From positions 6,946,001-7,010,000 of the forward strand of contig CM097885.1 of NCBI GenBank assembly GCA_044892525.1: a stretch of DNA of 64,000 nucleotides, in the 5' to 3' direction. Below are positions 1 through 64,000 of the stretch, piece after piece. The notes below the pieces were generated by a model that had not been told where the DNA came from, ran no database searches, and worked only from the letters and a program-made list of their open reading frames with translations. Made by a program: the position numbers and the translations under genes. Position 1 is the first letter of the stretch. Every line of letters begins with the position of its first letter. The stretch comes from Schmidtea polychroa. Its lineage: Eukaryota.

Positions 1-1050
1 CGGGCGGGCTCACACTTTTTTTCATCCCAAAAATAAATGTTTCTGCCAACAGATTTTATTGGACGATAGCTCATCTTAAAGCTCTATGCAACACCTTTCG
101 AATAAGCTATTGAAGGTATCATCATCATTAACATCGGCAAAGTTATTAACGTTTTCCCGAGACCATTTTTCAAGGTCATTTATTATTTTCAAGGTCAAAT
201 TTTTAAATAAAAGGTCAAGGTCATTTATTTTCTCAAGGTCATTTATTATTTTCAAAGTCATTTATTTTTTCAAGGTCATTTAATTTTTCAAGGTCATTTA
301 TTTTTTCAAGGTCATTTAATTTTAATTATGTGGCCGGGAGGGCTCACACTTTTTTTCATCCCAAAAATTAATGTTCCCACCAACAGATTTTATTGGACGA
401 TACCTTATTTTAAAGCTCTGTGCAAGACCTTTCTAATGAGATATAGATTTCTATCATACAATGACTCATCACATTTTTAGAACAAAGACAGTGACTCATA
501 CGATGACACATCACATTTTTAGAACGATGACTCATCAAGGTCAAGGTCAAATTTTTAATAAAAGGTCAAGGTCAAGGTCATTTATTTTTTCAAGGTCATT
601 TATTTTTTCAAGGTCATTTAATTTTTCAAGGTCATTTATTTTTTCAAGGTCATTTATTATTATTATTATAATTATTATTATTATTATTATTATATATAAT
701 CTATCCGACAAAATATTCTGTCCCACTATGGGTACTGCACACAAATGTACTTCTCACATTCAACAAGTCACAATGGTACTGTTCACAATGCTACTGGTAA
801 ATATATTCAAGACAAAACCTAAAATATTTTTTACACACACATGCACAACCCATTAACAATTATTATTGTAAATATTAGTGAAAAACCTAAAATATTATTT
901 ACACACACACACAACCCATTAAACTTTATTATTATTATTATTGAAAAACCTAAAATATTTTTTACACACACGCAATCCATTAACAATCATTATTATCAAT
1001 ATTAGTGAAAACCTAAAATATTTTCTACACACATATACAACCCATTAAAC

Positions 1051-1123
<73 letters not shown>

Positions 1124-1166
1124 GAAAAACCTAAAATATGGTTTACACACACACAACCCATTAACA

Positions 1167-1216
<50 letters not shown>

Positions 1217-1407
1217 AATTATTATTATTATTATTGCAAATATTAGTCAAAAACATAAAAACACACACACAACCCATTAAACTTTATTATTATTATTATT
1301 GAAAACCTAAAATATTTTTTACACACACGCAATCCATTAACAATCATTATTATCAATATTAGTGAAAACCTAAAATATTTTCTACACACATATACAACCC
1401 ATTAAAC

Positions 1408-1474
<67 letters not shown>

Positions 1475-1541
1475 GAAAAACCTAAAATATGGTTTACACA
1501 CACACAACCCATTAACAATTATTATTATTATTATTATTATA

Positions 1542-1577
<36 letters not shown>

Positions 1578-1686
1578 GCAAATATTAGTCAAAAACATAA
1601 AAACACACACACAACCCATTAACAATTATTATTATCAATATTAGTGAAAACCTAAAACATTTTCCACACACACAACCCATTAAACT

Positions 1687-1757
<71 letters not shown>

Positions 1758-2040
1758 ATTAGTCAAAAACCTAAAATAATTTTTACACACTAAGTTATGG
1801 GGTAGAGAATTATTATATGTTTGCAATATTTTGTGTTTGCCTATACAGGAAGTTGTCAATAAGGAGCGATAATTTTATACATACATTCTATATACACATA
1901 CCTTGTTTAACATGGGTGTATATACTCCTAGTCTATCCGACAAAATATTCTGTCCCCCTATGGGTATTGCTCACAAAGGTACTACTCACACTCAACATAT
2001 CGCAAGGGTATATCAATTATGGTTAGTAAATAAAACCTAT
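1..2040. repeat. Sub-terminal repeat region of a Maverick-like element whose terminus lies upstream of the window
   Basis: Direct repeat 1-115 vs ~336-430. Many TCAAGGTCA and ATGACTCAT motifs resemble the outer TIR at 36230-36470. AAAACCTAAAA..ACACAC..AACCCATTAA units alternate with (TTA)n. Two copies of the ~90 bp shared motif. Confidence 0.6.
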
Positions 2041-3480
2041 CACACACACTTTTATATTTAAACGATAAAAATCAAGACAAGAGAGGACAAGGCAAAGTTT
2101 ATGCATTTAGTATTGCCAGGCCTAATGAGCAGTGATCAAATATCTGTGCCTGAAAGACACGGTGGATATTTGTTCGCGTCCACAAGGGTCGTCTGTGCCT
2201 CCCTCAAGTGGGGTCAGAAGAACCTGGGCATTATAGTTTTCTGTATGGAACATTACGCATAGCATGGGTAGTCAACTACCAGCACATTCGAAACGTATAA
2301 TTTCAAAATACATGCGTCATTGGCACTATAACCAAATTAATTAATGTTTTCACTAACACAAATATATATTTACAGAGGCCTCCCACTAGTTGGATTACAA
2401 CCGCCCACCACGACGATCAGCTTGTAAATATATATTAATTAAGGGATAAAGAGGACCCACCCAACCCTATTATATTTAATTTACAAATTTTTCTCGCTCT
2501 TCTGCTGGTAATCTATCTCAAAATTATCATCTCCATCGGGCCATTTGGAATACATCTTGCAAATTGGACGTATTTCTTAGTTTCTGATGCGGCGTCCACT
2601 ATCATTGCTAAAATTTATATTGATTTAAAAGCAATTAACTTACATTATCTAACATTTTATCGTCACAAATTAAATTCTGTCTGACTATTAGGCAACTGTT
2701 ATTTGTGGTATACTTTTTCAATGTCATTTCCCACCATAAAACACAGATACGTAAATATAATATATATATTTTAAAAGATTAATTCATGTCTTACATTAAT
2801 AATAATATTCTTCAGGTAGTACTTTACAATATCTAATTGCTAAAACATCGGTTTTTCCCATTTTTCTTGACATTCGTTGAAAGTTTACATAATTTAAGTC
2901 TGATAATTCATGTTGAAGGACACCCACAATCAGCTAATTCATTTAAGAAATCCAGAACATAGCAATGTTTCACCATTTTGCCTGGTTCATTTTCTTCTAT
3001 AATTCATGTTTTAATAAGAAATCTCTAAATCCAGAACATAAGTCATTTAGTGTTTCACCATTTTGTTCATCTTCTTCATAATCATATAATTCATTTTCTT
3101 CATTACTAAGTAAAATAATTAAAATATTTTAGTAAATTCTTTATTTATTTACTTTATGGATACTAAAACGAAAGAAATAACGTTATATCAGAATTATATT
3201 TAAATAATTTAAATTTAGTTATTTAAACATATTTAAACATTAATATTATTATATAGTATAATTTTATATAATTTTATATAATATTATAATATTATAATTT
3301 TATGTACACTTATATATCCTTAATTTAATTTTTTAAATTCAAAAATTTATAATGAAGATTCTTTGAATTAAAAAATATTCTGTTAGTATTTCCAGGCAGA
3401 AAACAACGAATTCAATAATTAAAATCTTAATTTTCATGTTGTTAGGGTTGTGGCCAGAAGTTAATCGCCATCTAATCGTT

Positions 3481-6400
3481 TGTTCTCAATTTCGCTCATT
3501 TTTGTTCAAAACATTCAGGTGAGTTGTTATCTGGAAAGTTTCTTTGAGCTCAGTTTTGTTAAAACACTCACGGTATTTTTGAGGGACGTGACACTGGAAA
3601 TAAATTAACAATGGGTGGTCTTGCATACATGTTGTTGGTTTGAACTGTTGATTTATTTTAGAAATATGTATATTAAAAACATTTAAGGTATCATTCAGTA
3701 AAATAATATAGTATTTTTGAGTATTTTTAGTTGATTTATAAATAACAGTATTTTGATATATCAATAAAGACCATATACTCCTAGTTTATCCGACAAAATA
3801 TTCTGTCCCCCTATGGGTATTGCTAGCAAGGGTACTGGTCACACTCAACAAGTCGCAAGGGTATATTAATCATTTAGAAATTCTTAGGTAAGATAATCAG
3901 AAATTTGTGAATATTTTAAATGTAACTTTACACTTATGTCGAGCGACTAATTTATTGGTTAACCTTTTAGACATTTAAAGCAAAAGGTAATTTATTCATC
4001 TAATGTTCGTTACAATAGTTAATAATATGAGAAAAACATGGTCATTATTCATTGATAATTTTAAATTCTTTATCATTTAGAGTAAATTTGTTTGAGGCAA
4101 AAATAATTAAAGGAGTCATAATAGAAATATGGTTATCATTTATCCAATTAAGGGGCTAATTAGTTAGAAATATATATTATAAAGTAACAATTATTTTCTA
4201 ATTTAATTAGATGATCATTAGACGTAATATATCTTTGCGAGAAATTTAAGATGTTTGAGTAACCAAAACATGGATATTTTGTGCGATAAATTTATGAATA
4301 TTGGTTAATTTTGTTATTTTTAGTCATTTAAAATAATATTTAGCAAAGGTAATTTAGCAAAATATCATTGAAAGATTTATCCATCCGATAATAATATTCC
4401 TTCAATAGATTTTACCTTTAATATTCAACCGATTTAATTTCTAGAAATCTAATTAAAATCATAAAATTCCTTCAATAAAGTTAAATTTTCTTTAGCCGTT
4501 GTCGATTTCCAACTTTTAAGTCAATATTTCTCAAGTTTTGTCACTGATGTCCCCACAATGAATAAAATAACTTCTTAAGTAAATAATTTAAAGCAATAAC
4601 CTTTGATATCAATCCCAATTAATTCTAAAGATTTCAAATATTTCATTGTGAAAACCAAGTAAATTGATCATTAACCCTAAACGACTTAATAAAACAATGG
4701 ATAATTAATAAAAAACTGGTTCTAAAACATAAATCTAAATTACTGTGCAATAACATTCATCACAACCTAATAAACCTTTAAAACGATATAATTTCACAGG
4801 AACTATTATTAATTCATAGCTAAATACTGACTATTTCCCTTTAAAATTTTACCAATAAGAACATTGTCGATTTAAATAGAGATTTCAAACATTTCCACCT
4901 TAACCGATCCCTCACCAAATATTTCTATCATTTTAAACACCCCCTTAAAAATCATATATTACCATCTTAACCAACCGACTTTAATATATCAGACCTTTAA
5001 TATATCAATTCTCTTAAAATCCATAGAAAATTCTTCAAAATATGAATTTTATTTAATTGTTACAGACATCCGTCCATTGAAATAATTTAGTATCTAAATT
5101 CAAAGAGTCCACTAAAAGATCAAAATTCACTAAAATCAATATTTAACCACATGTATCATCAAATACCTAACTAGAGATGAAATATATTGATTGATCATAA
5201 TTCTTCATCGATCCAGCTAATTATATAGCAATTATAACGTGATATATCTTTCAAAATCACAAATTTCAGTATATTTTACAATAATTTTTACAAAAATTAA
5301 ATAATAATCACTTGATTATTGTAAAAACTCTAATTATTAACCTAACTGTCATTAAAAATAATTTTTATTTAAAAGTAAATTTAAAAACAAGTCAATAAAA
5401 TATAGCAAATTATCAAGAAATTAATTAAATTTGTCTTAGAATTAACACTAAAACGTTAAATTTCAAAATATTCTTTCAATTATTCACAAAAAGGTTAGTA
5501 ATAATGTTAGTAAAATCCCGCTAACTCTAAAAATTACCAATGAATTTAATGCTAAATAATAACCAAAAATTTGCCTAAATAAAATCATTAAAACACACCA
5601 GTACCCTTACGAGCAGTACCAATTGTGAGCAGTACCCATAGAGGGAGAAAATATCTTGTCGGATAAACTCAGAGTATATATAATAAAACGAATTAACAAT
5701 AACTCCATCAAATTGAATCAGTCAAATTAACACAAATTTTGATAAAAAATCTTATTCTAAAATGTTAAGAAGCGTAAAGTCGAAAGATAATTTTAATAAC
5801 ACCGAGATAAATTAACAATATTATTCTCAGGTGGTAAGAATCTTCATTAAAGTTAGGAAATTATTTATTAATCTGTCATAAAATTATAATAAACTTCAAA
5901 GGGGTTAAAATAAGTGTTAGAATAATTCATTATTGGATTATGGAAGGTCAATGAAAATATACTGAGAAGTGGCATGGATATATATTAATTTTATTTATTT
6001 AAAATTATTTCATAAAATTCATAAATTTCATAAAAATTCATAAAAACGTTCACTTTAATAAAAAAATATTTAATACAATTTTAAAAGAAATATTTGCCCG
6101 GAGAATATAAATGATAATAATTATTGGGAAATCGAGAATCGGCGGCTATAAGTGATGAGGATATATAAAATTATTTCTATTATATGAGCTACTAAAGAAT
6201 TAAAATATTTTAATAATGCGATAAACTTTTATTTAATAAAGTATTTAATCCCAAATGATTATTTTATTACATAAGAAACCGTGAAGGGTATTTGACAGAG
6301 TAATTATGATAAATTCATATTTTAAATTTTGATTAAGTCCTTTAATATTAGCAATTATTATTAAATTTACTATTTTACACTAAATATTTCATTTCACTTT

Positions 6401-8768
6401 AATGAAGATTCTTACCACCTGAGAATAATATTGTTAATTTATCTCGGTGTTATTAAAATTATCTTTCGACTTTACGCTTCTTAACATTTTAGAATAAGAT
6501 TTTTTATCAAAATTTGTGTTAATTTGACTGATTCAATTTGATGGAGTTATTGTTAATTCGTTTTATTATATATACTCTGAGTTTATCCGACAAGATATTT
6601 TCTCCCTCTATGGGTACTGCTCACAATTGGTACTGCTCGTAAGGGTACTGGTGTGTTTTAATGATTTTATTTAGGCAAATTTTTGGTTATTATTTAGCAT
6701 TAAATTCATTGGTAATTTTTAGAGTTAGCGGGATTTTACTAACATTATTACTAACCTTTTTGTGAATAATTGAAAGAATATTTTGAAATTTAACGTTTTA
6801 GTGTTAATTCTAAGACAAATTTAATTAATTTCTTGATAATTTGCTATATTTTATTGACTTGTTTTTAAATTTACTTTTAAATAAAAATTATTTTTAATGA
6901 CAGTTAGGTTAATAATTAGAGTTTTTACAATAATCAAGTGATTATTATTTAATTTTTGTAAAAATTATTGTAAAATATACTGAAATTTGTGATTTTGAAA
7001 GATATATCACGTTATAATTGCTATATAATTAGCTGGATCGATGAAGAATTATGATCAATCAATATATTTCATCTCTAGTTAGGTATTTGATGATACATGT
7101 GGTTAAATATTGATTTTAGTGAATTTTGATCTTTTAGTGGACTCTTTGAATTTAGATACTAAATTATTTCAATGGAAGGATGTCTGTAACAATTAAATAA
7201 AATTCATATTTTGAAGAATTTTCTATGGATTTTAAGAGAATTGATATATTAAAGGTCTGATATATTAAAGTCGGTTGGTTAAGATGGTAATATATGATTT
7301 TTAAGGGGGTGTTTAAAATGATAGAAATATTTGGTGAGGGATCGGTTAAGGTGGAAATGTTTGAAATCTCTATTTAAATCGACAATGTTCTTATTGGTAA
7401 AATTTTAAAGGGAAATAGTCAGTATTTAGCTATGAATTAATAATAGTTCCTGTGAAATTATATCGTTTTAAAGGTTTATTAGGTTGTGATGAATGTTATT
7501 GCACAGTAATTTAGATTTATGTTTTAGAACCAGTTTTTTATTAATTATCCATTGTTTTATTAAGTCGTTTAGGGTTAATGATCAATTTACTTGGTTTTCA
7601 CAATGAAATATTTGAAATCTTTAGAATTAATTGGGATTGATATCAAAGGTTATTGCTTTAAATTATTTACTTAAGAAGTTATTTTATTCATTGTGGGGAC
7701 ATCAGTGACAAAACTTGAGAAATATTGACTTAAAAGTTGGAAATCGACAACGGCTAAAGAAAATTTAACTTTATTGAAGGAATTTTATGATTTTAATTAG
7801 ATTTCTAGAAATTAAATCGGTTGAATATTAAAGGTAAAATCTATTGAAGGAATATTATTATCGGATGGATAAATCTTTCAATGATATTTTGCTAAATTAC
7901 CTTTGCTAAATATTATTTTAAATGACTAAAAATAACAAAATTAACCAATATTCATAAATTTATCGCACAAAATATCCATGTTTTGGTTACTCAAACATCT
8001 TAAATTTCTCGCAAAGATATATTACGTCTAATGATCATCTAATTAAATTAGAAAATAATTGTTACTTTATAATATATATTTCTAACTAATAAGCCCCTTA
8101 ATTGGATAAATGATAACCATATTTCTATTATGACTCCTTTAATTATTTTTGCCTCAAACAAATTTACTCTAAATGATAAAGAATTTAAAATTATCAATGA
8201 ATAATGACCATGTTTTTCTCATATTATTAACTATTGTAACGAACATTAGATGAATAAATTACCTTTTGCTTTAAATGTCTAAAAAGTTAACCAATAAATT
8301 AGTCGCTCGAAATAAGTGTAAAGTTACATTTAAAATATTCACAAATTTCTGATTATCTTACCTAAGAATTTCTAAATGATTAATATACCCTTGCGACTTG
8401 TTGAGTGTGACCAGTACCCTTGCTAGCAATACCCATAGGGGGACAGAATATTTTGTCGGATAAACTAGGAGTATATGGTCTTTATTGATATATCAAAATA
8501 CTGTTATTTATAAATCAACTAAAAATACTCAAAAATACTATATTATTTTACTGAATGATACCTTAAATGTTTTTAATATACATATTTCTAAAATAAATCA
8601 ACAGTTCAAACCAACAACATGTATGCAAGACCACCCATTGTTAATTTATTTCCAGTGTCACGTCCCTCAAAAATACCGTGAGTGTTTTAACAAAACTGAG
8701 CTCAAAGAAACTTTCCAGATAACAACTCACCTGAATGTTTTGAACAAAAATGAGCGAAATTGAGAACA
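3481..8768. repeat. Giant inverted repeat: arms 3481-5853 and 6396-8768 (2373 bp each) with a 542 bp spacer
   Basis: Arms are reverse complements. Outer and inner coordinate sums both equal 12249, so there is no net indel. About 4 substitutions spotted by eye. Confidence 0.97.
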
Positions 8769-9394
8769 GTAGTGAGGAATCTATGCACCCCAGCACCCCC
8801 ACCCTCAAAAAAGGTTTTGAAAGTTTTAAAAATAAAAAATTTTATGAAAATAGTAAAACTGCTCTGAGGGGACAGTGGTATTTTTTTTTTTTTTTTTTTT
8901 TTTTTTCACTGTCCCCTCAACAGTTTTTTTTGATCCGGATCATTTTTTTTTTATTTATCAACCTCTTTCGTTTATCAAATCTCTTCCAATATACAAGCTG
9001 GCCAGACTCATACATCAGAATCAATCCGATAATAGCAGCACGCCTTATTATTCGCTTCTCGCTCACGAAGTCGATTTCAACGGCGTTTTAAGCGTGCTGC
9101 TCGAAAGTACAAATGAATTCGAAAGCGAATCCGAAAGAGGTCCGAAAACAACCAAGAAATAAATGTGCACATTATAGAATCGATCCGGGGGTGTTCGAAA
9201 GACAGGTGGCGATAATTACCGGTTCGCCACCATCACCCGTTTCAATATTTTTTTTTTCATATTTATGTTTAAAAAATAATTAATTAATAAAAAAATAAAA
9301 TAAAATAAAATAAATAAAATAAAATATACAAGTACTTTATAAATATAAGATACCCACACTATTATTTTCAAATTTTTAATATTATTTTATGTTG

Positions 9395-9476
9395 AAAAAA
9401 AACTAACCACAGTTAGGATTTGAACCGCTATCTATTTGAACCACTGTGCCGGTCTAGCCCACTGCGCCATCAAGGT
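9395..9476 (-). ncRNA. tRNA-like Pol III unit 1
   Basis: Minus strand: A box TGGCGCAGTGG, B box GGTTCAAATCC, then T8. Confidence 0.6.
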
Positions 9477-9635
9477 TTGAATTTTTGTCATTTTTTAGAC
9501 TATAAATAATCGATTCAAGTTAAAACGTTTTTGATCTTAAATTTCCAAGAGTTGCCGTTGACCAATCACCTTTAAAATTTGTACAAGTACTAAATCGAGT
9601 ATGCTGATCAATATTTTGTTTAAAAAAAAAATTTG

Positions 9636-9716
9636 AAAAAAAATGACCGAAATGGGATTTGAACCCATTGGTATTGGCAATGCAGTCGAGTGCTATTACC
9701 ACTAAGCTATACTCAA
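9636..9716 (-). ncRNA. tRNA-like Pol III unit 2 (resembles tRNA-Cys 5' half)
   Basis: Minus strand GTATAGCTTAGTGGTAATAGCACTCGACTGCA...ATGGGTTCAAATCCCAT, then T8. T-arm is intact; acceptor and anticodon stems do not pair. Confidence 0.65.
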
Positions 9717-9869
9717 TATGAAATAAGTTGTTAATGTGTGACTATTTATTGATGAAATTAATAATTAATTATTCATTTTCTCGACAACTACCACTCAGAT
9801 CCATCTGAAAATTTAAATATATACTAAAATCAGTACGCTGAATCAGATTCCGTTGAAAAAAAAATATCG

Positions 9870-9951
9870 AAAAAAATTGACCAAAATCGAAAATTGAACC
9901 CGGTACTCCCGGTGATAAAATTGAAGCCTATTCCCACTCCGCTATAATGGC
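9870..9951 (-). ncRNA. tRNA-like Pol III unit 3 (degenerate B box)
   Basis: Minus strand: A box TAGCGGAGTGG, B-like GGTTCAATTTT, T7. A-B spacing matches units 1 and 2. Confidence 0.5.
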
Positions 9952-10007
9952 TTACATAATATATTTAATTAATCCTATTTTGTGTGTGTAAATTTTAATA
10001 TATAAAA

Positions 10008-11300
10008 ATGAATAATATAAATCTTAAAATTCAAGAAAAAAATAAATTAAATCTTGATTATAATAAAGAATTTACTCATGAAATCAAGAAAAATGATGTA
10101 CTTAAAATCTCCCCAACATCAGGATCTATTGCAAACTTAAATCGTAGGGGTGATATAGTTTTTCAATCTCTTCAAACATCAAACCCTATAGATATTTGTA
10201 ATGCCAAATTATATTATAAAATCGAATTAGAAATTGAAGCAAACAAAGATATAACCCTAGAAAATAATTTCTTTCCAAATTTATTCTCCAACATGAGATT
10301 AAAACTAGGATCATCAGAAATTGAAACTGTTTTGCATCCGGGAGTATATTCTACAATGTTAAATTTTATTTTGACTGGTTGTGATTATAAAAACGAATAT
10401 GGTGAATTAACAGGTTGGATTCCTGATGTTAATAAAGGGGATTTAGATAAAGATGGTTTAGATGTAAACCATGGTTACCATAAAAGAGCTGAACTTTATA
10501 AATCTAAAAAATTTGAAGGTTATTTTGAATTAAAACACTTGTTTGGATTCCTTCAAAACTATAATCGTATACTTCATAATGTTTTTATAGAATTCATCTG
10601 TAATAGAGTAGAAGGTGATAAAAGATTGTTCTATGGAGCTGTAGATACAAAAGCTAAATTAAAATTATCAACACTTGAATTACATATACCTGAATGGACA
10701 TTAAACCCACATTCTGAGATTAAACTCCTTGAAAGATTAAATTCCAACAAGTCTATAAATGTAAATTATTTAAATAGAATCTGTAGTGAATTTAGTATGA
10801 CAGAGGGTTCAACATATTCTATAAAGGTAGCAAATTTAGCATACCGACCAAGATATATCTTGATTGGATTCAAAGAAGTAGATTCATCTTTCCAAAAAAA
10901 TAACAACTTGTTTATTCAAAAGATTGGAGTTGATAATTTAAAAACAATCCAAATTCAATTAAATAGTTCTTATTATCCAATAAATAGAATGGAATTTAAT
11001 ATTGAAAATAATGAAAACATATTCCCATATCTAAATTATATTGAAACATGTTATGATTTCAAAGTTGAACCGCAATTAAGTTTAGAAGATTTCAAAAATT
11101 TATATTCTATATTTTGTATAAATGTTTCAGACCAAGATGATCGCCTAGCCATAAATAATGTTGATGTTACACTTCATGTAACAAAGGATTCTAATTTTAA
11201 AGCTAAAGTATATACATTAATATTAGAAGAAAAGAAAATAGAAATGAAATTATATGGTGGAAAGATTTCAATAATCGAAAATGTTAGGGGAGATTCTTGA
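10008..11300 (+). CDS. Major capsid protein (double jelly-roll, Polinton type)
   Basis: 430 aa. Motifs NNFFPNLFS..RLKLG..IE, RPRYILIGF, IQLNSSYYP and YSIFCINVS fit Polinton MCP; gene context agrees. Confidence 0.8.
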   Translation: MNNINLKIQEKNKLNLDYNKEFTHEIKKNDVLKISPTSGSIANLNRRGDIVFQSLQTSNPIDICNAKLYYKIELEIEANKDITLENNFFPNLFSNMRLKLGSSEIETVLHPGVYSTMLNFILTGCDYKNEYGELTGWIPDVNKGDLDKDGLDVNHGYHKRAELYKSKKFEGYFELKHLFGFLQNYNRILHNVFIEFICNRVEGDKRLFYGAVDTKAKLKLSTLELHIPEWTLNPHSEIKLLERLNSNKSINVNYLNRICSEFSMTEGSTYSIKVANLAYRPRYILIGFKEVDSSFQKNNNLFIQKIGVDNLKTIQIQLNSSYYPINRMEFNIENNENIFPYLNYIETCYDFKVEPQLSLEDFKNLYSIFCINVSDQDDRLAINNVDVTLHVTKDSNFKAKVYTLILEEKKIEMKLYGGKISIIENVRGDS

Positions 11301-11329
11301 TTTAATCCCTGATATTTTAACATTTTAAA

Positions 11330-12715
11330 ATGTCTTTAAATAAATATTGGAGATGTGAAACTTGTAATTGTCAAGTTACAAGACATCATAAAGCAAGCCA
11401 TCTTAAAACTAAAAAACATACAGGAGGCGATTTGCAATCTTCAAAAACAACATCTTCAATATTAAAACCTTTTACTACAGAAAAATATCCAGGTGAAAGA
11501 CATTTATTTAAACACAACTATACTGGACCAGGAACAAGATTAGATATTAGATTAGATGAAAATAATAATCCCAAACAAGGAGAAGAACCAATAAATAGAA
11601 TTGATCAAGCAGCTTTAAAACATGACATTGCATACAATTCAACAAATCTTAGAGATAGACATGTTGCAGATGTGAATTTAATACATGATTTAAATAGTAT
11701 CCAAAATCCATCAACCCAAGAAAAGATTCAAAGAGCTCTAGTTAAATTAGCAATGAAAGGTAAGATTTTCATAGGCTTAGGACACAGTCCGATCACCATG
11801 GGTGCAAGACTTCCTAGGAAAGCAAAAGATGTTGCTTATAAAAAGATTATCGAACAAGCAGACATTGAAAGATCCCTCGAGAGTACAGCCAAGACTAGTT
11901 TACAAACCCCAACAGAATCAGAAATAAAATATGCAAAGGAATTACACCATGAATTTAGAAAAAATAAAAAATATTTAAAAGTTCAAGTACATGAAAAAGA
12001 TCAAACATGGTCTGCAGATTTAGTCTTTATGCCCAAATCATCAGACCCTGAAAAATATAAAATAATTTTAACTGTAATAGATTTATATACAAGATTTGCT
12101 TTTGCAAGATGTTTAGAAAATAAAACAGGATATTCTATTACAGAAGCATTTGAAAATATATTTGAAGAAAATCAAAGAATCCCAAAATATTTATGGTGTG
12201 ATAAAGGAACAGAATTTTATAACAAAGTTTTTACAAAGTTTTTAAATGAAAATGATATTAAATTATATTCAACAGAAAACGAAGGAAAAGCAGTCGTAGT
12301 TGAAAGATTAAATAGAACATTAAAAAATAAAATGTGGAAATATTTTACTGCTATTGGAAAACAAAAATGGAACAATGAATTGTTACAAAAGATTGTAAAT
12401 GAATATAATAATGATGTACATAGTTCTATAAAATTAACACCTTTAAATGCTTCCACGAAGCCTGAAACCATTAAAGTGGTAAATATTGAAAATGATGTTA
12501 TTGAAAAACCAAAGTTTAAAATTGGTGACCGAGTAAGAATATTTAAATATAAAAATAAATTTGAAAAAGGATTCACAGCAAAATGGACAAATGAAATTTT
12601 TATTATAAATAAAATACATTATACAACTCCAATAACATATACCATCTTTGATTTAAATAATGAAAAAATATTAGGTAGATTTTATAATAATGAGTTACAG
12701 AAAACAGATTTTTAA
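11330..12715 (+). CDS. Fusion protein: C2H2-like Zn finger + parvovirus VP1u-type phospholipase A2 + rve (DDE) integrase
   Basis: CETC..H..H; NYTGPGT..PINRIDQAALKHDIAY..ADVNL; WSADL, IDLYTRFAF, CDKGTEF, VERLNRTLK, KFKIGDRVRI. Confidence 0.9.
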   Translation: MSLNKYWRCETCNCQVTRHHKASHLKTKKHTGGDLQSSKTTSSILKPFTTEKYPGERHLFKHNYTGPGTRLDIRLDENNNPKQGEEPINRIDQAALKHDIAYNSTNLRDRHVADVNLIHDLNSIQNPSTQEKIQRALVKLAMKGKIFIGLGHSPITMGARLPRKAKDVAYKKIIEQADIERSLESTAKTSLQTPTESEIKYAKELHHEFRKNKKYLKVQVHEKDQTWSADLVFMPKSSDPEKYKIILTVIDLYTRFAFARCLENKTGYSITEAFENIFEENQRIPKYLWCDKGTEFYNKVFTKFLNENDIKLYSTENEGKAVVVERLNRTLKNKMWKYFTAIGKQKWNNELLQKIVNEYNNDVHSSIKLTPLNASTKPETIKVVNIENDVIEKPKFKIGDRVRIFKYKNKFEKGFTAKWTNEIFIINKIHYTTPITYTIFDLNNEKILGRFYNNELQKTDF

Positions 12716-12726
12716 GTCGACAAGCC

Positions 12727-13507
12727 CTAAAACAAACTTTTCCATATTTCAGCTTCTTCTCTATCCAAATAAATATAATTATATTTTTCTTTCCAATGAT
12801 TATCAACAAACATATCAAACATATTCTTATCAGGTTCAACATTTGAAAATAAATCATTATAAATCATATTCTTATCACGGCGATCTAATTTAAAAAATAT
12901 AAAACAATTGGAATTATTTCTTATTGAATTTTTATCTAAAGCATAATATGTTTGAGATATATAAATAACATTACAATTATTATGTCGACCTCGTGTAAAG
13001 TAACTCTTTTGAATCTCTTGATTTTTCATATTAACAACATCATCAAATATAACTAGATTCTTTTTATCTTTAGGAAGTAAATCACAATGTAAAACATCTT
13101 CAGGTTTATTAGAGAATAAAACTTGAATTGCCTCCTGCCCTTCTTCACAAATATAATCATTTTTATTACTAATATCTGATTCTAAAATCTTTTCCTTATA
13201 CCAATCAACCATATCACAAGGTTGAAAAACTTCTTCAGGACACCTATGTTGATTTTTAAAAATATCAATTATTGCTTTTTTAGTTAATTTATTTTCAAAT
13301 CCACATTTCAAAAGTTGTAATTCTGGTTGATTTATGGTTGTAGAATAAAAGATTAAATTATTATAATCTAAAAATCATCTTCTCAAAACAAGTACATTCT
13401 TTCCACATCCAGAAGAACCCAACAATTAATAATCTAAAATTATCAGGAAATACTTTATTATTAAATTTACTCTTATGTCAATTTAAAATTGGTTTCCAAG
13501 TATCCAT
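12727..13507 (-). pseudogene. Packaging ATPase (A32/FtsK-like) with a frameshifted 5' end
   Basis: Walker B VIFDD, RGRH and ISQ lie in ORF 12727-13311. Walker A (FRLLIVG/SSGCGK) at ~13400-13440 is out of frame. ATG at 13507. Confidence 0.8.
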
Positions 13508-13521
13508 TTTATTTATTATAA

Positions 13522-14119
13522 AATGACAACTGAAGAATCTTTGCAAGAATTATAAATTCAAATAAAAATAAATCAGTAGTAATTGATGGTAAAAAATATT
13601 TTATTGGGAAAACATGTAAAAGAACAAGTTAGAGCGAAGCTCCACGAAGCTAAAGAAAGGTGGCATTCTTCCAATAGCTGCTTTAATACCTGCAATCATT
13701 GCTGGTTTATCAGGTGCTGCTGGAATAGCTGGAGGAATTGCAACTACAGTTCAAAAAAGCTAAAGAATCTCAAAAGACAGACCTAGAAAAAGAAAAACTA
13801 CAAACTGAAATCGATTCAATGAAGAAGGTAGGGCAAGCTAAAGGGGGAGTGTCCGATGGAAAGGGTCTCTATCTTAATCCATATGAGGGGAGTCCGGCAA
13901 AAGTCTCAGGGCAAAGGTCTCTATCTTGATCCTTATAAAGGTAGAGGTTTAAATGATTTTTTAAAAAATCAAATTTCTACATCTGAATCTTTATCTTTAA
14001 AAGATAAAGAAGATTTAAAAAAAATATGTAAATCTTTAAAGAATGGATGTCTTTGTAAAACTAAAAATGGCAAAGGTTTATACTTGAAGCCCTTTCCAAC
14101 GGATCCTTTACCAAAATGA
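13522..14119 (+). pseudogene. Core protein resembling adenovirus pX, split by frameshifts
   Basis: Across frames: GGILPIAALIPAIIAGLSGAAGIAGGIATTV followed by three GKGLYLxP repeats. Confidence 0.6.
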
Positions 14120-14141
14120 TACCATTTTTAATACCATAAAA

Positions 14142-15011
14142 ATGGTATATGAAGAAAGATTAGCACTTTTAAAAAAATTACAATCAGAACAAGATAAATA
14201 TAATAAAAAAGATACAAGTCAACATGCTGAATCTATAATATTAAATGAGGTAATAACACAACAACAGGGGCCAACAATTAAAGCTATAAAAGGATTAAAT
14301 GAGCAAGCAAAATTTAAAGAGTTAGAAGATGGAGGAAGTCCCCATGAACAAAAAATAAAAAAACTAGAGTGGAAGGAAGAATCCAGTGAAAGTCATTCTG
14401 AAAGAAATCAAAGAAAACGCAGAAGAATTTCTAATGCGGAAGAAGAAGAAGAAATGTTTTTAAAAACAAAACCTCTTAAAGTTGATCCTAAAATTAGAGA
14501 TGATTTACCTCCTTCAATTAGACCCACATTTAATACTAATACTGAAGGATATCAAATAATAACAATTAATAAACAAAACTTTACTTTATATTCAAATTCA
14601 GAAAATAAATCACGTATTCATTCACAAAATGTTTATAATAATGAATATTTAGACTTTGAATTTACAGATGATTTTTATAAATTACTTTGTGGATATTCTT
14701 CAGATGATCTTGAAGAAATTAAAAAATATTTAAATTTAATAAGATTAATAAGAGCTGGTTCTAAAGCAAAATATATTCAAGATTTAAAGAATTATTTAGA
14801 TAAAAATGAAAAGGGTTATGTTGTTACAGAGGGAGAGGGATTAATTAGTGAAGGAAATCCCATCAATCTTTTTATTGAATTAAGAAAACTATTAGCTGCA
14901 AGGAAAGCAGGACATAATAATTTAGATTCTGATATTTTAAAGATTTCTAAAGATTTGTTAAAACAAGGAATAATTTCAAAAGATAAATTTAATAAGTATA
15001 CGAAGTTATAA
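14142..15011 (+). CDS. Conserved Polinton-associated protein of unknown function
   Basis: 289 aa, NLS-like RKRRR. C-terminal GEGL..LRKLLAARKAGHNN..L..GII resembles a motif common in Polinton ORFs. Confidence 0.6.
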   Translation: MVYEERLALLKKLQSEQDKYNKKDTSQHAESIILNEVITQQQGPTIKAIKGLNEQAKFKELEDGGSPHEQKIKKLEWKEESSESHSERNQRKRRRISNAEEEEEMFLKTKPLKVDPKIRDDLPPSIRPTFNTNTEGYQIITINKQNFTLYSNSENKSRIHSQNVYNNEYLDFEFTDDFYKLLCGYSSDDLEEIKKYLNLIRLIRAGSKAKYIQDLKNYLDKNEKGYVVTEGEGLISEGNPINLFIELRKLLAARKAGHNNLDSDILKISKDLLKQGIISKDKFNKYTKL

Positions 15012-15063
15012 ATACGAAGTTATAAAATACGTAGTTTTAAAATACGAAGTTTTAAAATACAAA

Positions 15064-15531
15064 ATGACTCCTTCAATCGAATACCCCTCTATATTAGATT
15101 TTTTAAAAACATTTGGAATAAATGCAAAAACAAATTTTGATTTAAAAGATTATGCAAATTATTTAAATTTAAAAATTAAAATATTAATGAATGATGAATT
15201 ATCAAGTCTGGAGAGTCCCCTGAATATAATAATCAATTATCAAAATTCAAATGAAAAAGGATCTCATTGGGTTTGTATATATAAGAAATCTATCTACTTT
15301 GATTCTTTTGGGATTAAACCTACTAAAGAAGTTGAAGATTATCTCTTGAGGGGTTCTCCGATTGATTCCCCAAATGGTTATACTTTTAACTCTTTACAAG
15401 TTCAACCTTTGAATACTAAAATATGTGGTATTTTAAGTTTATATGTTTTGTATAGATTGAATATGGGGCATACGCAGGATTTTGAATCTATAATTCAAGA
15501 AATTTATAATGATCTAGAATCTCTACTATAA
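15064..15531 (+). CDS. Adenain-like cysteine maturation protease
   Basis: GSHWV, YFDSFG, VQ..TKICG (H-D-Q-C catalytic set). Confidence 0.9.
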   Translation: MTPSIEYPSILDFLKTFGINAKTNFDLKDYANYLNLKIKILMNDELSSLESPLNIIINYQNSNEKGSHWVCIYKKSIYFDSFGIKPTKEVEDYLLRGSPIDSPNGYTFNSLQVQPLNTKICGILSLYVLYRLNMGHTQDFESIIQEIYNDLESLL

Positions 15532-15579
15532 GGATTTTTACTATAAGGATTTTTACTATATGAATTTACTACTAAAGAA

Positions 15580-16344
15580 ATGGAGCTTCACAACCCTCCG
15601 GAAGATAATTTAAAAAAAATGGTAAACATAATGTCAGATAAATATTCAAGAACTTTATCTATAAATTCAAAAGAATCAGAGTTTACTATAAACTTTCAAG
15701 ATTCAATTAAATTAGATCAAAATTTAAATTATGAATTGGGGCTATTATGGTTTTGTGCTTATAATACTATTTTTAATATAACTAAAGATAATAATAAATT
15801 TACTATTCAAACTCGTGATGGGCATAAACCAGAAATTATAACAATAGAACCTGGGGCATATGAGATAAAAGATTTAAATGATATACTTTCTAAAAAAACA
15901 AATGAAGGAATTAAAATTAAAATGGATATACCAACTTCAAAATGTGTAATGACTTTGAAGAATATAAAAATTAGTTTTTTAGATAATTGTTTCTTTCACA
16001 CAGTTTTAGGATTTAAACCTATGGATATAACAATAAAAGAAGATAAAATAATAACATCAGAACATATTATAAAAATAATAAATACAAACACAATAAATAT
16101 TCATTGCGATTGTATAACAGGTTCTTATAATAATGGTAAACAAACAAATGTTTTATATTCCTTTCCCTCAAACACAGTTCCTATGGGATATAAAATAGTT
16201 GAAAGAATGAATCCTCCAAATTATTTACCTTTATGTAGAAAATATATAATGGATATTAATTTTAAAATTCTTAATCAAGAAGGAGAATTGATTGATTTTA
16301 ATGGAGAAGAGATTTCAATGTATTTACATTTGAAACAGGTTTAA
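15580..16344 (+). CDS. Minor capsid protein (penton-like)
   Basis: YELGL..NTIFNI..I.IEPGAY..INIHCD..VLYSFP..NQEGELIDFNGE..LHL pattern. Confidence 0.8.
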   Translation: MELHNPPEDNLKKMVNIMSDKYSRTLSINSKESEFTINFQDSIKLDQNLNYELGLLWFCAYNTIFNITKDNNKFTIQTRDGHKPEIITIEPGAYEIKDLNDILSKKTNEGIKIKMDIPTSKCVMTLKNIKISFLDNCFFHTVLGFKPMDITIKEDKIITSEHIIKIINTNTINIHCDCITGSYNNGKQTNVLYSFPSNTVPMGYKIVERMNPPNYLPLCRKYIMDINFKILNQEGELIDFNGEEISMYLHLKQV

Positions 16345-16370
16345 CGAAGTCCATTTTAAATTATTAATAA

Positions 16371-17381
16371 ATGAGTTCTTATATTCCATGTAATAGAGGT
16401 GGTGGAACAATAAAAACAGGGTTTAATACAGAAGAAATATTAACTTTAACAGAAAATAAATATATTAATGAAAGAGGTGATTCAATGAAGGGTGATTTAA
16501 TTTTAAATGGACACAAGATAAAAGAATTATCTTTTCCAACTGATGAAGCTGATGCAGTTAATAAGAAATATGTAGATGGTGTTAAAAAATATACTGATTT
16601 AACAACAACAAGAATTGAAAGTTCATTAACAACAAAAATTGATTCAATGGAATCAAAGCTTAATAATATCGAACAACGATTTAATGATAAATTTGACAAG
16701 TTACAAAGTCTGTTAACTGAACAAGTTGTAAAGTTAAATACTGCTATATTAAATTCTAAAGATAAACAAATTATGAATACTAAATTTAATGCAATATATA
16801 ATATAATAAATGAGATGATTACATCATTTAATAAAAGAATTTCAAATTTAGAGTCTCATGGAACACACATTAACACCACACATAGTATTAGAAAAAGAGC
16901 TGCTGAATTAGAACAGAATAAAACATTATTACCCCATACATATAAACATTTTATAGAACCAAGTTTAATAACAACAAACAGTAAAGAATGGGGTGTTTTT
17001 ATGGTTGTAAAAATTATTGATCCTTATTTCTTTTTGTTTGATGATGATAATGAAAGAATGAAATGGTTTGTGAAATGTGATTATAATAGTAAGCTTGAAA
17101 AGGGTGATGTTATAATGACTAGTTATGATTTACCACACGGAGATTGGTATGTTAATACTCATTCACATGGACTACATAAAGTTAAAAGTAAGAATATTCA
17201 TTTTTCTAGTTCACTTGTACAATATATAGATTTAATATTTTATGAAAAAAAGGTTGATGTTGATGAAGTTCGTAAAGCATTGAGAGAATTGTATAAAGAT
17301 ATCCTCTCAACAAGAGTTTCTTTTGATATCCGAGTATTGGTGCCAGATGGTGCTCAGAAGAATAAAGTCTTATTTTTTTAA
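16371..17381 (+). CDS. Putative fibre/attachment protein
   Basis: GDSMKGDLILNGHKIKELSFPTDEADAVNKKYVD fibre-type motif, then a coiled coil and a globular C-terminus; follows penton. Confidence 0.55.
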   Translation: MSSYIPCNRGGGTIKTGFNTEEILTLTENKYINERGDSMKGDLILNGHKIKELSFPTDEADAVNKKYVDGVKKYTDLTTTRIESSLTTKIDSMESKLNNIEQRFNDKFDKLQSLLTEQVVKLNTAILNSKDKQIMNTKFNAIYNIINEMITSFNKRISNLESHGTHINTTHSIRKRAAELEQNKTLLPHTYKHFIEPSLITTNSKEWGVFMVVKIIDPYFFLFDDDNERMKWFVKCDYNSKLEKGDVIMTSYDLPHGDWYVNTHSHGLHKVKSKNIHFSSSLVQYIDLIFYEKKVDVDEVRKALRELYKDILSTRVSFDIRVLVPDGAQKNKVLFF

Positions 17382-17389
17382 TTATTAAA

Positions 17390-17986
17390 ATGGAAGAAGT
17401 AAGAGAAGAAAAATTTTACCCCGAATTGAGATCATCAGGATATTATTCTTCCAAGGCCTCGGCTCCCACAGAACTTGAAATTATGAGAGTAAAAGAATTT
17501 AAATCAGAAACCTTACATTTACAAGATTTATTAAAGCATTATAAAAAAATTAAAAATAGATGGAATAAAGGGAATACAGTTTTAAAAGTTATAGGTTATT
17601 CTTTAGGATTTGCATCTGCAATATTAACAGTTATTTTACCCATAACTTTACCAGTTGTTACTCTTGCACCTGTAATACTTGGAAGTATTTCTGTGGCTGA
17701 TGGTTTCTTAACTGAAATAGTTTCATTATCTTATACTTCTAAAAAGAAAAGTTTATATAGAGAAGTTTGTTTATCAATAGAATTAGGAATCTCTAAATTA
17801 TTTTTATTTCAATTAAAAGCTTTGGAAGATGGAATCCTGACAGACGAAGAAATAATGAAATCAAATCAAATAATACAAGATATAAAGAATGAGGTTATAA
17901 GATTAAAAAGGGAGGGCATGGTGGCTAATGTTATAAGTAATAAAAAAACATCTCGAGAAAAATGGTTAAAGAATTCTTACTTATAA
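17390..17986 (+). CDS. Predicted membrane protein (hydrophobic hairpin flanked by helices)
   Basis: 198 aa, hydrophobic stretch VLKVIGYSLGFASAILTVILPITLPVVTLAPVILGSISV. Confidence 0.6.
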   Translation: MEEVREEKFYPELRSSGYYSSKASAPTELEIMRVKEFKSETLHLQDLLKHYKKIKNRWNKGNTVLKVIGYSLGFASAILTVILPITLPVVTLAPVILGSISVADGFLTEIVSLSYTSKKKSLYREVCLSIELGISKLFLFQLKALEDGILTDEEIMKSNQIIQDIKNEVIRLKREGMVANVISNKKTSREKWLKNSYL

Positions 17987-18080
17987 AATGGGTGTATTTT
18001 TAAAAAAGTAGATCAGGTTGCTATAGTTGCTTAAATTAATTGTCGACATTTTATTATTAAAAAATTAAATATCGTTGGTT

Positions 18081-18598
18081 TCAGTTATGGTTGAAAGCCA
18101 ACCTATGAATCATTAATTTATGATCTTTAAATTCTTTATCACTTAGACCTTTTATATATTCAGGATCAGTATTAAAATATTTAAGTTCTAAACATATAGG
18201 ATTAAAAACTTGAGAATATAAAGGTTTCTCGATTTCTCTCTCGGGATAAATAATTTCAACATTATAAATATCAAGATCAGTAATCTTTGTATCATATAAC
18301 TTATTCAACTTTTCTAGATTTTTTATTATAGGGATTAAATTATGAATCTTTTATCATCATAATTTGATAATGATACTTTTTGAGATTCTATCAAGTGAAC
18401 ATCATGGTTTTCACTTTTAAGTTGATGTATTTCATCAATTTTATCTTTATGATTTGGATTCAATGTATCTATATAATCTTGATGAGAAAGATTCTTTGCC
18501 ACCACTCTCTGTATTCCTTTACATCTGTTATCCTTTAAATTAGTAATATTTTTTATAATTTCAAAAATGTTATTTTCTTGATTTTTAGTTTCCATCAT
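18081..18598 (-). pseudogene. Diverged duplicate of the pPolB C-terminal region
   Basis: KGIQ..SHQDY..NYDDKRFI and ITDLD..EIIYPE..ELKYFNTDPEYI match the end of 18623-20662. An out-of-frame deletion lies at ~18340. Confidence 0.85.
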
Positions 18599-18622
18599 TT
18601 TATAGTGTTAAAATTCTAATTC

Positions 18623-20742
18623 TTAGACCAGTCGTAATTGATTTATAATTATTTCTGCAGTAATGCTTTTTAACATTAATTTATGTGATTTAAAGTCTTC
18701 TGGTGTTAGTCCTTGGATATATTCAGGATCAGTATTAAAATATTTAAGTTCTATAGGTTTTATATTTTGAACTTGATTATATAAAGGTTTAGGAATTAAT
18801 ATTTCAGGATATTGGATTTCTACTTTAGCAAGTTGAAGGTCTGTAATCTCTAGGTTATAAATTTCATTTATTTTATCAAGATTTTTTATTATAGGGATTA
18901 AATCATTTCCAATAGGTAATGTTGTCTTCAAGTCAGAAAGTATAAATCTTTTATCATCATAATTTGTTATAGCAATCTTGTTACACTCTTCAAGATATAT
19001 ATTATGTTTCTCTGATTTAAGATGATGGGTTTTAGCAATTTTATTTTTATAATTTATATTTAATGAATCTTTATACTCTTGATGTGTGAAGGTTTTTGAC
19101 ACTGATTTTTGAATTCCTTTACTTTTATTTTCTTTATAGCTTTTCGGGTTTTCAGGGAATGAAGGATATTCAAATGTGTGATCTATTTCAACAGATCCTT
19201 CTCCCTCCCCTATTATAAATTTTATTGTATGCTCTTTCATAATTGGTTTGTCTTTCATTTCAAGAGAATATTGTTTAGGTCTAATAAACACTCCTCCACT
19301 TATTGGAGTATTTGGTTTTTCATCTTTAAAAGTAAATAATTCTCCAGAGTTGTTTATTAATTTATTTAAGGTTTCGTTTTCACTTATTTCCTTTTTTAAA
19401 TCTTTACTATGACCTTTTAAAAACATACTATCAGTGTCCATAGCATGCATGGATATTCGATCTCCAAAATGTGGTACTAGAACATCATAGTAGGCTTCAT
19501 ACATTTGAAGCTTTGAAAGTTCTAAAATTGAAAACCCTATAAAGATTGGTTTATTATAAGTTTTTACAGAGTTTTTAATCTCTATGGCTATAAGGTTACT
19601 AGAGAATATCTCGGCATTTTTAAATGTGGGCTTTCCAATTATCCGGTTGTACCTATTAAGGTCTTTTGATGTATTGGTCAAAAGCTCTACACGTGTGTAC
19701 TTGTCTATATTCTCCATGGTCTTTCCAAAGACCGCATTGTTCAGGAGTTTGTAAATCATATCAAGAAATGCATTTCCAGCTCTCTTTGCTGCATTTCTTT
19801 TCAAAATATTTCCCTCTATGAATTTTTTCATAAAAGGGGCTTGTCGAAATTTAATAATGGAATGTACTTTTTTTAAAACCATTCCATGGGAGAGATAAAA
19901 CTGAAGGAGTCTATAATGACAAAGGTAATCAGTTTTATCGGTCTGATCGCATAAAAGTTTTATACAGGGCGATCTATCCTGAGCCATCTGCCAGTCTGAA
20001 AGTTCTTCAGTCGAGATCTTTCTTCTTACTGGAGCAAATGGAAAGAATCTTGTCCTGGATTTTATTTCATTGGGATATTCAAGATCGCATTCTATGACAT
20101 ATCCAAATTGAGAATCTTTTGGTGTTTTTAGAATTTCTTGTATTAATTCCTCAGTGGGCTCTTCCCAGGTGAACTTGCCAATTGGAAGGTATTGAGTCAT
20201 TACTCCCGCATATAAAGCTGTTGCATCTATATACATTATTTCAGAAGGATTAGAAAGACCTTCCATTATTTCCTTACGATCTTCTGGGTTTGTTATTTCT
20301 ACATATAGAGCATCAGGATCTTTGAAAAATTTAGGATAAAGAGTTGTAAAATTATTAGCATTTATTTCTCTATTCCCTTGTACTGAAGAAATACCTCCTC
20401 TAATATTATGTTTATATACATTAAACATATCAAGCTCAACTAATAATTCAATAGTTTTATTTCTTACTGCTACATCTTCATCAGTCCATATGGTATATAA
20501 TAATATATCCCAAGCTAGAGAGGGAGCGGTTATATAATTATAAGGTTTTAATTCAAAAGCTTTTGAAAATGTCTCGAAGCAATCAGCTAAGATATAAACA
20601 TCCAAGGAAAGATACATGTCAGTATATTCTCCAAGGTTTCTACAGTTGAATAGATTCCACATTTTAACTGCACGGGAATATTCCTGATCAGAAATCCCTG
20701 ATTGTGTTAAAACAGAAAAGAAATCTTCTTGGGGTGGGAGTA
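18623..20742 (-). CDS. Protein-primed family B DNA polymerase, 5' part in gap
   Basis: YLSLDVYILAD, YIDATALYA, KLLNNAVFGK, MDTDS, RPKQY, KGI. Confidence 0.95.
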
Positions 20743-20982
20743 NNNNNNNNNNNNNNNNNNNNNNNNNNNNNNNNNNNNNNNNNNNNNNNNNNNNNNNNNN
20801 NNNNNNNNNNNNNNNNNNNNNNNNNNNNNNNNNNNNNNNNNNNNNNNNNNNNNNNNNNNNNNNNNNNNNNNNNNNNNNNNNNNNNNNNNNNNNNNNNNNN
20901 NNNNNNNNNNNNNNNNNNNNNNNNNNNNNNNNNNNNNNNNNNNNNNNNNNNNNNNNNNNNNNNNNNNNNNNNNNNNNNNNNN
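20743..20982. other. Assembly gap (240 N)
   Basis: Run of N. The two sides belong to different Maverick families. Confidence 1.
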
Positions 20983-21396
20983 TAATCTTATTAGAAAATC
21001 TCCTGTTCAGTTCCTACAATATTCTATGGAATATTTAAAATACCCAATAACTTATTCATTTAAAGTAAATATATTTATATCATTTAATCAAATATTAATT
21101 AAATTTTTTATTAGGAACCTTTAACTTTGAAACAGAGTTTATATAATATACAAGTAGGTAAAATTGGAGATATCGATAGAAAAAATATTTTAGAATTATT
21201 GTTGGCTATCAATAAAAATATTCAATTCAATGAAAACTTTACATTTATGAATTGTGATAAAGATTATGCTTTAGAAAATATTAAAAAAGAAAATGAAAAT
21301 TCACATTTTATGATAAAAATTCAAATTCAGGGTTTTAAAGAAGGAAAAGAAACAATCAGCCCTATATGGAAAATAATTGATACTAATATATTATAA
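20983..21396 (+). CDS. Spliced hypothetical protein (5' partial), orthologue of 43234-43668
   Basis: YLKYPITYSFK | intron 21065-21114 (GT..AG) | EPLTLK..IQG..PIWKI. Confidence 0.75.
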
Positions 21397-21844
21397 GTCT
21401 TTATTTGTTTCTTATGTTATGGTATACATTATAATTTAATTAAAAATATTGCATTTAAATATAATTTTTTTATTGATAAATTTAAATTGATTAAATAAAA
21501 TAATTAAATTTAAATAAAATCATAAATTATTATTATCTAATAAATTCAAAATTGTTTTAATTTTTACTTTGAGTAAATTAAATTAAATTCAAATTTGTAA
21601 AATAAATTAAAATGAAATATAATACTTACAAAAGTTTGGGTATTGATAAAAGCGACTTTTAAATGAATTGTTTTCATTTATATACTACATATTACACAAC
21701 AATGACTCAATAAAATAGTAACCAATAAAATTCAAGAAACCAAACACGTAATCACATACCATTAAATTATATTTACTAGTAGGATGACATAAAAAATTAC
21801 AAACTAACAAGATAATATTTATTTGATTAAATTTTCTTATATTC

Positions 21845-22225
21845 AAAGATCTTTCATTGACTTCAACTACGCTAAACAATGTTGCCCAGATGTTTTTGTC
21901 AATGGACTTTGATAACGAATTTTATTATATTCAATTGGCATTAACAGTGGTTGAAGTTTTGATATTAATAGAGGATAATAAAACCCCATGGGATCAAATG
22001 CATATATTTTTTCCGGTTTCACAAAAACTGCGAGCCAATGCTCTCCCTTGAGATTACAAGATTGAGTATTTACAATTAAAGCCTTGTTTACATCAATATA
22101 TGGTATTTTATCTAATGGAAAAACTCCAAGAAATTCAGCTCCGAACAATCTTCGACCTATATATTCAATCTGAATAGAACTATTATCAATAAATTAAAGT
22201 AATAAAAATGAAATTCTTACTTCAT
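21845..22225 (-). pseudogene. Adenain-like protease, spliced and inactivated
   Basis: ATGAA | intron 22180-22220 | ..HWLA..FDPMG. Catalytic TCG changed to TSG; W changed to a stop. Confidence 0.8.
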
Positions 22226-22287
22226 TTTTAATAATTATTGTTTCCTAATTTGGTTTATGGTTCAAGCCAATCATTTTAAAACTTTAT

Positions 22288-23488
22288 TTACACTAGTACT
22301 GTACGATTGGATGTAATTTGAATCTCTTTTTCAAAGACGCCATAGACTATTACAGAAATTGATTCTGTTAGAGGTGTTCCAAATTTAATATCAAGTCTTA
22401 AATTTCCTTGCTGTGGCAATTGACTTTGATTAAGACCAAAGTCAGGAGCCAATACAAATGTAAAGAATGGATACTTTTCTTTAAAGTCAGACATACTAAT
22501 TCCACAATTAATATTCTTATTAAGGTAACCCATGTTTCTAATTATTGACTGCATATAACTTGTACTATAATTATCATTTTCAAAATCTTGACTATATTTT
22601 TCACGATAGTCGCTTCCTTTCAATAAAGTTATTGATCTTACATTATTGTGGTCGTACATTGAATAAGAATTTGTTAGTGATCCATTATTTCTTTTATTTC
22701 TTTTAAATGTTACAAGGATAAAATTTGGTAATCGCTGATCACCAAAGATTTGTTCTTTATAAAAAGAAAAAGATCCAGTAGGTAACGAAAATTCGACAAC
22801 TTCCTTGCTTCTCAAAGGATAAATTGCATTTCTTGAAGCAAGTCCAATTTGATGATCAGCTAAAACGGATGGTTCAACTTGAACTCTTACCATTAATTTT
22901 GCATCTAATAATTCAATTTTAGGTTCTACTTTTGTACATGTTAAACTATGTGATGGACTTGATCTTGTCAATTTAATTTGGACACTAACACCAGGTAATA
23001 AATATTTTGGTTGATCCATAAAATCAAATTGTATTGGTGAACATAATGAAAATGGTTTAGATTTTGCAATCCACGCTTTTCTTATATTATCATCTTCACT
23101 GTACCCCATACCTTCTAAACATGTACGTTTTGTATCATGATTGTAATTTATGAGCAAATGTATCATTTCCTCCTTCAACTTTAATAGAATTAAAAATTAA
23201 TTCAGCTTCTTTAAAAAGAGTTTGGAAAAAGAAATCGTTTGCAGTTACAACAGAATCATCAGAAATATTTTCACCTACATTATTTACAACTTTCAAATGA
23301 AGATAAAGTAAAGTATCATTCAAATCTAAATATTCGGTTTGAGATCCGTTAATGTAAAATTGAATTGAAGAGGTACCAGTATCCGTAATTGAATTCGTTG
23401 GATAAATATCTTCAAATGAACCATGTTCAATTACTGCTTGAGGTGATGGTCTATCAAAAATACATAATTCAGATTTTGCACTAATCAT
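22288..23488 (-). pseudogene. Major capsid protein with a frameshifting deletion near 23150
   Basis: Both ORF halves align to the intact MCP at 45374-46597. Confidence 0.9.
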
Positions 23489-23740
23489 TTTTCGAATATA
23501 GTTCCAAAGCCTTTCATTATTTTGTTTATATGCTTCTTTAATGTTTTTCTGCGTTTAATCATTCCACCTTTTTGTTCATTCTCTTGTTTATTAAAAACAT
23601 CAGATACTTTATTAATTACAGTAGGCAAATGTTGAATTACATCAGGTAGTGAATCGACCTATTGTTTTTAACCAACCTGTTCCATATTATTTACCAACAA
23701 AATATGGTAAATCTCCACCAGATTGACTATTACTATTCAT
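23485..23740 (-). pseudogene. Core protein orthologue of 46594-46992 with an internal deletion
   Basis: QSGGDLPYF and QKGG segments retained; middle missing at ~23660. Confidence 0.7.
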
Positions 23741-24764
23741 TTATTTTACGAAAATGTAGTGTTAAATGTGTCTTGGTGTCTTTTGAAAATTTAACTAATT
23801 TTCCACTATCGTTGCGAATATTAATTTCAATGTTGTTTATAGATGAAGATGAAATTGGAAGGTACATTGGGTTCTTTATTTCTAACTGTAATACCTCTCC
23901 CTGTTCATATCTTTTAATCCATATCGATTTTAATAGAGGAACTCTTACATCACCAACATTTATTGGTTCAATGATATTAGAATAAATAAACATTTGTTGA
24001 TGAATTTTAAATATTTTTGGAATTTTCACACCAACAAAGTCTTTTTCATTATAAGTTTGATTCTTTAATCCTAAAGCTTTTGTTAATTTTTGATCAAAGG
24101 TGATATTTGAAATATCATCTACAAGTGTTATTTTTACCAATTCTTGATTTTGAAGATTTATTTCTTTAAATGGAGATGGATTAATTGTCATAAAATACAC
24201 TCGCAACTCTGATAAAATAGTTAAGAATAATTCATCTTCAAAATAATGTTCGAATTTTGTCTTGATATCGTAATTTATAGTTATCCCAATTTGTTCAATG
24301 ATATTATTTTCAGTAAATTTAGGTAATTTAATTCGACAATGGTCAGTTTTGCTAATGATTGATATGGTTTTTAATTCAAACTTAGATGCATGTTTGGTGT
24401 CAAGAAATGATATTTTAAATGGAACATGTGGACAAACTATCACTAAGTTTTCATATCTTTCCAAGAACACATCAACATCTGGATTATATGTAGAATTTAA
24501 AATTTCTAAGATTTTGTTTTGACTATCAATTTTCAAGTATTTAGTTTCTTCGCATGATTTTTTAAATTCGTATTGTACCCACGATTTACTGTAATACGGA
24601 AAATGATTATACACAAATGTAAAATCAATCAAAGCTACTTCCCACTTCACATTCAAATAAATTGGGTTTTGAAATTTAACTTTAAAATTACTAGCATTAT
24701 TATCAGGATAAATAAGATGACAACTATTACTAGGTAAAATCATATAAAACTGGTTTTCCTTCAT
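23733..24764 (-). CDS. Minor capsid protein (penton-like)
   Basis: FYMILPSNS..WEVAL..FIYSNII..VGDVRVPLL..LHFR. Confidence 0.9.
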   Translation of the reverse strand: MKENQFYMILPSNSCHLIYPDNNASNFKVKFQNPIYLNVKWEVALIDFTFVYNHFPYYSKSWVQYEFKKSCEETKYLKIDSQNKILEILNSTYNPDVDVFLERYENLVIVCPHVPFKISFLDTKHASKFELKTISIISKTDHCRIKLPKFTENNIIEQIGITINYDIKTKFEHYFEDELFLTILSELRVYFMTINPSPFKEINLQNQELVKITLVDDISNITFDQKLTKALGLKNQTYNEKDFVGVKIPKIFKIHQQMFIYSNIIEPINVGDVRVPLLKSIWIKRYEQGEVLQLEIKNPMYLPISSSSINNIEINIRNDSGKLVKFSKDTKTHLTLHFRKINE

Positions 24765-24769
24765 AATAT

Positions 24770-25892
24770 TTATTTAATCAATTGGTTTTCAGATATCCAG
24801 CTAGGATGTTTATAACCATGCCATTTCACATAGTATTGTTTATATTTCCCGTCTGATTTAGATTTTAAAATCTCTTGAATTCTGAAGATTGTGGGTGATG
24901 GAATGACTTGCAGTTCTGGTTCGTAGAATATGCCACTGACTTGATCGTTTTCATTATCTGTAATAAAGTACATGACCGGATTTTGATTAGTATCTATTTT
25001 CGATATTTTAAAAACTTCATCACTCCAATTGTTATCAAAATTCTTGATGAATAGAGAAGCACTGATTTTACTTATTCTAACATGGTCTCCTACTTTATAT
25101 TTCGGCTTTTTTGTTTTTGATTTATCTTGTTGTGATATCCAAGTATCAATATTATTTGTTGAATAAATATCAATTGGTCTCATTCCATTTATTCCTCTAT
25201 GAGGTGAAAAATTGTAATTGTAAATTATTTTCGACAATACATTTATCCACGTTTTATTGCCTTGATATACAAAATATTTTTTCAAACGATCTGTTAAAGT
25301 ACGATTGAATCTTTCCACGTGTGCTGCTTTATATTGTGAAAATACTGAGTAATGATTTATTCCTTTGATAATTTCTTTAACTTTGCTATTATAAAATTCT
25401 TTACCTAAATTTAAAATTAATTGAAATTATTTAATTTATAATTTTACCCAAATCTGTTTGTAAATTACGAGGCTGTCCGTCAGCAAATAATGTTTTTAAT
25501 GCATCAGCTATTTCATTAGCTGATTTAGATTTTGTTGGGATAGCACGAGTGTATCTACTAAATACATCAATACATGTCAAAATATATTTGTATCCTTTAT
25601 TAATTTTTGAAAATGGAATCATTTCCATTAAATCCATTTGCCATAAATCATTAACACCAAATGTTTTATAAGATCTCGTGGGGAATCTTTTTAACATTGG
25701 TTTATTTAGACTGTACGCTAATTGATTAGATAACCATTTTTGAGTTTCTTTCTTTGATTTATTTACTCTTTTTGCAAGTTTTTCTACACCACCAAAACCA
25801 TCTGGATCTTTAGGGTTTGTCCAAATGGTTTTGAGTTTTTTCTCTAATATTTTTTTCTTTGATTTGACCTTTTTGGAAAATGTTTCCTTCAT
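24770..25892 (-). CDS. rve integrase with C-terminal chromodomain, spliced (intron 25405-25447)
   Basis: WQMDL, IDVFSR, QTDLG|KEFYN, VERFNRTL, YYVKWHGY..SWI. Confidence 0.88.
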
Positions 25893-25946
25893 TATTACAA
25901 CATGATGTTAATATATTTAAATCTAAATTATGTTTATCCGGTAATG

Positions 25947-26420
25947 ATGGATAGGGGTCCGCTAGATCACATACCCACCCCACCCCCACCCCTCTAGGGG
26001 AAATTTTTAAAATTCTTTTCAAGATCAAATTTTTTAATGTAAAGTTCATTTTTTTTATTTGAAATTCGAGAGTTCCCGACAAGAGATATTATTATTTGAA
26101 AATAAAGGTCTTTGAAACACACGGATTATTATTATATATAGTCCGAGTTTATCCGACAAGATATTCTGTCCCCCTATGGGTAATGGTCACAAGGGTACTG
26201 CTCACAAGGATATTATTAAACAAATCAATAAAACATACATTTATTTAAACAATAAAATAATTTAACAAGGGTTATGTAAATACAAAGTCATTTTATTATT
26301 ATGATTACTATTTTTAATAATATTACTATTATTACTATTACTACTATTATTATTATTATCATTTTTTATTTTTTATTATTATTATTATTATTAATATTAT
26401 TATTATAATTATTATTAATA
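25947..26420 (+). mobile_element. Clipped Maverick-type terminus and TIR fragment
   Basis: GATGGATAGGGGTCCGCTAGATCA is identical to the end at 27853 minus its first bases. Followed by GAGTTCCCG (also at ~36496), the shared ~90 bp motif and (TTA)n. Confidence 0.7.
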
Positions 26421-26908
26421 TTTGAAACAATCAAATGATAATTTAAGCCTTTTGCTGCAAATAATGTATTTAATGAAAGAATTTTCGACTATACGATAGT
26501 CCTTGTCAATCTCCTGGAATTTAGCAATGTTCTTCCCCAAAATACCTTTCAATCTTTCTTTTATTTCCTTTCTCTTAATTCTCATTGGTTGTAAATATAA
26601 TGAATTGTTTTACTAAAAACTTTTAAAATTTTTACATTTAAAATTTCAAAATGACCCAAACTCAAAATTTTTAAAATTTTTTACAGCTTCTATAATTAGC
26701 TTCTAGAAGCCTAATAAAATATTTGAAAATATTTTAAATAAAGCCTCCAATAACTACTTATATATGCTATTTAAATATTTCAATAAATGTGTCAATTTTG
26801 ATTTTCAAACCCTATTTTTTAAAATTTTTTTCTATATTATTCTAATTATTACTTTTTAATTTATTCTATTTTTTTAATTTCTTTATATATTGTCAGTCAA
26901 TGACAAGG

Positions 26909-27720
26909 TCAATGACAACAGATCAAATTCATGATTTCATTGATTTCTTCTTTAGTGTTGATCTTTGGCTGTCTGTTTATGATGAGAATTGCTTCTTTGA
27001 ATCTGACATTTTTCTTTTGGATGTTTCCATTAGCTATAATTTCTATTGAAATACTTTTTCTTTCCTCTGCTGCCCAATGAGGATGTTCCACCAGGATCTA
27101 GATGTTCTTTAACTCTTTGGTGCAAGGTCATGAGGGTACTTCCAATGTAGATTTCATTGCATACATTGCACGTGATGCAATAGACAATGTTTTTTCTAAA
27201 GCACATATCTTTCGGTGTCTGGTAGTTTTTCATTGTGCAATTGTTTTCTCTATTTATGTTGCCTGCCAGAGCCCTTCTCAATGTCTAAGATTCTTGTGCT
27301 ATCCGAATTGGAAGACCGGTACGTTTAAGTTCTTTCAGGATCTTGAAGTCGAGTATGTCACTGATGAATGGGATATTCAGAGAGAAATATTTCTGATTCT
27401 TTTGTGTTAATTCCCTATATCTTCTTGGAGTAGAAATCATTCTTTCAATGTCCTCACCTTGGTATCCGTTTCGGTGTAGGATCTTATTGAAATTTGATTG
27501 CTCTTTAAAGTTTTCATTTTTCTCCGTGCATCGATTGGATATTCTTCGTTTCTCGTTTCTTATGACATGTACTTTCTGTAAGTATGGAAGCGCTGATCTT
27601 TGGTGCATAAATATTTCTTTGCGAGCTGGTTTTCTGTAGAACCCATATGTTGGAGTATTTTCTTCTATTTTGATTCTCAAATCCAATAAATTGAGGGATC
27701 CATCTTCTTCCGGATATTCG
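26909..27720 (-). mobile_element. Penelope-like retroelement 3' remnant (RT thumb + GIY-YIG endonuclease)
   Basis: LLDLRI..YRKP..HQRSALP; NIVYCITCNVCNEIYIGST..RVKEH; FKEAILI..PKIN. Frame breaks present. Confidence 0.85.
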
Positions 27721-27852
27721 GATATAGGTGGTAAATGTTAGGAAGATCAGAATTTTTTGTGACGAAGCTGTTAGTTATTCTTTTGTTGAGCCTCATTTCC
27801 AATGCTATGGCTTTCTATACTTTGTTGATCTTCATTTCGATGGTGTTTGGTG

Positions 27853-28241
27853 AGTAGATGGATAGGGGTCCGCTAGATCAGGGGTCCGCTGGAAAAAAAA
27901 ATATTCCTGAAATTTTTATGAAAATGCTGAAAATTATGAAAATGTTCCTGAAATTAATATGAAAATGTTGAAAATTATGAAAAATATGAAAATGTTTCTG
28001 AAAATAATTATGAAAATGTTGAAAATCACGAAATGTTCCTGAAAATTATGAAAATCTTTCTGAAGATAATTATGATAAATCTGAAAATTATGTCAAATAT
28101 GAATATGTTCCTGAAAATTATGTTGAAATTAATAAGTTGTTATGAAAATAATTATTGAATAGAAATAATACTTTGAAAATATTAATTGTCAAACATAGTT
28201 TGCATTGAGCACGCAACTACTCTCTTTGATAATAATAATAC

Positions 28242-28319
<78 letters not shown>

Positions 28320-30195
28320 TGATAATAATATTTATGATATCTCCCATATTTTATACCTCTGATAATAATAATATTACAATAAATTATATATGTATTCCGA
28401 TTATTATGCCGTTTTATAATTATTATGCGATAAAAATGGCTTAAGAATTGTTTATAAAGACATTAAATATAAATGCAATATTTTATTAATATTTAAATCT
28501 ATTTGATATATATTTATAATTCATCAGGTAAATTATACCCACGCTACTGCATGTCATCAAATGATCATACAAATATATGCCATAAAAATATGAAAAAATA
28601 CTACGGCCATAGATTCTATGGCATCAACTACTTTATATGTCCAATATGCGAGACTTCCCAAAGCATTAAATATATAGAGTTTTATAATATTCACAAATCA
28701 CATTTAAATCGGTTCTCTTTAAATAAAAAGAAATTGTTTATTAAAATACAACAATCAACACATAATACTACAAAACACCTAAATACAAAACCTATAAATT
28801 ATAATACAAAACATGTAAATAATAATGTAAATAATACTAATCTAAATACTAAAATAAATAATATTCTAAATAATAAAGAGCCTGCTGTTAGTTTTAGGTA
28901 TTGTGTTCCCTCTACAATTACTAAAATATATCAAATAAGTGATTTGAATAATATTCAAATAGGTGGTTCAGTAAATAATTAGATAGGCGGTTCGATCGAC
29001 ATTGACGACGAACCTGAAATTGAGATAGATTTTAAGGGTGCACGAAAAAATTTACGATTTAATGTCGATAAAGATAACTTGGTACAAGTTTTCATTACAA
29101 ATAAGATGACAAATAAATTAATTTCCGAAATAAACGGTATGGGCACAGTTAAAATTCAGTTCACCGTTTTAATCCAGTTTGAGAAAGATGGGGAAATTAG
29201 AGATAATTTTTTCTCTAATAATGCAGAGGTTTTTTCAGATAATTTTTTAATGAATGGAATCACCAGATTAAATAATAAAATTGAAAAATTCACATATTTG
29301 GGTAGCGGATGGCGGGTGGTTAAAATCAAAGAGATAGATTTTATCTTAACTAAATATACACATATGAATAGGCAAGCTGGACATAGTTATATACCCACCC
29401 CATCAGCTTTAAATTCTAAAAAAGCAATAGTAAACGTCAAAAACACCGACGATATGTGCTTTATATATAGTATTTTAGCACTTTTAAAACGTAATGTTGT
29501 ACATATAAATAGAAATAGAGTTAGTTCCCATGAAAATTATCTTGACGAGTTAAATTTTGACCCTATAAGTGATTGTCCCATGAAATTGTGCGACATCCCT
29601 AAATTTGAAAGGAAAAATAAGGATTTAAATCTATCAATAAATGTTTTAATTTATAAAAAGACCCCAGCTAAGCCTTATGAAAATGTAATTGACGATAATT
29701 ATATTCCACATCATCCTCAATTAGATATTATTCACCGATCTAAGGTTATAGGTGGTGAACCCATATACTTACTTTTATTAGAAGACGGTGATAATTTCCA
29801 TTATACCGCAGTTTTTAACTTACAAAAATTAATGAACTCACACCCTAACAGTGAATGCAGTGTTAAAATTAGAGTGAACTGGTGTCCCCATTGTCTCAAT
29901 GGTTTTCGACATGAAAAAGCATTTAACGTACATGTTGCACTATGCAAAAAGAACCAGATAGGTACTATTTTATATACCATACCTAAAGAGAAAAATTTAA
30001 TTTTTCAAAATTATGCGAAGACCATAATTCCACCATTCGTGGTATATGCCGATTTTGAGGCAATCTTGCCTGAAGACATCACCCATCACCAAAAACATAT
30101 GCCAATAACAGCAGGCATGTTATTAATTAATAATTATAATAATACTAGATTTTATTATGAGTTTGTTGGTGATGATTGTGCGTTGTCTTTCTTGC
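27853..30195 (+). mobile_element. Maverick fragment D: terminus plus 5' half of pPolB
   Basis: Starts AGTAGATGGATAG. ORFs 28503-28982 and 29079 onward are in one frame with a single TAG and are homologous to the N-terminus of 40013-43102 (VKNTDD.CF.YSILA, PPFVVYADFEA). Confidence 0.88.
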
Positions 30196-30199
30196 GTAA

Positions 30200-30942
30200 C
30201 CATTTCCTCATTCAATTCTTCTATTTCTGCTCTGTTCTCCGCCTCTTTCCTTTCAATATTGCACAATTTCACCTACAATCATAAATATCAATTAAATTAA
30301 TTACAAATAAAATTTACATTGATATTATCAACTTGTTGTTTGAATTGCGTCATTTCTCCTTTCAATTCGATAATTTCGTTACGCAATTTCATATTCTCAT
30401 CTCATTGCTTGCATCTCATTGCATAAATTACTGATCTGATCAATCAATAATTTGCTGTGGCCTTCATTGTTCTCATTGAGATGGGCTTTCATTTCGTCTT
30501 TTACCACCTCATTCATTTCACATCCAATTCTATTGAATGGGCATCTGATTGGCTACTTGTTGCATGTTCTTATATGGCTCTCCATCATGCACAACTCGGT
30601 TTTGAATTCACAATTTTGCATTGGACATTTTACAATGACTTCAGATATTTTTAAATTCACTGAATGATCCACAGAAAATTCTTTAGTGAAAAGAATCGTT
30701 AGAACTTCACAATATTTTGCTGCTCCTGGACAGAATTTATCTTTTCCTTCCAAATAATGCTCAATGCAATCAGAACAAAAGTGACACCCGCAAGGAGCTT
30801 GGCAAGCTTTTATCATTAAACATTTGCAAATTCTGCACATCAATTCATTGCTGATTTCATTATCAAATTCAAATTTATTTCTCTTCATCATTTCCCATAT
30901 GCTTGAAAACATTTTATCTAAAATTAACAAAATTTTCAACAT
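30200..30942 (-). pseudogene. TRAF-like RING/zinc-finger host pseudogene
   Basis: CRICKCL..PCGCHFCSDC..FCPG RING; VKCP..C..H..C; after an in-frame TAG, PIRCPFNRIGC. Confidence 0.75.
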
Positions 30943-32904
30943 TTAACAATTTTCACAAATCATACTTATTATATTAATTATTTCCTCTGACGTTTACAAT
31001 TTCAATATTTATAATTTGTATTTTAATGTAGATAAACAAACAATTTATAAGTATTTCAGCTTCGAGCGTAATTTGAAATTTTATTAATGTTAATTTTCAT
31101 TGTTTTTTTGTTTGTTTGAAATCTTACAAAATTATTTAAATTAAAATTTGATAACAAAAAGTAAAATTTTGATGGAAATTTAAATAACAGAAAATCAAAA
31201 TTAAAAATAGGTCAAAATATAAAAATTAATATTTTTCATAAAAAATTAAAATTAAAAAATATTAATTTAAAGAATTTTATCTAAATTTAGAATTTATTTG
31301 AACAGATTAGAAAGAAATTCAAAATCATCAGAGCAAAAATAGAAATTTAACAAAAAATCAATATTGTTAATTCAAATACTTTTTAACAAAATAAAAAAAA
31401 ATTTCATTCAATTTTTAAAGAAAAAGATTTGAATAAAATTTTACTCTGTAACGCTAAGCAGGTTAATAATGTATTCAGGAATTATGGGGTTTTAGCCTTT
31501 GATCTAATGATCTCGTTATGGTTATAAATATTGGGAATGATCCACAATTGGATAAGGATATTTCAATGATCCAAATATTAGAATAGAGTAAAATAAATAA
31601 ATCAATAAACCTAATATGTGAAAATGTTAAAAATCGAAATATTTTGTCAGACTCGAATGTTTCAAATCAATAATTGTGAAAATAAATAAATTATTAAAAC
31701 ATTCATAAATCATAATTATAAATAATAATTATTTCCTCTTAATTTTGAAATTTCTATATTTAAAATGTTTTTATAGATAAACAAATATTTTATAAATATT
31801 GGTTTTTTAATGTTAATTTTTCAGTGTTTTTCGAATTTATTTGTAACTTAATTTCCAAAATTTTTGTAAAAAAATAAAATTAATATTTTTTAAAATCTAA
31901 GAAAATTATTTAAATCAATATTGTTATTGAAATTTAAATGTTATTGAAAATATTTTTTAATATGAAAATGCAAATTTTTAAAAAGATTTTGACTACAAAA
32001 TGGCTACGTCTAGGAGCGGAAGGAGATGAAATGTGCCCAAATGTCATTTATAAGTTAAGCAAACAATCCAACAAACCATAATTAATAACCACCAGAATCT
32101 GTGGGATCAATTGAAGAAAAATACGAGATTTATTCATGTGCATCCAACAGTAAGGTTATACTGTTATTTATGGATTTTATATTTATGCAAATTTCTTTAA
32201 TTTTTACATTTTACTTCCTTGAATTCATAAAATTAATAATTTTCACTAGAGCAGGTCACAGGCATTGAGAGAAGTGAAACATTTAGGTTACGAAACGAAC
32301 TCATATCATGACCAGAAATTCCGAATTTTTTTATTAATGATATAAAAATGTAACTAAAATTTAGTTTTGAATTTCAGAGTGAGTTGAGTTAGAATCGTAT
32401 GACAATATGAAACCCAGGAATTGTTCACTGAGACGCAGAAAATATATGCCAAGAAAGAGTTTAGACTAGAAGAGAGTGAGTTAGATATTGATGGCAGCGG
32501 CGTTAACATCAATCAGGAATGAGTGGCGCAACTACTGTGATAGCTGATATAGCCGTGCTGTGGGGCCCGACCGACCATAAAATCCAAAAATTATGACGAG
32601 TTTAGCACGGGCAGTCAGTCAGAAGGACGTGATGAGATGCAATAAATTTCTAGTTACGAAATTAACATTATTGACATTACAAACGAAATTCGATTGTTGT
32701 TTAGCTGTTCTTCATAATATATTATGAATATGTTCTTACTGTACATCCTGTTTTGTGCGTAACATGAAGTCAATTGTTTATTTGGTAAATGCCTGTTATA
32801 CGATGTTTTAAATTAATTAAAAACTCATTAAAATGTTTAAAAGTGCACGCTTCAAATTGATTTTATAAATGTTCAAGGATTAGTAAACTGTAATAAAACA
32901 AAAG

Positions 32905-33378
32905 CGCTGCAACCTGTTACTTTTTTCAACGTTGTATTTCCAAATGTATTTCTCTTTAGATTTCTCCTTTTTTCCTAATAAAATACTTCGAAAGTGACCT
33001 CATTTAATGTTTTACAGGATGAACATCCTAATAGAGAGCATTGATAAATATAAATCTGATCAAGAAAACAAAAGATATAATTGAATTTGTTTATCTTCTG
33101 GTTGTGCTCACAAAAATTTTTCAAAGTGTGAATATTATATCAAAAATTGCTCTAGGCTGATAAAATTGACTTAATGAGTGTTTGAACTCTGCTTAAAATT
33201 ATGTTTGAACTCATGTCAGCATTCAGGAACAATTCAAATGAATACTATATTGCCAAGGAAATGGCAGTCTCTCTTGCCCACCAATGGTGTGTAGAGACAT
33301 ATTTTGGCTTACCGGTTTAGAGGAATGCGGGTTGTGGTAAATAAATTTGGCATACGGCCATCACAGATGATGATCTAT
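32905..33378 (+). repeat. Internally deleted copy of the hAT-like remnant at 55179-56100
   Basis: Near-identical to 55179-55277 and 55751-56099. Confidence 0.85.
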
Positions 33379-33622
33379 AGTAGGTAGATAGTGGCCCACT
33401 GCCGCAACCCTCCCTCCCCCTTGCGGCATGTATTTTTTTGCGGCAACTTTTTTATTACGCAATTTTTCAGACTATAGTGAGGGGGTCTCGATGGTCCTGG
33501 GATTTTCAATACAAAAGGCGGTTTTCAATAAAAAAGCGTGGTAATTTAAGGTCTCAGGATATTTTCAATACAAAAAGCTGGTCTACACTAAAAAAGCATG
33601 GATTTTTCTAGGTCAATTCAGG
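33379..33622. mobile_element. Short Maverick left end interrupted by a second end
   Basis: AGTAGGTAGATAGTGGCCC terminus plus TTTTCAGACTATAGTGA/GATGGTCCTG repeats. Confidence 0.8.
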
Positions 33623-34645
33623 AGTAGGTAGTTAGGAGCCCGCTGCAGCAATAGGGGGGGGGGTAAAATATTTTGCAAAATTTTGATTGCATAATTTTTG
33701 CCGTAGACATTTTTTGATTACATAATTGCTGCCATACGCTCCAATGTTTTTTTTCTGGGATATTAAATACAAAAATTTTTTTTTTCAATAAACAAGCCAA
33801 GGATAAATATTATTTGGGTGGGTCTCCTTGGTTCTGAGAATTTCAATAGAAAAACGTAGTCTTCAATAAAAAAGCATGGATTTTTCAGACTATAGTGAGG
33901 GGTCTTCTTGGTCCTGAGAATTTCAATAGAAAAGGTGGTTTACCTTAAAAACGCATAGTAAATTTTTAAAATAAAGCCAATTATGGGTCTAAAAATTAAA
34001 TTACAGTAAATTATAGGTTAAGATTTTTAAATTAAAGTAAATCAAGGTTCAGATTTTTTTTTGAATTAAAATAAATTATGGGCTCAAATTTTTGAACTAC
34101 AGTAAATTATGGGCTAAGATTTTTGAATTAAAGTAATGAATGGGCTCAAATAACTAAATTAAGGTTCAAATTTTTAAATTAAAGTAAATAATGGTTCAAA
34201 ATTTAAAATTAAAGTTAATTAAGGGCTCAACTAAGTAAATTAAGGTTCAAATTTTTAAATTAAAGTAAATAATGGTTCTAAAAAATTAAAATAAAGTAAA
34301 TTAAGGTCCTAAGAAATTAAATTAAAGTAATGAATGGGCACAAATAACTAAATTAAGGTTCTAAAAAATTAAATTAATTAAGTTAATTAAGGTCCAAATT
34401 TTAAAATAAAGTAATCAATGGTAAAAAATTAAAGTTAAATAAGTAAATTAAAGTAAGATTTTTAAATTTATTAACAAAATAATAGTAGGTGTTTGAGAGT
34501 TGAAATTTTTTAATGAAAATTTTTATGAAATAATTTTTTAAGTAATTTTTAATAGAAATTTTAATGAAATATTTTCAATGGTAATTTTTAATGGAAATTT
34601 TTATAGAATAATTTTTAAGATAAGTTTTAATGAAAATTTTTATGA

Positions 34646-34713
<68 letters not shown>

Positions 34714-36148
34714 TAATAATAATAATATATCAACCAAATACTATACAACACATAAAAAATTAACTAAACACATAAAAATAACTAGACACATAACAAACAT
34801 AAAAATTTACCAAACAAATAACAAATGTAAAGATATAAACTTTTATTTAAATAAAAATTAGTCCTCATCAGACAAAATAACGTCATCGATATCGATATCA
34901 TCTTCTCCAAAATCTTCTCCAACTTCTGCTTCATTAAATTCTTCCTCATCTTCTCCATCAAATTCTTCTCCAACATCTTCTCCAACATTTACTCCAACAT
35001 TTTCTCCAACAATTTCTCCAATATTTAATCCACTTAATCTTACATGCCATATGCAAGACTAGTATTTTTCCCCACCCAAACCCTTTTGTCATCTTTGTTA
35101 GTAAGTGCTATTTTTGTGTTTTTAATTGTAAAAATTTGATGATTTTTGCTTGTTATTTTAGTCTGAGGAACCGAAAAAATCTGGTTAGTGTTATAACAAT
35201 CCAGGTATGACTGATGTTTTATGTCACTACCTTTCAATGTTACACCTTTAGCCTTTTTTGTTTCCTCATCACCCAACAAGCTATAACATTTAGGTCTAAG
35301 AAAAACCCATTCCTTATATTTAAGACCTTTATTCTCGTCTTTGAACTTTCCAATGACAGAATCAAGGTTCTTACTATATAAGGAATGACAACTATTGTAA
35401 TTGGAAGTATCTAATAAATTATCTCGAATCATTGCAGTTAAAAGAACCTCAAGTTTACAATTAATGACTTCGAGGAAAAAAGAATCTGTATCACCTGCGA
35501 CGATATTAATTTTACAATTAAACTCATTGCGAAATGATTCCAGATCCTTATATTGCAATTCATACATTCTAAGTTTAGATAAATCAAGTACAGATTGACC
35601 AATGTAACTTGGTCTATCTAAACATATAGAATCTGAATTCAATAATGCAGCGATTAAATTATCATCTATTTTAATTGATTTTTTAAAAGTAGGCTTTGAC
35701 GAATATTTAACTAATTTACCGGCAGCTGTACAAAGACGAAGATTCATTCTTCTCTTTAAATTTTCAACTGTTTTACCGTATAAACTATTATTTAGCAATT
35801 TATAATAATTTTTATCCAAGTTATTTATACTTTTTGATCTTAAATCAGTATTTGTATCAATGTATTTTTTAAAAATTGGAGATTGCTTAAATCTTACACC
35901 CTATTTACACGTGTTACTTTAACACCAAGTTCCAAATATAATTTTAATAATCTCCAATGAATCACATAATTAGATTTTGGAAGATGAGTTATTAATAATT
36001 TTTCAACCTTAGACCCAGCAGGTTTCATTTTTTCAGCAGCTACAGGGAAATCATCCAACTTATCATGAAGCTCAGAAGGAATTACAAGATCAACTTCAAG
36101 AGTGTATCCATAAGACAAAGATTCAAGATTTAAATTCCTACATTCATC
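33623..36148. mobile_element. Family-C Maverick fragment (TIR + 3' pPolB), truncated by element C
   Basis: AGTAGGTAGTTAG terminus, paralogous to 57837. pPolB 3' part on minus strand at ~34858-36148. Confidence 0.9.
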
Positions 36149-36684
36149 AGTAGAGGGATAGCGGCCCACTAAACCAGCGGCCCTCTAGGACAAAGACATA
36201 CCCCCTCCCCTCCCCCGCCATTTTATTTTTTTTTCAAGGTCAAATTTTAAACAAAGACATATGACTCATCAAGGTCACTGAAACAAAGACCATGACTCAC
36301 CCGATGACTCATTCAAGGTCATATGACTCATCCGATGCCTCATTCAAGGTCATATGACTCACCCAATGACTCATTCAAGGTCATATGACTCATCCGACGA
36401 CTCATTCAAGGTCATATGACTCATCCGATGACTCATTCAAGGTCATATGACTCATCCGATGAGTCATGCTAAATTTTTTAAAATTTAAATTCTCAGAGTT
36501 CCCGCCAATGGTTTTTTATTATTTAATAGCTCATTCGAAAGATATTTGAATGGTGAGTATTTGAGACCATCGAAGGTCTATGGAGGTTCAATAACCTTCA
36601 AAGAGTTCAATGGTATTGGTTACACTCAACAGCTCACAAGGGTATTATTATTACTATTATTATAATTATTATTATAATTATTAA

Positions 36685-36778
<94 letters not shown>

Positions 36779-36818
36779 ATTATTAATATTATTTTTATTG
36801 TTATTATTATTATTATTA

Positions 36819-36909
<91 letters not shown>

Positions 36910-36917
36910 TTTATTAC

Positions 36918-36997
<80 letters not shown>

Positions 36998-38853
36998 TTT
37001 ATTTAAAAAATGTTTAAACTTGAAAACTATCACATGTTTTCAAAATAATAATAAAAATACAAATATTAAAATTATTATTACGATTATACTGCTGCCGTAA
37101 TTTTTTTGCTGCAACTTTTGATTACGCAATTTTTCAGACTATAGTGAAGGGGTCTCGATGGTCCTGGAATTTTCAATACAAAAAAATTTTTTCAATACAA
37201 AAACGATGGTCCTGGAATTTTCAATACAAAAAAATTTTTTCTATACAAAAACGATGGTCCTGGGATTTTCAATACAAAAAAATTTTTTCTATACAAAAAC
37301 GATGGTCCTGGGATTTTCAATACAAATAAAATTTTTTCAATACAAAAAGGTGGTCTCACTAAAAAAGCATGGATTTTTCAGACTATAGTGAGGTGAGTCT
37401 CTTGGTCCTGGGATTTTCAATACAAAAAAAAATTTTTCTATACAAAAACGATGGTCCTGGGATTTTCAATACAAAAAAAAATTTTTCTATACAAAAATCC
37501 GACTACCAATAAAAAAGCATGGATTATTCACGCTATAGTGAAGGGGTCTCGATGGTCCTGGGATTTTCAATACAAATAAATTTTTTTCAATAGAAAAAGG
37601 TGGTCTAATCTAAAAAAGCCAAGGATTTTTCAGACTATAGTGAGGCGGTCTCGATGGTCCTGAGATTTTCAATACAAATAAAATTTTTTCAATACAAAAA
37701 CGATGGTCCTGGGATTTTCAATACAAATAAAATTTTTTCAATAGAAAAAGGTGGTCTACACTAAAAAAGCCAAGGATTTTTCAGACTATAGTGAGGGGGT
37801 CTCGATGGTCCTGAGAAATAGGTGGTCTACACTAAAAAAGCCAAGGATTTTTCAGACTATAGTGAGGCGGTCTCGATGGTCCTGAGATTTTCAATACAAA
37901 TAAAATTTTTTCAATACAAAAACGATGGTCCTGGAATTTTCAATACAAATAAAATTTTTTCAATACAAAAACGATGGTCCTGGGATTTTCAATACAAATA
38001 AAATTTTTTCAATAGAAAAAGGTGGTCTACACTAAAAAGCCAAGGATTTTTCAGACTATAGTGAGGTGAGTCTCCTTGGTCCTGAGAAATAGGTGGTCTA
38101 CACTAAAAAACGTGTTAAATTTTTCAATTAAAGTAAATAATGGTTCTAAAAAATTAAATTAAAGTAAATAATGGTCCTAAAAAATTAAATTATAGTAAAT
38201 AATGGTCCAAATTTTAAAATTAAAGTAAATTATGGTCCTAAAAAATTAAATTAAATAATGGTCCTAAAAAATTAAATCAAAGTAAATTATGGTCCTAAAA
38301 ATTTAATTAAGGTCCTAAAAATTAAATTAAAGTAAATTAAGGTTCTAAAAATTAAATTAAAGTAAATAATGGTCCAAATTTTTCAATTAAAGTAAATAAT
38401 GGTCCTAAAAATTAAATTAAAGTAAATTAAGGTTCTAAATTTTAAATTAAAGTAAATTAAGGTTCTAAAAAATTAAATTAAAGTTAATTAAGGTCTAAAT
38501 TTTTAAATTAAGTAATCAATGGTAAAAAATTTTAAATAAGTAAATTAAAGTAATAATTTTTAAATTAAGTAATCAATGGTAAAAAAAAAAATTTAAATAA
38601 GTAAATTAAAGTAAGATTTTAAAATTTATTAACAAAAAATAGAAGGTGTTTGAGAATTGAAATTTTTTAATGAAAATTTTTATGGAATAATTTTTTTAAG
38701 TAATTTTTTAATGGAAATTTTTATGGAATAATTTTTTTTTAAGTAATTTTTAATGGAAATTTTTATGAAATATTTTTCAACGATAAATTTAGATGGAAAA
38801 ATTTAAGATAATTTCAATGAAATATTTTTCAAAGTCAAATGAAAATTTAAATG

Positions 38854-38894
<41 letters not shown>

Positions 38895-38968
38895 TATCAA
38901 CCAAATACATAAAAATGAACTAGACACATAAAAATCTACCAAATAACAAATGTAAAGATATAAAATTT
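36149..38968. repeat. Left TIR (~2.8 kb): 31-bp, (TTA)n, ~42-bp and ~27-bp arrays
   Basis: Reverse complement of 52331-55178 apart from repeat-number differences. Confidence 0.9.
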
Positions 38969-41900
38969 AGTCAATAAAATTAGTCCTCATCGGACAAAAT
39001 AACGTCATCGATATCGATGTCATCTTCTTCATTAAATTCTTCCTCATCTTCTCCATCATTTGTCCATCATTTTCTGAAACATCTTCTCCAACATTTTCTG
39101 AAACATTTTCTGCAACAATTTCTCCAACATTTTCTCCAATATTTAATTCACTTAATCTTACATGCCCATATGCAAGACTAGCATTTTTCCCCACCCAAAC
39201 CCTTTTGTCATCTTTGTTAGTTAGTGCTATTTTTGTGTTTTTAATTGTAAAAATTTGATGATTTTTGCTTGTTATTTTAGTCTGAGGAACCGAAAAAATC
39301 TGGTTAGTGTTATAACAATCCAGGTATGACTGATGTTTTATGTCACTACCTTTCAATGTTACACCTTTAGCCTTTTTTGTTTCCTCATCACCCAACAAGC
39401 TATAACATTTAGGTCTAAGAAAAACCCACTCCTTATATTTAAGACCTTTATTCTCGTCTTTGAACTTTCCAATGACAGAATCAAGGTTCTTACTATATAA
39501 GGAATGACAACTATTGTAATTGGAAGTATCCAATAAATTATCTCGAACCATTGCAGGTAAAAGAACCTCAAGTTTGCAGTTAATGACTTCGAGGAAAAAA
39601 GAATCTGTATCACCTGCAACGATATTAATTTTACAATTAAACTCATTGCGAAATGATTCCAGATCCTTATATTGCAATTCATACATTCTAAGTTTAGATA
39701 GATCAAGTACAGATTGACCAATGTAACTCGGTCTATCTAAACATATAGAATCTGAATTCAATAGTGCTGCAATTAAATTATCTGCTATTTTAATAGATTT
39801 TTTAAAAGTCGGTTTTGACGAATATTTAACTAATTTACCGGCAGTTGTACAAAGACGAAGATTCATTCTTCTCTTTAAATTTTCAACTGTTTTGCCGTAT
39901 AAACTATTATTTTGCAATTTATAATAATTTTTATCTAAGTTATTTACGCTTTTTGATCTTAATTCGGTATTTGTATCTATATATTTTTTAAAAATTGGTG
40001 ATTGCTTAAATCTTACACCCTATTTACACGTGTTACTTTAACACCAAGTTCTAAATATAATTTTAATAATCTCCAATGAATAACATAATTAGATTTTGGA
40101 AGATGAGTTAATAATAATTTTTCAACCTTAGACCCAGCAGGTTTCATTTTTTCAGCAGCTACAGGGAAATCATCCAACTTATCATGAAGCTCAGAAGGAA
40201 TTACAAGATCAACTTCAAGTGTGTATCCATAAGACAAAGATTCAAGATTTAAATTCCTACATTCATCCATTATTTTATCAAATCCATCAAGAACCCAACA
40301 AAATTCGCCACAAGGTAATGATTGACTTAAAGCCCACCCATAAAGATTATTAATATCTATATAAAGTAACTCGGTGTTCTCGTCGGTTTTTACGTAATGC
40401 TTATTCACAAAAGTAAGACCGCCTCTTATTCCACCCTCATAAAAGCTAAACATTTCGTTTTCAGTTATGAGTTCAATTGGTTCATTTAAAGACATTAATG
40501 CAGAAGACCAAGACATGCCTGGAATTCCGAAATAATTCAAAGGTTCTAATCTATTGTGAGCAATTGATTTCAACCTAAACTGATGAAAGAAATCAGCCAA
40601 AAGAAAACAATCAAGTTTTAGGTAGATCATCATATAATCTAATAAAGTTCTGCAATTAGATTCTACCCAAATCTCCTGAGCTTTTTCATACTCAAGCTCA
40701 GTGACACCCTCCCAGATTGGTGGTAATTCATACGTAGTTTGTAGAACATCTAAAGAAGTGGCGAAATTATAAGGGAAGATTCCTTTTTCACTTACTATGG
40801 TGCCAGAAAAAGCAGAATTAGTAAAAGGCAAAGAATTCAAAGTTTTGACTGCTTTAGCCAAAGAATCATTGACAAATTGATATGAATCAATGAATCTTAG
40901 GCTAATTTTGCCTATATGAGCAATCAAAGATATAAATTTTTCCGTAGTTATTGGGATGCACCCTAAATTCCAATTTTTAAATTTATTTAATCCATATTTA
41001 AGTATATGATGCATATCGTATCCCTTCAAGTTGTGAAATACGATAGGCAAAATTTTATTTATTTTTCTATTTACGTTACATGTGCTACAAGCTGCACCCA
41101 AGTATTTGCCCGTAAAATGATCGTGATCTCTAACAGGATCCACGATAGATTTCAAACAAAGATAACAAACCGTTGAATTAATGAATTGTTGTTGCTCATT
41201 TTTAGTTAATTTAATCATTGGTTTCCTACCCATTTTATAATAAAAAGGAAGAACCTTATTTAATGCTATATCCTCTATAGCACTTAAAAAACTCTCGACG
41301 CAATCTAAACCTATGAACTGCTGATAAGATTTAGATCCGTCAAAGTTATTTACTAGTAAAAGACCGGCAGATATTGGCATGTGTCGCTGAAAATGATCAT
41401 TATCACAAGGTAAAATAGCCTCAAAATCGGCATAAACTACGAAAGGAGGAGTTACTGTTTTCGACCAGTCAGTAAACTGTAAGAATTTATTTTGAGGGAA
41501 AGTATAAAGAGTAGTTCCTAATTGATTGCGTTTGCATAATATTTCATGTTTTTCTAGTGCGTTTCTATTTTTAAAACCATTTAAACATCGATGACACCAT
41601 ATTGATTGTATGCGTGTAGGACAACTAGTGTTTATGCGGCAATTCAGTAACCTATTTAAATTGCTTATAGCAATGTAATGGAAATTGTTCCCTTTATTTA
41701 ATAAAAGTAAATTAATTACTGTTCCATTTAAAACTTTGGAACGATGTATAATGTCTAAATGGGGGTGTTTTAAAACGTAATTATCTATTAATTGTTTGTT
41801 ATTGTCATAAGAAAAAACATTAATTATTAAACCAGGATTTTTGGCCTCGAATTTTCTAATATCTTTTAATTTCATTGGTAAGTCTAATGGATTATATATT

Positions 41901-43102
41901 AACTCAGATAAATTATAACTAGATGTCCTATTTCTAGCATAACTACTAACCTCATCATATTTTAAAATAGCTAAAATGCTATATAAAAAACATGAATCGT
42001 CGGTGTTTTTTACATTAATTAAGCAATTTTTATTTTTTAGACAAGTAGGTAGTTCAATGAAACTCTTACCACTTAATCTACTTAGCCTACTTATCTTTGT
42101 TATGGTGAAGTGAATTTCAGTTATTTTTTTTATGATCCAGCTACTTCCTAACTCTGTGATATTACTTATTTTCTCGTTTAGTTCCCTAATGCCTTCGTCA
42201 AAAAATGAGGCAGTTAAAGGTTTTGCGTAATTGGAAATATTATTAACCTTTATTTCCCCGTCTTTTTCAAATTCGATTGTTATTCCGAATTGAATTTTGA
42301 CGGAGCCTAATTCGTTAATAATATCTCGTAATTTTATAATTAATTGTTCTGGAAATATTATTTCCTTTATATTCAAGTTACTTGTATTTAGACTTAAAAT
42401 TTGATGTGTACCCCTTAAATCTTTTTGTACTATGGGTACATTACCTCCTATTTGTACATTAGTAGTCGAAGAGTCGAGTGAAAGATTATCAAATTCATTA
42501 TTGGGTTCACCTACATCCCAAGAGTCGAGTGAAAGATTATCAAATTCATTATTGGGTTCACCTACATCCCAAGAGTCGAGTGAAAGATTATCAAATTCAT
42601 TATTGGGTTCACCTACATCCCAAGAGTCGAGTGAAAGATTATCAAATTCATTATAGGATTCATCAACTAATCCGACCTGGGATTCAACAAAAGGCAATCC
42701 ATCATTGGATTCAGCAAAAGACAATCCATCATTGGATTCAACAAAAGACAATCCATCATTGGATTCAGCAAAAGACAATCCATCATTGGATTCATCAACT
42801 AATCCGACCTGGGATTCAACAAATGTATTTAATTTAATTTTTTTATTAGTAGTATTTATTTCAATAGTTGAAGGACGTTTAAAAATAACATCTTTTTTAG
42901 AATTGAACCTATCTAAATGTTGTTTATGCTTATTATAAAAGACGCTATATGTTAAGGGCTCGCTAATCTTACATATGGGGCATATAAAAAAAGTTTTATT
43001 ATAGTATTTTTTAGAATAATAATTCTCCATTATAGAATGGCAATTATTATGTTCTTTCGACGAACAATAATTTGGGTAAAGTATACCTAAAAATATATAC
43101 AT
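38967..43102 (-). CDS. Protein-primed PolB, two ORFs joined by a frameshift at ~40015-40020
   Basis: YADFEA, DHDH.TG, FHNLKGYD, FIDSYQF, KGIFPY, YIDINNLYG, NNSLYGK, GDTDS, RPKCY. True start uncertain; possible splice acceptor at 43087. Confidence 0.93.
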
Positions 43103-43233
43103 TTAAAAATTTGGCTAAAACATTTGATAAAAATAATACTATTAAAATTTTCTTATAATTTTGCATGTATGCATCCAATCAAAATTAATTATTTGCTATA
43201 AATGATAATTTAATGAAATAAATTTAACAAAAA

Positions 43234-43668
43234 ATGTCTACTATAAATAGTATCCTATTAGAAGAAAATAGTACATCAGTTATAGGTATGGTATGTAAAC
43301 CTCCTATTCAATTCCTTCAATATAATATGTACTATTTGAAATATCCTATTACTTATTCGTTCAAGGTAATTTTTTTTATTTAATTATTTAATATTAATTT
43401 GTTATAGGAACCAGTTAATTTAAAAACATGTCAATTCAATATTCAAATTGGAGATATTGGGGAAGAAGATAGAAAAAATCTTGGAGAAATTCTTAAATTA
43501 ATTAATAAAGAAATGATTTTTAATGAAAAATTTACATTTATCAATTGTGAAAAAGGGTGTAAATTAGACGAAGATAAAAAATCAAAAGTTCGAATACTTA
43601 TTCAAGGAGTCAAGATAAATGGAGTTATAATTAAACCAATTTGGAAAATTACAAATGTTTTTGAATAA
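43234..43668 (+). CDS. Spliced 130-aa hypothetical protein (intron 43366-43407)
   Basis: Exons of 132 and 261 nt give an open frame. Intron position is conserved in element B. Confidence 0.8.
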
Positions 43669-43744
43669 ATATTTAAGTGTTATTTTAAATGTTGTTGAAA
43701 AAATTTTAAAGTTAATAAGTATTTAATAAGGGTCAGATTATTAT

Positions 43745-44830
43745 TAAAGAGTACTGCATGCTCACTGCAGACTATTATGTAGCTACGTGCTCACTGTAGA
43801 CTACATTATTATATTAAAGACTACTGCATGCTCACTGCAGACTATTATGTAGCTACGTGCTCACTGTAGACTACATTATTATTATCATTATAAAAAAAAA
43901 TTTGCGAGGGATTTCCCCTTATTTCAAAATAAATATCATTAAAAAATATCATTAATAATAATTTCATTATAAAATATTATTTAAAAATGTTAATAATTTC
44001 ATCATTATATAAAAAATTTTACGAGGGATTTTCCCTTATTTCAAAATAAATATCATTAAAAAATATCATTAATAATAATTTCATTATAAAATATTATTTA
44101 AAAATGTTAATAATTTCATCATTATATAAAAAATTTTACGAGGGATTTCCCCTTATTTCAAAATAAATATCATTAAAAAAATATCATTAATAATAATTTC
44201 ATTATAAAATATTATTTAAAAATGTTAATAATTTCATCATTATATAAAAAAAATTTTTTACGAGGGATTTACCCTTATTTTTACTCTTAAGATAAAATTT
44301 TATTAAAAATATTAATAATCATTTTTAAAAATATTAATAATTTCATTATAAAATATTATTTAAAAATTGATAAAAATACTTACATTTGTCATTTTTCATT
44401 GTTTCATTATTAGCTTTTTTCATTGTTTCATTTTTATCATTTTTCATTGTTGCATTATTAGCTTTTTTCATTGTTGCATTTTTAACATTTTTCATTGTTT
44501 CATTTTTAACATTTTTCATTGTTGCATTTTTAACATTTTTCATTGTTGCATTATTATTCATTTTTGATTTTTATCTAAAAATAATTAAATTTTAATAATT
44601 AAAAAATAAAATTCTTACAATCCTTGGTACTAGCAAATTATGACCAAATTTTAAAAACAAATCATTTATATACTTCTTCTTCTACTTAATACATTACGTA
44701 ATAATTAAAGGATTAAATTGATACCATGCGTAATAATTAAAGGATTAAATAACTTACATAATAATTAAAGGATTAAATAACTTACATAATAATTAAAGGA
44801 TTTAATACCTTACATAATAATTAACTTAAT
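43745..44830. repeat. Internal non-coding tandem arrays (2x~68 bp, ~115 bp x3-4, 24 bp, ~28 bp)
   Basis: TACTGCATGCTCACTGCAGAC..; CGAGGGATTT.CCCTTATTT..; TTTTTCATTGTTGCA; ATAATTAAAGGATT. Confidence 0.9.
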
Positions 44831-44960
44831 TAAAGATTTAGTTTAATAATCAACTAAAATTTAAATTTTAATAATCAATTATATTGAATTAATAATCAAC
44901 TAAAAATTTATTGAAATAATCAGCTAAAATTTATTGAAAACAACTTTTTATTATAAAAAT

Positions 44961-45339
44961 TTATTTCATTGACTTTAACCAAGCCAAACAATGTTGTCCA
45001 CATGTTTTTGTTATAGGATTTTGGTAACGTATTCGATTGTATTCAATTGGCATTGACATTGATTGTAGTTTATTGATTAATATAGGTGGATAATAGAATC
45101 CCATTGGATCAAATGCATATATTTTGTCTGGTTTCACGTATACTGCAAGCCAATGTTCACCATTCAGATTAGCAGATTGAGTATTTACAATTATTGCTTT
45201 GTTGACATCTAAATAAGGTATTTTGTCTAATGGGAAAACACCTAGAAATTCTTTTCCTAGTAATTTTCTTCCGATAACATGTATCTGAATAGAACTAAAT
45301 TAATAATAATTAAATAATTTAAATTAATTCTTACTTCAT
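44961..45339 (-). CDS. Adenain-like protease, spliced (intron 45295-45334), 112 aa
   Basis: ATGAA + 334 nt exon gives MNSIQIH..GEHWLA..FDPMG..YQ..TCGQHC. Missed by the ORF track. Confidence 0.88.
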
Positions 45340-45373
45340 ATTTGATTAATTGATTTTCGATATTTGGTTTATA

Positions 45374-46597
45374 TTATACCAAAACAGTACGAGTAGATGT
45401 AATTTGAATTTCTTTTTCAAAAACTCCATATACGATTACAGAAACAGCTTCAGTAAGTGAAGATGCGAATTTAATATCTAATCGCAAATTTCCACTTTGT
45501 GGTAACTGACTTTGATGAAGATCAAAATCTGGTGCCAATACGAATGTAAAGAATGGATACTTGCTCTTAAAATCAGACATGGTGATACCACAATTCATAT
45601 TTTTATTTAGATAACCCATATTTCTAATAATCGATTGCATATAACTTGTACTATAATCATCTTTCTCAAAATCTTGACTATATTTTTCGCGATAATCACT
45701 TCCTTTACTTAAAGTTATGGACTTGACATTAAAGTGATCAAATAAAGAAAATGATTCTGAAAACGATCCACTAAATCTTTTACTAGATTGAAATGCAACA
45801 AGTATAAAATTAGGTAGTCGTCTATCTCCAAATATTTGTTCTTTATAAAAAGAGGAAGAACCAATAGGTAATGAGAAATCAACAACTTCTTTGCTTCTTA
45901 AAGGATAAATTGCATTTTTGGTAGACAGACCAATTTGATGTCCTGCCAAAACCGATGGTTCAACACGAACTCTTCTAACCATTAATTTTGCGTCTAATAA
46001 TAAAATTTTCGGTTCAATTTTCGCACAAGTTAAACTAAGTGTTGGATTTGATCTTGTTAATTTAATTTGAACACTAACACCTGGTAGTAAATATTTAGGT
46101 TGATCAAAGAAATCAAATTGAAGTGGGGAACATAAAGAAAAGGATTTTGATTTTTCAATCCATGTTTTTCTCGTAAGATCTTTGTTAGTATACCCCATTC
46201 CACCTAAAGATGTTCGTTTAGTATCTCCGTCATAATTTATAAGTGTTTCAATTAATGCTTTGTGGGCAAATCTATCATTTGATCCTTCAACTTTGATTGA
46301 ATTAAAAATTAATTCAACATCTTTAAAAAGAGTTTGGAAGAAGAAATTATTTGGAATTACTTCTGATTCGCCTAAATTCTCACCTAAATTATTAACAACT
46401 TTCAATTGAATATATAACAAAGTATCATTCAAATCTAAATATTCAGTCTGCGATCCATTTATGTAAAATTGAATCGAAGAAGAACCAGCATCTGTAATTG
46501 AATTTCTTGGGTATACATCTTCAAATGCTCCATGTTCAATCACTGCTTGGGGAGAAGGTCTATCAAAAAGACATAATTCTGATTTAGCACTAATCAT
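45374..46597 (-). CDS. Major capsid protein (Polinton PY type)
   Basis: KSELCLF..Q..IE, YLDLNDTLLY, QPKYLLPGV, AIYP, GNLRLDIKF. Confidence 0.92.
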   Translation of the reverse strand: MISAKSELCLFDRPSPQAVIEHGAFEDVYPRNSITDAGSSSIQFYINGSQTEYLDLNDTLLYIQLKVVNNLGENLGESEVIPNNFFFQTLFKDVELIFNSIKVEGSNDRFAHKALIETLINYDGDTKRTSLGGMGYTNKDLTRKTWIEKSKSFSLCSPLQFDFFDQPKYLLPGVSVQIKLTRSNPTLSLTCAKIEPKILLLDAKLMVRRVRVEPSVLAGHQIGLSTKNAIYPLRSKEVVDFSLPIGSSSFYKEQIFGDRRLPNFILVAFQSSKRFSGSFSESFSLFDHFNVKSITLSKGSDYREKYSQDFEKDDYSTSYMQSIIRNMGYLNKNMNCGITMSDFKSKYPFFTFVLAPDFDLHQSQLPQSGNLRLDIKFASSLTEAVSVIVYGVFEKEIQITSTRTVLV

Positions 46598-46992
46598 TTT
46601 TCAAAGATGGTACCATATCCTTTCATTCTTTTGTTTATATGTTTCTTCATAATTTTTCGGCGTTTAAGTATTCCGCCTTTTTGTTCTTTATCATTTTTAA
46701 ATACATCGGATACTTTATTAATTACTTCAGGTAAATGTTGCATCACAGCTGGTAATGATTCTTTAATTTCAGAAATTGCATTTGATTTTAAAGCAGGCAA
46801 GATATTTGCATTGTTATTTATTACATCATTAGCTGTTTTCATACCAAAATTTCCTATTCGTTTAAGAATTGGAAGTGCAAATCTACCTATTGTCTTCAAC
46901 CAACCGGTTCCATATTGTTTACCAACAAAATATGGTAAATCACCACCCGATTGGTTACTACTATAAAAATGTATTATGTCAGGATTACTCAT
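46594..46992 (-). CDS. Putative virion core protein
   Basis: QSGG..QYGTGWLKTIGRFALPILK, basic C-terminus; sits between penton and MCP. Confidence 0.75.
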   Translation of the reverse strand: MSNPDIIHFYSSNQSGGDLPYFVGKQYGTGWLKTIGRFALPILKRIGNFGMKTANDVINNNANILPALKSNAISEIKESLPAVMQHLPEVINKVSDVFKNDKEQKGGILKRRKIMKKHINKRMKGYGTIFEK

Positions 46993-48001
46993 TTATTTTA
47001 CGAAAATGTAATGTCAAGTATGTTTTATCTTCTTTTCCAAATATATATTTTCCACTATCATCTCGTATATTGATTTCTATATTGTTTATATATGAAGACG
47101 ATACAGGTAAGTACATTGGATTCTTTTCAATTATTTGTACTAAATCATCTTTTTTATGTTTTTCCACCCAAATACATTTCAAAAGAGGGACCAATGTATC
47201 ACCAACAATAATTGGTTCGATAATATTTGTATAGATCATCAATTGTTGATTGCGTTGTAATACTTCAGGTTCTTTAAAACCAATAATAAGTTTGTCAGTA
47301 TATGCTTCTTCTAATAAACCTAAACTATTAGCTAAAAATTTACTAAATTGAACTTTACTGACATCATCATCCATTACAATTTTAACGATTTTTCCTTTTT
47401 GAATATCAATAGATTTAAATGGACGAGGATAAAAGAGTGATAGTTGATCATTTATTTGTGAAAGATCTGTAATGATATTTTCTTCGAATGTATCTGTATA
47501 CTCGACATCGTAATAATATTGTATAGTTAATCGAATTGTATCAAACTTTATTTTTCGATTATTTGGAGGAATAGTGATTTGGTTCAAGGTTTTTTTAAAA
47601 GTTATTTCTTTTTCTGAAAATCCCAATTTTTGCGCTTCTTTAATACTATCGAATTCTACTTTAAAAGGAAAATATTTACAATTAATGTTCAATGTATTTC
47701 CATCAATATATATTAAATAAAATGGAGAGTCGTGACTGATTGTATATTCATTTTTTTCTTGGTTAAAGTAAAAGTATTCATAACTTGTATGTAATACACT
47801 TTTACTATATTTGACATTTGAATTACTGTAAAAAGGAAAATAATTATACACAAAGGTAAAGTCCATGAGAGCTACTTCCCATTCACCATCCAAGTAAATA
47901 GGATTTTGAAATTCAACATTAAATTTACCAGCTTCATTATTTGGATGAGTCTGAGGACAACTATTAGAAGGTAAATTCACATAAAAATCTTTTTTAATCA
48001 T
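46985..48001 (-). CDS. Minor capsid protein (penton) paralogue 2
   Basis: FYVNLPSNS..WEVAL..IYTNII..VGDTLVPLL..LHFR. Confidence 0.9.
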   Translation of the reverse strand: MIKKDFYVNLPSNSCPQTHPNNEAGKFNVEFQNPIYLDGEWEVALMDFTFVYNYFPFYSNSNVKYSKSVLHTSYEYFYFNQEKNEYTISHDSPFYLIYIDGNTLNINCKYFPFKVEFDSIKEAQKLGFSEKEITFKKTLNQITIPPNNRKIKFDTIRLTIQYYYDVEYTDTFEENIITDLSQINDQLSLFYPRPFKSIDIQKGKIVKIVMDDDVSKVQFSKFLANSLGLLEEAYTDKLIIGFKEPEVLQRNQQLMIYTNIIEPIIVGDTLVPLLKCIWVEKHKKDDLVQIIEKNPMYLPVSSSYINNIEINIRDDSGKYIFGKEDKTYLTLHFRKINE

Positions 48002-49019
48002 TTATTTTACGAAAATGTAATGTCAAGTGTGTTTTTGTATCTCTACTAAATTTTATTAATTTTCCACTATCATCTCGTATATTGATTTCAATGTTGTTTA
48101 TAGAAGAATTAGAAATTGGTAGATACATTGGATTCTTCATTTCTAGTTGGACAATTTCTCCTTGTTCATATTTTTTTATCCAAATGGATTTCAATAACGG
48201 AACTCTTACGTCTCCAACAGTCAATGGTTCGATAATATTCGAGTAAATAAACATTTGTTGATGATGATTAAATAATTTTGGAATTTTTGTTCCAATAATT
48301 TCTTTCTCTGTAAATGTTTGTTTCTTTAATCCCAATGTTTTTGTTAAATTTTTATCAAAGATTATTGATGAAATGTTATCAGCAAGACTTATTTTAACCA
48401 ATTCATTATTTTGTATTTTTAAATCTTTAAAGGGAGACGGATTAATTGTCATTAACTGACCATGTATTTCAGATAAAGTATTGATGTATAGTTCATCTTC
48501 GAAATAATGTTCAAATTTTGTTTTTTCAACAACACTTATAATTATACCAAATTGATCAATTGTTTTATCTTCTGTAAATTTTGGTAATTTAATTCGCAAA
48601 TGATCACTATCACTAATAACCGATACTGATTTTAATCCAAATTTAATAGCATGTTCAAAATCTGGAAACGTTATTTTAAATGGAACATGTGGACAAACAA
48701 CAACCAAATTCTCATATCTTTCAATGAACATGTCAACTTCAGGAGTATTTTTAGGATTTATTACTTCAAAGGTTCGATTTGAATTATTTATTCTAAAATA
48801 TTTAATTTCTTCATCCATCTTTACTTTTTCATATTGTATCAATGAATTACTGTAATAAGGAAAAGTATTATACACAAAGGTAAAGTCCATGAGAGCTACT
48901 TCCCATTCACCATCCAAGTAAATAGGATTTGGAAATTCGACATTAAATTTACTAGCTTCATTATCGGGGAAAATAAGAGGACAACTATTAGAAGGTAAAA
49001 TAATATAAAAATCTTTCAT
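47994..49019 (-). CDS. Minor capsid protein (penton) paralogue 1
   Basis: Same motifs; middle domain orthologous to 23733-24764. Confidence 0.9.
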   Translation of the reverse strand: MKDFYIILPSNSCPLIFPDNEASKFNVEFPNPIYLDGEWEVALMDFTFVYNTFPYYSNSLIQYEKVKMDEEIKYFRINNSNRTFEVINPKNTPEVDMFIERYENLVVVCPHVPFKITFPDFEHAIKFGLKSVSVISDSDHLRIKLPKFTEDKTIDQFGIIISVVEKTKFEHYFEDELYINTLSEIHGQLMTINPSPFKDLKIQNNELVKISLADNISSIIFDKNLTKTLGLKKQTFTEKEIIGTKIPKLFNHHQQMFIYSNIIEPLTVGDVRVPLLKSIWIKKYEQGEIVQLEMKNPMYLPISNSSINNIEINIRDDSGKLIKFSRDTKTHLTLHFRKIND

Positions 49020-49024
49020 AATAT

Positions 49025-50173
49025 TTATTTAATCAATTGATTTTCGGATATCCAAGATGGAGTTTCATATCCATGCCATTTAACATAGTATTGTTTATAT
49101 TTACCATCTTTTTTGGTTTTTAAAATCTTTTGAATTCTAAATATTGTAGGAGCTGGAATTACTTGGAGTTCTTGTTCATAGAATTTACCAGTGATTGGTT
49201 TGTTTTCATGATCAACTATCACATACATGACAGGATTCTGTTTTGTATCGATTTTAAAAATTTGATATACTTCATCACTCCAATTATTATCAAAGTTTTT
49301 GATGAATGGTGAAGAATTGATTTTACTAATTCTTACATGATCACCAACCTTGTATTTCGGTTTATTGATTTTTTCTGACTTTGTTTGATTTTTAGTAAAA
49401 TCAGCAGGTGTTTGTCCTTTTAATCCTCTGTGTGGTGAATGATTGTAACTGAAAATAATTTTTGGCAAAACATTTATCCAAGTTTTATTACCTTGATATA
49501 CAAAATATTTTTTCAAGCGTTTTCTTAAAGTTCGATTAAATCGTTCTACGTGAGCAGCTTTGAACTGAGAAAATACCGAGTAATGGTTTATTCCTTTGAT
49601 AACCTCTTTAACTTTGCTGTTATAAAATTCTTTACCTAAATCATATATTTAAAAATTAATTAATTAAATTTAATTACCTAAATCCGTTTGTAAATTAATA
49701 GGTTTACCATCTGCAAACATTTCTTTTATCGCATCAGCCATTTCATTTGCAGATTTAGTTTTTGTAGGAACAGCACGAGCATATCTATTAAAAACATCTA
49801 TACAAGTCAGAATATATTTGTACCCCTTGTTAATTTTTGAATAAGGTATCATTTCCATCAAATCCATTTGCCATACATCATTGTTTCCAATTGTTTTGTA
49901 TGGTCTTGTTGGAAAACGTTTCAACATTGGTTTATTTAAACTATATGCTAATTGATTAGATAACCATTTCTGAGTTTCTTTCTTTGAATTATTCACTCGT
50001 TTTGTTAATTTTTCTACGCCACCAAAACCATCTGGATCTTTTGGGTTTGTCCATATGGTTTTTAACTTTTTCTCTATTGTTTTCACTTTTTTCACTTTTG
50101 TTTTCACATTTGTTTTCACTTTTGTTTTCATTTTTTCCACTTTTGTGTTGGTTTTGTGATACGTTTCCTTCAT
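49025..50173 (-). CDS. rve integrase with chromodomain, spliced (intron 49636-49677)
   Basis: WQMDL..QTDLG|KEFYN..HVERFNRTL..YYVKWHGY..SWI. Confidence 0.9.
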
Positions 50174-50243
50174 TATTACAACAAGTTGTCAAAATATTAA
50201 AATCTACAATATTTTTATTTGGTAATGAACTCTTGATACCCAT
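49989..50243 (-). CDS. Small overlapping ORF with MGxxxS start and CC motif
   Basis: MGIKSS..NILTTCCNNEGN; conserved as NILTSCCNNEGN in element B. Confidence 0.45.
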   Translation of the reverse strand: MGIKSSLPNKNIVDFNILTTCCNNEGNVSQNQHKSGKNENKSENKCENKSEKSENNREKVKNHMDKPKRSRWFWWRRKINKTSE

Positions 50244-50569
50244 TAAGAACTTAATGATGAGATTGCACTAATTGCAGATAAGACTATAGGAATTAATGCA
50301 CCCAAGAACCCTCCTTTTTGTTTATATATTATCTTTCTCATTAGACGACGATTTTTTGTATCAACTAGAGATAAAAGTGATCTTTTATGTCTTTGCAATA
50401 CTAATCTTTTAGCTTTAGTTATATTTACATTACCGCGGACAACATTTATAATAACTTAAAGTAAATCATCAATAACAAATGATGGAAAAGACTGTAAAAT
50501 TGATATTCGTTTCGAATTTGGTGCCTTTATTAAAGCATTAAAATATGGTAAACTCCGTTCAAATTTCAT
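50243..50569 (-). pseudogene. Basic protein with pX-like C-terminus and one in-frame stop (50456-50458)
   Basis: MKFERS..DDLL*VIINVVRGNV..KQKGGFLGALIPIVL. Confidence 0.75.
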
Positions 50570-50598
50570 TATTATTATTAATTTACGCGACGGATTGT

Positions 50599-50751
50599 TT
50601 ATAATTTGATCCACTTCTTGATTTGTTTCTTAGTTTTTGTACTTTTTGTACTTTTTGATCCACTTTTTGTTTTCTTTGTACGTTTTGTTTTCTTGGTAAT
50701 TTTCTTCGAAACACTTGGAAGATTTTTAACAACTACTTTTTTAAATGACAT
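50599..50751 (-). CDS. 50-aa lysine-rich protein, putatively DNA-condensing
   Basis: MSFKKVVVKNLPSVSKKITKKTKRTKKTKSGSKSTKSTKTKKQIKKWIKL; fills the intergenic slot. Confidence 0.6.
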   Translation of the reverse strand: MSFKKVVVKNLPSVSKKITKKTKRTKKTKSGSKSTKSTKTKKQIKKWIKL

Positions 50752-50770
50752 GATTAATTTTATTTAGTTT

Positions 50771-51394
50771 TTAGTTTTGTTTATAAATCGTAACACCGTT
50801 TATATTAAAAATATCAGTTCTAATACGCATATCATCTGGACATTGTTGTGTAAAATCAAAAAATAAATATCCATGAGGAATTTTTGTTGCATCTTGGAAT
50901 GAATCAATCAAAAATTTTCTATTATTTGGATAAGCTTGTCTTGCAAGAAAATCTATTATTGTTTGATCTCTAGGATTTTTGAAAATAATTAAATATTGGA
51001 CATTTAAATTACGTGTTCTATGACTTCCACCTTGATGAAAAAGATTTTGTGTAATGAAAATAACTGTAACTCCACAATGTCTACTGATTTTTGTAAATAA
51101 ATTATTAAAATCTTTTTCTTTATTTGCTTCCTGGTACAGATCATCGATAATAATAACATCACCTTGGCGTAATCTAGATGACCAATTTTTATCAAATCCT
51201 TTAATTATTGTCATTTTTAATTTACAGAAACTGTTTTGAGTCAATCCATGTTCTTCATCTGCACCTCGATGCCAATATATTTTATTAAATTTAGATTTAA
51301 ACATGTTTGATTGTAATAAATTACATACAAATAAAGTTTTCCCGCTTCCACTAGGTCCTACTATTTGATATACTGCGTCATTTCTTAATTCCAT
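50771..51394 (-). CDS. Packaging ATPase (A32/FtsK-like)
   Basis: GPSGSGKT, IIIDDL, SRH, ITQNLF, FKNPRD, PHGYLFFD. Confidence 0.95.
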   Translation of the reverse strand: MELRNDAVYQIVGPSGSGKTLFVCNLLQSNMFKSKFNKIYWHRGADEEHGLTQNSFCKLKMTIIKGFDKNWSSRLRQGDVIIIDDLYQEANKEKDFNNLFTKISRHCGVTVIFITQNLFHQGGSHRTRNLNVQYLIIFKNPRDQTIIDFLARQAYPNNRKFLIDSFQDATKIPHGYLFFDFTQQCPDDMRIRTDIFNINGVTIYKQN

Positions 51395-51444
51395 TTTTTA
51401 ATTAAATTATTTTATTTAATTTGTTTATAATTACAATAATTAGA

Positions 51445-51921
51445 ATGATCAGCAACATTAATTATAGAGGAAGATGTGTAGTTAATGGAATGAAGTTTCC
51501 ATCAGGAAAACCTCAACATGTCGTGGACAGAAGTGGAAAATATCCAATTTTATTCTTCAAGAGCGGGAAATGTAGGATAATGGGATGTAAGAAACCATTA
51601 CAGGAAGGCGATCTCAAATATCACATTCAAGATTTACAAATCCAATCAATTACATTAACGCTAGATATGGGTACATGCAGTGATTTAAATGCATTGTCAA
51701 GGAAAACCGATAGTTACTACGAGCCTGAAATATTTCCAGCTTTACGTATTCTCAAGTATAACCCCCTATGTGTAAATGTTTTTTCAAGTGGGAAAGTTGT
51801 TATATTAGGGATTAAAACATTTGATTATTTTAATCAAATTCAAGAAATTCAGAAATTCATTAAATCATTAACTATAAATATCACAACAAATGAAGAAATA
51901 TTGGAATATTTATTAAGTTAA
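51445..51921 (+). CDS. TATA-binding protein (TBP)-like protein
   Basis: Two TBP half-repeats: ILFFKSGKCRIMGCK and YEPEIFPAL..VNVFSSGKVVILGIK (host TBP reads YEPELFPGL..LIFVSGKVVLTGAK). Confidence 0.85.
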   Translation: MISNINYRGRCVVNGMKFPSGKPQHVVDRSGKYPILFFKSGKCRIMGCKKPLQEGDLKYHIQDLQIQSITLTLDMGTCSDLNALSRKTDSYYEPEIFPALRILKYNPLCVNVFSSGKVVILGIKTFDYFNQIQEIQKFIKSLTINITTNEEILEYLLS

Positions 51922-51984
51922 TTAAATTAATTTAATTAATTGTGTTTAAATTAACTGAATATCTACAATAACAAAAATTCAAAA

Positions 51985-52332
51985 ATGGATGACGATAAGC
52001 AAGCTTACATATTCCAGACTATATTAACGAAGATGGAAGAATTGTTCCCGAATATAAAGAACAGACTTTCATATTGTGCTCCGGAATTATTAGCTTATAG
52101 AATCAAGCAATTAACAGGGATCAATATAGAAGAACTTATACGAAGACATTTCGAATCTGTACAAGAATCAATATTTAAATGCATAGACGATTGTGAAGTA
52201 TGTATGGATCCGATGAAATTACCTTGTCCGTTTAGATGTAGATGCTGCCAAGAATATAAGATGAAAGAAGTTGTTCATATTTTACTAGCAGAATTAAGAA
52301 GAGCTTATTACAAGCAAATATTGGATGAATAA
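51985..52332 (+). CDS. Cys-rich hypothetical protein, possibly Zn-binding
   Basis: 115 aa, CIDDCEVC..PCPFRCRCC; AAAATG start; ends at the TIR boundary. Confidence 0.65.
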   Translation: MDDDKQAYIFQTILTKMEELFPNIKNRLSYCAPELLAYRIKQLTGINIEELIRRHFESVQESIFKCIDDCEVCMDPMKLPCPFRCRCCQEYKMKEVVHILLAELRRAYYKQILDE

Positions 52333-54288
52333 ATTTTATATCTTTACATTTGTTTGTGTTTTATGTGTCTAGTTCATTTTTATGTATTTGGTTGATATAT
52401 TATTACTATTTTTATTATTCCATTAAAATTTTCATTTGACTTTGAAAAATATTTCATTGAAATTATCTTAAAATTTTCCATCTAAAATTATCATTGAAAA
52501 ATATTCCATAAATATTTCCATTAAAAATTACTTAAAAAAAATTATTCCATAAAAATTTCCATTAAAAATTACTTAAAAAATTATTCCATAAAAATTTTCA
52601 CTAAAAAATTTCAATTCTCAAACACCTTCAACTTTTTGTTAATAAATTTTAAAATCTTACTTTAATTTACTTATTACATTACATTAATTTACTTATTTAA
52701 AAATTATTACTTTAATTTACTTATTTAAAAATTATTACTTATTTAAAATTTTTTACCATTGATTACTTAATTTTAAATTTAGACCTTAATTAACTTTAAT
52801 TTAATTTTTTAGAACCTTAATTTACTTTAATTTAATTTTTTAGAACCTTAATTTACTTTAATTTAAAATTTAGAACCTTAATTTACTTTAATTTAATTTT
52901 TAGGACCATAATTTACTGTATTTGAAAAATTTAGAACCATAATTTACTTTTAATTTAATTTTTAGAACCATAATTTACTTTAATTCAAAAATTTGGACCA
53001 TAATTTACTGTATTTGAAAAATTTAGAACCATAATTTACTTTAATTTAATTTTTAGAACCATAATTTACTGTAATTTAATTTTTTAGAACCATAATTTAC
53101 TTTAATTGAAAAAATTTGGACCATAATTTACTTTAATTCAATTTTTAGAACCATTATTTACTTTAAATTTAATTTTTGGACCATTATTTACTGTAATTTA
53201 ATTTTTTAGAACCATTATTTACTTTAATTGAAAAATTTGGACCATAATTTACTGTATTTGAAAATTTGGACCATAATTTACTTTAATTTAATTTTTAGAA
53301 CCATTATTTACAGTAATTGAAAAATTTGGACCATAATTACTTTAATTTAATTTTTAGACCCATAATTTACTGTAATTTAATTTTTAGGACCATTATTTAC
53401 TGTAATTTAATTTTTTAGAACCATTATTTACTTTAATTTAATTTTTAGGACCATAATTACCTTATTTGAAAAATGTTGACCATAATTTACTTTAATTGAA
53501 AAATTTGGACCATTATTTACTTTAATTGAAAAATTTACCACGTTTTTTAGTGTAGACCACCTATTTCTCAGGACCAAGGAGACCACCTCACTATAGTCTG
53601 AAAAATCCTTGGCTTTTTTAGTGTAGACCGCCTTTTTGTATTGAAAAAATTTTATTTGTATTGAAAATCCCAGGACCATCGTTTTTGTATAGAAAAAATT
53701 TTATTTGTATTGAAAATCCCAGGACCATCGTTTTTGTATTGAAAAAATTTTATTTGTATTGAAAATCTCAGGACCATCGAGACCGCCTCACTATAGTCTG
53801 AAAAATCCTTGGCTTTTTTAGTGTAGACCACCTTTTTCTATTGAAAAAAATTTATTTGTATTGAAAATCCCAGGACCATCGAGACCCCTTCACTATAGCG
53901 TGAATAATCCATGCTTTTTTATTGGTAGTCGGATTTTTGTATAGAAAATTTTTTTTTGTATTGAAAATCCCAGGACCATCGTTTTTGTATTGAAAAAATT
54001 TTATTTGTATTGAAAATCTCAGGACCATCGAGACCGCCTCACTATAGTCTGAAAAATCCTTGGCTTTTTTAGTGTAGACCACCTTTTTCTATTGAAAAAA
54101 ATTTATTTGTATTGAAAATCCCAGGACCATCGTTTTTGTATTGAAAAAATTTTTTTGTATTGAAAATCCCAGGACCATCGAGACCCCTTCACTATAGTCT
54201 GAAAAATTGCGTAATCAAAAGTTGCAGCAAAAAATTACGGCAGCAGGGGAGCTACTATCTACCTACTAATAATGATGATAATAATGAT

Positions 54289-54335
<47 letters not shown>

Positions 54336-54341
54336 TAATAA

Positions 54342-54392
<51 letters not shown>

Positions 54393-54502
54393 GTAATAAA
54401 GGTAATAATAATAATAATAATAAGTAATAAAGGTAATAATAATAATAATAATAATAATATAATAATAATAATAATAATAACAATAAAAATAATAATAATA
54501 AT

Positions 54503-54578
<76 letters not shown>

Positions 54579-55178
54579 TTAATATTAATAATAATAATTA
54601 TAATAATAGTAATAATAATACCCTTGTGAGCTGTTGAGTGTAACCAATACCATTGAACTCTTTGAAGGTTATTGAACCTCCATAGACCTTCGATGTTCTC
54701 AAATACTCACCATTCAAATATCTTTCGAATGAGCTATTAAATAATAAAAAACCATTGGCGGGAACTCTGAGAATTTAAATTTTAAAAAATTTAGCATGAC
54801 TCATCGGAGGAGTCATATGACCTTGAATGAGTCATCGGATGAGTCATATGACCTTGAATGAGTCATCGGATGAGTCATATGACCTTGAATGAGTCGTCGG
54901 ATGAGTCACATGACCTTGAATCAGTCATCGGATGAGTCATATGACCGTGAATGAGTCATCGGGTGAGTCATATGACCTTGAATGAGTCATCGGATGAGTC
55001 ATATGACCTTGAATGCGTCATCGGGTGAGTCATGGTCTTTGTTTCAGTGACCTTGATGAGTCATATGTCTTTGTTTAAAATTTGACCTTGAAAAAAAAAT
55101 AAAATGGCGGGGGAGGGGGGAGGGGGTATGTCTTTGTCCCAGAAGGCCGCTGGTTTAGTGGGCCGCTATCCCTCTACT
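52331..55178. repeat. Right TIR of element C, with an internal terminus at 54267
   Basis: Mirror of 36149-38968. CTATCTACCTACT at 54255-54267. Confidence 0.9.
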
Positions 55179-56100
55179 CGCTGCAACCTGTTACTTTTTT
55201 CAACGTTGTATTTCCAAATGTATTTCTCTTTAGATTCCTCCTTTTTTCCTAATAAAATACTTCGAAAGTGACCTCATCCCTCGATATTTGTTTTGTGCAC
55301 TTTCATATTGTACTGTGAACCTTACTATTACTTTAACGACAAGCGGACTCGCTTTCAGTGATCAGAGAGAAAAGTTGGGAAATGTGGTTTCTGTGAATTG
55401 TGGAAATTTTGTATCAGTCATAGATCATTTGGCGGCATATGACCCAGTGTTGAAAGAACTTATTGAACAACCTGGTAGGGCCAACCAAATATTTAAGCCC
55501 AACAGTGCAGAATGAAGTAATAGAGATAATTTTTATTGATTTTGGTTCTGAATGATGCAGTTTCTCAAGTACACGAACTATCACAATTCATTGATGTTAT
55601 TCAGCGGATTTATACGTTATACGGATTTATTGGTTCCAGTTTCAAACGTTAGAACATTCTGTCATTGGTTACAACTAAATTGAATATCAAACTCAAGGCA
55701 CTGTGCCTAACAAGATGGTCATCCCAGGAAGAGTGCATAGCAGATATATTGAGAGCATTGATAAATATAAATCTGATCGAGAAAAGAAAAGATATAATTG
55801 AATTTGTTTATCTTCTGGTTGTGCTCACAAAAAGTTTTCAAAGTGTGAATATTATATCAAAAATTGCTCCAGGCTGATAAAATTGACTTAATGAGTGTTT
55901 CAACTCTGCTTAAAATTATGTTTGAACTCATGTCAGCATTCAGGAACAAATCGAATGAATACTATATTGCCAAGGAAATGGCAGTCTCTCTTGCCCACCA
56001 ACCAATGGTGTGTAGAGACAAATTTTGGCTTATCGGTTTAGAGGAATGCGGGTTGTGGTAAATAAATTTGGCATACTGCCATCACAGATGATCATCTATT
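55179..56100 (+). mobile_element. Degenerate hAT-family (ZMYM1-like) transposase remnant
   Basis: LAFS..NCGNF..LAAYDPVLKE, YLSPTVQNEVI, LKALCLTRWS in broken frames. Confidence 0.7.
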
Positions 56101-57678
56101 CACAAAGGCGAAAAGGTTACAACAGTATAAAGGTTAGATCATATTACTGTACCTCAGAAGGAATTCATTCCGGCAACTACAGCGGCTATAGTGGAACAGA
56201 AAATATTATAGAAACCAAGATTACCCGAACATCCAACAACATCAGAGCAACCACAGGCAAAGAGAAAATGGAAGTCACCAGAAGATCTACCACCACCTCC
56301 AACAATATCGATAGGTGAAGAAGATGAATACAAAACATGCGTGAGTGAAGCAGAAACAGCGAAATCAACCAAACAACCTAACAGCGCTGCCTACCAGCCG
56401 ACGGAAGGGAAAAAAGTTGCGACAGTCAAAGAAAACTAAGAACTAAAAAGATATTAAAGAAAATGTTACCGGCAAAAAGAGATAAATTCAAATTTAAATC
56501 TGAAGAGCCATTGAAAGCACCATCCAAAAAGGAGGAAGAAATTAAGATTAGACCAAAGGAAATATTTAACGAGCCAGACGACGAGATCATGGAAGTTGCA
56601 TTCTAACCTCCGGTCAAGGAACTGCAAGAAGTAATTCAGGTGAAGTCGGAACCCGTAGTCCGCAAAAAATGTTAAAAATCTCCAAGGAAAATATAATAAA
56701 GAAACCTGTGTCAGTTGACGTGGATGGATTCGAACCAATGAGGTAGACGATAGAGGTAGACTTTGGAAACCCAGAGCCAAAGAGTACGACTGCCTACGTG
56801 TCACTACGATGGCTATAAATGGCTATCTAACGTCATATTAACAAGTGCCTTAGACAATGATAAATCTTAAGCAGTGAGTTTATAGCCAGAAGTTCTAAAG
56901 AAGCGGGAAAATAAACTAAAGCGACAATAGGAAATGGTTACAGCACAATGGAATTACGCCTATGCAAGGTTCTAGAACCAGATTCCGACTATCTGGATGT
57001 CTAATAAATGGAAGTTGCCCATCAAAATTGCCATCGGAACAAATATATAACTTTATAAAATTGATCGTTCTCGTTACGCCGTTGTTATATAGTATGATTT
57101 AAATATATTTAACGAATTTATGGCATTTTAGTGGTGTAATTGCTATAATTTTTGTTTATAGTAATTTATTTATCCTAGAATTATATGTAAATATTTGTAA
57201 TATTATTAAAATCTTGTAAACATGATTTGGATTTTAGTATTTCTCGATATGTATAGGTTATATAGTATCATTTAATGAATTTCTGAACCTTAGTAGTATA
57301 ATTGATATATTTTAGTTTTATATGGAATTTTTATCTAGGAGTAGGCAGGTGGAAGGGCAACGAGTGGAGCGTAAAATCTTATTCATTGTTTTGGTTACAA
57401 TTTTATATGTTTTCATCAAAAGTCGTAGATATTAATAATCAGCACATCAGCAATCATGAATAAGGTGTATCATGGAGTTATAGAATAGGCAAGGCCCTAG
57501 TAGAAGCCGAGAATGATATTTAATTGCCAGATCGTCAAATCTTAATAACTACTGCAGACATCTAAATACAATAGATAGGATGATCTTCCAAACTGTTCCT
57601 TTTCATTAAGCTTCAAAACAATAAGAAACAACAAGCATAGGACAAGCCCAATACTAATAACGGTAGCTATGACAACAG

Positions 57679-57744
<66 letters not shown>

Positions 57745-57836
57745 TAATAATAATTAGAAATTTAAAAATAATGAAAATAATAATTATGCAAGATAATTAA
57801 CCACTATGAGGATAGTAATAAGTTAGTAAGGATCTT

Positions 57837-58839
57837 AGTAGGTAGTTAGTGGCATACGGGAACAATAGGGGGGGGGGGCGGGGTAAAAAATGTTGCAAAC
57901 TTTTGATTGCATAACTTTTTCCGTAGACATTTTTTGATTACATAATTGTTGCCGTAATGCCCAATGTTTTCTGGGATTTTAAATACAAAATTTTTTTTTC
58001 AATAAACAAGCCAAGGATAAATATTATTTGGGTGGGTCTCCTTGGTCCTGAGAATTTCAATAGAAAAGGTGGTTTACATTAAAAACGCATAGTAAATTTT
58101 TAAAATAAAGCAAATTATGGGTCTAAAATTTAAAAATAAAGTAAATGATGGGTCTAAAAAATTTAAGTAAATCAAGGTTCAGATTTTGTTTTGAAATAAA
58201 GTAAATTATGGTCTAAATAAGTAAATTATGGGCTAAGATTTTTCAATTAAAGTAAATTATGGTTCAAATTTTAAAATTAAAGTACATTTAGGTTCTAAAA
58301 TATTAAATTAAAGTAAATAATGGTCCAAATTTTTAAATTAAAGTAAATTTAGGTTCTAAAATATTAAATTAAAGTAAATAATTGTTCAAAATTTAAAATT
58401 AAAGTTAATTAAGGGCTCAACTAAGTAAATTAAGGTTCGAATTTTTAAATTAAGTAAATAATGGCTCTAAAAAAAAATAAAATAAAGTAAATTAAGGTCC
58501 TAAAAAATTAAATTAAAGTAATGAATGGGCACAAATAACTAAATTAAGGTTCTAAAAAATTAAATTAAAGTTAATTAAGGTCCAAATTTTAAAATTAAGT
58601 AATCAATGGTATAAAATTTTAAATAAGTAAATTAAAGTAATAATTTTTAAATAAGTAAATTAAAGTAATGTAATAAGTAAATTAAAGTAAGATTTTTAAA
58701 TTTATTAACAAAAAATAGAAGGTGTTTGAGAATTGAAATTTTTTAATGAAAATTTTTATGGAATAATTTTTTAAGTTAATTTTTAATAGAAATTTTAATG
58801 AAATATTTTTAAGATAATTTTTAATGAAAATTTTTATGA

Positions 58840-58888
<49 letters not shown>

Positions 58889-61800
58889 TTAATAATATAT
58901 CAACCAAATACTATACAACACATAAAAATTAACTAAACACATAAAAATAACTAGACACATAACAAAACATATAAACATTAACTAAACACATAAAAATGAA
59001 CTAAACACATAACAAACATAAAAATTTACCAAACAAATAACAAATGCGTAGGTATAAACTTTTATTTATTGAAATTAGTCCTCATCGGACAAAATAACGT
59101 CATCGATATCGATGTCATCTTCTCCAAAATCTTCATTTAATTCTTCCTCATCTTCTCCAAAATCTTCATTTAATTCTTCCTCATCTTCTCCATCATTTTC
59201 TCCAACATTTTCTGAAACATTTTCTGCAACAATTTCTCCAACATTTTTTCCAATATTTAATTCACTTAATCTTACATGCCCATATGCAAGACTAGCATTT
59301 TTCCCCACCCAAACCCTTTTGTCATCTTTGTTAGTTAGTGCTATTTTTGTGTTTTTAATTGTAAAAATTTGATGATTTTTGCTTGTTATTTTAGTCTGAG
59401 GAACCGAAAAAATCTGGTTAGTGTTATAACAATCCAGGTATGACTGATGTTTTATGTCACTACCTTTCAATGTTACACCTTTAGCCTTTTTTGTTTCCTC
59501 ATCACCCAACAAGCTATAACATTTAGGTCTAAGAAAAACCCATTCCTTATATTTAAGACCTTTATTCTCGTCTTTGAACTTTCCAATGACTGAATCAAGG
59601 TTCTTACTATATAAGGAATGACAACTATTGTAATTGGAAGTATCTAATAAATTATCTCGAATCATTGCAGGTAAAGAACCTCGAGTTTACAGTTAATGAC
59701 TTCGAGGAAAAAAGAATCTGTATCACCTGCAACGATATTAATTTTACAATTAAACTCATTGCGAAATGATTCCAGATCCTTATATTGCAATTCATACATT
59801 CTAAGTTTAGATAGATCAAGTACAGATTGACCAATGTAACTTGGTCTATCTAAACATATAGAATCTGAATTCAATAATGCCGCGATTAAATTATCGTCTA
59901 TTTTAATAGATTTTTTAAAAGTTGGCTTTGAAGAATATTTAACTAGTTTACCGGCAGTTGTACAAAGACGAAGATTCATTCTTCTCTTTAAATTTTCAAC
60001 TGTTTTGCCGTATAAACTGTTATTTAGCAATTTATAGTAATTTTTATCTAAGTTATTTATACTTTTTGACCTTAATTCTGTATTTGTATCTATATATTTT
60101 TTTAAAATTGGAGATTACTTAAATCTTACACCCTATTTACACGTGTTACTTTAACACCAAGTTCCAAATATAATTTTAATAATCTCCAATGAATCACATA
60201 ATTAGATTTTGGAAGATGAGTTAATAATAATTTTTCAACCTTAGACCCAGCAGGTTTCATTTTTTCAGCAGCTACAGGGAAATCATCCAACTTATCATGA
60301 AGCTCAGAAGGAATTACAAGATCAACTTCAAGAGTGTATCCATAAGACAAAGATTCAAGATTTAAATTCCTACATTCATCCATTATTAAATCAAATCCAT
60401 CAAGAACCCAACTAAATTCGCCACAAGGTAATGATTGACTTAAAGCCCAACCATAAAGATTATTAATATCTATATATAGTAACTCGGTGTTCTCATCGGT
60501 TTTTACGTAATGCTTATTCACAAAAGTAAGACCGCCTCTTATTCCACCCTCATAAAAGCTAAACATTTCGTTTTCTGTTATGAGCTCAATTGGTTCATTT
60601 AAAGACATTAATGCAGAAGACCAAGACATACCAGGAATTCCGAAATAATTCAATGGTTCCAATCTATTGTGAGCAATATATTTCAACCGAAACTGATGAA
60701 AGAAATCAGCCAAAAGAAAACAATCAAGTTTTAGGTAGATCATCATATAATCTAATAAAGTTACGCAATTAGTTTCTACCCAAATCTCCTGAGCTTTTTC
60801 ATACTCAAGCTCAGTGACACCTTCCCAAATTGGTGGTAATTCATAAGTAGTTTGGAGAATATCTAAAGAAGTGGCGAAATTATAAGGGAAGATTCCTTTT
60901 TCAGAAACTATAGTGCCAGAAAAAGCAGAATTAGTAAAAGGCAAAGAATTCAAAGTTTTGACTGCTTTAGCTAAAGAATCATTGACAAATTGATAAGAAT
61001 CAATGAATCTTAAGCTAATTTTGCCTAAATGAGCAATCAAAGAAATAAATTCTTCAGTCGTTATTGGGATGCAACCTAAAGTCCAATTTTTAAATTTATT
61101 TAATCCGTATTTAAGTATATGATGCATATCGTATCCCTTCAAGTTATGAAATACGATAGGCAAAATTTTATTTATTTTCCTATTTATGTTACATGTGCTA
61201 CAAGCTGCACCCAAGTATTTCCCCGTAAAATGATCGTGATCTCTAACAGGATCGACGATAGATTTCAAACAAAGATAACAAACAGAAGCACTAACAAATT
61301 GACGTTGTTCAATTTTCGTTAATTTAATCATAGGTTTCCTACCCATTTTATAATAAAAAGGAAGAACCTTATTTAATGCTATATCCTCTATAGCACTTAA
61401 AAAACTCTCGACGCAATCTAAACCTATGAACTGTTGATAAGATTTAGATCCGTCAAAGTTATTTACAAGTAAAAGACCGGCAGATATTGGCATGTGTCGT
61501 TGGAAATGAAGATTATCAGAAGGTAAAATAGCCTCAAAATCGGCATAAACTACAAAAGGAGGAGTTACTGTTTTCGACCAGTCACTAAACTGCAATAATT
61601 TATTTTGAGGGAAAGTGTAAAGAGTTGTTCCTAATAGATTACGTTTACATAATATTTCATGTTTTTCCAGTGCGTTTCTATTATTAAACCCATTCAAACA
61701 CCGATGACACCATAATGAACGTATGCGTGTAGGACAACTAGTGTTTATGTGGCAATTCAATAACCTATTTAAATTACTTATAGCAACGTAATGGAAATTG

Positions 61801-63130
61801 TTTCCTTTATTTAATAGTAGTAAATTAATTACAGTTCCATTTAAAACTTTGGAACGATGTATAATGTCTAAATGTGGATGTTTTAAAACGTAATTATCTG
61901 TTAATTGTTTGCTATTGTCATAAGAAAAAACATTAATTATTAAGCCGGGATTTTTGGCCTCAAATTTTCTAATGTCTTTTAATTTCATGGGTAAATCTAA
62001 TGGATTATATATTAAGTCTGATAAATTATAACTGGATGTCCTATTTCTATATTGTCTAACAACCTCATCATATTTTAAAATAGCTAAAATGCTATATAAA
62101 AAACATGAATCATCGGTGTTTTTTATATTAATTAAACAATATTTATTTTTTAGACAAGTAAGTTGTTCAATGAAACTCCTACCACTTAATCTACTTAACC
62201 TACTTATCTTTGTTATAGTGAAGTGGATTTCTGTAATTTTTTTATAATCCAACTACTTCCTAACTCTGTAATATTAGTTATTTTCTCATTTAGTTCCCTA
62301 ATACCTTCATCAAAAAATGATGCAGTTAAAGGTTTTGCGTAATTGGAGATATTATTAACCTTTATTTCCCCGTCTTTTTCAAATTCGATAGTTATTCCGA
62401 ATTGAATTTTGACGGAGCCTAATTCGTTAATAATATCTCTCAATTTTATAATTAATTGTTCTGGAAATATTATTTCCTTTATATTTAAGTCGCTAGTATT
62501 TAAACTTAATATTTGATGGGTACCCCTTAGATCTTTTTGTATTATGGGAACATTACCCCCTATTTGTATTATATTTATTCCATCCCAAGAATCAAAGGAA
62601 GTGAATAATCCATCATTGGATTCAACAACCAATCCGACCTGGGATTCAACAAAAGGCAATCCGTCCTGGGATTCAACAAAAGACAATCCGACCTGGGATT
62701 CAACAAAAGGCAATCCGACCTGGGATTCAACAAAAGGCAATCCGACCTGGGATTCAACAAAAGACAATCCGTCCTGGGATTCAACAACCAATCCATCATT
62801 GGATTCAACCTCTAATCCAGCCTGGGATTCAACAACTAATCCGACCTGGAATTCAAAAGAAGAAGTATCTAATTTAATTTTTTTATTTGTATTATTTTTT
62901 TCTATAGTTGAGGGTCTTTTAAAAACACTATCTTTTTTAAAATTAAACCTATCTAAATGATTTTTATGTTTATTATAAAAAACGCTATATGATACAGGGT
63001 CACTAGTCTTACATACGGGACATATAAAATGTTTTATTATAATATTTTTTCGTCTAATAATTCTCCATTATAGAATGGCAATTATTATCATGTTCTTTCG
63101 ATGAACAATAATTTGGATAAAGTATACCTA
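57837..63130. mobile_element. Family-C Maverick fragment E (TIR + frameshifted pPolB 59075-63127, minus strand)
   Basis: AGTAGGTAGTTAG terminus. pPolB is highly similar to element C, with breaks at ~59670, ~60130, ~62240 and ~63050. Confidence 0.92.
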
Positions 63131-63438
63131 TAAAATAAAAATTTAATAAAAAAAAATATATATATATAATTTAAATGAAATATTTTAATAAATGTTTACG
63201 CAAAAATTTACAAATTTTAATTACTAAAAAATAAAAATTTACTAAATTAAAAATATTAACATTTAATTAAATAAAAAATTATATTAAATTTCCTTTAAAT
63301 TATATAAAAAAGTAATCAATACTTACAGTTATGATGTCTTCAACTTCTGAATTCATAAAATCAATAAATCAATAATAATTAAAAATATATTTTCCAAAAA
63401 CACGCTAAAACGAATATTATTTAAACAAACAACTTTAC

Positions 63439-64000
63439 ATAACTCTCCCCTTCTTTAAGGAACTGCCCATCTCTTAAGCCATTCAATTCGTCTGAGTTTC
63501 TTTGTCGTCCCATCACTCAATTCCACCTGGTGTTCTGACAAAAACTTTGATATGACAAACGGACCTTCATACTGTAGTCCATCTTTGTCACCGATTTTGT
63601 GGTTCTTTCCGAACTAATACTTTCTCCCCCACCGTGAAACATCGATTCGTTCTCTTCTCTGTTTTTATCTCTTTCATTCGTTTAGCTGCTTTCTCACTGT
63701 TCTCTCTTACCAATCTATGTATCTCAACTGTATCCAATGTCGTCTGAGGCAATGTTGAATGAAGGTTAATCTTCCTCCCAAAAACAATTTCAAATGGAGA
63801 AAATCCCGTCGCGCTCTGTTGTGTCACGTTGATACAAAATTCTACTCGAGGAAGTAACTCCGCCCAATTTCGCTCTCCTAGTCCACCTGCTAATGATGTC
63901 GCCAGCAAGTCTCTGACTGTCCGTATTGTTCTCTCAACTAAACCGTTAGATTGATGCTGATATGGTGAACTGAACTGTTGCGTAATACCCAGTCTTCCTA
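63439..64000 (-). mobile_element. Gypsy-type LTR retrotransposon integrase 3' end and polypurine tract
   Basis: SPYQHQSNGLVERTIRT..TGFSPFEIVFGR..VGEKVLV..YEGPF. PPT AAAGAAGGGGAGAG at 63443-63456, then a likely LTR start. Confidence 0.88.

Follow-up and report, generated by a model that had tools for sequence, protein, structure and literature searches.

Mavericks (Polintons) are customarily described by their proteins, and they and the adenoviruses are related classes of linear dsDNA virus with a protein-primed polymerase. The closest working parallel for the tRNA-like array analysed here would be the TMERs of MHV68, with the adenovirus VA RNAs and the Pol III pre-miRNAs of BLV as looser parallels. 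The TMERs are eight RNA polymerase III (Pol III) products, tRNA-like and hairpin-bearing, that are clustered at the genome end and are not aminoacylated, some of them having alternative terminators (PMC4337559, PMC8223928). VA RNAI and RNAII combine an internal A/B-box promoter with a structured RNA and a T-run end, and the integrated BLV provirus has type-2 Pol III units arranged in tandem (PMC4378190). In yeast, barrier activity at the border of a domain has been described for tRNA genes and for ETC sites, and it depends on the B box (PMC3395662). The main text of the adintovirus paper makes no mention of Pol III, VA RNA or small RNA (PMC8502044). Searches of the open-access literature returned no report of a Maverick/Polinton Pol III RNA cluster and none of a tRNA-like array in an rDNA spacer. 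The candidate Maverick Pol III cluster described below, half of which is common to host rDNA, is apparently undescribed.

The cluster lies in a 64-kb window (the whole stretch of DNA analysed) from an AT-rich eukaryotic assembly of 781 Mb (probably of an animal, to judge by the type of element), inside an element, element A, that is a Maverick/Polinton. Pfam searches found the protein set expected of this class (pPolB, rve integrase, packaging ATPase and DJR capsid), with the A32-like ATPase fragment of the window copy scoring just under the Pfam cut-off, and the TIRs, AGT termini, 6-bp TSD and length (15-20 kb) expected of it are present as well; these features, together with an ORF that joins PLA2-like and integrase domains, are shared with alpha-adintovirus-like Mavericks. 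The left terminus (8768..8810, plus strand) is an AGTAGT end with its AGT terminus at 8768. The double-jelly-roll major capsid protein gene (10008..11300, plus strand; PF21738, E 6e-26) is divergent from the Pol III cluster, the ORF with PLA2-like and rve integrase domains occupies 11330..12715 (plus strand; PF08398, PF00665), and a partial gene for protein-primed DNA polymerase B, also of element A, lies at 18623..20662 (minus strand; PF03175). While the window copy is without ~290 bp of the 343-bp TIR present in intact copies, five natural copies elsewhere measure 14.9-15.0 kb, and four of the five have the 343-bp TIR and the 6-bp TSD. All 98 of the capsid matches scored (best candidates only) were ~100% identical, and the Maverick family of the window is both young and abundant.

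Several other features of the window were recorded in passing. A near-perfect inverted repeat of 2,373 bp (99.8%, with a 542-bp spacer; 3481-8768) runs up to the left end of element A. Inverted repeats delimit a second Maverick-like element (about 36150-55180), in which one ORF matches the Pfam domain of TBP, the TATA-binding protein (51445-51921, plus strand; E 9e-15), and adjacent Maverick-like remnants gave weak RING-finger and chromodomain matches (30553-30942 and 24770-25183, both minus strand).

Three minus-strand units, each with an A box, a B box and an oligo-T run, had been picked out by the sequence-only reading, and these are real. The strict A box TRGCNNAGTGG occurs three times in the 64-kb window, always on the minus strand (9944, 9709 and 9469), and its combination with a B box and a T-run is found at the same three sites only. 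We refer to these minus-strand units as U1 (9395..9480; A box 9459-9469, B box from 9426, T8), U2 (9636..9720; A box 9699-9709, B box from 9665, T8) and U3 (9870..9955; A box 9934-9944, degenerate B box 9890-9900, T7). Their A-to-B gaps are 32, 33 and 33 nt, respectively. The B box GGTTCAAATCC is found in two units, that of U3 has lost its final CC, and in U1 a B-like motif is duplicated at 9432-9442. The GGT(C/T)A tails, the T7-8 runs, the single degenerate B box and the orientation away from the capsid ORF at 10008 all agree with what had been described.

None of these units is a tRNA gene. ARAGORN called no tRNA gene among them, and U2, the tRNA-Cys(GCA)-derived unit, scores 26.7 bits against the Rfam tRNA model (cut-off 29). 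It shares 49 identities with host tRNA-Cys, retaining the D arm, the GCA anticodon loop and the T loop but having lost the acceptor stem, which bears out the earlier description of a tRNA-Cys-like unit that lacks a full cloverleaf. Against shuffled sequences, U1 and U3 fold no better than chance (z of +1.2 and +0.2), while U2 reaches -2.25. The host tRNA-Cys motif itself occurs 1,002 times, its genes standing in a 281-bp tandem array; long single-type tandem arrays are also seen for host tRNA-Lys (424 bp) and tRNA-Arg (278 bp) genes (L139-L172; C4, C140, C333, C1). The unit pitch of ~240 bp is near that of these arrays (278, 281 and 424 bp), and the footprint that a Pol III gene occupies may therefore account for it.

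The claim of three units about 240 bp apart held for the spacing and fell short in the count, since a fourth A/B unit, U4, lies 240 bp past U1 on the minus strand (A box 9219-9229, B box 9176-9186, 32-nt gap). A relaxed A/B pattern, devised only after U4 had been seen, has four matches in the window, namely U1-U4, where 200 block shuffles average 0.03 and never exceed 1. All four units have the type-2 Pol III layout (A and B boxes 30-60 nt apart) with gaps of 32-33 nt, and all have an oligo-T terminator: T7-8 in U1-U3, and T4 followed by T4/T6 in U4. The U4 head (9145..9243, minus strand) ends in a T4 run at 9145-9148, beyond which lie a paired body of ~190 nt, A-tracts, a terminal hairpin and the T4/T6, for a total of ~390 nt. 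The structured body (8961..9141, minus strand) comprises a 9-bp closing stem, a further stem of 12 bp and, at 8972-9032, a hairpin of 61 nt rich in G-U pairs, and the terminal hairpin (8855..8924, minus strand) has an A-rich loop and is followed by a T4, with the T6 further on (8839), marking the predicted 3' end of a long U4 RNA.

The predicted fold is specific to the strand that the U4 promoter would transcribe. The region downstream of the promoter has a z of -5.06 on the promoter strand versus -1.19 on the opposite one, with corresponding values of -6.0 versus -2.05 for the body and -5.4 versus +1.1 for the 61-nt hairpin; the terminal hairpin stands at -8.45. Moreover, 18 of the 90 pairs in the U4 fold are G-U pairs, which form on the minus strand only, so the structure points to an RNA and not to a DNA cruciform. 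No Rfam family scored above its cut-off for any unit or for the U4 body, and the VA RNA family gave no match at E<=10.

Whether Pol III would read as far as this structure depends on the T4 run that lies between the U4 head and the 61-nt hairpin and is present in 82 of 83 copies. The first T-run after host tRNA genes is T4 for Cys, T7 for Lys and T5 for Arg; since T4 is the first run after host tRNA-Cys as well, U4 may stop at ~95 nt. The head has no cloverleaf fold, which makes cleavage by RNase Z doubtful. Contigs from four runs (three studies), which we only guess to be RNA, possibly being DNA, and from which strand, ends and level cannot be read, cover part of the U4 body in all four runs and U1 in three, while coverage is slight or absent over U2 in its core and over U3 for most of its length. 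In the summed contig depth of X1-X3, with the same limit that it may be DNA, 8922-9226 stands far above the capsid gene. We count these contigs neither for nor against transcription.

Variation among copies offers a second view of the U4 fold. In an alignment of 47 distinct copies (average column identity 95%; L015 and L010 omitted from alignment A2, four truncated U4 sites skipped), recurrent variants in pairs with a probability of at least 0.9 retain pairing nine times and break it once, where random transitions would retain it in 60% of cases. In the long hairpin, 10 of the 25 pairs vary on one side yet remain paired, the 12-bp stem has one compensated pair, and at one pair of the terminal hairpin 51 of 83 copies have G-C and 21 have A-T. 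Over all MFE pairs, on the other hand, variants retain pairing 11 times and break it seven times, and changes on both sides affect only 1 of 78 pairs. In a control with 500 shuffles, 11-14 score as high as the real alignment, a result within the range that relatedness alone gives, and the covariation is consequently weak and suggestive only. In the hairpin arms, homogenisation at the DNA level can be an alternative source of kept pairs.

A tRNA-like head, a body and A-tracts are also the anatomy of a SINE, and 3,093 matches to the U4 head are present in the genome, so a host tRNA-derived SINE with an A-rich tail that inserted in the element has to be weighed. Its insertions would be expected to be dispersed, the refuting observation that the sequence-only reading itself had named, yet 35 of 36 U4 sites examined adjoin Maverick sequence, the remaining one forms the other arm of a mini-element of 1.9 kb, and no solo SINE-like copy was seen among the 36. 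Outside Mavericks, U2 and U3 are likewise not dispersed, their copies occurring in a satellite or in tandemly repeated rDNA. We regard a SINE as highly improbable.

The distribution of the units follows Maverick subfamilies. In the subfamily of the window, the array is at one end only and outside the TIR in all five copies, so the cassette is not part of the TIR there. In a sister subfamily, U4 lies inside both TIRs (0.9-1.2 kb) in six of six elements, which had been chosen because they showed opposed U4 pairs, and U1 is found at both ends in five of them. The idea that the units also occur in the other TIR thus fails for the window's subfamily and holds for its sister, which has different TIRs and a polymerase arm only ~70% alike. 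Sister subfamilies carry one or two copies of U1 per end. At L111 (C1:~93,000-99,600), inverted repeats of 2.7 kb that belong to another family enclose the cassette and nothing else; L111 and L126 (C1:~9,866,000) are non-autonomous mini-Mavericks with little beyond terminal repeats and a Pol III cassette. U1 and U4 are Maverick-resident units. A coiled-coil-like minus-strand ORF remnant of ~230 bp was also noted between the capsid gene and U1 in L111, L118 and the sister elements, and is deleted from the window's subfamily.

Among divergent capsid loci, 20 sibling loci were sampled, of which L055 and L059 were dropped (<100 bp upstream). Eleven of the 18 with enough upstream DNA have U4 and zero to two copies of U1, while in seven the 2.5 kb next to the capsid gene are free of units, a count that concerns that end only. 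The units do therefore persist in sibling elements, as had been asked of them, but not at every capsid locus, and their number ranges from 0 to 4. In metagenome relatives (19-52% capsid identity), no A/B unit was found at 38 loci, of which 18 had at least 600 bp upstream and none an established terminus, a sample that says nothing on how general the units are; viral contigs yielded neither a capsid relative nor a U4-motif match.

Wherever a terminus motif was seen, the array lies 570-760 bp inside it and points outward. This placement is consistent with a reading in which the units work as DNA, their phased TFIIIC/TFIIIB sites keeping a zone free of nucleosomes, or holding back chromatin spread as a barrier, at the element ends and beside the capsid promoter, with any RNA a by-product; the same role may be played within the rDNA spacer, where, as described below, the same units are found in one rDNA type. 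The presence of the array in both TIRs of the sister subfamily fits such a barrier, as does the pattern of conservation in U1. In 53 distinct U1 sequences from 89 sites, recurrent variants affect none of the 10 B-box columns, versus 22 of 32 columns between the boxes and 7 of 8 after the B box, and they affect 1 of 11 A-box columns, a figure that is biased because the search was anchored on the A box. The B box is thus the best-kept part of a unit whose RNA has no stable fold. To our knowledge, A boxes are absent from the ETC sites of yeast. These sites also have no transcripts (PMC3395662), whereas all four units here have an A box, a B box and a terminator. A barrier, moreover, has no need of a 190-nt body that folds on one strand via G-U pairs, only one end carries the array in the window's subfamily, and U3 has a B box without the final CC. 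A barrier and an RNA cluster are not exclusive of each other; we consider the barrier reading rather unlikely.

U2 and U3 have a different history. They lie in a 480-bp block (9517..9996, minus strand), just upstream of the capsid gene, that is common to the element and the intergenic spacer of the host 45S rDNA at 92-94% identity. U2 has 3,018 matches, about half of which are a one-base variant (1,477 exact matches) that sits in a ~13-kb tandem repeat with 18S, 5.8S and 28S genes (Rfam). In the rDNA repeats examined, an antisense spacer array of four to five tRNA-like A/B-box units, in the order U0-U3-U2-U2(-U2), lies about 3-3.7 kb before the 18S gene with a pitch of 237-244 bp (e.g. L193-L194 on C202, L202-L203 on C218, and L107). 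By the count of U0, which is essentially confined to rDNA-type repeats (709 matches versus 878 for an 18S motif), about 700 rDNA repeats carry the array. Only 14 of the first 100 U0 matches listed are on chromosomes C1-C3, the rest being on unplaced contigs mostly at rDNA-like spacing, and a dispersed U0-U3-U2 carrier is accordingly disfavoured as donor. U0 aligns with U1 at 70 of 127 positions, for which homology is not claimed.

Sister Mavericks have an empty site at the position of the block, which argues for capture from rDNA. In L114, an intermediate form, the block lies between short AAAATT repeats and extends 10 bases further into the rDNA flank. Apart from the shared block, Maverick sequence is absent from the rDNA repeat, and an older satellite copy retains rDNA flank. 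This copy, at L113 (C1:145,800-162,200), is a 1,245-bp tandem satellite with a decayed U2 and an rDNA-type flank, about 81% identical. We infer that the block passed from the rDNA spacer to the Maverick, and that a deletion after capture moved U2 from ~490 to 240 bp from U1. The entry of U2 and U3 as one block also rules out triplication within the element as the origin of the three units. The observation that intervening sequence had diverged while boxes and spacing persisted was correct as a pattern, but the pattern did not arise within the element, two of the units having been imported together. U1 variants differ from U3 by at most two mismatches across the first 19 bases, and the rDNA array may thus itself descend from an older viral cassette.

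A second rDNA type (L200-L201, L209-L210, C3 end), whose 18S is 91.7% identical to that of the first, has no A/B unit in 36 kb, and derivation of U1 or U4 from it was rejected on that count. One of its repeats has a ~4-kb interruption in the 28S gene. The chromosomes also carry about 25 scattered 18S fragments (including L205-L208), which share 80-99% identity with the main rDNA.

Between element and rDNA, U3 is identical at 72 of 72 positions, U2 at 68 of 70 and the spacers at 101 of 103 and 120 of 126; the two genes are no better conserved than their spacers, and by this measure there is no sign of selection on them since acquisition. In the satellite, the U2 gene (54/70) has decayed beyond its flanks. 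These observations lend themselves to a reading in which the whole array is neutral cargo, decayed tRNA-derived pieces from rDNA and elsewhere that were spread by a young burst and shuffled by recombination. The unit number of 0 to 4 among siblings is as such cargo would have it, and with a mean column identity of 95% over 47 U4 rows the copies are so young that conservation says little. Neutral cargo leaves unexplained, however, the invariance of the U1 B box, the strand-specific fold and pair-keeping variants of U4, and the retention of U4 and U1 through swaps of TIR and polymerase arm. For the array as a whole we find it unlikely; for U2 and U3 alone it is the likelier account.

The account that we prefer, to which we would give about an even chance, is that of a Pol III RNA cluster in which U4 is the working gene through leaky read-through of its T4, its RNA being a decoy or small-RNA precursor directed against RNA silencing. 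The outward-pointing four-unit A/B array at ~240-bp pitch would recruit TFIIIC and TFIIIB at its A and B boxes, and host Pol III would likely transcribe it. Read-through at the T4 of U4 would give an RNA of ~390 nt composed of a tRNA-like head, double-stranded stems, a pre-miRNA-sized hairpin, A-tracts and the terminal hairpin, which could act against host RNA silencing in either of these two ways. U1-U3 would yield tRNA-like RNAs of ~85 nt that cannot be charged. Microhomology upstream of the capsid gene would have allowed the element to capture the block with U2 and U3 from the rDNA spacer; these units are probably recent add-ons, whose value, if any, would be extra TFIIIC binding beside the capsid promoter. 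More speculative is the extension that U4 makes an abundant ~390-nt RNA which blunts silencing and so enables thousands of copies, while the element trades Pol III units with the rDNA spacer; we hold this as a tentative possibility.

In favour of an RNA cluster we count the shared 32-nt gap and pitch, the strand-specific fold with its G-U pairs and the invariance of the U1 B box, as well as the keeping of U4 and U1 across subfamilies with different TIRs and ~70% polymerase arms and in L111. The 9:1 excess of pair-keeping variants, the 10 of 25 long-hairpin pairs and the compensated pairs in the 12-bp stem and terminal hairpin add to these. Counted against it are the T4 in 82 of 83 copies, the weak covariation with its 11 kept and 7 broken MFE pairs, U2 and U3 genes no better kept than spacers, and the absence of units from 7 of 18 sibling loci at the capsid end and from all 38 metagenome loci, none of which has an established terminus.

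This preferred account sets the array beside the viral systems in layout rather than in sequence. The TMERs are type-2 Pol III units near a genome end, with tRNA-like heads, hairpins downstream and weak internal terminators that give two lengths (PMC4337559, PMC8223928). U4 is laid out in a similar way, with its predicted T4 terminator between the head and the 61-nt hairpin. Here, however, three of the four units are without downstream hairpins, the single pre-miRNA-sized hairpin of U4 is inside a multiloop, its head has no cloverleaf, and a Maverick array partly shared with host rDNA takes the place of a mammalian herpesvirus system. The sequence-only reading had proposed a VA-RNA analogue; the type-2 anatomy agrees with this, but U1 and U3 are unfolded and U2 and U3 are recent and shared with rDNA, so that U4 would be the better candidate. 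The VA RNAs are ~160 nt long, whereas the RNAs predicted here are of ~85 nt (U1-U3) or ~390 nt (U4), and Rfam gave no family match apart from the weak one to tRNA. BLV units are themselves pre-miRNA hairpins (PMC4378190), unlike the unfolded U1 and U3.

If this account is true, Mavericks gain a counterpart of the VA RNAs and TMERs, with a bearing on how they escape silencing in animal genomes, and the predicted ~390-nt RNA, with about 3,000 genomic copies, provides a directly testable handle. The shared block would be a case of a virus-like element taking promoter units from the rDNA spacer of its host, and it exposes an antisense tRNA-like array that one rDNA type, of the two present, has in its spacer. 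Mavericks with the array are, on the model favoured here, likely to make regulatory RNAs of their own.

Follow-up and report, generated by a model that had tools for sequence, protein, structure and literature searches.

Two diverged Polinton/Maverick elements of the free-living flatworm Schmidtea polychroa carry short GT..AG inserts in the same three genes. Are these inserts introns of the host type, and does splicing act on them as a regulatory switch, as the preliminary description of the locus proposed? We looked at elements A, B and C in a window of 64,000 nt (the whole stretch of DNA analysed).

The elements and their genes

The elements in the window are Polinton/Mavericks. The rve integrase (Pfam PF00665), the A32 packaging ATPase (PF04665), the adenovirus-type protease (PF00770) and the protein-primed B polymerase (PF03175, on a sister copy) were all found. 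Like animal Polintons/Mavericks of the adintovirus/eupolintovirus type, the elements combine these genes with an integrase chromodomain, genes resembling those of capsids, long inverted repeats that end in AGTAG, and 6-bp target duplications. The reported trait of intronless core genes, which is no formal criterion of the group, does not hold here. Element B was delimited by self-BLAST and gene map (37090..54267, no strand assigned; the start is approximate and the left terminus eroded), with inner inverted repeats at about 37090-38973 and at 52326-54267 (self-BLAST) and a right end that is the same as the termini of other B copies. Outer inverted arms with AGTAG termini surround it (36149..55178, no strand assigned) and lack a target-site duplication, and neither the copy in the window nor its duplicate has one. 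Family B has been mobile recently, since all 40 scored copies are 100% identical and duplications of the target site, 6 bp long, flank 6 of 10 loci (one read with a 1-nt shift; three ambiguous). The intron-bearing element type is very abundant across this genome. In agreement with the earlier claim that element A (about 10-18 kb) has no such introns, its frames for integrase, protease and capsid run on unbroken, and its ATPase is disrupted by stops and frameshifts with no GT..AG insert.

On the minus strand of element B, the protein-primed DNA polymerase (38967..43102) is frameshifted near position 40016. Its sister copy at 59-63 kb is 94-98% identical and matches PF03175, and of 10 other B loci, 9 have an open frame at the site of the break and the last is the duplicate of the window copy. 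At the conserved start of the polymerase, an AG follows an AT-rich stretch at the same codon in the eight loci looked at (8/8); this likely splice acceptor (43087..43088, minus strand) was overlooked in the preliminary description, and no exon upstream of it could be located. The probable major capsid gene (45374..46597, minus strand) has no intron, and its profile resembles that of element A's double-jelly-roll protein weakly (304 columns, 21%, E 0.006, probability 6%); one of its 11 members matches PF21738, weakly, and none was matched among solved structures. Two paralogous intronless genes (46985..49019, minus strand) are presumably minor capsid genes, as we assume from Polinton gene order. 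The A32-type ATPase (50771..51394, minus strand, PF04665) has no intron, nor has the TBP-like gene here (51445..51921, plus strand), whose counterpart in an outside relative (L063) contains a 40-nt GT..AG insert. A scan of 128 loci flagged no further split genes, and was insensitive enough to miss the L063 insert too.

Short inserts in three genes

All six inserts begin with GT and end with AG exactly where this had been claimed. In B and C, respectively, they measure 42 and 43 nt (integrase), 40 and 41 nt (protease), and 42 and 50 nt (third gene), with 85-93% A+T. If retained, each of the six either shifts the frame or puts a stop into it and, as stated earlier, removal would restore the frame arithmetically in every case. 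Intron-spanning patterns matched the genome 932 times for the integrase, 2,384 times for the protease and 276 times for the third gene, against 0 for reversed controls, so the inserts are neither chance nor assembly error. Those of the three genes are site-specific and unlike each other, and no conserved sequence was found past the splice sites in any of the three introns. Intron length passes through all three phases with the flanking exons fixed.

The protease intron of element B (45295..45334, minus strand, 40 nt, phase 2, donor GTAAGA) separates a 5-nt start exon (45335..45339) from exon 2 (44961..45294), which encodes the adenovirus-type cysteine protease (PF00770, E 1.3e-5); that of element C lies at 22180..22220 (minus strand, 41 nt, phase 2). 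The 5-nt exon is, as read from the sequence, the sole usable start, because exon 2 has no in-frame ATG before residue 64, which lies past the catalytic His motif (residue 47). The intron was intact in 29 of 33 loci, with lengths of 36-47 nt covering all three phases and, among the loci examined, a donor that was always GTAAG(T/A). Exon 2 evolves with dN/dS of 0.12-0.27 (10 pairs). This intron is old and fixed, given the 2,384 genomic matches, the failure to find any intron-less protease in the genome, and its presence in three metagenomic relatives (L064, L065, L068) at 52-58% identity. In more distant outside proteases, an in-frame Met was found at or before the intron point in 25 of 28.

The integrase intron of element B (49636..49677, minus strand, 42 nt, phase 1) contains an in-frame stop and lies between exon 1 with the rve domain (49678..50173, PF00665) and exon 2 with the rest of the core and the chromodomain (49025..49635); its counterpart in element C is at 25405..25447 (minus strand, 43 nt, phase 1). 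It was identical in 30/30 fetched B copies, and GT..AG ends were present in 30/30 fetched C copies. When translated separately, the two exons leave one residue between them, the Gly of QTDxGKEF, and this one-residue junction was seen against 108 (B) and 109 (C) of 118 uninterrupted homologues, taken from 120 listed of 282 found by a search that returns uninterrupted proteins only. Both exons have dN/dS of 0.04-0.17 (27 of 30 pairs; three saturated). Retention truncates or frameshifts the protein in B, C and E. In family D the insert is a stop-free (ATT)n repeat, and its retention would leave the integrase full-length, with poly-Ile beside the catalytic Asp; integrases of 376 residues, considered as intron-less, were rejected when the (ATT)n insert was found inside them. 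The 932 intron-bearing matches stand beside 112 intron-less ones, several families of the same genome lack the intron, and it is absent from 88/88 outside loci. The integrase intron is thus younger and more patchy than that of the protease, and its distribution suggests at least two gains or losses. In close relatives the intron-less junction reads AG/GT or TG/GT (slash at the junction). Direct repeats across the ends of the insert, such as a tandem-duplication origin might leave, are 7+4 nt in B and 1+5, 5+3 and 4+1 in C, D and E, which splice consensus alone could give.

The third gene (plus strand) is made of exon 1 (43234..43365), a 42-nt phase 0 intron (43366..43407) and exon 2 (43408..43668) in element B, and its intron in element C has 50 nt (21065..21114, plus strand, phase 0). 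Among the first 100 of the 276 matches, intron length varied from 39 to 47 nt in B copies with unchanged flanks, and dN/dS was 0.24 and 0.25. It belongs to no Pfam family, has no Atlas match at 0.9, and no homologue, with or without the intron, was found outside families B and C. The three introns have different histories.

Probable host splicing and the alternatives

Altogether, the inserts appear to behave as introns, as judged from purifying selection on both exons, the gapless junction in uninterrupted relatives, length drift, and host-like size and A+T content. A consensus-like donor, GT..AG ends, and a length and composition like those of the host are as in U2-type introns, as is the rejoining of a conserved frame under selection when the insert is removed (the third gene having no intron-less homologue). 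Host chaperonin introns measured 44-49 nt with 76-91% A+T at 6 of 16 junctions tried, two more gave 57 and 66 nt, and eight had no credible call. In this comparison, which had been proposed earlier, the inserts match short host introns in size and A+T; many of those in the protease, at 36-38 nt, fall below the lengths of the few host introns that were measured. The proposed search for junction reads gave no spliced joint among those listed in Logan contigs of six runs not recorded as RNA (X1-X4 on element B, with its integrase intron masked as a repeat; X1, X3, X8 and X9 on element C). In element C, contigs of X1 continue unspliced across the protease intron and the integrase intron, and one of X3 does so across the integrase intron, with no more than 20 letters to one side of it. 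Both runs were guessed to be RNA; X1 may be DNA, as it covers intergenic DNA too.

We consider it likely that the inserts are removed by the major spliceosome of the host as ordinary, constitutive introns. That they are instead retained in the majority of cells or stages, with splicing confined to those in which the element moves or its particles mature, in the manner of the P-element third intron, seems unlikely. Such a switch would fit the sites of the two enzyme introns, protease and integrase, at which retention is fatal to the enzyme, the potentially inhibitory full-length integrase of family D, and the unspliced state of all RNA-like contigs seen, but the latter may be DNA or nascent RNA. 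The protease intron, kept in every family examined, may be hard to lose or useful; an intron 5 nt past the start codon is, however, hard to lose by chance alone, its donor is near consensus as in constitutive splicing, the inner parts of the introns are not conserved and many families lack the integrase intron. A stronger form, in which the 5-nt exon gates the maturation protease clade-wide, an insert has entered the integrase active site on more than one occasion at one and the same base, and the (ATT)n retention product of family D, a full-length but dead integrase, represses transposition as in the P element, is a little more doubtful still. The regulatory switch put forward earlier thus gained no support, with neither spliced nor differentially spliced RNA obtained and no conserved intron interior.

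It is improbable that the inserts stay in the RNA and are passed by ribosomal bypass or frameshifting, or that they mark dead copies moved by the enzymes of intron-less families. The lack of spliced reads among the contigs of the six runs would agree with this, as would the integrase insert, whose two ends carry Gly codons that match each other, the first closely followed by a stop, and the 112 intron-less integrase matches. However, protease and third-gene inserts keep GT..AG without matched ends, no intron-less protease was found that could complement, and the strong purifying selection on both exons between intron-bearing families indicates that the genes are not dead. Assembly errors, decay after insertion or introner insertions are the least probable origin. 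One family's integrase insert is a microsatellite, and introners are reported in dinoflagellate polinton-like elements, in the accessible part of PMC12166617, but each insert here is common to hundreds to thousands of copies, those of the three genes do not resemble one another, and that of the protease is common to outside relatives. This origin is largely refuted by the number of copies and by conservation in contigs of other provenance.

With constitutive splicing, host polymerase II would transcribe the element in the nucleus. Introns would have been gained during long residence in AT-rich hosts, at sites already splice-site-like, and would then have drifted freely between fixed ends. The protease intron would go back to a single gain before the families of this genome split from the 52-58% outside relatives and have been kept since; that of the integrase would have come later, by two gains, by one gain and a loss, or by recombination shuffling. 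In the survey of intron positions, the protease intron was present in all families examined and in three outside relatives, and the integrase intron was patchy. The claim of host-type spliceosomal introns in core genes, common to diverged lineages, is thus probably correct. The suggested dependence on splicing would hold for the protease, which cannot start without its 5-nt exon, but not for integration across the clade, since several families of the same genome and 88/88 outside loci lack the integrase intron; intron-less integrase could act in trans for intron-bearing families.

Known systems and meaning for Polintons

Adenovirus, whose lineage of nuclear DNA viruses is related and shares the protease family, uses the host spliceosome, and its polymerase message has a tiny start exon. 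It splices long leaders onto polycistronic units, in contrast to the single introns of 36-50 nt within individual genes seen here. In the Drosophila P element, the accessible text of PMC7776569 describes a DNA transposon whose mobilising enzyme requires splicing of the third intron; regulation is proven there, whereas none is shown for the flatworm elements, which have sister families lacking the integrase intron. Core ORFs of intact vertebrate Mavericks/Polintons are reported as intronless (PMC8097293), as are nematode core genes, with introns in cargo only (10.1101/2022.07.12.499685), both as far as the accessible text goes; unlike these, core genes are interrupted here in intact, recently mobile families. 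Dinoflagellate polinton-like proviruses hold spliceosomal-type introns from introners, which the accessible part of PMC12166617 presents as transposon-made and mostly post-integration, in contrast to the flatworm introns, inherited with the element, position-conserved and mutually unlike. The accessible portions of PMC10748475, PMC8502044, PMC12220804, 10.64898/2026.07.28.741278, PMC11131425, PMC11244446 and PMC12721341 describe no such introns, and in the literature searched no publication was found on spliceosomal introns that are inherited within core genes of animal Polintons; an earlier annotation may exist, in supplements or in Repbase.

Polintons are detected, and scored as intact, by uninterrupted ORFs; by this criterion, clades with introns are mistaken for decayed ones and their proteases are given a wrong start. 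With and without the intron, integrase families coexist in one genome in hundreds of copies each at a splice-junction-like site, a rare natural series in which to study how introns are gained and lost and how microsatellites turn over. An intron kept across the clade would point to long nuclear, spliceosome-dependent expression of the element, and may restrict the hosts open to it.

Inserts in three genes of elements B and C

We looked at the inserts that interrupt three genes of the Polinton/Maverick elements B and C. They lie in the integrase (49636-49677 in B, 25405-25447 in C), in the adenovirus-type protease behind a 5-nt start exon (45295-45334 and 22180-22220), and in a third gene without known function (43366-43407 and 21065-21114). 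As the preliminary description had it, all six are GT..AG inserts of 40-50 nt whose removal is needed for the frame. Their A+T content is 85-93%, and keeping them leads to a stop or a frameshift. When translated apart, the integrase exons leave exactly one residue between them, as judged by 108 of 118 uninterrupted homologues for B and 109 of 118 for C. In the protease, the only in-frame ATG ahead of the catalytic His is that of the 5-nt exon. Genome-wide, intron-spanning patterns gave 932 (integrase), 2,384 (protease) and 276 (third gene) matches, and the reversed controls gave 0. The sequence flanking the inserts is under purifying selection. In the two integrase exons, where 3 of 30 pairs were saturated, dN/dS is 0.04-0.13 and 0.07-0.17; protease exon 2 gives 0.12-0.27 and the third gene about 0.25. 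Insert length shifts by single bases and exon length does not: the protease intron measures 36-47 nt across loci, intact in 29 of 33 and damaged or deleted in 4, and that of the third gene 39-47 nt inside family B, among the first 100 of the 276 matches. By the same approach, 16 host junctions yielded six introns of 44-49 nt (A+T 76-91%) and two of 57 and 66 nt, 8 of the 16 giving no credible call. Since the flanks are selected, length drifts around fixed exons and host introns are comparable, we conclude that the inserts are a real feature and very probably spliceosomal introns.

Other introns may exist in these elements. In all 8 loci inspected (window 43087-43088, reverse strand, and L187, L269, L184, L274, L180, L186 and L196), an AT-rich stretch closing with AG lies just ahead of the point where the conserved part of the polymerase begins, and this acceptor side points to a likely further intron. 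L063, an outside relative with an intron-free integrase, has a 40-nt GT..AG insert in its TBP-like gene (L063:376-415).

Distribution of the protease and integrase introns

The protease intron was present in every family examined in the genome, where the intron-less protease motif had two matches, neither inside a protease gene. L064, L065 and L068, the three outside relatives nearest in sequence (52-58% identity), have it too, at 39, 40 and 47 nt and with donor GTAAGT; none of them has the integrase intron. Outside proteases at a greater distance mostly have an ordinary in-frame Met (25 of 28), the DNA upstream having been read for one only. Judged from this distribution, the protease intron is old. 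In the L065 contig (2-511 and 663-1260), the opening stretch has a bacterial look on visual inspection, and a chimeric left end is therefore possible; the contig also has one ORF that is presumably phosphatase-like.

The integrase intron, on the same kind of comparison, is young and patchy. None of the 88 outside loci has it; 82 fit exactly and 6 show alignment offsets of 4-21 nt. This sample is biased to uninterrupted genes because two of the four scan patterns cross the junction and, out of 460, the best 80 were used. In the genome, the insert is 34-64 nt long in 932 integrase matches and shorter in 23, and 112 matches have none, a rough ratio since the patterns are unequal in strictness. 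Four sequence types sit at one base, one for each of the families B, C, D and E, that of E being 40 nt long. The D type is (ATT)n, 30-63 nt in the loci read (e.g. L183:2877-2918), changing length in steps of three and lacking an in-frame stop; annotation would take such an integrase for a continuous 376-residue ORF. Two changes are required on the integrase tree (41 rows), where a single clade of intron-bearers is rejected (AU p 0.011). On the capsid tree (25 rows) it takes two to three, and two loci fall in other positions, which points to recombination. Parallel gain or gain followed by loss may account for this pattern. AG|GT-like sites are the usual context for intron gain, and close intron-less relatives have AG|GT or TG|GT at the integrase site.

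The elements and their surroundings

Several nested Polinton/Maverick elements occupy the window, in an AT-rich genome of 781 Mb. The tree of a host chaperonin gene puts the host among flatworms (SH-aLRT 99) but apart from the parasitic groups, which makes it a free-living flatworm, probably a planarian-like one. Element B (about 37.1-54.3 kb) is enclosed by two further inverted arms (36149-36995 and 54267-55178) whose AGTAG termini differ from its own; as this arrangement and its flanks occur again about 275 kb off (L313/L314), the region is duplicated. Element C (21-26 kb) is a partial relative of B, with 70-86% protein identity in common core genes, and element A belongs to a distant type whose integrase is fused to a phospholipase. 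The element has the features looked for in a Polinton, its capsid fold being putative: profile matches were weak and no solved structure matched. Family B is young; its junction sequence was the same in 40 of 40 scored copies, and 6-bp duplications flank 6 of 10. The window's B copy is damaged. Its polymerase has a frameshift (about 40016) that 9 of 10 other loci lack, and its core-protein gene (50243-50569, reverse strand) has a stop that is missing from 30 of 30 other B copies. It also holds a TBP-like gene (51445-51921, forward strand; PF00352) and two tandem paralogues, 46% identical, of the probable minor capsid gene (46985-49019, reverse strand), which is single in the other families looked at. 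Elsewhere we observed a near-perfect inverted repeat of 2,373 nt with a 542-nt spacer (3481-8768), a RING-finger ORF between elements (30553-30942, reverse strand; weak PF00097) that presumably resembles a host TRAF gene, and a tandem run of about sixteen family-B protease copies at about 4-kb spacing on a genome contig (G000:C2:102217171-102296768).

Probable splicing of the inserts and alternative explanations

The RNA evidence is partly adverse. No spliced joint at the inserts was found in the assembled contigs of six runs, which are not recorded as RNA. Contigs of run X1, which also covers intergenic DNA, pass unspliced through both the protease and integrase introns of C, and one contig of run X3 passes the C integrase intron and extends 20 letters beyond. 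Contigs lose rare forms, so that unspliced contigs do not refute splicing, and sense-strand poly-T loose ends in X3 give a weak hint of transcription. We infer from the sequence that the inserts are spliced.

The preliminary description had proposed a regulatory switch. A retained intron would kill protease or integrase alike, and P elements, in the excerpted text of PMC7776569, are a precedent for a splicing switch; here, however, nothing in the data speaks for regulation and sister families manage without the integrase intron, leaving such a switch rather doubtful. That ribosomes bypass the inserts, or that these are dead passengers, is unlikely to a greater degree, and an artefact or an introner, the latter known from dinoflagellate elements (PMC12166617, in part), is the least probable. 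Introns were not found in intact vertebrate elements, with the founding paper cited as agreeing (PMC8097293), and nematode core genes are intronless (10.1101/2022.07.12.499685), as far as the portions available of both sources go, whereas here protease and integrase are interrupted. A Dugesia genome preprint reports a planarian Maverick expansion, its available part giving no gene structure (10.64898/2025.12.11.693146), and inherited core-gene introns in animal Polintons were not found described in the literature searched. Constitutive splicing is the reading that we consider probable: transcription of the element genes would be nuclear, with the host major spliceosome removing the inserts from every transcript as a constitutive step, and their introns would have been acquired over long residence in the host, neutral within fixed ends.

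Follow-up and report, generated by a model that had tools for sequence, protein, structure and literature searches.

Results

A TBP-like gene in a Maverick-type element

The locus lies in a window of 64,000 nucleotides from Schmidtea polychroa (GCA_044892525.1, contig CM097885.1, positions 6,946,001 to 7,010,000 of the forward strand), the whole stretch of DNA analyzed here. A TBP-like gene of 158 aa occupies 51445..51921 (+). The ORF is intact, and both signatures that an earlier note on this DNA had read in it (FFKSGKCRIMG and YEPEIFPAL...VFSSGKVVILG) are present as given. As that note had also described, the gene is divergent from a packaging ATPase (50771..51394, minus strand), the two start codons being 50 nt apart, is followed by a Cys-rich ORF of 115 aa (51985..52332, plus strand), and lies between the arms of a terminal inverted repeat (TIR). 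The left TIR, with internal tandem repeats, spans 36149..38876 (inner part of the arm 36201-38876, outer end at about 36149) and the right TIR 52398..55178 (inner part 52398-55124, outer end at about 55178). The arms are 88-98% complementary in pieces and are long TIRs of the Maverick/Polinton kind. The left flank of the element is the end of another copy's PolB, and a 6-bp target-site duplication was not found at the flanks (TTCATC vs CGCTGC).

The genes inside the TIRs are likewise those of a Maverick/Polinton. The 207-aa ATPase is of the FtsK/A32 packaging type (Pox_A32, 29.2 bits, Pfam cut-off 22.8). An integrase with an rve core (35.5 bits, cut-off 32.6) and a chromodomain-like C-terminal end (Chromo 22.4 bits, under the cut-off of 25.1) lies at 49025..50243 on the minus strand and aligns by tblastn in one frame over 350 aa. 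Its frame is broken at about 49636-49677 by a 42-nt GT..AG insert with in-frame stop codons, probably a tiny intron, and a short ORF in another frame lies upstream at 49989-50243. A joint across the insert was not seen in contigs of four sequencing runs, which possibly hold DNA. One run shows short poly-T loose ends at 50087 and 50141, but these two ends are too weak to be informative. A 545-nt contig spans 51484-52028 over the TBP-like ORF and comes from runs of guessed or unknown kind, possibly DNA; runs recorded as RNA and holding the stretch were not found.

A protein-primed type PolB reads on the minus strand in two frames across 38967..43102, as 40013..43102 plus 38967..39866, with a frame shift at about 40016-40019. 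In these two frames it aligns by tblastn over 844 and 288 aa to the single-ORF PolBs of two related contigs (L050 and L116). The junction is identical in all three copies within the window, and DNA_pol_B_2 matches a sibling PolB copy at 60126..61988 with 72.7 bits. Four further minus-strand ORFs at 45374..49019, of 407 and 132 aa and a pair of paralogues of 338 and 341 aa with 46% identity, have homologues in metagenome loci, where the order is the same; no Pfam family was found for them, and they are candidates for a virion module. A Maverick/Polinton is also expected to encode a double jelly-roll major capsid, a penton protein and a maturation protease; Pfam detected neither a protease nor a capsid family in the element ORFs, nor was an RNA polymerase subunit found among them. 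An alternative genetic code was rejected, since the standard code leaves every ORF open. Given the above, the label of a complete Maverick used in the earlier note is overstated: PolB, rve integrase, A32-like ATPase and long TIRs are in place, but PolB carries a frame shift, the integrase an insert, and neither a Pfam protease or capsid nor a target-site duplication was detected.

The Cys-rich ORF has no Pfam family and is lineage-restricted. Within the same genome it is conserved only in the second of three element families (family B), with 32% identity and six invariant cysteines (C31, C70, C73, C81, C85 and C87). A database search returned just two near-identical matches (97% and 85% identity), an Atlas search gave no usable match, and an HMM of the family A and B sequences found nothing at E <= 1 among metagenome ORFs. 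Its AF2 model, from 6 sequences, is unusable (pLDDT 50.5).

A TBP fold of one and a half repeats

The analysis supports placing the product of the TBP-like gene in the TBP family, as a divergent, element-borne protein whose first repeat is shortened. It matches PF00352 in two stretches at 54.7 bits (E 9.3e-15, cut-off 22.9), while the proteins of families B and C score 62.5 and 57.7 bits in one stretch each. A phmmer search finds 35 distinct TBP sequences of the PDB at E <= 2.3e-7, with 1mp9_A at the top (E 4.1e-12). The AF2 model (pLDDT 94.7, pTM 0.83) predicts nine strands forming the curved antiparallel beta-sheet saddle of TBP, a fold whose absence would, according to the earlier note, have spoken against the assignment. 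Foldseek places TBPs at all of ranks 1-44 of the PDB library at E <= 0.001 (TMq 0.62-0.71, alignments of 162-181 columns), and hhalign against 24 two-repeat TBPs gives a probability of 99.6% (E 1.8e-24), with a gap at helix H2 of the first repeat.

The shortening of the first repeat noticed earlier is borne out and can be stated more sharply. In the model, residues 1-60 form strands alone (2-11, 25-28, 35-38 and 42-48) and the first helix does not come before residue 81; repeat 1 keeps its strands and lacks both helices. Residues 61-146 are predicted to form a full repeat, S1-H1-S2-S3-S4-S5-H2, followed by a short extra C-terminal helix. Two complete alpha/beta repeats of this order were found neither by AF2 and hhalign in the protein itself nor by Pfam in families B and C. 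The modeled protein is thus a stripped, one-and-a-half-repeat TBP with a complete second repeat, and this truncated architecture recurs in every one of the 34 aligned relatives.

Conservation was counted over these 34 aligned sequences. In the first half, N4 is kept in 32, N6, F38 and R44 in 33 each, and M46 in all; in the C-terminal half S68 is kept in 33, and F97, N111 and F113 in all 34. Judged by the hhalign alignment, strand periodicity and the numbering of contact residues in yeast and human TBP, all of these residues would map to DNA-facing TBP positions. TBP kinks DNA with two pairs of phenylalanines; of these, F38, F97 and F113 have aligned counterparts, kept in 33-34 of the 34 sequences, and a possible fourth is F18 (29/34), in a remodeled loop. 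The concave-face residues N6, R44, M46, S68 and N111 are altered relative to cellular TBP. The best conserved stretch common to the TBP-like proteins and cellular TBP is the E-P-E-(L/I)-F-P stirrup, where at the level of sequence E93 is kept in 31, E95 in 33, F97 in 34 and P98 in 31 of 34. The acidic C-terminal stirrup of cellular TBP is the contact site for TFIIB, while the helices of its N-terminal repeat are a docking surface for many host regulators and transcription cofactors.

The gene is conserved across a Maverick lineage

TBP-like candidates number 4190 in the 781-Mb genome, and all 150 that were scored cover residues 1-158 without a stop at 98-100% identity. Three element families of this genome carry the gene, with 54-56% identity between them and a common layout in which the ATPase is on one strand and the TBP-like gene on the other. 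Between families pN is 0.29 against a pS of 0.66-0.78 (dN/dS about 0.15-0.23), and the gene is under purifying selection. Presence in sibling copies and dN/dS, the checks suggested earlier, thus both speak for a maintained gene.

Beyond this genome, database searches returned 731 representatives at E <= 1e-3 and 96 at E <= 1e-10, mostly of about 150 aa. Relatives are encoded on 191 metagenome stretches, of which 80 were retained. In the 81 loci examined, TBP-like genes have as neighbors, in conserved order, the ATPase (28 loci), the integrase core (17), ORF407 (10) and PolB (6). In the tree, a branch with SH-aLRT 99 splits 30 Maverick-type proteins from 24 two-repeat TBPs together with both host paralogues tested, which argues against capture from the host. 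The TBP-like gene is therefore conserved across a Maverick lineage. Viral contigs scanned for TBP held one distant two-repeat TBP, on a 44.7-kb contig, and a scan of viral contigs with the ATPase alignment for Mavericks without the TBP-like gene found no relative.

Two promoter classes

Our analysis identifies two promoter classes in these Mavericks, a feature not described in the earlier note. Counted within 120 nt upstream of the ATG, where the background is 7.5%, ATAAAC precedes the ATPase in 26/26 loci, ORF407 in 9/9, the integrase in 10/12, ORF341 in 8/8 and ORF132 in 5/5. It precedes the TBP-like gene in only 3/51 (Fisher's p = 1.6e-17 against the ATPase). Upstream of TBP-like genes, TATAWAWR is found instead in 21/51 (against a background of 8.6%) and an Inr-like TCAT[AT]A in 29/51 (against 14%), with a TATA-to-TCA spacing of 28-30 nt in 8/13. 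Upstream regions with more than 70% similarity were merged for these counts, which are still not fully independent because the metagenome loci are interrelated. Families B and C of the same genome have the same promoter split; the window's own family has only 50 nt upstream of its TBP-like gene, without a clean TATA-plus-Inr.

Aligned on ATAAAC, the sites have Y at -1 in 54/57 and R at +6 in 56/57, giving YATAAACR. TATAAAC is read in 33/57 boxes, and C takes the place of the first T in 21/57. Seventeen of 27 ATPase box sites lie between -31 and -49. Within the window, the ATPase and the TBP-like gene are separated by a divergent intergenic region of 50 nt (51395..51444), whose minus strand has TTATAAACAA at 34 nt upstream of the ATPase ATG. 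Eight gene-sense TATAAACA boxes lie on the minus strand within 46632..51429, with the first A at 46638, 47089, 48101, 49098, 50325, 50602, 50784 and 51428, and no antisense TATAAACA box occurs in this interval; in 1000 dinucleotide shuffles the number of boxes averages 0.59 and never exceeds 4, against the 8 observed. Box sets that are mostly non-coding are those of the ATPase and the integrase alone; before ORF407, ORF132 and ORF341 many boxes fall within the coding region that precedes them and could be kept there by protein constraint. The signal emerges only when strand and gene position are considered: over the whole window TGTTTAWA is not enriched (35 vs 31.5 expected).

Another candidate signal, TTAATTAAATTA, is common to the two plus-strand upstream regions and was rejected as a general signal, with 4 occurrences in the window. 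A poly(A) signal was rejected as the meaning of the ATAAAC box, since the box also occurs in divergent intergenic regions without a same-strand upstream gene.

Discussion

Mavericks/Polintons are usually described by their core of replication, integration and virion genes, and to our knowledge how these genes are switched on is largely unknown. Given the data above, we lean, with modest confidence, towards the Maverick-specific one-and-a-half-repeat TBP being an element-encoded core-promoter factor. The protein appears to have retained almost all of the curved beta-sheet by which TBP binds DNA, along with the whole C-terminal repeat and its TFIIB stirrup, and to have lost both N-terminal-repeat helices and with them the docking surface for host regulators. 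In the mechanism we infer, from DNA binding and target motif to TFIIB recruitment and the order of expression, host machinery would transcribe the TBP-like gene from an ordinary TATA-plus-initiator promoter. The product would then bind element promoters, with YATAAACR as the candidate site, which lies some 30-35 nt ahead of the ATPase start and also before most other genes. Host TFIIB and RNA polymerase II would be recruited there, turning on replication and virion genes as a second tier. Redirection of host polymerase to element promoters, suggested in the earlier note, gains indirect support from the two promoter classes and the conserved E-P-E-(L/I)-F-P stirrup.

There are counterpoints. 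With TATAAAC in 33/57 boxes, host TBP itself could bind them, and adjacency to the packaging ATPase would also suit a role in packaging or replication. Another possibility is an architectural protein with no part in transcription, whose TBP fold would bend or mark the DNA of the element, for instance its repeat-rich TIRs, on behalf of the ATPase, the protein-primed PolB or the integrase. Conservation of the DNA-facing positions, an adjoining A32-like ATPase both here and in 28 loci, and the loss of repeat-1 helices, which removes much of the transcription-cofactor surface, are all compatible with such a role. However, conservation with cellular TBP is highest in the stirrup that contacts TFIIB, no TIR repeat was tied to the protein, and the promoter dichotomy would be left unexplained; we consider an architectural role unlikely.

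That the boxes are read by host factors, either host TBP or a forkhead-type protein, while the TBP-like protein has an unrelated or accessory role, is likewise a rather improbable account. It would be consistent with the TATAAA within those 33 boxes and with the resemblance of the ATAAACA core to a forkhead-type site. Yet the box can do without its first T but has a fixed trailing C and a fixed purine after it, unlike cellular TATA boxes; the tight position of the box, near -31 to -37, suits a core-promoter element; and the sole gene without the box is the TBP-like gene itself.

The earlier note had also raised a decoy. Such an antagonist might titrate host TFIIB or occupy host TATA boxes, damping host transcription or quieting the element, and it could explain the conserved stirrup as well as the missing regulator-docking helices, which could make its complexes dead ends. 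This reading fits less well because the most conserved first-half residues map to DNA-facing TBP positions, and a pure TFIIB trap would need no strongly conserved concave-face residues in both halves. In addition, R44, M46, S68 and N111 differ from cellular TBP, which suggests a different DNA target rather than competition for TATA, and the gene is kept with virion and replication genes across deep divergence. We therefore regard a decoy as quite unlikely. Recent neutral capture of a host TBP fragment as a functionless passenger, to which the truncated look of the first repeat might point, is highly improbable and was rejected: the gene is shared by three families of the genome, its truncated architecture is identical in all 34 aligned relatives, dN/dS between families is well under 1, it accompanies Maverick genes in many metagenome contigs, and the host paralogues lie across the SH-aLRT 99 branch.

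The element-encoded core-promoter factor may be extended to a fuller scenario, which we put forward tentatively as possible rather than probable. Here, a Maverick lineage would use a two-step, virus-style transcription program in which host TBP fires the TBP-like gene from its TATA-plus-Inr promoter. A minimal TBP, with the TFIIB stirrup and a re-tooled face (R44, M46, S68, N111) and without regulator-docking helices, would then read a private YATAAACR code before packaging, integration and virion genes. Such a switch would hijack polymerase II, would have evolved independently of the TBP mimic of herpesvirus late genes, and would exist in thousands of copies within a single 781-Mb genome. If true, a TBP-family factor, a box before the other genes and a host-type promoter before the factor would form a directly testable regulatory hierarchy. 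A natural TBP of 1.5 repeats, one half of it free of helices, would also be useful for finding the surfaces needed in polymerase II recruitment. More speculatively, a private promoter code might help explain the spread to thousands of near-identical copies in the genome.

Comparison with known TBP-family proteins

A TBP homologue on a midsize linear dsDNA element has a precedent, as a 'TBP' gene appears in the Fig. 5 legend for a polinton-related MELD virus with an adintovirus-like PolB (Starrett et al., Virus Evol 2021, PMC8502044). The statement in the earlier note that TBP lies outside the Polinton core set accordingly needs softening. The MELD virus gene is a legend entry only; section 3.4 of the same paper gives no structure, conservation or promoters for it, and this figure-legend gene on a related element was the sole mention in the literature searched (PMC8502044).

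Relative to cellular TBP (PF00352) and its TRF/TLF paralogues, the Maverick protein has a significant sequence match, a saddle-type fold (TMq 0.62-0.71 by Foldseek) and a complete C-terminal repeat, including the E-P-E-(L/I)-F-P stirrup and the phenylalanines F97 and F113. It differs in its first repeat, of about 60 residues instead of about 90 and without H1 or H2, and in being encoded by a mobile element, forming its own clade and having changed residues on the concave face (N6, R44, M46, S68 and N111). The TBP-like proteins of nucleocytoplasmic large DNA viruses (NCLDVs) also have a virus-encoded TBP fold and give the best matches in a library of viral structures (e.g. Heterosigma akashiwo virus, E 1.9e-8), but the matched proteins are longer, at 186-842 residues, with 10-21% identity. 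NCLDVs also bring their own RNA polymerase, whereas no polymerase subunit was found by Pfam among the element ORFs.

Herpesviruses are nuclear DNA viruses without a polymerase of their own, in which the TBP mimic reads a variant TATA in late promoters and recruits host polymerase II. That mimic, UL87 / ORF24 / BcRF1, is a virus-encoded TBP-like protein (PMC7498053). These are large multidomain proteins with weak Foldseek matches to the Maverick protein (E 5.5e-3 to 4.6e-2), and homology to UL87 was not found; the family would be the closest analogy in mechanism only. If the proposed mechanism is true, the Maverick TBP would be a parallel, reached independently, to the TBP mimics found in herpesviruses and giant viruses, bearing on proposed links between Polintons and the origin of large DNA viruses.

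The TBP-like gene and the element that carries it

The earlier note described a complete Maverick with its own TBP-like gene beside a Cys-rich ORF. An intact 158-aa ORF with both of the quoted TBP signature stretches is indeed present at 51445..51921 on the forward strand, and it matches the Pfam TBP family at 54.7 bits (E 9.3e-15; cut-off 22.9). With phmmer it matched 35 distinct PDB TBP sequences, the top one being an archaeal TBP (1mp9_A, E 4.1e-12), and in these alignments residues 61-145 could be aligned with either TBP repeat. The setting is also as claimed: long inverted arms (~36149-38876 and 52398 to ~55178) enclose the gene, an A32-like ATPase (50771..51394, reverse strand) lies opposite with 50 nt separating the start codons, and a 115-aa Cys-rich ORF with six conserved cysteines follows (51985..52332, forward strand). 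The observation is real and beyond chance.

The window holds one TIR-bounded Maverick copy (~36149-55178) along with partial other copies at 18338-30194, 34854-36148 and 59071-63140. No target-site duplication was found at 36143-36148 / 55179-55184 flanking the bounded copy. Its left TIR adjoins the PolB end of another copy (34854-36148; 98.8% identity, 84 aa), an arrangement suggestive of Mavericks nested in, or rearranged with, one another. Pfam identified no protease or capsid family among the element ORFs. Against single-ORF relatives, PolB (38967..43102, reverse strand) aligns in two frames, joined at ~40016-40019. As this junction is letter-identical in all three window copies (40016-40019 and the 60129 and 35897 regions), the shift is a family trait, not decay of a single copy. 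The integrase (49025..50243, reverse strand) gave a one-frame alignment of 350 aa, its core interrupted by an insert of 42 nt, GT..AG, that carries three in-frame stops (~49636-49677, reverse strand). With these 42 nt excised, T-D-L-G-K-E-F reappears as expected, which makes a very small intron within a mobile-element gene the probable explanation. ORF338 and ORF341 (46985-49019) are tandem paralogues with 46% identity, present in relatives as one copy (loci L050, L082) or two (L062). Between PolB and ORF407 the window has 2.3 kb (43103-45373) with no ORF of at least 72 aa; the interval is ~650 bp in relatives (L050).

A TBP with a shortened first repeat

AlphaFold2, given an alignment of 34 relatives, produced a confident model of the protein (mean pLDDT 94.7, pTM 0.83). 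Its Foldseek matches in the PDB at E <= 0.001 were TBPs in 44 of 44 cases (TMq 0.62-0.71, 162-181 columns), after which matches drop to E ~0.1; the TBP fold proposed in the earlier note is predicted. In a viral structure library the top matches were giant-virus TBP-like proteins, and herpesvirus UL87/BcRF1-type proteins matched weakly. Residues 61-146 of the model form a canonical TBP repeat (strand, helix, four strands, helix), followed by a short additional helix at 148-157. The first 60 residues contain no helix, only four strands (2-11, 25-28, 35-38, 42-48). A profile-profile comparison of the family with 24 two-repeat TBPs (probability 99.6%, E 1.8e-24) aligned residues 26-148 with S3-S5 of repeat 1 and then straight to repeat 2, with a gap at repeat-1 H2. 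Based on the model and this alignment, the suggestion that the first repeat is shortened can be sharpened: both helices are lost and the sheet part is retained. The gene is a new structural variant of the TBP family in an unexpected carrier.

Among 34 aligned family members, the conserved residues in the first half are N4 (32/34), N6 (33/34), Y7 (32/34), F18 (29/34), P23 (33/34), F38 (33/34), R44 (33/34) and M46 (34/34), and those in the second half are S68 (33/34), E93 (31/34), E95 (33/34), F97 (34/34), P98 (31/34), N111 (34/34) and F113 (34/34). From the profile alignment with two-repeat TBPs and side-chain alternation along the strands, we take N4/N6, L36/F38, R44/M46, S68/T70, N111/F113 and V119/L121 to occupy the positions that face the minor groove in TBP. 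F38, F97 and F113 presumably correspond to three of TBP's four kinking phenylalanines, and the E-P-E-(L/I)-F-P stirrup presumably to the TFIIB contact. In cellular TBP, cofactors and negative regulators dock partly through the helical surface of the N-terminal half. Given the conserved residues and the mapping onto TBP, the protein appears to have a DNA face that is constrained yet altered, to have kept the TFIIB stirrup and to have lost the helical surface of the N-terminal half.

Spread, selection and descent

The S. polychroa genome (781 Mb) holds 4190 candidate TBP-like copies. The 150 copies scored are all 98-100% identical and free of stops across residues 1-158; being the best-scoring ones, they are uninformative on average decay. 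A Pfam-based search found other element families in the same genome, and 14 of their loci were fetched: 12 from family B (170-aa type) and two from family C (154-aa type). In both families the ATPase is on the opposite strand to the TBP-like gene. Full-length ORFs were found in family B at 9/12 loci for the TBP-like gene and likewise at 9/12 for the ATPase, so individual copies of the two decay alike. The earlier note had proposed examining sibling elements, and the gene proved common to the window's family (A) and families B and C. Between families the TBP-like proteins are 54-56% identical (pN 0.29 vs pS 0.66-0.78), with dN/dS ~0.15-0.23 and saturation at synonymous sites; ATPase identity is 83-93%.

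Relatives also occur beyond this genome. At E <= 1e-3 a full HMMER search returned 731 cluster representatives, 96 of which reach E <= 1e-10; most are ~150 aa long and match end to end. A word-index search gave 123 proteins, every one from metagenome or run assemblies, with a precomputed PF00352 hit in 119 of the 120 listed. On metagenome contigs 191 stretches encode a relative, and 80 loci were kept. Relatives of window-element genes accompany it at 28 (ATPase), 17 (integrase core), 10 (ORF407) and 6 (PolB) of 81 loci examined, counts that are lower bounds as the contigs are mostly short. The conserved order is TBP-like gene, small ORFs, ATPase, integrase, ORF341/338, ORF132, ORF407, PolB.

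A quick maximum-likelihood tree was built from 57 proteins. One of its branches (SH-aLRT 99) separates the 30 Maverick-type proteins from the 24 two-repeat TBPs, the two intronless host TBP paralogues tested and one viral-contig TBP. As the two-repeat TBPs have no taxon names attached, the tree does not point to a donor. Judged from these sequence comparisons, the gene is conserved and under selection. Neutral capture of a host TBP is excluded by the 34 aligned relatives, the between-family dN/dS and the tree branch.

Several TBP-family genes belong to the host (loci L031-L040). One is canonical and split by introns, scoring 124 bits on a single repeat, and at least two others are intronless paralogues with both repeats (202 and 214 aa). 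An intronless TFIIB-like gene of 301 aa, with a zinc ribbon and TFIIB repeat by Pfam, is also present in at least 13 copies, in tandem-like arrays ~8 kb apart at C1:23.85-24.19 Mb and C3:38.2-39.1 Mb; no Maverick genes adjoin them in the two stretches read (L144, L145).

Family B carries a homologue of the Cys-rich ORF that is 32% identical to the family A version (dN/dS 0.21); six cysteines and a histidine are invariant between them. Conservation is limited to these two families; an HMM search did not find the ORF in family C or the metagenome relatives. It has two database matches, both near-identical, no Pfam family and no usable fold. It is a young, lineage-restricted companion of the TBP-like gene. 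In family B the two ORFs overlap at the end of the TBP-like one, which makes co-transcription plausible.

Two promoter classes

Upstream regions (120 nt 5' of start codons) were surveyed at the metagenome loci, with those >70% alike collapsed. The motif ATAAAC precedes the ATPase at 26/26 loci, ORF407 at 9/9, the integrase at 10/12, ORF341 at 8/8 and ORF132 at 5/5, and the TBP-like gene at 3/51, against a background of 7.5% per window (TBP-like gene vs ATPase, p = 1.6e-17, Fisher's test; the loci are mutual relatives). ATPase sites fall at -31 to -49 in 17/27 cases. Anchored sites have a pyrimidine at -1 (54/57) and a purine at +6 (56/57), giving YATAAACR, a box that precedes nearly every element gene apart from the TBP-like one and of which no description as a Maverick feature was found in the literature searched.

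The TBP-like gene is instead preceded by TATAWAWR (21/51 vs background 8.6%), GTATAWAW (13/51 vs 3.3%) and the initiator-like TCAT[AT]A (29/51 vs 14%). TCA lies 28-30 nt downstream of TATA in 8 of the 13 GTATAWAW-bearing regions, and this distance is the classical TATA-to-initiator spacing. The same division recurs in families B and C, where ATAAAC is found at -33/-34 before the ATPase, at -65 before the integrase and at -19 before ORF338/341. It is absent before the TBP-like gene, where TATA-type runs occur at -34 to -44. The family A gene has a 50-nt shared intergenic region without a clean TATA-plus-initiator. On the reverse strand of 46632-51429, eight TATAAACA lie in gene sense and none antisense (dinucleotide shuffling: mean 0.59, maximum 4 in 1000 shuffles). 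Across the promoter survey, several boxes sit within the coding sequence of the gene before them and may be kept there by constraint on the protein.

A short ORF starting MG..SLPN and ending CC (49989-50243, reverse strand) shares sequence with the start of the integrase in a different frame, and distant relatives have kept it (L082, L059, L043, L051). A YATAAACR box lies ~33 nt 5' of its ATG, not of the integrase ATG. It could represent a 5' exon, or else an upstream ORF.

A possible role in element transcription

On the most economical reading, the TBP-like gene encodes an element-specific core-promoter factor. A host-type promoter would drive its production, and the factor would then switch on the box-bearing element genes through recruitment of host TFIIB and polymerase II. 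An architectural role in packaging or replication would suit a gene beside the ATPase, and with the stirrup apparently kept and the promoters split into two classes we consider it unlikely. Somewhat less probable still is that host factors read the YATAAACR box. In favour of this, 33 of the 57 boxes include TATAAA, a possible binding site for host TBP; against it, the box is nearly absent before the TBP-like gene itself. That the protein is a decoy, as the earlier note also proposed, would fit the conserved stirrup and the lost helices and is equally improbable, given the strongly conserved but altered DNA face. With the promoter pattern that accompanies the gene, the specific mechanism of an element-specific factor becomes testable.

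Few relevant mentions of polintons or Mavericks with TBP, TATA or TFIID were found in full text, mostly of non-subscription journals, and an earlier description may exist elsewhere. A green alga is reported to have mirusvirus-related elements with sporadic TATA-binding-protein genes (PMC10675990). Mechanistically, the nearest analogue is the herpesvirus late-gene TBP mimic (PMC7498053), which is not related to the Maverick TBP-like protein.
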